Below are positions 1 to 22,509 of a stretch of 22,509 bases of DNA, one piece after another. Origin of the DNA: Acidimicrobiales bacterium. GTDB taxonomy: Bacteria; Actinomycetota; Acidimicrobiia; Acidimicrobiales; JAJPHE01. How positions within the stretch are numbered: position 1 is the stretch's first letter; each line of letters starts with the position of its first letter. The notes under the pieces are model-generated. The model worked only from the letters and a program-made list of their open reading frames with translations. It was not told where the DNA came from and did not search any database. The stretch is taken from positions 1 through 22,509 of the forward strand of contig DASRBO010000075.1 of the NCBI GenBank assembly GCA_035653595.1, given 5' to 3'. Both the position numbers and the translations under genes were made by a program.

Positions 1-622
1 GGCGAAGGTCCTCGTACCGCAGCTCGATGTAGCGGTCGGGGAACGCCCTTGCCTCGGTCGCCCCCACGACGTGGGCCCGCCACATGAGAGCCGCCGCCGC
101 TGCCGAGCGAGGGGCCCACGATCTGCCCCAGCTGCGGGCGACGTCTACCAGGCTGGTCACCACGCTCCGTGGGTCGCGGATGATATGGATGTAGAGGGCC
201 CCGGGCACGACTCGCTCTATGTAGGGGACGACCAGACTGTTCGACGGCGTCTTCTCGACCACGGCCCGGGTCGCCGGGGCCGCCGACATCACCCGGTCCA
301 CGATCGGCTGGAGGAGGCCGGCCAGCGCTCTCTGCACCTCGGCCTCGGTCAGACAGGCTGGGAGCCCGACCAGGCGGTCAGGAGGCGCACACCCCCTGCT
401 GAGGCTGTCCACCGCGGCCGACACCTCGGCTCGCTGGCGGTCCCAGGTTTGCAGCAGCGGATACACATAGAGGGCGAAGAGGTGGGGCTCGGGCATGGTG
501 GCGACGAGCGGGTGGCTGGCCAGGAGGTGCTGGAGCCAGGTCGTGCCGCTCCGGGGCGCGCCGAGGACGACCACCATCCGGGGTGAGCCGGGCTCGGGGG
601 TCGCGTCGGTCACGTCCGGCAT
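1..622 (-). CDS. Sulfotransferase family protein (PAPS-dependent). It is 5' complete, and its C-terminus runs off the window start.
   Basis: Manual reverse-complement translation from the ATG at 622 gives MPDVTDATPEPGSPRMVVVLGAPRSGTTWLQHLLASHP...IHIIRDPRSVVTSL...YIELRYEDLR. The 5'-PSB P-loop-like motif (PRSGTTW) and the 3'-PB motif (RDPRSVVTS) are typical of cytosolic-type sulfotransferases. It is missing from the ORF track because it runs off the edge. It lies tail-to-head with the methyltransferase upstream on the same strand. Confidence 0.75.
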   Translation of the reverse strand, partial: MPDVTDATPEPGSPRMVVVLGAPRSGTTWLQHLLASHPLVATMPEPHLFALYVYPLLQTWDRQRAEVSAAVDSLSRGCAPPDRLVGLPACLTEAEVQRALAGLLQPIVDRVMSAAPATRAVVEKTPSNSLVVPYIERVVPGALYIHIIRDPRSVVTSLVDVARSWGRSWAPRSAAAAALMWRAHVVGATEARAFPDRYIELRYEDLR

Positions 623-665
623 CGGACTGGTCTCTACCCGGTGACGTGGGGTCAGCGAAGGTCTC

Positions 666-1318
666 CTAGTGGAACTCCGCCATCACCTGGCCGCGAGGGT
701 GGTTCCAGTCGCCGATATAGCGGAGGTCCCAGCCACTGGCAGCCGCGAACAGCTCGAGGTCCTCCCGCCTATACCGGAAGGTCCCGTGGTCGTGGGACTC
801 CGCCGGGTTGTCGAAATCACCGAGGGCGGGGAAGAACGTGGCGAAGCATCGGCAGTCAGGAGCGTAGGCCCGTAGTTTCGTCAGGCAGTCCACGATCGGA
901 TCAGCCGTGAGGTGGGTGAACAGGGATGGGCCAAGGCGTAGTCAGGTCGCTTGGTGAAGAGGTCGAACTCGAAGGAGCCGGAGACGACGAACTCCGGGCG
1001 CCTCTCGTCCTCTAAGCCGGCGGGAAGCTCCTCCCGTCGGCCGAGCTGGATCAGTTCGGCCTCCTTGTCGATGCCGAGGTAGTTGCCCGGTTCGAGGTAG
1101 GGGATGAAGTGGACCCCGCCCCGGAGCGAACCGCAGGCGATGTCGAGCAACACATGATGCGGGGCCAGGCCCTGGCTCACCAGGAACTCGAACTGAAGCT
1201 TGCCGATCTCGTCCCACAGGCCGCCCACGTAGGCCCGGTGCCCCAGGGCGGCGATGCCAGCCGGGCCCTGCTCGCTCAGCCTTCGGCGGCACAGAGCGTG
1301 CGCCACCCTCGTCCTCAT
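666..1318 (-). CDS. Class I SAM-dependent methyltransferase, interrupted by an apparent -1 frameshift near 921-930.
   Basis: The N-terminal frame is the tail of the 881-1792 ORF, starting at the Met at 1318: MRTRVAHAL...LLDIACGSLRGG...YLGIDKEAELI...FDLFTKRPDYALAH. This carries the Gly-rich motif I and the acidic post-I motif. The C-terminal part continues in another frame (the 666-893 ORF, extended upstream): SLFTHLTADRIVDCLTKLRAYAPDCRCFATFFP. The frame switch falls in a C-run (cccatccctg, RC of 921-930). Confidence 0.6.
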
Positions 1319-1548
1319 CTTCACCACGGTGTCAGTTACGGCGCGCCGGCCCGGATCTTGCGGTTGGAGGGCCAACTTTATTGAGGGGGGAGCCGGCCGG
1401 GGTGACCCACCGTCGCCAACCCTCACGCCTGGAGGGCCTGCCCCGCCCGTGGGGAGACCGGCCGGCTCGATGGACGTAGGGCTCGATGCTGATGTAGGGA
1501 CAGCCGCTGGAAGGAACTTCGGCGGTGCCCGGATAACATCGACCGACG

Positions 1549-2742
1549 ATGAGAGTCCTTCTTGTGTCGGACTTCGTCTTGCCGGTGCGAGGAGGCTTGG
1601 AGGTCTACGTCGCCAATCTGGCAGCGGAGCTGTCGGCCCGAGGTCACGAAGTCCACATCGCCACCTTGACCGACGATCCCGAGCCGCAGGCGGGCGTCCG
1701 GTTGCACACCGTCCGGTCATGGTCCTCGAAGCTGATCTCCCATGCGGACCCCGATCGGCCCTTCGCCGTCCCTGTTCCCGACTTCCGGTCACGGGCCGAC
1801 CTTGAGCGAATCGTCCGGTCCACTCAGCCAGACGTCGTCCACGCCCACACCTGGTTGGGGTGGTCGCTGCGCTCCAGGACCGACACCCCCGTGGTGATGA
1901 CCGTCCATGACTTCGCCCCGATCTGTCAGCTGAGGACCCTCTGGCGCCCCGAGGGCAGGACGTGTGCCGGCCCGAGCTACCTCGATTGTCTGAGGTGCGG
2001 AGCGGCGTCGATGAGCCCCCTCCGGTCGCTCGGTCTCGCCTCGGCGACCGTGGCCGGGCGCCACCGGATGCGGCCCTCCGCCCTCATGGTGCTGAGTCGC
2101 TGCATGCAGACGACCCTGGAGCCGTACTTCGACATGCCGATCGAGGTGATACCTGGCTTCGTGAGCCCTCAGCCGGACGGATCAGGTGTGGCGGCCCAGT
2201 TGCCTCCGGGTCGTTTTGCCATGTTCGCCGGCGACCCCGGGAGGCACAAGGGCCTCGACCTGCTGCTGGACATTTGGAGGAACGATCCCCCTGCGGGCCT
2301 CGATCTGGTGGTGGCCAGCACCCGGGCATCCGAGCTTCCCGTCACCCCGGGCGTCCACCTGCTTCGGCTGACCCCTCAGCAGATGCCGTCGGCCTGGTCC
2401 CGCGCCACCGTCGCCCTGGTGCCCTCCCGCTGGAAGGAGGCGTTCGGGCTCTCCGCCATAGAGGCGCTATCCGCCGGCACGCCGGTCATCGCCAGCGACT
2501 GCGGGGCCTTGCCGGAGTCGGTGGAGTCCGGCAGGAACGGCCTGGTCGTCGCGCCGCAGGACAAGCTGGGCTGGATCCGGGCCATTGCCTCCGTAGTCGA
2601 GGACGGTGGGCTCCACCGGCGACTCGCCGACGGCGCCCGGGCCAGTGCCGCCCGGTGGGCACCGACGACGGTGGTTCCGCAGATCGAAGCGGTGTACCAG
2701 CGAGTTCTGCAACGCCGCCGCGCTCAGCCAGCAACCGTGTGA
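1549..2742 (+). CDS. Glycosyltransferase family 4 (GT-B fold, retaining).
   Basis: 397 aa. The N-terminus is MRVLLVSDFVLPVRGGLEVYVANLAAELSARGHEV. The C-terminal half carries the EAFGLSAIEALSAGTPVIASDCGALPESVESGRNGLVV EX7E-type GT4 signature. GC3 is high. Confidence 0.85.
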   Translation: MRVLLVSDFVLPVRGGLEVYVANLAAELSARGHEVHIATLTDDPEPQAGVRLHTVRSWSSKLISHADPDRPFAVPVPDFRSRADLERIVRSTQPDVVHAHTWLGWSLRSRTDTPVVMTVHDFAPICQLRTLWRPEGRTCAGPSYLDCLRCGAASMSPLRSLGLASATVAGRHRMRPSALMVLSRCMQTTLEPYFDMPIEVIPGFVSPQPDGSGVAAQLPPGRFAMFAGDPGRHKGLDLLLDIWRNDPPAGLDLVVASTRASELPVTPGVHLLRLTPQQMPSAWSRATVALVPSRWKEAFGLSAIEALSAGTPVIASDCGALPESVESGRNGLVVAPQDKLGWIRAIASVVEDGGLHRRLADGARASAARWAPTTVVPQIEAVYQRVLQRRRAQPATV

Positions 2743-2926
2743 GCTGAAGCTGTCTCAGCGCAGCCGTCGCACCCTCTTCGAGCCCTTCCGGAACCGCCGC
2801 TCCGTCGGACGGCCCACCTATCATTTGCCGACCGCCGGGCGGGTCGGCGACCGGGGAGGAGGAGCGATCAACCCCACACCAGCGGCTATCAGCCGCCCGG
2901 GCCTGATCCGATCGCGCTCCGCCGGT

Positions 2927-4744
2927 GTGTTGACAGCCGTCACCCTGCTCGTGGGCGCCGCCGTCCTCCGGGTGGCCTACTCGATGGCGGAGAGGTCGTC
3001 CGGCCATGGCCACTTCGCCGTGTTCTGGGCTTCATATCTCCTGGTCGTAGGGGCCGTCGCCGCCTACGCCTGGTTCCGGGCTTCGAACCGCCTGGCAACG
3101 CTCGCCCTCCTCGGGGGCTTCGGCATATACACCTACCTGCCCAAGCTCCTGATGAGCCTGCACGGACCCGTCTACTACGACGAGTACGGGCACTACCGGC
3201 ACCTGCAGGACATCCTGGCCACCCACTCGGTCAACGTCGACAGCACCTATCTGCCCATCGTCAAGTACTTCCCCGGCCTCGAGCTGGTGACGGCGGCCGT
3301 GCACGAGGCGAGCCGCCTGACGACCTGGCAGGCCGCCCTGATCGTCATCGGCGCTGCCCACGTGGTGACTCTTGTCGCCGTGTGGCAGCTCGCTCTCGCT
3401 CTGCGGCTTCCCGATCGATGGGCCGTTCTGGCGGCAATAGTCTTCGCCTCGAACCCGAACTTCACCTACTTCGACACCGAGTTCGGTTACGAGTCCCTCG
3501 GCCTGGCCCTCGCTCTGGTCAGCATCGTCATGTTCGTGCGGGCTCGCCAGAGCCGCACCGCGGGGCGGGCGTGGGCCTGGACAGCCGGAACCATGCTGTT
3601 GTCGGGCGCGACCATCTTCACCCACCATGCCTCGGCCGCCTTCATGTGCGGGATCCTGCTTACGCTCGCTCTGGCCTTTCCTCCGCTTCGCCAGGACCGC
3701 CGGCAGCGGGCGACCGTGATCGGGCCCTGGGTCGCCGCGCTTGGTGCCACCGTCGGCCTGACCCTGTGGGTCGATCTGGTGGCGACCGGCACCTACGCCT
3801 ACATCGCCCCCCATGTCCACAACGGCCTGGTAGGCGTGTTCGACGTTTTGACCGGACAAAAGCAGGTGGTCTCCAGCGGATCCGGTCGGGTCACGGTCAG
3901 CCCCGGCCACCACCTCTTCGCCGGCGCCGGCGTCCCGATTTACGAGATCGTCTGCGCCTTCATAACACCGGTGGTGGCTCTGGCCGTGCTGGCCGGCGCC
4001 CTCATCGGCAGCTGGTGGGAGCGGGACTGGCACGACGAGATCCGGCGCCGGCTCCCGTTCCTGCTGCTCGGGCTCCTCTACCCGCTCTCCCTCCCGCTGG
4101 CCCTGACGATAAGCGGAGGGGAGACCGCCCACCGGCTGTGGACCTACGCCTACATCGGCCTGGCGCCGTGCGTCTACTGGGCGTGGCCTGTCTACCAGAA
4201 GGCCATGGCCCGGCTGCGGGTCGCTCTGGCCCCTTCCGCCGCGCTGCTTCTAGTCCTTCTCCTCGTCGCCGTGGTCGGCAACGTCGCCTCGGGGGAGGAC
4301 GTCTACTACCGCTTCCCGGGCCCGTACCTGTTCGGCACCGACACCCGGTCACACACGGCGGAGACCTACCAGCTGGCGGACTGGCTCCGTCGGCATCTGC
4401 GGCCGGGGCAGAACGTGGTGACCGACCGCGACACCGGTGAGGTGATTACCGCCTACACCCGTCTCGACACCCCGGCTCCCGCGAACACTCCGGTATACCA
4501 GCTCTACCTCCAGGGCAACCGACCGTCTCCGTCCCTGCGGCGATACCTGTCGGAGTTCGGCTTCTCGTACTGGGTCTTGGACCTGCGGATCGCCAGGGAC
4601 CGACCGGTGCAGACCCTGTTCGCCACCTACGCCGGCCCGTCGAGCGTCAACGCCTCGGCCATCCTGCAGGCGGGCCATGGCAGCAGCTTCCTGACCGTGA
4701 CCCACCGCACCAGGGACTATGAGGTACTTCGGATCTCGAGCTGA
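2927..4744 (+). CDS. Large polytopic membrane protein. It is a putative GT-C-fold glycosyltransferase or polysaccharide polymerase-like protein with a C-terminal soluble domain.
   Basis: The ORF at 2606-4744 is open from 2606, but the first 137 nt overlap the upstream GT4. The likely start is the GTG at 2927, the TTG at 2930 or the ATG at 2984, downstream of ggaggagg at about 2856. The product has more than 10 predicted hydrophobic helices. An acidic YYDEYGHY motif sits in the first extracytoplasmic loop, as in GT-C enzymes. The C-terminal domain of about 150 aa is hydrophilic. Confidence 0.65.
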   Translation: MLTAVTLLVGAAVLRVAYSMAERSSGHGHFAVFWASYLLVVGAVAAYAWFRASNRLATLALLGGFGIYTYLPKLLMSLHGPVYYDEYGHYRHLQDILATHSVNVDSTYLPIVKYFPGLELVTAAVHEASRLTTWQAALIVIGAAHVVTLVAVWQLALALRLPDRWAVLAAIVFASNPNFTYFDTEFGYESLGLALALVSIVMFVRARQSRTAGRAWAWTAGTMLLSGATIFTHHASAAFMCGILLTLALAFPPLRQDRRQRATVIGPWVAALGATVGLTLWVDLVATGTYAYIAPHVHNGLVGVFDVLTGQKQVVSSGSGRVTVSPGHHLFAGAGVPIYEIVCAFITPVVALAVLAGALIGSWWERDWHDEIRRRLPFLLLGLLYPLSLPLALTISGGETAHRLWTYAYIGLAPCVYWAWPVYQKAMARLRVALAPSAALLLVLLLVAVVGNVASGEDVYYRFPGPYLFGTDTRSHTAETYQLADWLRRHLRPGQNVVTDRDTGEVITAYTRLDTPAPANTPVYQLYLQGNRPSPSLRRYLSEFGFSYWVLDLRIARDRPVQTLFATYAGPSSVNASAILQAGHGSSFLTVTHRTRDYEVLRISS

Positions 4745-5936
4745 GAGGACGGTGACGCCAGCGCCCCCCGCCGCTTCGAACCCGCCGGACGGGGCGCTGC
4801 GGATCCTTGTCGTCGGCCCCAGCTACCGCTTCGCCAGCGGAATCTCCGCCTACACCCACCGTCTGAGCCACGCCCTGGCCGAACGCCACGAGGTGTCGGT
4901 GCTGCTGCTGCGCCGCCTGGTTCCGAGGCGCTTCTACCCCGGCTCGGGGCGGGTCGGGCACGATCTCTCCTTCCCCAGCTACCGGCGGCTCTCCCACTTC
5001 GACGGCATCGACTGGTATTGGGGCCCCTCCCTGGTCGGCGGGATCCGGTTCATGCGGCGGTCGCGCCCCCAGGTGGTGCTCTTGCAGTGGTGGACCCTGG
5101 CGGCCCTTCACACCTACCTCGCCCTGGCCCTGCTTGCCCGGCTGGGAGGGACGCCGGTGGTCATCGAGTTCCATGAGGTCCAGGACCCGGCGGAACAGGC
5201 GCTCACCGGGGCCCGGCGCCTCAACCGGTTGGGCCTGAGCCTGCTCGTGCGCTCGGCGCGGGCGGTCATAGCCCACAGCGACGAGGACCTGCGCCTGGTG
5301 AGGTCGGAGGTCGACCTGGGCCCAAGGCCGGCCGCGGTGATCGGCCACGGTCCCTACGACCATCTGGTGGGGCCGGAGGACCCCGGCGACATGACTGCGC
5401 CGCCCTCCTCCGACACCCGGCTCCTGTTCTTCGGGCTGATCCGGCCCTACAAGGGGGTCGAGGACCTCGTCGAGGCCTTCGGGCGCCTGCCGGAGGAGGA
5501 GGCCGCTCATTTCCGCCTCACCATCGTGGGCGAGACCTGGGAGGGTTGGACCCGCCCAGCGGAGTCGATACGGGCCAGCCACTACTCCGAGCGCATCCGG
5601 TTCGTCAACCGTTACGTCCCCGACGACGAGGTCGGCCGCTACTTCAGGGATGCCGACGCCCTGGTCCTGCCTTACCGACGGGCGTCGTCCAGCGGGCCCC
5701 TGAACATCGCCCTGGCCGCTGGCCTACCGGTGGTGCTCTACGACGTGGCCGCCCTGGTCAAGGCGGTCGAGGGCTACGAAGGAGCCATCATCGTGGCCCA
5801 AGGAGACATCGACGGGCTCGGGCGAGCCCTCGGCCAGGTGCGAAGCCTCGGCGGTCGCCGGTTCACTCCTCGGAGAGGTTGGGCGCCGACCGTCGGCGAG
5901 TACACCTCGTTCCTGAACGAGGTCATCGGGCGGTGA
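4719..5936 (+). CDS. Glycosyltransferase family 4.
   Basis: 405 aa. The N-terminus has RILVVGPSYRFASGISAYTHRLSHALAERHEV, and the C-terminus has YKGVEDLVEAF...PYRRASSSGPLNIALAAGLPVVLYD. The ATG at 4719 overlaps the upstream stop by 26 nt. An in-frame alternative GTG lies at 4752. The stop TGA at 5934-5936 overlaps the next gene. Confidence 0.8.
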   Translation: MRYFGSRAERTVTPAPPAASNPPDGALRILVVGPSYRFASGISAYTHRLSHALAERHEVSVLLLRRLVPRRFYPGSGRVGHDLSFPSYRRLSHFDGIDWYWGPSLVGGIRFMRRSRPQVVLLQWWTLAALHTYLALALLARLGGTPVVIEFHEVQDPAEQALTGARRLNRLGLSLLVRSARAVIAHSDEDLRLVRSEVDLGPRPAAVIGHGPYDHLVGPEDPGDMTAPPSSDTRLLFFGLIRPYKGVEDLVEAFGRLPEEEAAHFRLTIVGETWEGWTRPAESIRASHYSERIRFVNRYVPDDEVGRYFRDADALVLPYRRASSSGPLNIALAAGLPVVLYDVAALVKAVEGYEGAIIVAQGDIDGLGRALGQVRSLGGRRFTPRRGWAPTVGEYTSFLNEVIGR

Positions 5937-5944
5937 AGGTGGGG

Positions 5945-7051
5945 ATGGTCACGCCGGCCTACCCGCCGGCGGTGGGTGGAATCGAGGCCCACGTCGCCAG
6001 TCTCACCGAGGCGCTGTCGAAGCTCGGCGTCGAGGTCCAAGTGATCACGCAGGCGTCCGGGCCCCTCAGGCGCAATCCCGCCCTAGTCGAGTTTCGCCGG
6101 CTGCCGATGACCGGGGTCTACCAGTTCGCCCCCGGCCTGCTGCCGTGGACGCGACGCCACCGACGGGACTTCGATCTGTTCCACCTGCACGGCTATCACG
6201 CCGCACCGGCTGGTCTGGTCGCCCCGCTGGTGGGGGGAACACCGATCGTTCTCACCCCGCACTACCACGGCGCCGGGCACACGCGATTGGCGCGAGGCAT
6301 GCACCGGCTCTACGGGGCGGTCAACCGGAACCTGATCCGGCGGGCCCGGGCGGTCATCTGCGTCTCGAGCGCCGAAGCCGATCTGCTCGAGGATCGCTAC
6401 CCATGGGTGCGACCCAAGGTGGAGGTCATCCCCAACGCCGTCGGATCCGAGGGGTTGCTCTCCGCAGCCGCCTTCGAGACCGACAACCCGGTGGTACTCA
6501 CTGCGGGCCGGCTGGTGGGATACAAGAACACCAGGCTGGTGGCAGAGGCGGTGGCCGCCCTCCGTTCGCCTGTGTCACTGGTGGTCGCCGGAGACGGACC
6601 GGAGCGGGCCGATCTCGACGATCTCGCCCGGCGTCACCCGGCCATCGAACTGACCGGTTGGCTGCCCCGCCCCGAGCTGGACCGCTGGTTCCGCACGGCC
6701 AGCATCTTCGTGACCCTGTCAGAGCACGAGGCCTTCGGGATGTCCCTGCTTGAGGCCCTGACGGCGGGCTCGTGGGCGATCGCCTCCGACATCCCCGCCC
6801 ACAGGGAGGTGGCCGCCCTCTGCGGGGCCGAGGACCGGGTGACCTGGCTGCGGCTGCCCTGCACCGCCGAGCAGGTCGGCCGGGCCCTGGAGGACCGGTT
6901 GGCATCCGGTGGTCGCCCGCCGCCCCTTCCCAGAATCTGGGACTGGGGGGAGGCGGCCCGGCGCACGGCGGCCCTCTACCACCGGTTGGTGACCTCTCCA
7001 GAGGTTGCCAGGCCCGCCGGCGGGGTACGTGGCCGCCGTCGGGTGCCATAG
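5945..7051 (+). CDS. Glycosyltransferase family 4.
   Basis: The N-terminus MVTPAYPPAVGGIEAHVASLTEALSKLGVEVQVITQ is a classic GT4 start. LSEHEAFGMSLLEALTAGSWAIASDIPAHREV is the EX7E motif. An RBS gaaggtggg precedes the ATG at 5945. An alternative GTG at 5933 overlaps the upstream stop as GTGA, which suggests translational coupling. Confidence 0.85.
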   Translation: MVTPAYPPAVGGIEAHVASLTEALSKLGVEVQVITQASGPLRRNPALVEFRRLPMTGVYQFAPGLLPWTRRHRRDFDLFHLHGYHAAPAGLVAPLVGGTPIVLTPHYHGAGHTRLARGMHRLYGAVNRNLIRRARAVICVSSAEADLLEDRYPWVRPKVEVIPNAVGSEGLLSAAAFETDNPVVLTAGRLVGYKNTRLVAEAVAALRSPVSLVVAGDGPERADLDDLARRHPAIELTGWLPRPELDRWFRTASIFVTLSEHEAFGMSLLEALTAGSWAIASDIPAHREVAALCGAEDRVTWLRLPCTAEQVGRALEDRLASGGRPPPLPRIWDWGEAARRTAALYHRLVTSPEVARPAGGVRGRRRVP

Positions 7052-7071
7052 GGGGCCCCGCCTGAGCGGGG

Positions 7072-8604
7072 ATGGTTAAAGCGGTCAAACCTAAGATAAG
7101 CCCCCTCGGAACCGATACCTGGCGTGTGCCGGGCGATCGTTCTCTGAGGGGCGTCCGCGCCCTGGTCGCTGCCCTCGCCGCCTTGGCTCTACTGGCGTCC
7201 TCGGCCTGGGGGCTCAGCCGAGCGGCAGCCGCTCCCAAGCGGATACCGGTGAGCGGTCTGCACATCATGAACTACTACCCCTCCGACGACGGGTGGACCT
7301 TGATGTGGACGGACTACTCCCACGCCACCACCGTGTCGGACTTCCAGGCCCTGGCGTCTCTGGGGGCGAACACTGTCCGGGTCATAGTCCAGCCCTCGGC
7401 GGTCGGGTACCCGTCGGTGACCACGACCATGAGAGCCGAGTTCGACGACATGCTCGGCGTGGCGGCGGCGACCGGGCTGCAGGTGCAGCTGTCCCTGTTC
7501 GACCAGTGGGGCAACTACTCCGACATCAGCGGCTCGGAGCAGTGGGTGTCCTCGTTGCTGCAGGGCATGGGGAACGACAACATCATCGACCTGGTCGAGC
7601 TGCGCAACGAGATGCCATTGACCCCCGCCGCGATCGCCTGGGCCCAGCAGTTGCTCCCTTACCTGTCGAAGGTCCTGCCCGGGGTGCCCCGCACGGTCTC
7701 TTCCTCGGGAGCCACGGGGCTGGCTGGGGTTACCGCCCTTCTGAACGCCATTCCCAGCTCCATGTTGGACGTGGTCGATGTCCACTACTACGGCGAGCCC
7801 AGCCTGGCCTTCGCCGAGCTGACTGCTGTCAAGGCAGAAAGCGGTGGTCGGCCGGTGATCGTCGGGGAGACCGGTGAGAGCACCTATGGGACCGCATCGG
7901 GCGAGGTGGCCCAGGCCCGCTACTTCGCCATCATGGCGCAGACGACCCGAGCCCTGAACATGCCCCCGCCGGCCCCGTGGATGCTCAACGACGTCATCCG
8001 GGCGGCAGGCGAGACCCTGACCACCGGCGAGGAGTACTTCGGCCTCCGGCGGCCGGACGGGACCTGGAAGCCGGCCGCGACCATCGTGCGGGAGGCCTTC
8101 GAGGGACAGGCCGTCAGCGGGAGCGCGTTCGACACCAGCCTGCAGGCGGAGGCCAACAACGGCGGCAGCACCCTTCTGGGGGCCTGGTCCGCCTTCGACT
8201 CCGCTGACGGCCTGCCGGTGGTCACTCCTGGGATTCCGACTCCCGGGCTCCAGGCGGTCTGCTACCAGAACACCGGTGGGAGCACCTCGGACAACCCCGC
8301 TCTCGAGCAGTCGCTCCCGATCTTCACCTCGGGCCAGGAGGTCTCCGTGTCGGCCACCCTCCAGCGCACCGGGACCGGCTTCGACCAGGTGTCCATCGCC
8401 TACTACAGCGCCGGCGGCAGCTACCTGGGCGAAGCGGACTCGCCGACCGCCAGCCTCATCGGACCTCAGGAGACCCTGTCCGTTTCCACGACGGTTCCGC
8501 CCGGCGTCGCCGCCGTTGCCATCAACCTCAAGGCGGCCCACCAGTCCGGTCAGGCCTGCTGGGAGTCGACGACCATCCAGACTCCCAACCTCATCACCAG
8601 CTGA
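7072..8604 (+). CDS. Secreted glycoside hydrolase of the GH-A clan (GH5-like TIM barrel), with a C-terminal beta-sandwich (putative carbohydrate-binding) domain.
   Basis: A signal-peptide-like N-terminus reads RSLRGVRALVAALAALALLASSAWGLSRAAAAP. The putative acid/base motif is VELRNEMPL (NEP-like) and the nucleophile motif is RPVIVGETGEST. The C-terminal domain of about 130 aa has 2 Cys. The start is uncertain: the ATG at 7072 sits in an unusually AT-rich stretch, and an in-frame GTG at 7126 is an alternative. Confidence 0.65.
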   Translation: MVKAVKPKISPLGTDTWRVPGDRSLRGVRALVAALAALALLASSAWGLSRAAAAPKRIPVSGLHIMNYYPSDDGWTLMWTDYSHATTVSDFQALASLGANTVRVIVQPSAVGYPSVTTTMRAEFDDMLGVAAATGLQVQLSLFDQWGNYSDISGSEQWVSSLLQGMGNDNIIDLVELRNEMPLTPAAIAWAQQLLPYLSKVLPGVPRTVSSSGATGLAGVTALLNAIPSSMLDVVDVHYYGEPSLAFAELTAVKAESGGRPVIVGETGESTYGTASGEVAQARYFAIMAQTTRALNMPPPAPWMLNDVIRAAGETLTTGEEYFGLRRPDGTWKPAATIVREAFEGQAVSGSAFDTSLQAEANNGGSTLLGAWSAFDSADGLPVVTPGIPTPGLQAVCYQNTGGSTSDNPALEQSLPIFTSGQEVSVSATLQRTGTGFDQVSIAYYSAGGSYLGEADSPTASLIGPQETLSVSTTVPPGVAAVAINLKAAHQSGQACWESTTIQTPNLITS

Positions 8605-8609
8605 GCCAA

Positions 8610-8626
8610 CGCGCCGCTCCGGCGCG
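8610..8626 (+). terminator. GC hairpin downstream of the hydrolase gene.
   Basis: cgcgccg-ctc-cggcgcg is a perfect 7-bp stem, followed by cattctcc. It sits 6 nt after the stop at 8604. Confidence 0.4.
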
Positions 8627-8727
8627 CATTCTCCTGCCCATCGACCCGCCTGCTCAGGACTTTGGTCCCTGCCGGTTCGCCTTCGCTTAATCCGATGATG
8701 GACGCAGTTCAAACAACGGAGAGCGAT

Positions 8728-9327
8728 ATGAGACGCAGGACATTTGACATGCTGGCTACCGCCGGCGGTCTTGTGCTGATGGCCGTCCTCGCCATCGCCG
8801 GCGGCCTGTTGATGCGGGGCGCCAGCTTCGCCAACGGCCAGGTCCACAACCAGCTGGCCCAGCAGCAGATCACGTTCCCGACCGCGGCCGCCCTGGCCAA
8901 CGCCAAGCCGGGTACCGAGCTCACCCCGGCGATGGTCCCGTACCTCAGCCCGTACGCCGGCCAGCAGCTGACGACCGGCCCTCAGGCCGAGGCCTACGCC
9001 GATCACTTCATCGCCGACCATCTGGCTGCCATGCCCTTCGGCGGGGTGTACTCGAAGGTCAGCGCGGCCTCGATAGCCGCCCCGACCAACACGAAGCTCG
9101 CCGCTGAGGTCCAGACGGTGTTCCGGGGCACGACCCTTCGGGGTCTGCTGCTGGAGGCCTACGCCTTCTCGAAGTTCGGTCAGATCGCCCTCATCGCCGG
9201 CGTCTGCGCCTTCGCCCTCGCCGGGGTGATGCTGGTCCTCTCCGGGTTCGGGCTCTGGCACCTCCGCCGGGTGCCGGCTGAGCAGGAGCTGCTCGGTCCC
9301 CGCATCGCTGGTCGGGTCGCCGCCTGA
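8728..9327 (+). CDS. Hypothetical bitopic membrane protein with N- and C-terminal TM helices and a central extracytoplasmic region.
   Basis: The ATG at 8728 is preceded by ggagag 6 nt upstream. It encodes MRRRTFDMLATAGGLVLMAVLAIAGGLLM...IALIAGVCAFALAGVMLVLSGFGLW. GC3 is high. A strong terminator follows. Confidence 0.55.
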   Translation: MRRRTFDMLATAGGLVLMAVLAIAGGLLMRGASFANGQVHNQLAQQQITFPTAAALANAKPGTELTPAMVPYLSPYAGQQLTTGPQAEAYADHFIADHLAAMPFGGVYSKVSAASIAAPTNTKLAAEVQTVFRGTTLRGLLLEAYAFSKFGQIALIAGVCAFALAGVMLVLSGFGLWHLRRVPAEQELLGPRIAGRVAA

Positions 9328-9368
9328 GCAAACCCTCCCCCGACCGGACCTACCCCTAGCCCCCAGAA

Positions 9369-9410
9369 GCCCCGCCCTCGGGCGGGGCTTCGGTCGTTTT
9401 GTCCGTTCTT
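9369..9410 (+). terminator. Rho-independent terminator.
   Basis: The stem gccccgcc (9369-9376), the loop ctcg and the stem ggcggggc (9381-9388) form a perfect 8-bp GC stem. It is followed by ttcggtcgttttgtccgttctttcc, a T-rich tract. Confidence 0.65.
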
Positions 9411-9727
9411 TCCATCCCGCCCCGCCCCGCCCCGGCCGTGCTGCTTGGCCGCGAGCGGGGCGCCTGTCTCGACGCTCACATCACCAGGTCCGGGCCCGAC
9501 CACGCAGCAGCGCCCTAGGAGCAGGCCCGTCATCGGCAGAGGGCCCACGCCGGAGCCCGCTGTGGTCGACGGCGGCCACGGCGAGGAAATTTCCGCCAGG
9601 GCGCCGCAAGTTCCGAAGCCGGTCGGCGTATTAGCCACCGAACAGGCGGCCGGGGAACCGGGCGTGCGACACCACCGGGGTCGCCGAACCACCCCCTGTC
9701 GTTCGGAGCAGAGCTCAGGAGTTGGTG

Positions 9728-10603
9728 GTGCAGGTAATCGAGATCGACAGCGAGCCATACCCGACACCAGCGCAGTCGGACGGCACCTCGGTGGTCATCG
9801 ACCTCCGCGATCCGGTCACCATCGATCCGTTCCCAACGTCGGAGCAGGTCGATGCGCCCCCCAACTACGGCGAGGCTGGCCCCCCCCAGGTCAGCCTCGC
9901 CGTATTAATGCCCGTGTTCAACGAGGCCCGGACGGTCCGTCAGGCGGTCCAGGACGTGTTGTCCGTCCACTACCCCTGTCCGATGGAGCTGATCGTCGTC
10001 AATGACGGGAGCACCGATGAGACCGCCTCGATCCTGGCGTCGCTGAGCGACGATCGACTGACCGTCCTTCACCACGCCGTCAACCGGGGCAAAGGTGCCG
10101 CCCTGAAGACGGCGGCCTCGGCGACGACGGGCGCCACCCACGTGGTGCCCTTCGACGCCGATCTCGAGTACTCGGCCGCCGATCTCCTCCGCCTGGTGGA
10201 TCAGGTGGTGGATGGCCGAGCCAACGTCGTGTTCGGCTCCCGCCGTTCGGGGCGCTCGGTGCCCCACCAGAACCGGCTCTACGCCATCGGCAACACGGTC
10301 ATGACCAAGGTCGCCAACACGCTCTACGGTTCACGCTTGACCGACCTCCACACCTGCCTCAAGCTCGTGCCCGCCCGGTTGTTCGCGCAGCTGCCCCTTC
10401 TCGAGGAGGGGTTCGGTCTGGATACCGAGCTCACCGCCTGGCTGCTGCGCAGCGGCGCCCAGCTGCGGGAGGTCCCGATCTCCTACCGCAGCCGCAGCCG
10501 GGCCGAGGGCAAGAAGATCTCGTGGCGGGACAGCCTGGTCTGCTTCCACCTCCTCTTCCGCATCCGGCTGGAGGACGCTCCGGTCCTCGGCGGCGCCGCC
10601 TAG
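9728..10603 (+). CDS. Glycosyltransferase family 2, polyprenyl-phosphate sugar synthase-like (DPM1/GtrB/Ppm1 type), with a Pro-rich N-terminal extension.
   Basis: The motifs are LAVLMPVFNE, LIVVNDGSTDET, a DADLEY DXD-type motif, and FGSRRS. An RBS aggag lies at 9716-9720, and candidate starts are the TTG at 9722 and the GTGs at 9725 and 9728. About 55 Pro/Asp/Glu-rich residues precede the catalytic domain. Confidence 0.8.
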   Translation: MQVIEIDSEPYPTPAQSDGTSVVIDLRDPVTIDPFPTSEQVDAPPNYGEAGPPQVSLAVLMPVFNEARTVRQAVQDVLSVHYPCPMELIVVNDGSTDETASILASLSDDRLTVLHHAVNRGKGAALKTAASATTGATHVVPFDADLEYSAADLLRLVDQVVDGRANVVFGSRRSGRSVPHQNRLYAIGNTVMTKVANTLYGSRLTDLHTCLKLVPARLFAQLPLLEEGFGLDTELTAWLLRSGAQLREVPISYRSRSRAEGKKISWRDSLVCFHLLFRIRLEDAPVLGGAA

Positions 10604-10728
10604 CGCTGAGAACGCGACACCAGACGACCATGGCCCCTGGTATCCTATTTACGGTTACGCTAAAGTAAGTAGTACCGGGCGTCACCAAGGGGCGCCCTTC
10701 TGGGGAGCCTGGGGAGGATGTGGCGACG

Positions 10729-11187
10729 ATGAGGCGGGCGGCGCTGGTGTTGGCGGGATTGGCCGGGGCCGGGCTCAGTGCCTGGCAGCTGGCCCCGGCC
10801 CAGGGGGCTCCCTCGCGCGGAATCTGCACCGCCGCCGCCGGCGCCCCCTGCTCGTTCACCAGCGTCGCCGTCATCGGGGGCACGAACGAGGAGGGCGTCA
10901 TCTCTTCCCTCCAGGTGGGCACCTTCACCGTGGCCGTGGTCACCGCCGGCCAGCCCCGCAACCGTCACGGTGAGGCCCTGGGCTACCAGGGCCAGATCTG
11001 CAGCGTCTCCATCGCCAACGGCGGGCCTCCCAAGGGCAAGCCCAGGACCGACGCCGAGGGTCAGCCCATCAGCTGGACGGGGACGGGCGCCGGGGTGGTG
11101 TCGGGGTTGTTCATCCAGGGCTGCACCTACTCGGTGACCGTCAACAAGGGCGGCATCGGCACGGTGACGGTCGGCCAGACCAACTGA
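10729..11187 (+). CDS. Small secreted hypothetical protein with a signal peptide and 4 Cys.
   Basis: MRRAALVLAGLAGAGLSAWQLAPAQGAPS... has a typical n/h/c signal and an AxA-like site. ggggagga lies upstream. GC3 is high. The gene is preceded by an AT-rich stretch at about 10630-10680. Confidence 0.55.
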   Translation: MRRAALVLAGLAGAGLSAWQLAPAQGAPSRGICTAAAGAPCSFTSVAVIGGTNEEGVISSLQVGTFTVAVVTAGQPRNRHGEALGYQGQICSVSIANGGPPKGKPRTDAEGQPISWTGTGAGVVSGLFIQGCTYSVTVNKGGIGTVTVGQTN

Positions 11188-11194
11188 AGCGTCG

Positions 11195-12541
11195 CTAACC
11201 GTCGCCGGCGCCGGCGGCCAGCTCCTCGAGCATGAGTTTGCGGGCCGGCACCCCGTCGTCGAAGCGGAGGGCCTTGACCAGGTGGACGATGGTCCCCTTC
11301 TCCGGCTCCGACTCGAAGCGGACGTGGTCCACCAGGGCATGCATCAGCGCCACCCCCCGGCCGTGCTCGGCATCCATGGCCGCCATGGTCGGGCGCAGGG
11401 CCACGTGGTCGAAGCCGTGGCCAACGTCGATGACCCGGATGTGGCAGTCGGACGGCCCGACGCTGACCGCCACGTCGTAGACGTCGCCCGGCCCCGAATG
11501 GTCGATCACGTTGGCGCAGGCCTCGGTGAGGGCCAGCTCCACCGCCGCCGAGTCCTCTTCGAGCACCCCCACCTCCGACATCGCCGCCCGGATCAGATGG
11601 CGGGTGACGGGAACGCTGAGGCGATCGCGGGGCAGCTGGAGGGACAGGGTGAAGCGGAAGCCGTTGGCGCGGGAATCGCTCTCGTCGGCGTCCAGGGGAA
11701 GGATGCCGGTCGCCGGCCAGGCGTAGCGGTGGGACGTCAACCGGCCGGTGGGCGTGCCCAGGTCTACGACCAGGCGGCACTGGGGGTCACCGAGGGCGAT
11801 GCGCTCGTCGAGGGTCACCTCGGCTCCGCCGGCCGCCCGGGCCCCGAGCCCGCCGGCCAGGGCGGAGGTGAACCGGCACAACCCCGGGGGAGGTGACGGT
11901 CCGAACGGACAGCGCCGGACCCCCAGCACGACCCGGCTGCGGCTGCGGGAGACCACGTGGAAGTCGCCGCCGAGCTCGGCCTCGGTGGCGATCAGGCTGT
12001 CGGCCACCGCCATCGGGTCCGGCGCCAAGGGCGCCTCGTTCGCCCGGCGCTGGGCGACGGTGGCTCCCGCCAGGGCGGCCGCTTCGTCCATCGCCATCCC
12101 TGAGGTCATGTGGGCGGCCATGAGGGCCGCTACCGCCGCCGGCTGACCGGCCGGGACCAGGGCGGGATCGGCGCTGACGGGGTCGAGGTTGGCCTCCGGA
12201 GCCCGGGCGACGGCCAGGCCCACCCGTACGCCGGGGCTGGACCCGTGGGCGGAGAACAGGCTCCTGGCGTCGTCCTGGGCCCGGGTGAGGCCGGCGCCGA
12301 CGCTTTCACCGGGCAGGTCGCCGGCGGGCAGGTGGCGCAGCTCCAGCCGGGCCAGCTGCTCCTCCCAGTCGAAGGAGACCCAGATCGGTCCGGGGTCCAT
12401 CTCCGTCAGGGCCTCGTGGACCAGAGGCCGGGCCAGCTCGGCCACCGCCGGCTCGATGGCGTGGCGGGCCAGATGCGCCGTGACCTCCTGCTCGAGGCGG
12501 GTGACGGCCCCCCCGACTCTCGTGTCTACGCACCACTCCAC
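11195..12541 (-). CDS. Multidomain sensor/kinase. It has an N-terminal degenerate GHKL-like domain, a central V4R-like domain, and a C-terminal RsbW-type anti-sigma regulatory factor (HATPase_c) serine kinase domain.
   Basis: The C-terminus reads LALTEACANVIDHSGPGDVYDVAVSVGPSDCHIRVIDVGHGFD...EHGRGVALMHALVDHVRF (N, G1 and G2 boxes). The middle has RCPFGPS...LCRFTSALAGGLGA...ALGDPQCRLVVDLG, which matches V4R Cys/Gly motifs. The N-terminus has ARPLVHEALTEMDPGPIWVSFDWEEQLARLEL, which is GHKL-like without the Asn. The GTG start at 12541 is preceded by the gaaggtgagggg RBS. Confidence 0.65.
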   Translation of the reverse strand: MEWCVDTRVGGAVTRLEQEVTAHLARHAIEPAVAELARPLVHEALTEMDPGPIWVSFDWEEQLARLELRHLPAGDLPGESVGAGLTRAQDDARSLFSAHGSSPGVRVGLAVARAPEANLDPVSADPALVPAGQPAAVAALMAAHMTSGMAMDEAAALAGATVAQRRANEAPLAPDPMAVADSLIATEAELGGDFHVVSRSRSRVVLGVRRCPFGPSPPPGLCRFTSALAGGLGARAAGGAEVTLDERIALGDPQCRLVVDLGTPTGRLTSHRYAWPATGILPLDADESDSRANGFRFTLSLQLPRDRLSVPVTRHLIRAAMSEVGVLEEDSAAVELALTEACANVIDHSGPGDVYDVAVSVGPSDCHIRVIDVGHGFDHVALRPTMAAMDAEHGRGVALMHALVDHVRFESEPEKGTIVHLVKALRFDDGVPARKLMLEELAAGAGDG

Positions 12542-12624
12542 TGCCCCTCACCTTCCCCGCAGGCGACGGCCCTACCCTGCCCGCTCGATGGGCCGGGGGC
12601 GAGGCGGGCCGAGCGCTTCTGGAC

Positions 12625-13020
12625 CTAGGGCTCCCCGGGCTGCTCCGGCTCGATGTGCATGGCGGCCTCCTCGGGGAGCAGCCCATCGGTGTCGTCCTCG
12701 GCCAGCTCGGCCACCTCGGTCGCTTCGTCGTCGGCCAGCCCACCCCCGTCGGGTGCCAGCAGGCGGCCCGGTCGCACCTCGGCGCCCCTGGCTTCCGGCT
12801 GCTCCCGCCGCAGCCGGTCCTCGAGGCGCTCGGGCATCCGCCCCTCGGCCGGGGTGGTCCCGTAGTCGTCGGCGGCCACCGGATGGTCCCGCGGCGGGGC
12901 CAGGCCCTCGACGGCGGACTGGTCGTCGATACCGGGGGGCTGGTCCTCGACCGGGGGGAGGCCCTCGGCCTCGAGATCGGTGAACGGGGGGTCCTGGGAC
13001 GCTCGTCTCATCGCCGGCAT
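12625..13020 (-). CDS. Highly acidic, low-complexity (intrinsically disordered) hypothetical protein.
   Basis: 131 aa, Asp/Glu/Pro-rich, with EDRLRREQPEARGAE. GC3 is about 90%, which is diagnostic of true coding in this genome. gagggtaggg lies 5 nt upstream of the ATG at 13020. It sits between the Fur-family gene and the kinase on the same strand. Confidence 0.5.
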   Translation of the reverse strand: MPAMRRASQDPPFTDLEAEGLPPVEDQPPGIDDQSAVEGLAPPRDHPVAADDYGTTPAEGRMPERLEDRLRREQPEARGAEVRPGRLLAPDGGGLADDEATEVAELAEDDTDGLLPEEAAMHIEPEQPGEP

Positions 13021-13062
13021 CCCTACCCTCGGTCTGCTCCCGCCACCCCGGCGGGGCGTCAG

Positions 13063-13446
13063 TCAGCCCCCGCAGTTGGAGCAGACGCCGAAGATCTCCA
13101 CGGTGTGGGTCACCTCGCTGTAGCCCAGCCGTTGGGCGACGACCTCGGCCCACTGCTCGACCTCGGGACCCTCCACCTCGGCCGAGGTGCCGCACCGCCG
13201 GCAGACGATGTGGTGGTGGTGGCCGTCGCTGCGGCAGTGTCGATAGACCGTCTCGCCGTCGGCCGCCTGCAGGGCGTCGATGATGCCCTCGTCGGCCAGC
13301 AGCTGAAGGTGGCGGTAGACGGTGGTGAGGCCCACCGACTCACCCCCCGCCCGCAGCTCGGCGTGGATGTCCTGGGCGCTGCGGAAGCTGGTGGAGCCCT
13401 GCAGCACCCGGAGCACGGCCTGGCCCTGTCTGGTGCTGCGGCTCAC
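13063..13446 (-). CDS. zur: Fur-family transcriptional regulator, likely the zinc uptake regulator Zur.
   Basis: 127 aa. It has a winged-helix N-terminus (GLTTVYRHLQLLADEGII). The metal sites read HCRSDGHHHHIVCRRCG...FGVCSNCG, which gives the HHHH and CxxC...CxxC pattern. The GTG start is at 13446, 11 nt after the carbonic anhydrase stop. Confidence 0.85.
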   Translation of the reverse strand: MSRSTRQGQAVLRVLQGSTSFRSAQDIHAELRAGGESVGLTTVYRHLQLLADEGIIDALQAADGETVYRHCRSDGHHHHIVCRRCGTSAEVEGPEVEQWAEVVAQRLGYSEVTHTVEIFGVCSNCGG

Positions 13447-13456
13447 CCGACAGAGA

Positions 13457-13957
13457 TTACGGTCGGCTCGGGCCCACCTCGGCCAGTTCGCCGGTGCCTA
13501 CGTCGAAGACGAACCCACGGGCGTCGTGGCTGAGCAGCCAGGGACAGTCCCGTAGGCGCTCGAGGGAGACCCGGACGTCTTCGTAGGGGTCCCTGAAGGC
13601 TCCCGGGACCCAACCCGGTCGCTGGCCGGTCCGCCGCTCGAGGTCGTCGAGCAGGCTCTGGTCGTCCAGCTTCTGCATGCCGCAGTCGGTGTGGTGCACC
13701 AGGACGATCTGGCGGGTGCCGAGGGCGGTCTGGCTGAGCACCAGCGATCGGACGGTGTCGTCGGTGACCAGGCCGCCGGCGTTGCGCAGCAGGTGAGCGT
13801 CGCCGATCTCGAGGCCGAGCACGCCGAACAGGTCGAGGCGGGCGTCCATGCAGGCCACCACGGCCAGCTTCCGTCGGGGAGCGGATTGGAGCCCGGAGGA
13901 GGAGTAGGTCTCGCGAAAGCGAGCGGCGGCGGTGAGGATGGGGTCGTCGTCGGACAT
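13457..13957 (-). CDS. Beta-class carbonic anhydrase.
   Basis: VVACMDARLD (CxDxR) and VHHTDCGM (HxxC) are the zinc-ligand motifs of beta-carbonic anhydrase. It is 166 aa. An RBS gggaga lies 8 nt upstream of the ATG at 13957. Confidence 0.85.
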   Translation of the reverse strand: MSDDDPILTAAARFRETYSSSGLQSAPRRKLAVVACMDARLDLFGVLGLEIGDAHLLRNAGGLVTDDTVRSLVLSQTALGTRQIVLVHHTDCGMQKLDDQSLLDDLERRTGQRPGWVPGAFRDPYEDVRVSLERLRDCPWLLSHDARGFVFDVGTGELAEVGPSRP

Positions 13958-14193
13958 GGCTGCATTCTCCCTGCCGGTAGTGGCCGCCAGTCCAACATCC
14001 GGAGATATGGGACGATCCCCGCGACCACTGACATACCACTCGTGGTGGCGGATAGCGTTGGGATCAGGAAGGACTCTGGCGATCGAGGGAGAACCTCATT
14101 GGCGACTGGTTAGTGGTTGCAAACCAGCGAACGGCGACTCTGCGGCTCGGCCATCGGATCGATGGGTCGTAGCGCACCGGATCCGGGTGTTCC

Positions 14194-14988
14194 ATGAGCC
14201 TTAGCGAAAAATCCGCCGAAGCCCCGATGGAGCTGGACCTGCTCCCGCTGATCGACCGGCTTCCCGCCTGCTCCTCGGGCCTGGCCTACCTCTACTGGTG
14301 CCTGGACCACCTGGTGGAGGCCCTGGGCCTCGACGACGCCGTGCTGACCATGGAGCACCCCGCCCTGGGGCTGCAGATCTTCCGGGCCAAGAAGAGGCCG
14401 GCGGCGGAGGAGGTGGAGGGCGAGCGGGTCGACAAGCCCGGCCTGTACCTGTTCCCCGACCCCCTCAACGACGAGCACAAGCGGGCGGTGGCCCAGCTCT
14501 GCGACGTGGCCCTCACCATCGAGCTGGCCCGCCACGACGCCTCCAACGACGCCCTCACCGGCCTGCTCAACCGGCGGTCCTTCTCCGAGGCCATCAACGG
14601 GTTCAGGGCCCACAGCGAGCGCCACGGCATGGGCTTCTGCCTGGCCCTGCTCGACGTGGACGGTCTCAAGGTGATCAACGACACCATGGGCCACTTCGAG
14701 GGCGACCGCCTCCTGCGGATCACCGGTTCTGAGCTGCGCCGGTGCCTGCGGGCGGGCGACGTGGCCGCCCGGATCGGCGGCGACGAGTTCGCAGTCCTGC
14801 TGGCCAACGGCACCGCCGAGGCCGCCGACCGGCTCAAGGGACGACTGCAGGAGTCGGTCAGCCGGGCCCTCAACCGACCCATGGCCTTCTCCGTGGGGGC
14901 GGCGGTGGCCCCGACGGAGTCCCTGAACGCCGACGAGCTGTTCCGTCTCGCCGACGGCCGACTCTACGAGGACAAGCGACGGAGGTGA
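14194..14988 (+). CDS. Diguanylate cyclase (GGDEF domain) with an N-terminal domain of about 110 aa of unknown type. It has an intact A-site and I-site.
   Basis: DALTGLLNRRSF...LLDVDGLKVINDTMGH...RCLRAGDVAARIGGDEFAV. The RxxD I-site (RAGD) lies exactly 5 residues before GGDEF. There are no TM segments. Confidence 0.85.
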   Translation: MSLSEKSAEAPMELDLLPLIDRLPACSSGLAYLYWCLDHLVEALGLDDAVLTMEHPALGLQIFRAKKRPAAEEVEGERVDKPGLYLFPDPLNDEHKRAVAQLCDVALTIELARHDASNDALTGLLNRRSFSEAINGFRAHSERHGMGFCLALLDVDGLKVINDTMGHFEGDRLLRITGSELRRCLRAGDVAARIGGDEFAVLLANGTAEAADRLKGRLQESVSRALNRPMAFSVGAAVAPTESLNADELFRLADGRLYEDKRRR

Positions 14989-15242
14989 CCGCCTTGCCCA
15001 TCCCCCTGTGGGACACCGACAGCCTCGAGCTCGCCCTGCGCCGGATCGAAGGGGTATGTGCGGTGACCTTGGAAGTGGGCGAGAGGGGGGTCGAGGTGCA
15101 GCTGGGGCTGCGCCGCGGTAGCAACGAAGCCGCCGTGCGGCGGGCAGCCATGGCGATGCTGTCCTCCGACCGCACCGGGGGGACCGGAATATCGGTCCTG
15201 TTCTTCGGCCACCAAGCCAGGCGCTCCAGCCGGGCCGGCTGA
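14984..15242 (+). CDS. Small hypothetical protein of about 86 aa, translationally coupled to the GGDEF gene.
   Basis: The GTG at 14984-14986 overlaps the GGDEF stop TGA at 14986-14988 (GTGA), with cgacggagg upstream. It encodes VTALPIPLWDTDSLELALRRIEGVCAVTLEVGERGVEVQLGLRRG.... GC3 is high. There are no recognisable motifs. Confidence 0.4.
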
Positions 15243-15259
15243 GCCCGGTCCTCCGGGCT

Positions 15260-15934
15260 TTAGGACATTGCGAAGTCCGACTTGGCCCGCTCGGGCAGCT
15301 GGACCAGGCCGTAGCCCATGGCGATGGAGACGGCGTGGGCCTGGGTGCGGGCCCCGAGCTTGTCGAAGAGCCGGATCTTGTGGCTCTCGACCGTCTTGAG
15401 GGCGACCCCCAGTCGCTTGGCGATGGCCTTGGCGGGCAACCCCTCGGCCATGGCCGCCAGTACCTCCGCCTCGCGCGGGGTGAGGGAGAAGCTGTTGGAC
15501 CCTCCGCCGGAACGGAAGCCCCGCCACTGGGCGAGCACCACGCTGGCGGCCCGGCTGTAGAGCGCGGCACCGCCCTGGCCGACGGCGGACACGGCGTCGG
15601 CGATGCGGGCGGCGTTCATGTCATGGGACAGGAAGCCTGAGGCGCCCCGCTCGAGGCAGGCCATTATCCGCTCCTCCGAGGGGTCCTCGCTCAGCACCAC
15701 CACATGGGTGCCGGCGGCGACCAGGCTGGATATGACGTCGTCGACCTTCCTGCCCGCCAGAGGATCGGACAGGACCACCACCTCGGGCCGCTGCTCGGCC
15801 ACCGACGACTCCAGCTCGGGAGCGCTGGAGACGCTGGCCACTACGTCGATGTGTTGCTGACGCAGGCTCCGGGCCAGAACCTCGCGCACCAACCGGTTGC
15901 GATCCGCCAGTACTACCCGCATGTCGAGCGTCAC
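15260..15934 (-). CDS. LuxR/NarL-family response regulator (receiver domain plus LuxR-type HTH).
   Basis: MRVVLADRNRLVREVL...VVVLSDPLAG (phospho-acceptor Asp)...GASGFLSHD, where the conserved Lys position appears to be replaced. The C-terminal HTH reads LTPREAEVLAAMAEGLPAKAIAKRLGVALKTVESHKIRLFDKLG. Its start overlaps the upstream paralogue's stop by 4 nt. Confidence 0.8.
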   Translation of the reverse strand: MTLDMRVVLADRNRLVREVLARSLRQQHIDVVASVSSAPELESSVAEQRPEVVVLSDPLAGRKVDDVISSLVAAGTHVVVLSEDPSEERIMACLERGASGFLSHDMNAARIADAVSAVGQGGAALYSRAASVVLAQWRGFRSGGGSNSFSLTPREAEVLAAMAEGLPAKAIAKRLGVALKTVESHKIRLFDKLGARTQAHAVSIAMGYGLVQLPERAKSDFAMS

Positions 15935-16593
15935 CCCACCGCGCTTGTCGGGACAGGAATGGACTTCAAGGTCGGGGTGATCATGCCCCGCCGCACACCA
16001 AGGGCCACGGCGTGAGACTGGTTCTGCACTCCGAGCTTGGCGTAGATGTGCTGCTTGTGGTTCTCGATGGTCTTGGCCGATATCCCGAGGACCTCGGCGA
16101 TCTCGTTGGTGCTGTGCCCGCCTCCTAGCAGCTTGAGGACCTCGACCTCCCGAGGGGTGAGCACCTGCCGGCCGGTTAGAGAGAGGTAATTCGCACCGCC
16201 GTGAGCGGCCGGTGCAGCGCCGTCGTCCCCGGCGCCGACGGCCAGACCCAGGCGCCGCATCAGCTCGTGCAGGCCCGCCCGGAGGGAGACCACCCCTGCC
16301 AGCTCCGGGCAGCCGTGCCGGCGTAGGGCGGAGTCAACCCGTCTGGTCCGCGACAGGCCGAGCAACGTCGCTCCTCGGGCGACGATGCGCAGCCGGGCGG
16401 CATCGGCACGCCACTGGTCGGCGGGATCGTCCTCGAGCTCGAAGACGATGGTGTCGACGGGCCTGGCGGTGACCAGGTCGACGAGTTGGTCGATGGTGGC
16501 GGCCGACAGGACCTCGCCGTCGGTCCCTTCGGTCAGCAGCTCAGCGAGCCCAGAGCGGACGAGCTCAGTCCGGCAACCCAGTGCGATACGCAC
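15931..16593 (-). CDS. LuxR-family transcriptional regulator with an atypical (pseudo-receiver) N-terminal domain.
   Basis: The C-terminus LTPREVEVLKLLGGGHSTNEIAEVLGISAKTIENHKQHIYAKLGV is a LuxR HTH. The N-terminal alpha/beta domain lacks the acidic pocket (MRIALGCRTELV in place of DD). It is in tandem with, and overlapping, the downstream paralogue. Confidence 0.75.
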   Translation of the reverse strand: MRIALGCRTELVRSGLAELLTEGTDGEVLSAATIDQLVDLVTARPVDTIVFELEDDPADQWRADAARLRIVARGATLLGLSRTRRVDSALRRHGCPELAGVVSLRAGLHELMRRLGLAVGAGDDGAAPAAHGGANYLSLTGRQVLTPREVEVLKLLGGGHSTNEIAEVLGISAKTIENHKQHIYAKLGVQNQSHAVALGVRRGMITPTLKSIPVPTSAVG

Positions 16594-16681
16594 GAAGCCT
16601 TCCTCCCCAGCGTTGGATTACAGAAGGTCACGATTTCCACAAGTCCGCTCGGACACAGAGTAACAAACGGCCACGCAGAGC

Positions 16682-16704
16682 GAAGTTTCCAAGTTTGAAA
16701 CTTC
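16682..16704. promoter_or_regulatory. AT-rich inverted repeat (putative operator) upstream of the LuxR operon.
   Basis: GAAGTTTccaagtttgAAACTTC has perfect 7-bp arms with a 9-nt spacer. It can also be read as AAGTTTC-N7-GAAACTT. It lies about 90 nt upstream of the LuxR gene start at 16593, in an otherwise GC-rich genome. Confidence 0.35.
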
Positions 16705-16862
16705 AACACACACTGCACGAAATTGCCATTCGGCCACCGAGGTGTGCGCTCCGACGTCGAGGAGACGTGCGGCGCGGCGATGAGCGCGCGAGTGCGCTGG
16801 GGTTGACGGTGCGCGGGCGAGTGTCGGCGCGGTGGAGTTGCGACCGGCTCTTACCGCTGACG

Positions 16863-17273
16863 CTACGGCGCCGGCAGTGCGCCGATCTGGGTCAGGAACG
16901 TGGCCATGTCCCAGTAGTCGCGGTTGGCGGAGATCCTTTCGCCGCGTCGGGTGCCGACGGACACGCCCCGGATCTCGAAGTGCTTGCCGGTGGCAGGCAC
17001 CGGTCCTTCGGTGCCGTTGTGGGTGCCGCGCATGACCCATTCCATGTAGTAGCTGTCCTCGATGGTCACCCCATCGATCAGGGTGAAGTGGTAGTCGTCC
17101 GAGAAGCCGACGGCGATGCCGTCGACAAAGGCGGAGATCTCGCTGCGTCCCTTGTGCGACTCACCGAGGGTCACGTCCTCATAGACGCAGTCGTCGGTTA
17201 CCCACTCGGCGACCTGGCGGCCATCTCGCGAGTTCCACGCGCCCAGATACTGCTCCTGCCAGCCGACGGACAT
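16863..17273 (-). CDS. SnoaL-like / NTF2-like ester cyclase family protein.
   Basis: The ATG at 17273 is preceded by aggagg. It encodes MSVGWQEQYLGAWNSRDGRQVAEWVTDDCVYEDV...FEIRGVSVGTRRGERISANRDYWDMATFLTQIGAL, with the typical ester-cyclase C-terminal YWD motif. The upstream part of the listed ORF (16863-17390) is not needed. Confidence 0.75.
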   Translation of the reverse strand: MSVGWQEQYLGAWNSRDGRQVAEWVTDDCVYEDVTLGESHKGRSEISAFVDGIAVGFSDDYHFTLIDGVTIEDSYYMEWVMRGTHNGTEGPVPATGKHFEIRGVSVGTRRGERISANRDYWDMATFLTQIGALPAP

Positions 17274-17622
17274 GGCTGCCTCCTTGATCGGCTCGTGTGG
17301 GGGGCTGCCCCGCACAAGTCTGGAGCCGTCATCGCCGCTGCTCAACGGGGCAAGGAGGACCATGCGGCCATACGCCCGCTCGGCCCGCAATATGCCCGGC
17401 GCGTGGCTGGTGGCGGCGCGCTGGCGCCGGGTCTACCATCTGATGGGAGGACGGGCCCTGTCATGGTCTCTTCGTGGTGTCGAATCGGAGATCACGATCG
17501 ATGTCGTGACGGCGCGGCGCTCGCCTGTGGGTGCGATTGCCACCGACCCACGCAGTCCGGTCTTCGAGCAGGTTGTGCTTCGCCAGGCCGCGACGGCCGG
17601 GCTCACCTCGCCGTCGGCGTCG

Positions 17623-19017
17623 TCACCCGGCTTCGTCCGTTGCCGATGCCGTAGCGCCGGATGCGGCACCGACCTCGGTGCGTTCCGAGTCGGCGCGCGC
17701 CCCGTTGGACGCCAGACCCTTCCTCAGCGTGTCGAAGATCGAGAGTCCCTGCGCCACTACGCCGACGGCCATCTCGTTGACGCCCTGTGACCCGTTGAGC
17801 ACGGTCAGGTTGGACCCGGCGATGCCACCGGCCGCCGCGCTCACCAGGCTCGGCAGCATCTCGACCAGCTTGTTGGCGGCGATCAGCTCCTGGTTCCTGC
17901 CAGCCAGCGCGCTGGCCCGGGCGTTGATGGCCGCAGCGTCGGCGTCGGCCACCGTCCGCTGCGAGTAGGCGTCACCGTCGGCCTTGGCCTTGGCGGCGTC
18001 GGCTGCTGCCTGCGCCGCCACCCGCTGCGCGTCGGCCTCGGCCTCGGCGAGGGTGCGTCGGCGCTTGGCCTCGGCCTCGGTGGTGAACAAGGTCGTGTCG
18101 CGGCTCGCCTCGGCCATCGTCCGCTGCTTGAACGCCTCGCCCTCGGTGTTGTGCTTGAGGGCATCGCGGGCCGCCTCGGCCAGGGTCCGTTGCTTGTAGG
18201 CCTCGGCGTCGGCCGGGCGACGGACCTCGGACTCCAGGCGCTTGTCGGTCAGCGCCGCTTCCTTCTCGGCCAGGGCGGTCTGCTCGGCGATGACATCCTG
18301 GGATGCCCTGGCCTGGGCCAAGGGACCGGCCTGGGCCGCCTGAGCCTGGGCCTCCTGGACCTCGGCCTCGATCCGGGCCTTGGCGATTGCCGTCTCCCGC
18401 TCGAACTGGGCCTTGGCCCGGGCCGCCTGCTGCTCCTTCTCGGCCGCCTCCTGGTCCCGCTCCGCTGCAGCAATGCGGGCGGCCGAGGCGACGGCAGCGG
18501 CATGGGGAGCGGCGAGGTTGGCGATGTAACCCGTCGGATCCTCGATCTCCTGGATCTGGAGCCCGTCGACCACGATGCCGAGCTTCTCCATTTCGGTGTG
18601 ACTGCCGTCCTTGACCTCCTGGGCGACCTTGTCACGCTCGCGGATGATCTCCTCGACCGTCAGGCTGCCCACGATGGAGCGCAGGTGCCCAGCGAAGATC
18701 CGACCGCACAGCTCCTCCATGCGGTCCTGCTCGGCCAGGAACCGGCGGGCGGCGTTGGCGATCGACGGGGTGTCGTCGCCCACCTTGAACACCGCCACCG
18801 CCCGTAGCCGCAGCGGGATGCCCTGAGTCGTCACGCACTCCTCGTAGAGCTCGGCCTCCCGCAGGGCGAGGGACAGGAGCCTGGCCTTCTGCTTGATCGG
18901 CAGCACGAAGGACCCGTGTCCGGTGACTATCCGGAACTGGGTGGCTCCGTCCTTGTGGCGGGAGCCCGAGATGAGCAGGGCCTGGTCGGGAGCGGGAACG
19001 TGCCAGAAGAGCATCAC
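17623..19017 (-). CDS. Flotillin / SPFH (band 7) family protein lacking the N-terminal membrane hairpin.
   Basis: MLFWHVPAPDQALLISGSR...FRIVTGHGSFVLPIKQKARLLSL is the SPFH core. A long Ala/Glu/Lys-rich coiled-coil (flotillin repeats) follows, then a C-terminal tail. The start is the GTG at 19017 or the ATG at 19014, and gagg lies upstream. It sits 7 nt downstream of the NfeD-like gene. Confidence 0.85.
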   Translation of the reverse strand: MMLFWHVPAPDQALLISGSRHKDGATQFRIVTGHGSFVLPIKQKARLLSLALREAELYEECVTTQGIPLRLRAVAVFKVGDDTPSIANAARRFLAEQDRMEELCGRIFAGHLRSIVGSLTVEEIIRERDKVAQEVKDGSHTEMEKLGIVVDGLQIQEIEDPTGYIANLAAPHAAAVASAARIAAAERDQEAAEKEQQAARAKAQFERETAIAKARIEAEVQEAQAQAAQAGPLAQARASQDVIAEQTALAEKEAALTDKRLESEVRRPADAEAYKQRTLAEAARDALKHNTEGEAFKQRTMAEASRDTTLFTTEAEAKRRRTLAEAEADAQRVAAQAAADAAKAKADGDAYSQRTVADADAAAINARASALAGRNQELIAANKLVEMLPSLVSAAAGGIAGSNLTVLNGSQGVNEMAVGVVAQGLSIFDTLRKGLASNGARADSERTEVGAASGATASATDEAG

Positions 19018-19024
19018 TGCCTCA

Positions 19025-19252
19025 CTAAAGGTCGGCCTCCGGGAAGGGTGTGACGGTCACCGATCGGGGCGAACGGACCTCGACCACGACGACGGCCTTG
19101 TCCCGCGGTATCTCCTCGTCGGCCCAGGCGGCGAAGGCCTCCGTGCCGCCGCGGATGGGGACGAAGATCTCACCCGGACCGGCCCTGGGAATGGGGACGG
19201 TGACACGGCCGATCTTGCCGACGAGTTCCTCCTCGACGTCAGGATCGGCCAC
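19025..19252 (-). CDS. NfeD-like short protein (OB-fold C-terminal domain only), partner of flotillin.
   Basis: 75 aa: LVGKIGRVTVPIPRAGPGEIFVPIRGGTEAFAAWADEEIPRDKAVVVVEV matches the NfeD/YuaF C-terminal beta-barrel. It has the conserved NfeD-flotillin gene order. There is no TM segment. Confidence 0.7.
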   Translation of the reverse strand: MADPDVEEELVGKIGRVTVPIPRAGPGEIFVPIRGGTEAFAAWADEEIPRDKAVVVVEVRSPRSVTVTPFPEADL

Positions 19253-19462
19253 TCCTCACCCCCACACCGAGGCCGCCACGGTCCGCGATGGTATCCAGCC
19301 GGGCCCGCCGGGGCATCGCCGATGAGGAGCTTCGAGCCGGGGGCCGAGCCGGCGCGGGCCATGGACGTCCTGACCCGGTAGGCGGCGCCGATTTGGTCAT
19401 GCCCAACCCGGCCCTTGCTTCCTACCCTTTCCCTGAAGGGCACGCCCGGACGAGGAGGCGCC

Positions 19463-20263
19463 ATGAGCCACAAGAACGAGGATCGACTGCGGGAGCTCTA
19501 CGGGATCTTCGCCCGTGGTGACCTGCAGGGCTTCCTGGACGGTTGCACCGACGACGTGACGTTCCACGTACCCGGCGAGGCGGCGGTCAGCGGGGTGTTC
19601 ACCAAGGGCGACTTCCCGTCCTGGATCACCGGCGTAATGGGGATCGCCGGGGGAACCTTCCAGGAGCACATCCTGGATGTCTGCGCCAACGACGATCACG
19701 GAATGCTGGAGCTGCGCCACGAGTTCGACCGCGATGGCGTCCACCGGAGCTACCTGACCGCCCATGTGGTCGAGTTCCGCGACGGGCGGATCTCCCGTTG
19801 GGAGGAGCGACCGGGGAGCATCGCCGAGTTCGAGGCGGCCTGGGGGCCGAGGAGCGAGGAAGGCTCGGACGCGCTGTCAGCCGACATTGCCGCCTTCTTC
19901 AAGATCGTCGCCGACTCCTGGGCGGCCAATGACGGTGACGCCTTCGGTGCCCTCTTCACCGACGACGGCTCGCTCATCAACCCGTTCGGGCAGCGGGCCG
20001 ACGGTCGTCGGGCCGTGGCTGCCATGTACAACGAGTACTTCGCCGGCATGCTCAAGGGCAGCTCAACGACGGCGACTCTCGGCACCGTGCGGCCGGTCGG
20101 CGCCGACCAGGCGTTTGTCGACGCCGAGCAGACGATCACCGCCCCCGACGGCTCGGTCATGCTGAACGTCCACCTCGCCTGCCTGCTCCGTCGCGAGAGT
20201 GATGACTGGAGGTTCGTCGAGAGCCGGCCCTACGTGGTCGCCTCGCCGCCCGGATTGAGCTGA
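19463..20263 (+). CDS. Tandem SnoaL-like / NTF2-like domain protein.
   Basis: The ATG at 19463 is preceded by gaggagg. There are two repeats, each with an NTF2-like signature: NEDRLRELYGIFARGDLQGFLDGCTDDVTFHVPG... and ADIAAFFKIVADSWAANDGDAFGALFTDDGSLINPFG.... The track ORF (19415-20263) carries a short spurious N-extension. Confidence 0.75.
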   Translation: MSHKNEDRLRELYGIFARGDLQGFLDGCTDDVTFHVPGEAAVSGVFTKGDFPSWITGVMGIAGGTFQEHILDVCANDDHGMLELRHEFDRDGVHRSYLTAHVVEFRDGRISRWEERPGSIAEFEAAWGPRSEEGSDALSADIAAFFKIVADSWAANDGDAFGALFTDDGSLINPFGQRADGRRAVAAMYNEYFAGMLKGSSTTATLGTVRPVGADQAFVDAEQTITAPDGSVMLNVHLACLLRRESDDWRFVESRPYVVASPPGLS

Positions 20264-20267
20264 GAGG

Positions 20268-20284
20268 CGCCCCAGGCCGGGGCG
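20268..20284. terminator. GC hairpin between convergent genes.
   Basis: cgcccc-aggcc-ggggcg has a 6-bp stem. It lies between the stop at 20263 (+) and the stop at 20299 (-). There is no U-tract. Confidence 0.3.
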
Positions 20285-20298
20285 GCGAGACCGGACGC

Positions 20299-21072
20299 TC
20301 AGCCCTTAGGTGAAGTCCAGGTGAGAGCGACGACGGTGAACAGCGTGCACATCGAGGCCGCTCTGGTCAGTCCGGCCCAGTCCCGCCAGCGCCACGAGGG
20401 AGCCAGGCGCCCATTCGACCGTAGGGACAGGACCCCGAAGACGAAAGTGGTCGCCTCGGCGAGCGTTGCCAGCACGTCGAGGGCGCCCACCGGCTCGGTG
20501 GCGCCATGGTCCGGTCCGAAGGGAACCCCGACCACCCGGGTGAAGGCCCACAGGACGATGACAGCGGCGCTGCCCAGCACGGCCGTCAGCAGGACCCGTC
20601 GGCTGGGACGGGCCAGCAGCAAGCAGCCGAGGATGGTCTGGGCGATCATCGTCCCCAGGAAGAAGGCTCCGAAGATGAACGACTGCCGGAAGTGGGTCGG
20701 CATCACGGCGGCGTGGGTGGCCGCGGCGGCGAAGGTGCCCAGGGCGGCGGCTTGCAGGAGAGCTCCCGAGGGCGCCGGCGCACGGCCGGCAACGACGAGC
20801 GGAGTCGTGCGGGTTTCGGTCGGCGGCTCAGCCGACCCGCCGACGTCCGCTCGACCTCCTTGGCGGGGAGGCGGCCAGTTGGCAATGAAAGCGGCGGCAT
20901 TGATCGGCGGGACTGCCGGGGCTCGCCGCCGCCGGCCCGACGCTGGCGCATGGCGGCTGCGGACGTGATCGATGAGCAAGACCGAAGCGACCACCACCAC
21001 CCAGGCGACCAGCACCAGGGCATGGACCAGGTGACCCCCTAGCAGACTGGTGAGCGACGGCCTTCGAGGCAC
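20299..21072 (-). CDS. Hypothetical polytopic membrane protein of about 5 TM helices. It is paralogous to the partial gene at 21678-22509.
   Basis: 257 aa with hydrophobic helices. The motifs HAAVMPTHFRQSFIFGAFF and LLARPSRRVLLTAVLGSAAVIVLWAFTRVVGVPFGPDHG align with the product of the ORF at the window's right end. Confidence 0.6.
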   Translation of the reverse strand: MPRRPSLTSLLGGHLVHALVLVAWVVVVASVLLIDHVRSRHAPASGRRRRAPAVPPINAAAFIANWPPPRQGGRADVGGSAEPPTETRTTPLVVAGRAPAPSGALLQAAALGTFAAAATHAAVMPTHFRQSFIFGAFFLGTMIAQTILGCLLLARPSRRVLLTAVLGSAAVIVLWAFTRVVGVPFGPDHGATEPVGALDVLATLAEATTFVFGVLSLRSNGRLAPSWRWRDWAGLTRAASMCTLFTVVALTWTSPKG

Positions 21073-21677
21073 CGGACGGACGGCCTAAAGTCGTCTTCGG
21101 TCAATGGGCCCGGTCAATGCCGAACGAAGCGGCCGGCTTGGAGAGGTGCAAGTCGGCGGCCCTGGTGGCATTGGTCCAAGTTGAGGCCTCTCTACTGCCT
21201 GGCTGGGCCGACTGGCCGCCATCAGGCGACGGCGAACTCCCAGGCCCACCTTCGGGTTCCAATAGTCGTCTCCCGAGGTCACGCACTGAGGTGTCGTTAG
21301 CCGCGAGCATGACGCGGAGCAGTGTCCGGGCGCGACGAAGGACTCCCGATCTATCCGGGCTCGCGAGCCTGGGTGCGGGCAGCCTTCTGCCCACGGTGGC
21401 CTGTTCACCGCGCCTCCAAGTCGGCGCCCGCTCGTTACGCCGCTGAGCTTCAATATGGATCAAGCCGGACGCCAGTGGCAAGGGAATCCGTCGGTAGGGT
21501 CGTTCCGGGCCATGGCCCGACTTTGCCGGCCACCGGAGCAGGCCAGCGATTCGTGGCCCCAGGCTGGGCACCGATCTTCGTGACGGTCAGGTCTCACCGC
21601 CGCGCCGTGACTATTGGTGTCATCCCTCATCTCGAATAGTCCTCAATAGGACATATGGGCGTGCCGAAGTAGTCCAG

Positions 21678-22509
21678 ATGGCATTCTCCTTAGCGTACGG
21701 CGCGAGGACCTTCGCTTCTGCCAGCGCCCTGCTCCAGGGCCATCCGCTGTGGCACTTCCTTGGAGCCTTTCTCGCTCCCCTGGCCGTGGCCATGGTGGTC
21801 CGCCTCCAGGTCGGCCGTAAGCAGGCTCCGGCGAGGATGAGCCCCGTGAGGTCATGGTTCACACGGGCCCGGAAGGCTCCTCTCCTCGTCAAAGGGCTGG
21901 CGATCGGCGCGGCTCTCACCGCGGGCATTCACACCTCGGTCTGTCCAGAACACTTCCGTGAGAACGCCCTGTACGGAACCTTCTTCGTCCTCCTCGCCAC
22001 CAGCCAGGCGGGTTGGGCCGCCCTGGTGCTGGCTCGTCCCAAGCGCTGGGTACTTGCGGCCGGCGCTGCGATCAACCTCGGCACCATCGTGGTCTGGCTC
22101 GTCAGTCGGACCTCCGGCCTCCCGTTCGGCCCAGAAGCATGGCAGCGTGAGTCCTTTGGCCGGCTCGACATTACGGCGTCGATTCTGGAGCTGTTGGTGG
22201 CAACCGGCGCCATATACGCCACCGGGCGCCTCGCCGATGTGGAGTCGCTCGGTAGCCTCCACCGCCTCCGCGCCCTCTTGCCGGTAGGCACTCCATTGCC
22301 TGAGGAGATCTGGCGCCAGCGTCATCGGTGGATCAGAGGTGTCCTGTCGGCTCATCTCCCGACGATTGCCGTGTTCGCCATCCTGCGCGGAAAGTCGATG
22401 GCCGTCGCCTTGGTGATGCCCGCTGTGCTCGGGGTGTTCGTCCTGGCCGCGTATCGCCTCACCTCTCGGCGTCGGGTCACAACGGTCCTGACGGCCGTTG
22501 GTCTCCTCA
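21678..22509 (+). CDS. Hypothetical membrane protein (partial; the C-terminus lies beyond the window). It is a paralogue of 20299-21072.
   Basis: A manual translation from the ATG at 21678 stays open to the window end. It reads MAFSLAYGARTF...GHPLWHFLGAFLAPLAVAMVV...HTSVCPEHFRENALYGTFFVLLATSQAGWAALVLARPKRWVLAAGAAINLGTIVVWLVSRTSGLPFGPEAW.... It shares the HxxxxP(T/E)HF, LARP(S/K)R and G(V/L)PFGP blocks with the minus-strand gene. It is absent from the ORF track because it reaches the edge. Confidence 0.55.
   Translation, partial: MAFSLAYGARTFASASALLQGHPLWHFLGAFLAPLAVAMVVRLQVGRKQAPARMSPVRSWFTRARKAPLLVKGLAIGAALTAGIHTSVCPEHFRENALYGTFFVLLATSQAGWAALVLARPKRWVLAAGAAINLGTIVVWLVSRTSGLPFGPEAWQRESFGRLDITASILELLVATGAIYATGRLADVESLGSLHRLRALLPVGTPLPEEIWRQRHRWIRGVLSAHLPTIAVFAILRGKSMAVALVMPAVLGVFVLAAYRLTSRRRVTTVLTAVGLL

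Follow-up and report, generated by a model that had tools for sequence, protein, structure and literature searches.

What does a contig from an uncultured Acidimicrobiales genome encode at about 1549-11187, where a set of glycan genes adjoins a sulfotransferase and a methyltransferase-like gene? A sequence-only reading had proposed an uncharacterised sulfated and methylated surface glycan. Our analysis of the window (the whole stretch of 22,509 nucleotides) points to a version of a known system: with a probability of roughly 0.7, the region is the Acidimicrobiales form of the imp/gimB-type exopolysaccharide system. In Actinoplanes missouriensis, the imp cluster comprises AMIS_66400-66460 (impA-G) and gimB is AMIS_66390 (PMC12691653, PMC13390465). 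Genetic analysis has assigned these genes to synthesis and degradation of the sporangium matrix polysaccharide (mBio 2025, PMC12691653), which packs the spores inside the sporangium (PMC12691653). The imp-type core has thus already been characterised, and the product system can no longer be called uncharacterised. The features of the window are as follows.

2-622, minus strand: PAPS-type sulfotransferase (ST), N-terminal 207 aa (Pfam Sulfotransfer_3, E=1.2e-28)
666-1306, minus strand: class-I methyltransferase-like gene (MT) with a 1-nt deletion, in ORFs 881-1306 and 666-893
1307-1548, no strand: intergenic region of 242 bp from which the MT-ST pair and the glycosyltransferase operon diverge (from gene coordinates)
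1549-2742, plus strand: GT4a, ImpB counterpart (Pfam Glyco_transf_4 and Glycos_transf_1)
2927-4744, plus strand: 605-aa GT-C-fold membrane glycosyltransferase, ImpE counterpart
4752-5936, plus strand: GT4b, ImpA counterpart (Pfam)
5945-7051, plus strand: GT4c, ImpF counterpart (Pfam)
7072-8604, plus strand: secreted GH5-like hydrolase of 510 aa with a C-terminal beta-sandwich, GimB counterpart
8749-9327, plus strand: 192-aa protein with an extracytoplasmic segment of about 120 aa between two TM helices (hydropathy)
9366-9391, plus strand: intrinsic-terminator-like hairpin, 11 bp with 9 GC pairs, then a T-tract
9722-10603, plus strand: GT2, probably akin to polyprenyl-phosphate-sugar synthases, ImpG counterpart (Glycos_transf_2, 1e-27)
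10720-11187, plus strand: 155-aa protein with a signal-peptide-like N-terminus

The glycosyltransferase and hydrolase core

The GT4, GT-C, GT2 and GH5 genes match gimB-impABEFG one to one, as reciprocal best hits against the Actinoplanes orthologues, with only 27-48% identity and E-values from 5e-11 to 4e-94. Primer mapping showed the genes of locus L045 to be orthologous to the AMIS genes, with primers designed for A. missouriensis mapping colinearly on the Actinoplanes loci, and the domain layout of the window core agrees with the published imp domain descriptions (PMC12691653). At least 80 further genomes from various parts of Actinomycetota also contain an imp-type core. Because the core matches imp/gimB, we regard the locus as a variant of a known system and not as a new kind. 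The more general prediction of surface or extracellular glycan biosynthesis genes with a dedicated hydrolase is supported by this one-to-one homology to a genetically validated exopolysaccharide cluster. The host of the window is an Acidimicrobiales metagenome-assembled genome, and sporangia are not known from this organism; the biological role established in Actinoplanes is therefore not transferable.

The gene-by-gene assignments of the sequence-only reading held up well in the core. All three predicted GT4 genes were confirmed by Pfam, and each is the reciprocal best hit of its Actinoplanes orthologue: GT4a of ImpB from A. italicus (35%, 3e-53; in 74/80 related loci), GT4b of ImpA (48%, 4e-94; 63/80) and GT4c of ImpF (39%, 1e-55; 76/80). 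The GT2, described before as DPM1/GtrB-like, is 27% identical to the ImpG orthologue (5e-11) and about 50% identical to the GT2 of 16 other loci, with a GT2 gene in 57 of the 80. Its best NCBIfam models are AglJ (99.9 bits, cut-off 325) and PpgS, both under cut-off, and its best PDB matches are GtrB and ArnC. It shares with ImpG an N-terminal extension of about 60 aa, its GT2 domain is at residues 61-194 (65-188 in ImpG), and unlike GtrB and ArnC it lacks C-terminal TM helices, as hydropathy analysis predicted no TM helix in the protein.

The polytopic protein of about 600 aa proposed earlier as GT-C-like has 605 residues and a GT-C fold, and is 35% identical to the ImpE orthologue (1e-68); ImpE, too, is a large polytopic membrane protein, and its GT-C domain is of the Alg6/Alg8 type. 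An acidic motif is conserved in its first extracytoplasmic loop, where D85-E86 are invariant. Its top structural matches include ArnT, AftA, PMT and DPY19, with PimE also among the fold hits; sequence identity to STT3/AglB/PglB, DPY19, AftA and ArnT is 10-13%. We rejected membership in the oligosaccharyltransferases (STT3/AglB/PglB), as the WWDYG signature (WW[DE][YWF]G) that marks the beginning of their C-terminal domain occurs in 0/41 aligned sequences, namely the protein from the window plus 40 homologues; these carry the family's own motif YRFPGPxxFG(S/T)DTRS at that position. No Pfam GT-C model reached its threshold, and no Wzy or O-antigen-ligase family matched; a Pfam scan at E<=10 gave only a faint DUF6541. 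Despite its place outside the Wzy families, the protein may function as a polymerase, and a Wzy-type polymerase role was proposed for ImpE by the authors of the imp study (PMC12691653).

The hydrolase itself scores under the Pfam thresholds. However, its homologues carry PF00150, and profile comparison with the PDB retrieves GH5 mannanases and GH5_18. The structural model (pLDDT 87) comprises a TIM barrel and a beta-sandwich, and Foldseek places it with GH5_18 (E about 1e-12) and mannanases. The features of GH5 enzymes, namely a (beta/alpha)8 barrel, an N-E acid/base pair and a glutamate nucleophile, are all present, with N179-E180 and E266 invariant; E180 and E266 correspond to the catalytic E174 and E261 of GimA. 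Alignment with the GimB orthologue covers residues 60-502 (30%, 4e-59), and a GH gene occurs in 43/80 related loci. As for GimA and GimB, the nearest characterised neighbours are GH5_18 beta-mannosidases. The earlier assignment as a secreted GH5-like hydrolase is thus well founded. Polysaccharide hydrolysis has been demonstrated for GimA and GimB, and A. missouriensis is the only organism in which a cluster's own GH5 enzymes were demonstrated to cleave its extracellular repeat-unit polysaccharide (PMC12691653).

The window thus shares with imp and gimB homologues of ImpA, ImpB, ImpE, ImpF, ImpG and GimB, including the combination of GH5 domain and C-terminal beta-sandwich, the C-terminal domain of GimB being galactose-binding-like. 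In contrast to A. missouriensis, the gene order is rearranged, the GH gene is co-directional and lies inside the operon, an ST gene and a broken MT gene adjoin, and two small envelope proteins are added. The latter, predicted earlier as a small membrane and a small secreted protein, were borne out by two TM helices (192 aa) and a signal peptide (155 aa); neither has a Pfam or NCBIfam match or a homologue in the related loci. The window also lacks homologues of ImpC (a Wzx-type flippase) and ImpD (a 5-TM protein) by tblastn and blastp, whereas both are needed in A. missouriensis (PMC12691653). In line with the sequence-only reading, no Wzx, Wzy or ABC exporter was found in the window or within about 2.5 kb to its right; ImpC/ImpD-type genes may lie off the contig. 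The proposed order of glycosyltransferases, hydrolase and small proteins stands, but probably not as a single operon: the hairpin at 9366-9391 lies 39 nt past the preceding stop codon and a gap of 394 bp precedes the GT2 gene, so that the plus-strand genes are probably organised as two predicted transcription units, with GT2 apart from the main operon.

The sulfotransferase and methyltransferase pair

The PAPS-type sulfotransferase assignment was confirmed by the Sulfotransfer_3 match and by both PAPS-binding motifs (5'-PSB GAPRSGTTW and 3'-PB RDPRSVVTS), which align with this family. The contig stops inside the gene, which leaves 207 of about 320 residues (full-length relatives have 300-345 aa); three assemblies extend this far to the left (the window, L001 and L002), and the break falls on one and the same base in each. 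Matches in the PDB are the OLS/CurM sulfotransferase domains (9e-9) and TPST (1e-4). The family numbers 923 homologues in the database, which does not fit the claim that glycan-type sulfotransferases are rare in bacteria outside mycobacterial sulfolipids and rhizobial Nod factors. Its members lie mostly within glycan clusters, one of them with CysQ/CysD/CysN, rather than beside antibiotic or small-molecule sulfotransferases.

The MT gene lies upstream of ST on the same strand, with a gap of 43 bp, and the earlier description of this pair as divergent from the glycosyltransferase operon was correct, as the two share the 242-bp intergenic region. No sigma-70 consensus was found in this region, a consensus that is uninformative for this phylum. 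The SAM methyltransferase claim held only in part. An MT-like gene with a motif-I-like LLDIACGSLRGG is present, but the loss of 1 nt near 926-928 breaks its reading frame, within the conserved motif DYALA(Q)SLFTHL. Matches to 2,868 homologues end at residue 127-128 or so, and the frameshift is common to three assemblies. Once repaired, the protein can be aligned over its full length with intact homologues and gives a weak Methyltransf_12 match (E=3e-4) under the Pfam cut-off. The frameshift therefore inactivates the gene, either in the population itself or in the consensus sequence that represents it. The description of the product as methylated is thus unsupported, and methylation of the product as encoded is unlikely. 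Homologues of MT are fused to sulfotransferase and GT2 domains (ST-MT and ST-GT2-MT proteins), which argues that MT and ST form a genuine glycan-tailoring module.

Proposed assembly of the glycan and competing explanations

Based on family membership, the GT2 and the three cytoplasmic GT4 enzymes would build a lipid-linked oligosaccharide, which a flippase would carry outward. The GT-C protein could then polymerise this oligosaccharide or pass it to a final acceptor outside the membrane, as suggested by its fold, by D85-E86 and by the A. missouriensis genetics. The conserved catalytic residues of the GimB homologue indicate that it would cleave the finished polymer after secretion. The divergent MT-ST pair would serve as a glycan-tailoring module, in which the cytoplasmic, PAPS-dependent ST might sulfate the lipid-linked repeat before export. 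Of the proposed sulfated and methylated product, the sulfated part is therefore plausible, at slightly under even odds, and the methylated part becomes unlikely with the frameshift.

It is also quite possible, if somewhat short of an even chance, that the MT-ST pair is the right edge of a separate cluster to the left of position 1, that its adjacency to the core is coincidental and that the product is neither sulfated nor methylated. The pair borders the contig end in all assemblies that extend this far, the closest ST relatives (47-52% identity) lie in GT2-based clusters without a GT-C/GT4 core, and Acidimicrobiia genomes may have several sulfotransferases per cluster. The predicted synteny of ST with the glycosyltransferase genes largely failed among 84 related loci: orthologues of the window's ST never adjoin the core, its MT is found in none, and 80 have no sulfotransferase of any kind within 10 kb of the core. 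The remaining four (about 5%) carry sulfotransferases of differing subfamilies, near the core (L007, L100 and L026) or inside the operon with overlapping stop and start codons (L035). Sulfotransferases are thus an occasional accessory of the imp-type core, at a frequency that could be near the level expected from chance adjacency in sulfotransferase-rich genomes. However, the divergent layout with its shared intergenic region argues against coincidence, as does the presence at this core of other sulfotransferase subfamilies, recruited independently. Tailoring modules are also visibly interchangeable: the closest relatives carry TagF-like, cytidylyltransferase, CDP-OH_P_transf, other methyltransferase and hexapeptide acetyltransferase genes, so that a constant core is accompanied by swapped modules for sulfate, glycerol-phosphate/CDP-alcohol, methyl or acetyl groups.

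Other explanations concern the core itself. A doubtful one is that GT2 and GT-C form a three-component decoration system (GtrB/GtrC- or PpgS/Rv3779-like), in which GT2 makes a polyprenyl-phosphate monosaccharide and GT-C, being neither polymerase nor en-bloc transferase, attaches single sugars to a GT4-built polymer on the outer side of the membrane. All best matches of GT2 are indeed polyprenyl-phosphate sugar synthases, and ArnT, AftA, PMT and DPY19, which use polyprenyl-phosphate-monosaccharide donors, rank high among the structural matches of GT-C. The mild impG deletion phenotype would suit the loss of a side-chain sugar (PMC12691653), although it equals that of the whole-cluster deletion and also fits ImpG acting first. 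Furthermore, the impE deletion mutant ranked with those most severely affected and released just 10^2 spores (PMC12691653), and neither a further polymerase nor an initiating phosphoglycosyl transferase is seen in the conserved core. That the locus is a decaying remnant from which no polymer is made appears improbable: ImpC and ImpD homologues are absent even though 74/81 relatives have the flippase, and MT is a pseudogene in three assemblies, but the flippase may simply lie off the contig, none of the eight plus-strand ORFs is interrupted and all show strong third-position GC bias, and the catalytic or invariant residues of GT-C and GH5 are kept. A housekeeping glycolipid pathway of the PIM, LM or mycothiol type is largely refuted and very improbable. 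Its appeal lies in the logic of PIM/LM/LAM synthesis (GT4, polyprenyl-phosphate-sugar GT2 and GT-C), in the AftA and PimE fold hits and in a CDP-alcohol phosphatidyltransferase beside GT-C in close relatives. An MshA/PimA-type identity of the GT4s was rejected, since the MshA model gave 87.9 bits against a cut-off of 462.5 and BshA and all other equivalog models were likewise far under theirs. The distribution is also patchy (in Rhodococcus and Mycobacterium, a single species of each genus), the core goes with a secreted GH5 that breaks down extracellular matrix, and A. missouriensis does not need the imp cluster for vegetative growth (PMC12691653).

Relation to other glycan systems

A sulfated and methylated actinomycete exopolysaccharide is not a novel proposal, as one has been predicted for another cluster of A. 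missouriensis, wps-1, its sulfation inferred from genes only (AEM 2026, PMC13390465). Like the window, wps-1 brings together in a single locus the genes for glycosyltransferases, sulfotransferases, a SAM methyltransferase and a glycoside hydrolase. However, it has GT2 and GT26 enzymes and canonical Wzx/Wzy/Wzz without GT-C or a GT4 trio, and the sulfotransferases encoded there are of different families (Gal/GlcNAc- and heparan-sulfate-type). In the synechan (xss) exopolysaccharide locus of Synechocystis, sulfation of the polymer is ascribed to sulfotransferases encoded in the cluster (PMC8205485); as described there, it differs from the window in its canonical Wzx/Wzy, its unrelated gene set and its phylum. 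The pairing of GT2 with GT-C recalls the pairs of a polyprenyl-phosphate sugar synthase and a GT-C enzyme (Ppm1 with mycobacterial GT-Cs, PpgS/Rv3779 and GtrB/GtrC; PMC3485146), from which the window is set apart by its three GT4 enzymes, its dedicated GH5 and the MOP-type flippase of its relatives.

Gene content and limits of the locus

The window is an entire contig from an Acidimicrobiales MAG; it comprises 22.5 kb with a GC content of about 69%, and its genes were mapped by combining third-position GC with ORF analysis.

Genes of the glycan locus
2-622, minus strand: sulfotransferase (ST)
666-1306, minus strand: split methyltransferase (MT)
1549-2742, plus strand: GT4 glycosyltransferase (GT4a)
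2927-4744, plus strand: GT-C membrane protein
4752-5936, plus strand: GT4 glycosyltransferase (GT4b)
5945-7051, plus strand: GT4 glycosyltransferase (GT4c)
7072-8604, plus strand: secreted glycoside hydrolase-like protein (GH)
8749-9327, plus strand: protein with two TM helices (MP192)
9722-10603, plus strand: GT2 glycosyltransferase
10720-11187, plus strand: small secreted protein (SS155)

The gene content proposed by the sequence-only reading largely held on profile, fold and motif evidence, except that the methyltransferase is broken and the operon probably split in two. Pfam confirmed the three GT4 enzymes and the GT2. Membership of the GT4s in the defence-type 'GT4-conflict' group was ruled out, as their matches to it were far weaker than those to generic GT4 models, and so was a housekeeping MshA/PIM pathway, with scores far under the cut-offs. 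Direct Pfam and NCBIfam scans gave no usable match for the GT-C protein (605 aa), GH (510 aa), MP192 or SS155; the first two were assigned via homologue alignments and structure prediction. Most GH homologues carry PF00150, and its profile search matched GH5 mannanases, mannosidases and GH5_18. The predicted GH model combines a TIM barrel with a C-terminal beta-sandwich, its closest structures belong to GH5_18, and N179-E180 and E266 are invariant among the homologues.

A strong, GC-rich 11-bp hairpin followed by a T-tract, resembling a terminator, lies at 9366-9391 within an unusually long non-coding gap of 394 bp (9328-9721) between the main GT operon and the GT2 gene. Both features suggest that GT2 and SS155 form a second transcription unit. 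An Rfam scan of this region gave no match, and Rfam, tRNA and tandem-repeat sweeps of the whole window found no feature relevant to the glycan locus; imperfect GC-rich tandem repeats of 18-21 nt occur at 12896-12967 (minus strand), within the gene of a small DUF5709 protein.

To the left, a near-identical ENA contig of 31.1 kb and a Logan contig both start at the first base of the window, within the ST gene, so that the sequence left of position 1 is unreadable. This break is common to three assemblies of the population (the window, L001 and L002) and suggests a repeat, perhaps of paralogous sulfotransferases, or strain heterogeneity. A metagenome scan with ST for a leftward extension yielded no more than 12 distant sulfotransferases, 11 of them on short contigs. 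From 11195 onwards, the window holds only regulatory or unrelated genes (HATPase_c_2, DUF5709, Fur, carbonic anhydrase, GGDEF, two LuxR-type regulators, SnoaL proteins, Band-7 and PAS-GGDEF-EAL). Neither the window nor the 2.5 kb past its right end contains a flippase or exporter. Just downstream of the glycan locus, two genes for c-di-GMP turnover encode a GGDEF protein (14194-14988, plus strand) and a 951-aa PAS-GGDEF-EAL protein that runs off the window (21675-22509, plus strand; 17485-20340 in L103). The same region encodes a HATPase_c_2/MetOD1-like protein (11195-12541) and two regulators of the LuxR/GerE type. A regulatory tie of these genes to EPS production is possible.

Kinship with imp and gimB

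In Actinoplanes missouriensis, the seven-gene imp cluster (AMIS_66400-66460) adjoins gimB (AMIS_66390). ImpA, ImpB and ImpF are GT4 enzymes, ImpG is a GT2, ImpC is of the Wzx type, ImpD has five TM helices, and ImpE, regarded by its authors as a possible Wzy, has 11 TM helices and an Alg6/Alg8-superfamily domain; GimB is a GH5 enzyme with a C-terminal galactose-binding-like domain (PMC12691653). The imp genes are required for an extracellular repeat-unit polysaccharide, which GimA and GimB, both grouping with GH5_18 beta-mannosidases, hydrolyse to oligosaccharides of 4-8 sugars (PMC12691653, PMC13390465). Single imp mutants, with the exception of impG, have collapsed sporangia with scant or absent matrix (PMC12691653).

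We bridged orthology to A. missouriensis via its published primers and the locus of A. italicus. The Actinoplanes loci of our set match imp/gimB exactly in composition and order, and the A. missouriensis disruption primers align colinearly with them at 0-3 mismatches, every primer falling on the gene boundary expected for it. Reciprocal BLAST of the A. italicus locus against the window paired the proteins one-to-one.

Reciprocal BLAST pairs between A. italicus and the window
ImpA and GT4b: 48% identity, 4e-94
ImpB and GT4a: 35% identity, 3e-53
ImpE and GT-C: 35% identity, 1e-68
ImpF and GT4c: 39% identity, 1e-55
ImpG and GT2: 27% identity, 5e-11
GimB and GH: 30% identity over residues 60-502, 4e-59

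ImpC and ImpD found no partner in the window by this comparison. The one-to-one pairing of the protein sequences places the core of the window in the imp/gimB family, as a distant member with a rearranged gene order. The sequence-only reading is thereby borne out in part: this is a glycan locus with a dedicated hydrolase, and its core already has a characterised homologue. None of the related loci yielded a homologue of MP192. Its topology is Wzz-like, with about 120 aa outside between two TM helices, and it might take the place of ImpD or of a chain-length factor.

The GT-C alignment, used to scan genomes, identified at least 205 loci, of which we analysed 80 within 10 kb on either side of the GT-C gene. 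Homologues of GT4c (76/80), GT4a (74/80), GT4b (63/80), GT2 (57/80) and GH (43/80) recur in these neighbourhoods; ST has a homologue in two of the 80, and MT, MP192 and SS155 in none. A MOP-type flippase is present in 74 of 81 loci and the Actinoplanes loci additionally encode a 330-aa multi-TM protein, neither of which has a counterpart in the window. The widespread core thus consists of three GT4s, an ImpE-type GT-C protein and a GT2, usually with a MOP flippase and often with a GimB-type GH5. Its hosts are chiefly Actinoplanes and Paractinoplanes, joined by Kitasatospora, Streptacidiphilus, one Streptomyces, Rhodococcus, one Mycobacterium, Actinokineospora, Geodermatophilus, many Acidimicrobiia and Frankiales MAGs and a few from Chloroflexota and Dormiibacterota. 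So far imp has been described only as a sporangium-matrix pathway of Actinoplanes; the spread of the core across Actinomycetota and beyond makes it a general pathway of the envelope or of EPS, whose tailoring modules, anionic or hydrophobic, are exchangeable.

A possible route of assembly

By analogy, GT2 and the three GT4s would assemble a lipid-linked oligosaccharide, which a flippase encoded off the contig would export. The GT-C protein would then polymerise or transfer it, and the GH5-like enzyme would cleave the product; ST, acting in the cytoplasm, may sulfate the unit prior to export. The top matches of GT2 are all polyprenyl-phosphate sugar synthases (nearest NCBIfam models AglJ and PpgS, both below cut-off; nearest PDB structures GtrB and ArnC). 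The GT-C model (pLDDT 93), built from an alignment of 41 sequences, places ImpE in the GT-C fold, with STT3/AglB, DPY19 and AftA as its nearest neighbours; by sequence, ImpE falls outside the Wzy families. All members of this alignment share D85-E86 in the first loop, and a YRFPGPxxFG(S/T)DTRS motif sits where WWDYG would be. A canonical oligosaccharyltransferase was ruled out, as no member of the alignment has WWDYG. A literature search on DUF6541 found nothing.

We put at roughly one in five the chance that the ImpE family is a new GT-C branch near STT3/AglB, retaining an AglB-like C-terminal domain with the YRFPGP motif in place of WWDYG, and that it acts as polymerase or en-bloc transferase for an oligosaccharide which, since an AglJ-like GT2 starts it, is built on polyprenyl monophosphate. 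The conserved core lacks an initiating phosphoglycosyl transferase. Deletion of impG is as mild as deletion of the whole cluster, in contrast to the severe phenotypes of all other single mutants (PMC12691653). Both observations fit ImpG as the initiator on polyprenyl monophosphate, at the first committed step; they suit equally well a role of ImpG as a side-chain donor. If initiation on the monophosphate is correct, the pathway would represent a bacterial counterpart of haloarchaeal Agl logic, widespread in Actinomycetota, and lineage-specific cytoplasmic tailoring, such as sulfation in this MAG, would yield anionic wall or matrix polysaccharides. A GT-C-type ImpE with an AglB-like C-terminal domain and the missing initiating transferase provide testable hypotheses in the tractable A. 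missouriensis.

Possible sulfation, methylation and other tailoring

ST matches Sulfotransfer_3 (1.2e-28, Pfam) and retains the PAPS motifs (5'-PSB GAPRSGTTW, 3'-PB RDPRSVVTS), with 207 of about 320 residues on the contig. Its family has 923 database matches, the closest at 47-52% identity. Three of four neighbourhoods of these relatives are glycan clusters, containing CysQ/CysD/CysN with GT2s, GT14 with GLF and GT4, or, in Actinospongicola, several sulfotransferases in an EPS-like arrangement; the fourth holds housekeeping genes, and none has the GT-C core. Given these glycan neighbourhoods, an antibiotic or small-molecule sulfotransferase was ruled out. With a subfamily-independent HMM, only four of 84 relatives (L007, L035, L100 and, weakly, L026) proved to have a sulfotransferase at 10 kb or less from the core. 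These four enzymes all come from subfamilies other than that of ST, which suggests independent recruitment. The L035 sulfotransferase gene sits between GT4a and GT4c, with stop and start codons that overlap; in L100, two methyltransferase domains, GT8s and an ABC exporter of the Wzt type stand alongside the sulfotransferase. The proposed sulfation of the product is plausible; the tie between ST and the core is weak. For another cluster, wps-1, a sulfated and methylated EPS of an actinomycete had been proposed before (PMC13390465); if the product here is sulfated, an uncultured soil/sediment actinobacterial lineage would join the few bacteria with sulfated polysaccharides.

MT is divided into two minus-strand ORFs (881-1306 and 666-893) by a missing base near 926-928, where the gene encodes the conserved DYALA(Q)SLFTHL motif. 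Matches to 2,868 relatives from an exhaustive search nearly all stop at query residue 127-128, the repaired protein aligns with intact homologues through to the C-terminus, and beyond the break the reading frame keeps full homology and its codon bias. The defect is common to the window, L001 and L002, which differ from the window by SNPs and a 2-bp indel, respectively, and is thus a genuine frameshift of recent origin or else a consensus error that all three share. In two of the closest homologues, P0272 and P0297, homology also ends right after this motif. Natural fusions argue that MT and ST are a real functional module tied to glycans: P0288 and P0286 join MT homologues to sulfotransferase domains (36% identity to ST in P0288), and P0360 is a single giant ST-GT2-TPR-GT2-MT protein. 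The layout of P0360 is reminiscent of chain-terminating or polymerising enzymes in ABC-dependent glycan pathways. The module may serve either the core of the window or a cluster left of position 1.

In its closest relatives, the core is instead accompanied by TagF-like, cytidylyltransferase and CDP-alcohol-transferase genes or by other methyltransferases or acetyltransferases, which suggests that the tailoring around the core is interchangeable and often anionic. Five of them (L084, L101, L004, L005 and L009) encode a conserved protein of ~670 aa, with a faint 'Hydrolase' match only, next to a Polysacc_synt_3 flippase, and most have genes of the glycerol-phosphate or CDP-alcohol type (TagF-like, cytidylyltransferase, CDP-OH_P_transf) close to it, suggesting a teichoic-acid-like decoration of the core glycan in this clade. 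Moreover, L100 (1-9914) combines an imp-type core with a Wzt-type ABC transporter (ABC_tran and Wzt_C), three GT8s, an RGP-type mutase, two methyltransferase domains and a sulfotransferase, an ABC-dependent variant in which methyl or sulfate may cap the chain end.

Follow-up and report, generated by a model that had tools for sequence, protein, structure and literature searches.

What might a bacterial protein do in which two GHKL-type domains, one of them degenerate, flank a domain with conserved Cys residues? This question is raised by a gene in a stretch of DNA of 22,509 nucleotides from an Acidimicrobiales bacterium (hereafter, the window). A first-pass annotation, made from the letters alone, had read the product as a degenerate GHKL domain, a V4R domain and an RsbW-like serine kinase in this order, and had regarded it as an unusual and uncharacterised protein. 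Our domain assignment agrees with the order, given a V4R-like Cys domain in the center, and no member of the family was found to be characterised in the literature searched.

The three domains of the protein

The open reading frame at 11195..12541 is a real and conserved gene. Its GC content is 0.92 at the third codon position and 0.52 at the second, and the 448-aa product has 85 clusters of homologs with identities of 36–65%. The position of the GTG start agrees with the N-termini of the homologs, most of which begin with the motif MDWCVD. The AF2 model of the protein has a mean pLDDT of 90.1 and a pTM of 0.70. A membrane sensor was rejected, as no hydrophobic segment was seen in the 448-aa protein; also rejected was a histidine kinase, since no dimerisation/phosphoacceptor domain of histidine kinases was detected there by Pfam. 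The features of the gene are as follows, with the basis of each in parentheses.

11195..12541, minus strand: whole gene for the 448-aa three-domain protein, with the GTG start at 12541 and the stop at 11195–11197 (list of open reading frames)
12545..12558, minus strand: purine-rich ribosome-binding site, GGAAGGTGAGGGG, just 5' of the GTG (read from the sequence)
12197..12541, minus strand: degenerate (pseudo) HATPase_c_2/RsbW-like domain, residues 1–115 (comparison of homologs and HMMs)
11702..12154, minus strand: MetOD1 domain with a V4R/H-NOX/Bet3-like fold, residues 130–280 (Pfam, Foldseek)
11267..11656, minus strand: intact RsbW/SpoIIAB-type serine kinase domain (HATPase_c_2), residues 296–425 (Pfam, alignment, Foldseek)
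11498–11524, minus strand: N box of the C-terminal kinase (alignment to SpoIIAB)
11408–11428, minus strand: G1 box of the C-terminal kinase (alignment to SpoIIAB)
11354–11362, minus strand: G2 box of the C-terminal kinase (alignment to SpoIIAB)
11207..11263, minus strand: conserved C-terminal helix FDDxxPARRLML, residues 427–445 (alignment of homologs, AF2 model)

The C-terminal domain is of the RsbW/SpoIIAB type by its fold and motifs, and kinase activity is predicted for it. Pfam HATPase_c_2 (PF13581) matches residues 309–423 with an E-value of 6e-20 (72 bits against a cut-off of 27.4), and E340, N344, H348, D372xGxG376 and G394-R-G396 are invariant in all of the 63 homolog sequences. When aligned with SpoIIAB (1L0O), the N, G1 and G2 boxes coincide with the invariant residues of this domain, for which the best Foldseek matches are SpoIIAB, RsbW and UsfX (E ~2e-7). 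An anti-sigma or partner-switching kinase domain with the three boxes is what the annotation had correctly recognised. The scores are far under the cut-offs of the NCBIfam equivalogs (32.9 bits against 145 for RsbW, PRK04069; 38 against 135 for SpoIIAB, TIGR01925; 47 against 210 for RsbA, NF041045), which excludes orthology to any studied kinase. The protein ends with a tail in which F427 and L436 are nearly invariant and the AF2 model has a helix at residues 432–445; DGPLxRL is the corresponding tail of the stand-alone kinase relatives described below.

The N-terminus had also been read as a GHKL-like fold without the catalytic Asn, and the comparison with homologs upholds this. Three residues are deleted at the place of the N box, where the conserved Asn is gone, and the Asp of the G1 box is lost as well; an Asn anywhere in the N-box region was seen in only 3 of the 63 sequences, while the MDW motif of β1 is kept. 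Of 1.84 billion proteins, an HMM of the N-terminal domain picked out 163 representatives with an E-value of 0.001 or less. In most of the 150 listed, the match starts from residue 1 of the protein, and the remote matches, which keep intact N, G1 and G2 boxes, bridge the degenerate domain to intact relatives. With the N-terminal domain alone, Foldseek gave no match at E ≤ 0.001, and its weak list was almost wholly composed of GHKL proteins. In hhalign, the profiles of the N- and C-terminal domains matched at an E-value of 0.038, which is close to that of the N-versus-M control (0.055), and hence there is no detectable sequence signal of an internal duplication.

The central domain and the probable origin of the fusion

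The center of the protein is best assigned to MetOD1, a relative of V4R, H-NOX and ATC hydrolase but not V4R proper. The Cys/Gly pattern behind the V4R proposal is certainly present and the fold appears V4R-like; the Pfam family assigned is MetOD1 (PF18546) instead. While the protein in the window itself scores 21.1 bits against the cut-off of 23.8 and covers only the profile positions 52–139, MetOD1 is matched by 61 of the 63 homologs at E ≤ 0.01 (best E, 8e-13), and the relatives P0121 and P0142 give 48–52 bits across the whole profile. Pfam V4R (PF02830), in contrast, matched neither the protein in the window at E ≤ 1 nor any of the 63 family members at E ≤ 0.01. MetOD1 has been likened to V4R, HNOB and ATC hydrolase, with a cluster of three highly conserved Cys residues (PMC5847659). 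The full AF2 model hit TRAPPC3/Bet3 (E 4e-4), H-NOX (4e-3) and PoxR (5.5e-3) in Foldseek, presumably through the middle domain. Sequence searches of the PDB with the family profile and with the middle domain alone found no structure of V4R, H-NOX or MetOD1, and only chance matches to L13 appeared.

The pattern CPFG...CR...GDxxCR, which had been pointed out by the first-pass annotation, proved to be a signature of the homologs: C211-P-F-G, C222-R and G251-D-x-x-C255-R show little or no variation in the alignment of 63 sequences. The three Cys residues are present in 63 of 63 and E246 in 59 of 63, and the putative site is given below.

11777..11911, minus strand: putative metal/thiol site composed of C211 (11909–11911), C222 (11876–11878), E246 (11804–11806) and C255 (11777–11779) (conservation, with the codons verified)

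By analogy with MopR/PoxR (zinc) or MsvR (redox), these conserved residues suggest a metal- or thiol-based site. V4R sensors of MopR, PoxR and CapR contain a zinc site of three Cys and one Glu, which is described as keeping structural integrity (PMC10715001), and the Cys residues in V4R of MsvR are redox-active and regulatory (PMC3729527). Binding of a hydrophobic ligand or a tetrapyrrole precursor, the role suggested at first for this domain, finds no support, and the conserved three Cys and Glu favor a metal/thiol site. A heme-binding H-NOX was also rejected, because neither a counterpart of Y-x-S-x-R nor a proximal His is among the conserved positions. The Cys site is not universal in the family, since some members in Nocardioidaceae lack all three (L041 and L044) or two (L069) of the Cys residues.

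The architecture is no isolated case: the 448-aa protein represents a derived branch of a large superfamily in Actinomycetota, itself uncharacterised, that is built on a HATPase_c_2-MetOD1 core. Residues 1–290 are collinear with a 316-aa protein of Conexibacter woesei (P0306; BLASTP E 8e-35, 32% identity), and the likeness to such proteins, which include that of Miltoncostaea marina (P0276), extends to the MDW start and the following CPFG...CR...E...GDxxCR site. The HATPase_c_2-MetOD1 module can be the whole of a protein, or it can be joined to a GerE HTH domain or to REC plus GerE. Its being joined also to these HTH and REC-HTH outputs supports the idea that the N-terminal two domains are an input module. 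The superfamily proteins have an intact ATP site in the N-terminal domain and either stop where MetOD1 stops or continue into DNA-binding outputs, whereas the family in the window has lost that ATP site and gained a second, intact kinase. Furthermore, the C-terminal domain is 50–65% identical to stand-alone kinases of ~150 aa. In Acidimicrobiia, there are at least 10 loci where the gene of such a kinase is convergent to that of an orthologous SpoIIE PP2C (~390 aa). Judging from these homologies, an ancestral active HATPase_c_2 plus MetOD1 module, widespread in Actinomycetota, would have been joined to another RsbW-like kinase, one from the group whose usual partner is a GAF/SpoIIE PP2C phosphatase, and the N-terminal ATP site may have decayed after the fusion to leave a pseudo-kinase scaffold.

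Gene context and the proposed switch

A partner-switching role had been suggested from the domains, and its support in gene context comes from relatives and not from the window. As the annotation had stated for the adjacent genes, no STAS or sigma factor gene is found by Pfam among the plausible open reading frames of the 22.5-kb window, and the same search gave no PP2C gene. In eight related full-length loci, SpoIIE-type PP2C genes are located within 2.5 kb, and all PP2C matches of the full-length loci are inside that distance even though the flanks extend to 10 kb. The orthologous ~390-aa PP2C of the stand-alone kinases adjoins the three-domain genes in three of these loci (L005, L015 and L089), and other PP2Cs are present in L004, L006, L007, L087 and L009, the last of which is from the cultured Nocardioides jiangsuensis. 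In strain WL0053 of this species, the ortholog, at 10001–11311 of L009, stands in a string with genes for GAF-ANTAR, HATPase_c_2-hydrolase and PAS-PP2C proteins. PP2C neighbors are also found beside genes of the core module (L092 and L093). L087 is the sole locus with an adjacent STAS gene, which there overlaps the kinase gene at its 3' end; a tblastn search for STAS in the homolog loci and the window, a test of low sensitivity, returned only the query's own locus. Otherwise, the contexts of homologs vary (fab operon, groEL/guaB, CysS/MshC-like ligase), and de novo clustering of the flanking open reading frames revealed lineage-specific synteny only, such as groEL/guaB. No third conserved partner was found beside the kinase–PP2C pairs, nor was any single neighbor conserved across the whole family.

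We favor, with an assurance slightly above even, a cytoplasmic, sensor-gated RsbW-type serine kinase in a partner-switching-like circuit of phospho-signalling. MetOD1 would hold a metal or reactive-thiol center made of C211, C222, C255 and E246, and a change at this center (loss of the metal, oxidation, or a ligand in an adjoining pocket) would shift MetOD1 with respect to both the pseudo-GHKL domain and the conserved C-terminal helix. Such repositioning might turn the C-terminal kinase on or off; the kinase would then phosphorylate a substrate of the STAS type or the like, whose gene would be at another place in the genome, and a SpoIIE-type PP2C would undo the phosphorylation. Of the elements of this scheme, we observed the domain identities, the conserved catalytic and Cys residues, the homologies and the nearness of PP2C genes in relatives; the signal, the substrate, what the pseudo-domain does and which way regulation runs are inferred. 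More speculatively, the protein could be a single-chain, asymmetric RsbW dimer, in which the dead N-terminal and the live C-terminal GHKL domains form an intramolecular pseudo-dimer, and MetOD1 serves as a metal-thiolate (Zn or Fe–S) redox/ligand hinge that opens and closes the pair, gating both the kinase and the capture of partners. MetOD1 would then, more broadly, serve bacteria as a sensor coupled to RsbW-like ATPases and would not be a methanogen-specific output domain. We offer this extension as a tentative and rather improbable one.

Alternatively, the protein might act mainly as an anti-sigma factor, in which an alternative sigma factor is captured by one or both of the GHKL-fold domains and is released upon oxidation through a Zn-thiolate switch of MetOD1 in an RsrA-like manner, with kinase activity being secondary. 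The closest structures, namely SpoIIAB, RsbW, UsfX and LvrC, are all anti-sigma factors, and the three invariant Cys and the Glu would suit such a switch. Also in its favor, orthologs in Nocardioidaceae are located between a CysS/MshC-like ligase gene and an ArsR/DUF202/rhodanese-MBL operon resembling one for sulfur stress. This synteny is, however, lineage-specific, and the ligase is under the cut-off for MshC. Moreover, in none of the contexts inspected, the window included, does a sigma factor gene adjoin that of the kinase; the recurring neighbors are instead PP2C phosphatases, which implies phospho-signalling, and the strict conservation of every catalytic residue argues that catalysis matters. 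We thus consider the anti-sigma role unlikely.

Another possibility is that the Cys/Glu site of MetOD1 is only structural zinc and senses nothing; the kinase would then be constitutive or regulated by partners, and the N-terminal two domains would be a scaffold for dimerisation or docking. This is in line with the structural description of the three-Cys and Glu site in MopR, PoxR and CapR, and the β1 MDW kept in the pseudo-GHKL domain also fits, as β1/α1 is the dimer interface in RsbW-type proteins. Nonetheless, relatives in which the module is fused to HTH or REC-HTH outputs have a layout typical of an input/sensor module, the V4R cysteines in MsvR are regulatory, and the Cys-less members mentioned above show that the fold can do without the Cys site. 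A purely structural site is accordingly quite unlikely in our view.

Two genes that neighbor the kinase gene in the window, neither of them a conserved partner, are the following.

12625..13020, minus strand: 131-aa acidic protein that weakly matches DUF5709, upstream of the kinase gene with an 83-bp gap (Pfam, 26.7 bits against a cut-off of 27.5)
13063..13446, minus strand: Zur-like regulator of the Fur family, upstream (Pfam FUR, E 5e-29)

The acidic-protein gene and zur had been placed downstream; since the kinase gene is on the minus strand, both are upstream (5') of it. The identification as zur was sound in that the protein is Zur-like, scoring 153 bits against Zur of S. coelicolor (3MWM) and 141 against that of M. 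tuberculosis (2O03) but 61 or less against Fur/PerR. The genes for β-carbonic anhydrase, Zur, the DUF5709-like protein and the kinase are on the same strand and stand 10, 42 and 83 bp apart. None of the three intervals contains a terminator-like site, and the single one found is inside the carbonic anhydrase gene. The acidic DUF5709-like gene is hence possibly co-transcribed with the kinase gene. With a Zur-like regulator and a plausible Zn site in the sensor, one could imagine that all four genes are a co-transcribed unit for zinc homeostasis, in which the kinase protein senses zinc through its Cys site. We regard this as very improbable: the neighborhood is not conserved among homologs, given that a tblastn search with Zur, the DUF5709-like protein, carbonic anhydrase, a secreted protein and GT2 placed none of them near homologs in 80 genome loci, and that none of the three neighbors was near homologs in annotated contigs, either. 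The sole Fur-family gene seen near relatives is 7 kb off (in L087), a scan of the window with a Zur-box consensus gave no match, and the kinase gene has its own strong ribosome-binding site. A scan of 10500–14300 for promoters and terminators yielded nothing useful.

Finally, it is scarcely credible that MetOD1 is an enzyme, an ATC-hydrolase-like C–S hydrolase whose catalysis the protein couples to the kinase; MetOD1 has its Cys cluster in common with ATC hydrolase and has been suggested to have an enzymatic role (PMC5847659), and P0142 weakly matches ATC_hydrolase (E 0.0034), but none of the 63 family members does at E ≤ 0.01, the fusion partners are all signalling domains (GHKL, REC and HTH), and the gene context is not a metabolic one.

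Relation to known signalling proteins

As a switch, the 448-aa protein is of a known type, of which it is an interesting variant, and not of a new type. RsbW-type kinases are abundant in Actinomycetota, and in this family such a kinase comes with a built-in candidate sensor, which provides a defined place to seek the signal. MetOD1 was named for archaeal response regulators, and here it also forms a core together with an RsbW-like ATPase in hundreds of proteins from Actinomycetota, the outputs of which are of several kinds. The tandem of a pseudo-kinase and a kinase is also a clear bacterial case of catalytic-site decay following domain fusion, and the ortholog in the cultured N. jiangsuensis WL0053 makes the family amenable to testing.

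RsbW, SpoIIAB and UsfX share the fold and the N, G1 and G2 motifs with the C-terminal domain, and a decayed form of this fold makes up the N-terminal domain. They are, however, single-domain proteins of ~140–160 aa and are encoded with a STAS antagonist and a sigma factor, whereas the protein examined here has 448 residues in three domains and no STAS or sigma neighbor in the window. Precedents for an RsbW-like domain under a fused input are LvrC of Leptospira, in which REC is fused to an RsbW-like Bergerat domain, and likewise the multidomain Rv1364c of M. tuberculosis, a fusion of partner-switching domains whose solved fragment (3KE6) comprises RsbU and RsbW. The input of LvrC is nonetheless REC, RsbW of Rv1364c is fused to an RsbU-type phosphatase, and both lack MetOD1 as well as a tandem pseudo-GHKL domain.

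The V4R sensors of MopR/PoxR/CapR and MsvR and the archaeal REC-MetOD1 regulators have in common with the central domain an H-NOX/V4R-like fold (by Foldseek), a three-Cys cluster and a role in signalling, and the Glu beside the three Cys is shared with the MopR-type sensors. The spacing of the Cys residues is different: C-x10-C-x32-C in the protein from the window versus approximately C-x25-C-x7-C at the MsvR positions. The middle Cys of V4R would have been replaced by A249, and C211 recruited from the preceding strand. While the partner domains in MopR/PoxR/CapR and MsvR are AAA+ or HTH, those in the protein described here are GHKL.

The three-domain gene and its product

The gene is a single ORF, and its product is divided as follows.

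11195..12541, minus strand: three-domain gene, 448 aa, GTG start
residues 1-115: degenerate GHKL/HATPase_c_2-like domain (structure and sequence routes)
residues ~130-280: central MetOD1 domain (PF18546; Pfam 21.1 bits, slightly below the 23.8 cut-off)
residues ~296-425: HATPase_c_2 domain (Pfam E 6e-20)

The ORF has a GC3 of 0.92 against a GC2 of 0.52 (window ~69% GC), and a purine-rich RBS lies immediately 5' of it. Homologs fall into 85 clusters (36-65% identity), nearly all of ~440-480 aa with a common MDWCVD start motif; the minority with a named source are nearly all Acidimicrobiales/Acidimicrobiaceae MAGs. Further full-length relatives, with 32-38% identity, come from other Actinomycetota MAGs and from Nocardioidaceae, among them the cultured Nocardioides jiangsuensis WL0053. 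The AlphaFold2 model (63 homologs; mean pLDDT 90.1, pTM 0.70) comprises three folded units with short linkers between them. Codon composition, RBS, homologs with their shared start, relatives, and model together show that the ORF is a real gene. No hydrophobic segment pointing to membrane insertion was seen in the 448-aa protein.

In the C-terminal domain, E340, N344, H348, D372-x-G-x-G376, F377, D378, and G394-R-G396 do not vary across the 63 aligned sequences and correspond to the SpoIIAB N, G1, and G2 boxes in an alignment; the best Foldseek matches were SpoIIAB, RsbW, and UsfX (E ~2e-7). The RsbW-like kinase domain recognized in the first-pass annotation is supported by both the Pfam match and the catalytic residues. 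Its closest relatives are stand-alone kinases of ~150 aa (50-65% identity). Orthology to a studied kinase was rejected, with the RsbW, SpoIIAB, and RsbA NCBIfam equivalogs scoring 25-47 bits against cut-offs of 135-210.

The earlier description of the N-terminal domain as a degenerate GHKL fold is correct, and two independent routes (structure and sequence) lead to it. A separate model of residues 1-125 reached a pLDDT of 94.7; Foldseek gave nothing significant for this domain, its weak matches being almost all GHKL domains. Searched against 1.84 billion proteins, an HMM of the domain retrieved 163 representatives (E<=0.001), with the match starting at protein residue 1 in most of the 150 matches listed. 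Four remote matches (P0113, P0119, P0121, and P0142) have an N-terminal domain that hits Pfam HATPase_c_2 directly (E 1.7e-12 to 4.8e-6), the N, G1, and G2 boxes being recognizable in three of them, and a 316-aa protein of Conexibacter woesei (P0306) is collinear with residues 1-290 of the window protein (E 8e-35). In the window's family, the N box has a 3-residue deletion, with any Asn there in only 3 of the 63 sequences, the G1 Asp is not conserved, and the G2 box is reduced to G84. Comparison of the N- and C-domain profiles of this family was not significant (E 0.038 versus 0.055 for the control), which argues for anciently diverged copies rather than a recent duplication.

The central domain does show the Cys/Gly pattern from which a V4R domain had been proposed, but the Pfam evidence favors MetOD1, matched by 61 of the 63 family members at E<=0.01 (best 8e-13); V4R and ATC_hydrolase matched none of the 63 at that threshold. 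MetOD1 resembles HNOB, V4R, and ATC hydrolase, according to Galperin et al., and shares a cluster of three conserved Cys residues with the latter two (PMC5847659). The non-kinase Foldseek matches of the full model, namely TRAPPC3/Bet3, H-NOX, and the PoxR sensor, are consistent with the fold class of an HNOB/V4R-like MetOD1; we infer that they fall on the middle domain, since Foldseek gives no query ranges. A sequence search of solved structures gave no match for this domain. Across the 63 aligned sequences, C211 (CPFG), C222 (CR), and C255 (GDxxCR) do not vary, and 59 carry E246. Such a site has precedents: phenol sensors of the MopR type hold a structural zinc by three Cys and one Glu (PMC10715001), and the redox-dependent DNA binding of MsvR is modulated by its three conserved V4R cysteines (PMC3729527). 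The spacing C-x10-C-x32-C is different from that of V4R. We infer that C222 is the counterpart of the first V4R Cys, E246 of the Glu, and C255 of the last Cys; the near-invariant A249 would stand where V4R has its middle Cys, and C211 would be supplied by the preceding strand. Among relatives from Nocardioidaceae and related MAGs, two (L041 10001-10732 and L044 10001-10720) lack all three conserved Cys positions (SPFG...S...GDPAD), and one (L069 10001-10738) keeps only the last; the full three-domain order was seen in L044 and L069.

The HATPase_c_2-MetOD1 superfamily

Searching with P0121 gave at least 496 clusters built on a HATPase_c_2-MetOD1 core. P0121, P0142, P0272, P0306, P0276 (Miltoncostaea marina), and ~490 more clusters form a large Actinomycetota superfamily in which, judging from sequence, an active HATPase_c_2 is followed by MetOD1.

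Architectures built on the core module
core alone: ~316-325 aa (Conexibacter woesei, Miltoncostaea marina)
core with GerE (LuxR-type) HTH: ~426 aa
core with REC and GerE: ~525-540 aa
decayed N-terminal ATP site with second kinase: ~448 aa (window's family)

Given these Actinomycetota core modules with varied outputs, MetOD1 is neither methanogen-specific nor solely an output domain. The window's family is the branch with a second RsbW-like kinase as output and a decayed N-terminal ATP site. Proteins of this superfamily are publicly annotated as "ATP-binding protein", "anti-sigma regulatory factor", or "methanogen output domain 1-containing protein", and our literature search found no experimental paper on HATPase_c_2-MetOD1 proteins. 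In two genomes, a Haem_oxygenas_2 (PF14518) gene adjoins a stand-alone HATPase_c_2-MetOD1 gene (L091 2306-3319, L092 3933-4838).

Genomic neighborhoods

13457..13957, minus strand: gene for a beta-carbonic anhydrase, a zinc enzyme, upstream of the kinase gene
13063..13446, minus strand: Zur-like regulator gene, upstream
12625..13020, minus strand: acidic DUF5709-like protein gene, upstream
10720..11187, plus strand: small, probably secreted protein (155 aa, signal-peptide-like N-terminus, without Pfam match)

The acidic and zur genes had been placed downstream; because the kinase gene lies on the minus strand, both are upstream. Successive gaps from the carbonic anhydrase gene to the kinase gene measure 10, 42, and 83 bp; none of the three contains a terminator-like site. 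The 155-aa gene is convergent with the kinase gene on its downstream side, the stop codons being 7 bp apart. As had been noted for the adjacent genes, no STAS or sigma gene was detected, nor any PP2C gene, across the window, and none of the window's neighbor genes recurs near homologs. A scan of the whole window for TGAAAATNATTTTCA, allowing up to 3 mismatches, gave no Zur-box-like site.

Elsewhere in the window, an ORF running off the right edge (21927-22509, plus strand) encodes a membrane protein whose N-terminus resembles that of a 916-aa GAF-SpoIIE-HATPase_c_2 protein of locus L087 (tblastn E 2.3e-5, 40% over 75 aa); lying ~10 kb from the kinase and cut by the window end, it may be a partner-switching component. 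Two LuxR-type regulator genes, 15260-15934 (minus; REC and GerE) and 15931-16593 (minus; GerE with no detectable REC domain), overlap by 4 bp beside a GGDEF gene (14194-14988, plus). Positions 2-10603 hold a polysaccharide-type cluster.

2-682, minus strand: sulfotransferase
1549-2742, 4719-5936, and 5546-7051: three GT4 genes
9722-10603: GT2 gene
2606-4744 and 7072-8604: two large ORFs without Pfam match

Immediate neighbors of three-domain genes differ between relatives. A fabD-fabH-acpP-fabF operon is the neighbor in two Acidimicrobiia loci (L081 9562-13256, L084 9530-13187), with the three-domain gene ~200 bp upstream on the same strand and a ~275-aa gene without Pfam match divergent from it; groEL/guaB lies beside the gene in one clade. 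In Nocardioidaceae, the neighbors are a CysS/MshC-like ligase and an ArsR-DUF202-rhodanese/MBL operon: the orthologs (L025, L028, L031-L037, L039, L042, L043) lie 100-150 bp downstream of the ~400-aa ligase (MshC 248-254 bits, CysS 223-229 bits, both under cut-off), and a convergent ArsR(BigR-like)-DUF202-DUF202-rhodanese/MBL cluster adjoins the pair. This context is thiol/sulfur-flavored and lineage-specific.

Only one functional class recurs, the SpoIIE-type PP2C phosphatases. The three-domain gene has the gene of an orthologous ~390-aa GAF-like/SpoIIE protein as its direct neighbor in three loci, convergent in L005 and L015 and 50 bp upstream in L089, and other PP2Cs lie at 0.1-2.4 kb in L004, L006, L007, L087, and L009 (N. 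jiangsuensis); at full-length loci, all PP2C matches were within 2.5 kb, in flanks reaching 10 kb. The three-domain gene of L087 is overlapped at its 3' end by a STAS gene. In at least 10 loci of Acidimicrobiia, the stand-alone ~150-aa kinases closest to the C-domain are convergent to this ~390-aa PP2C, and core-module genes have PP2C neighbors in two of three contexts.

Proposed function

In the most economical history, a GHKL-MetOD1 input module was fused to a PP2C-partnered RsbW-like kinase, after which the now-redundant N-terminal ATP site decayed. We lean, if only slightly, toward the three-domain protein being a serine kinase that is gated by a sensor and works in a circuit resembling partner switching. 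The signal, a metal, thiol-redox, or small-ligand event, would probably be perceived at the MetOD1 Cys3-Glu center. Both the phosphatase and the substrate (probably a STAS protein) would be encoded at other sites in the genome. The pseudo-GHKL domain most likely retains its ancestral part in dimerization or in coupling to MetOD1; alternatively, and attractively, it may form a pseudo-dimer with the live kinase inside one chain.

Four rival readings each have less support than the sensor-gated kinase: that the protein mainly sequesters a sigma factor, with a redox switch of the RsrA kind; that the MetOD1 metal site is purely structural; that the protein takes part locally in zinc homeostasis together with Zur; and that MetOD1 is an enzyme.

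The first-pass account stands in its three-domain observation, is corrected on two points (MetOD1 instead of V4R proper, and neighbors that lie upstream instead of downstream), and is partly borne out in its interpretation. Compared with known systems, the three-domain protein is an RsbW-type kinase fused to an input domain; it is not categorically new and belongs to a sizeable uncharacterized superfamily.
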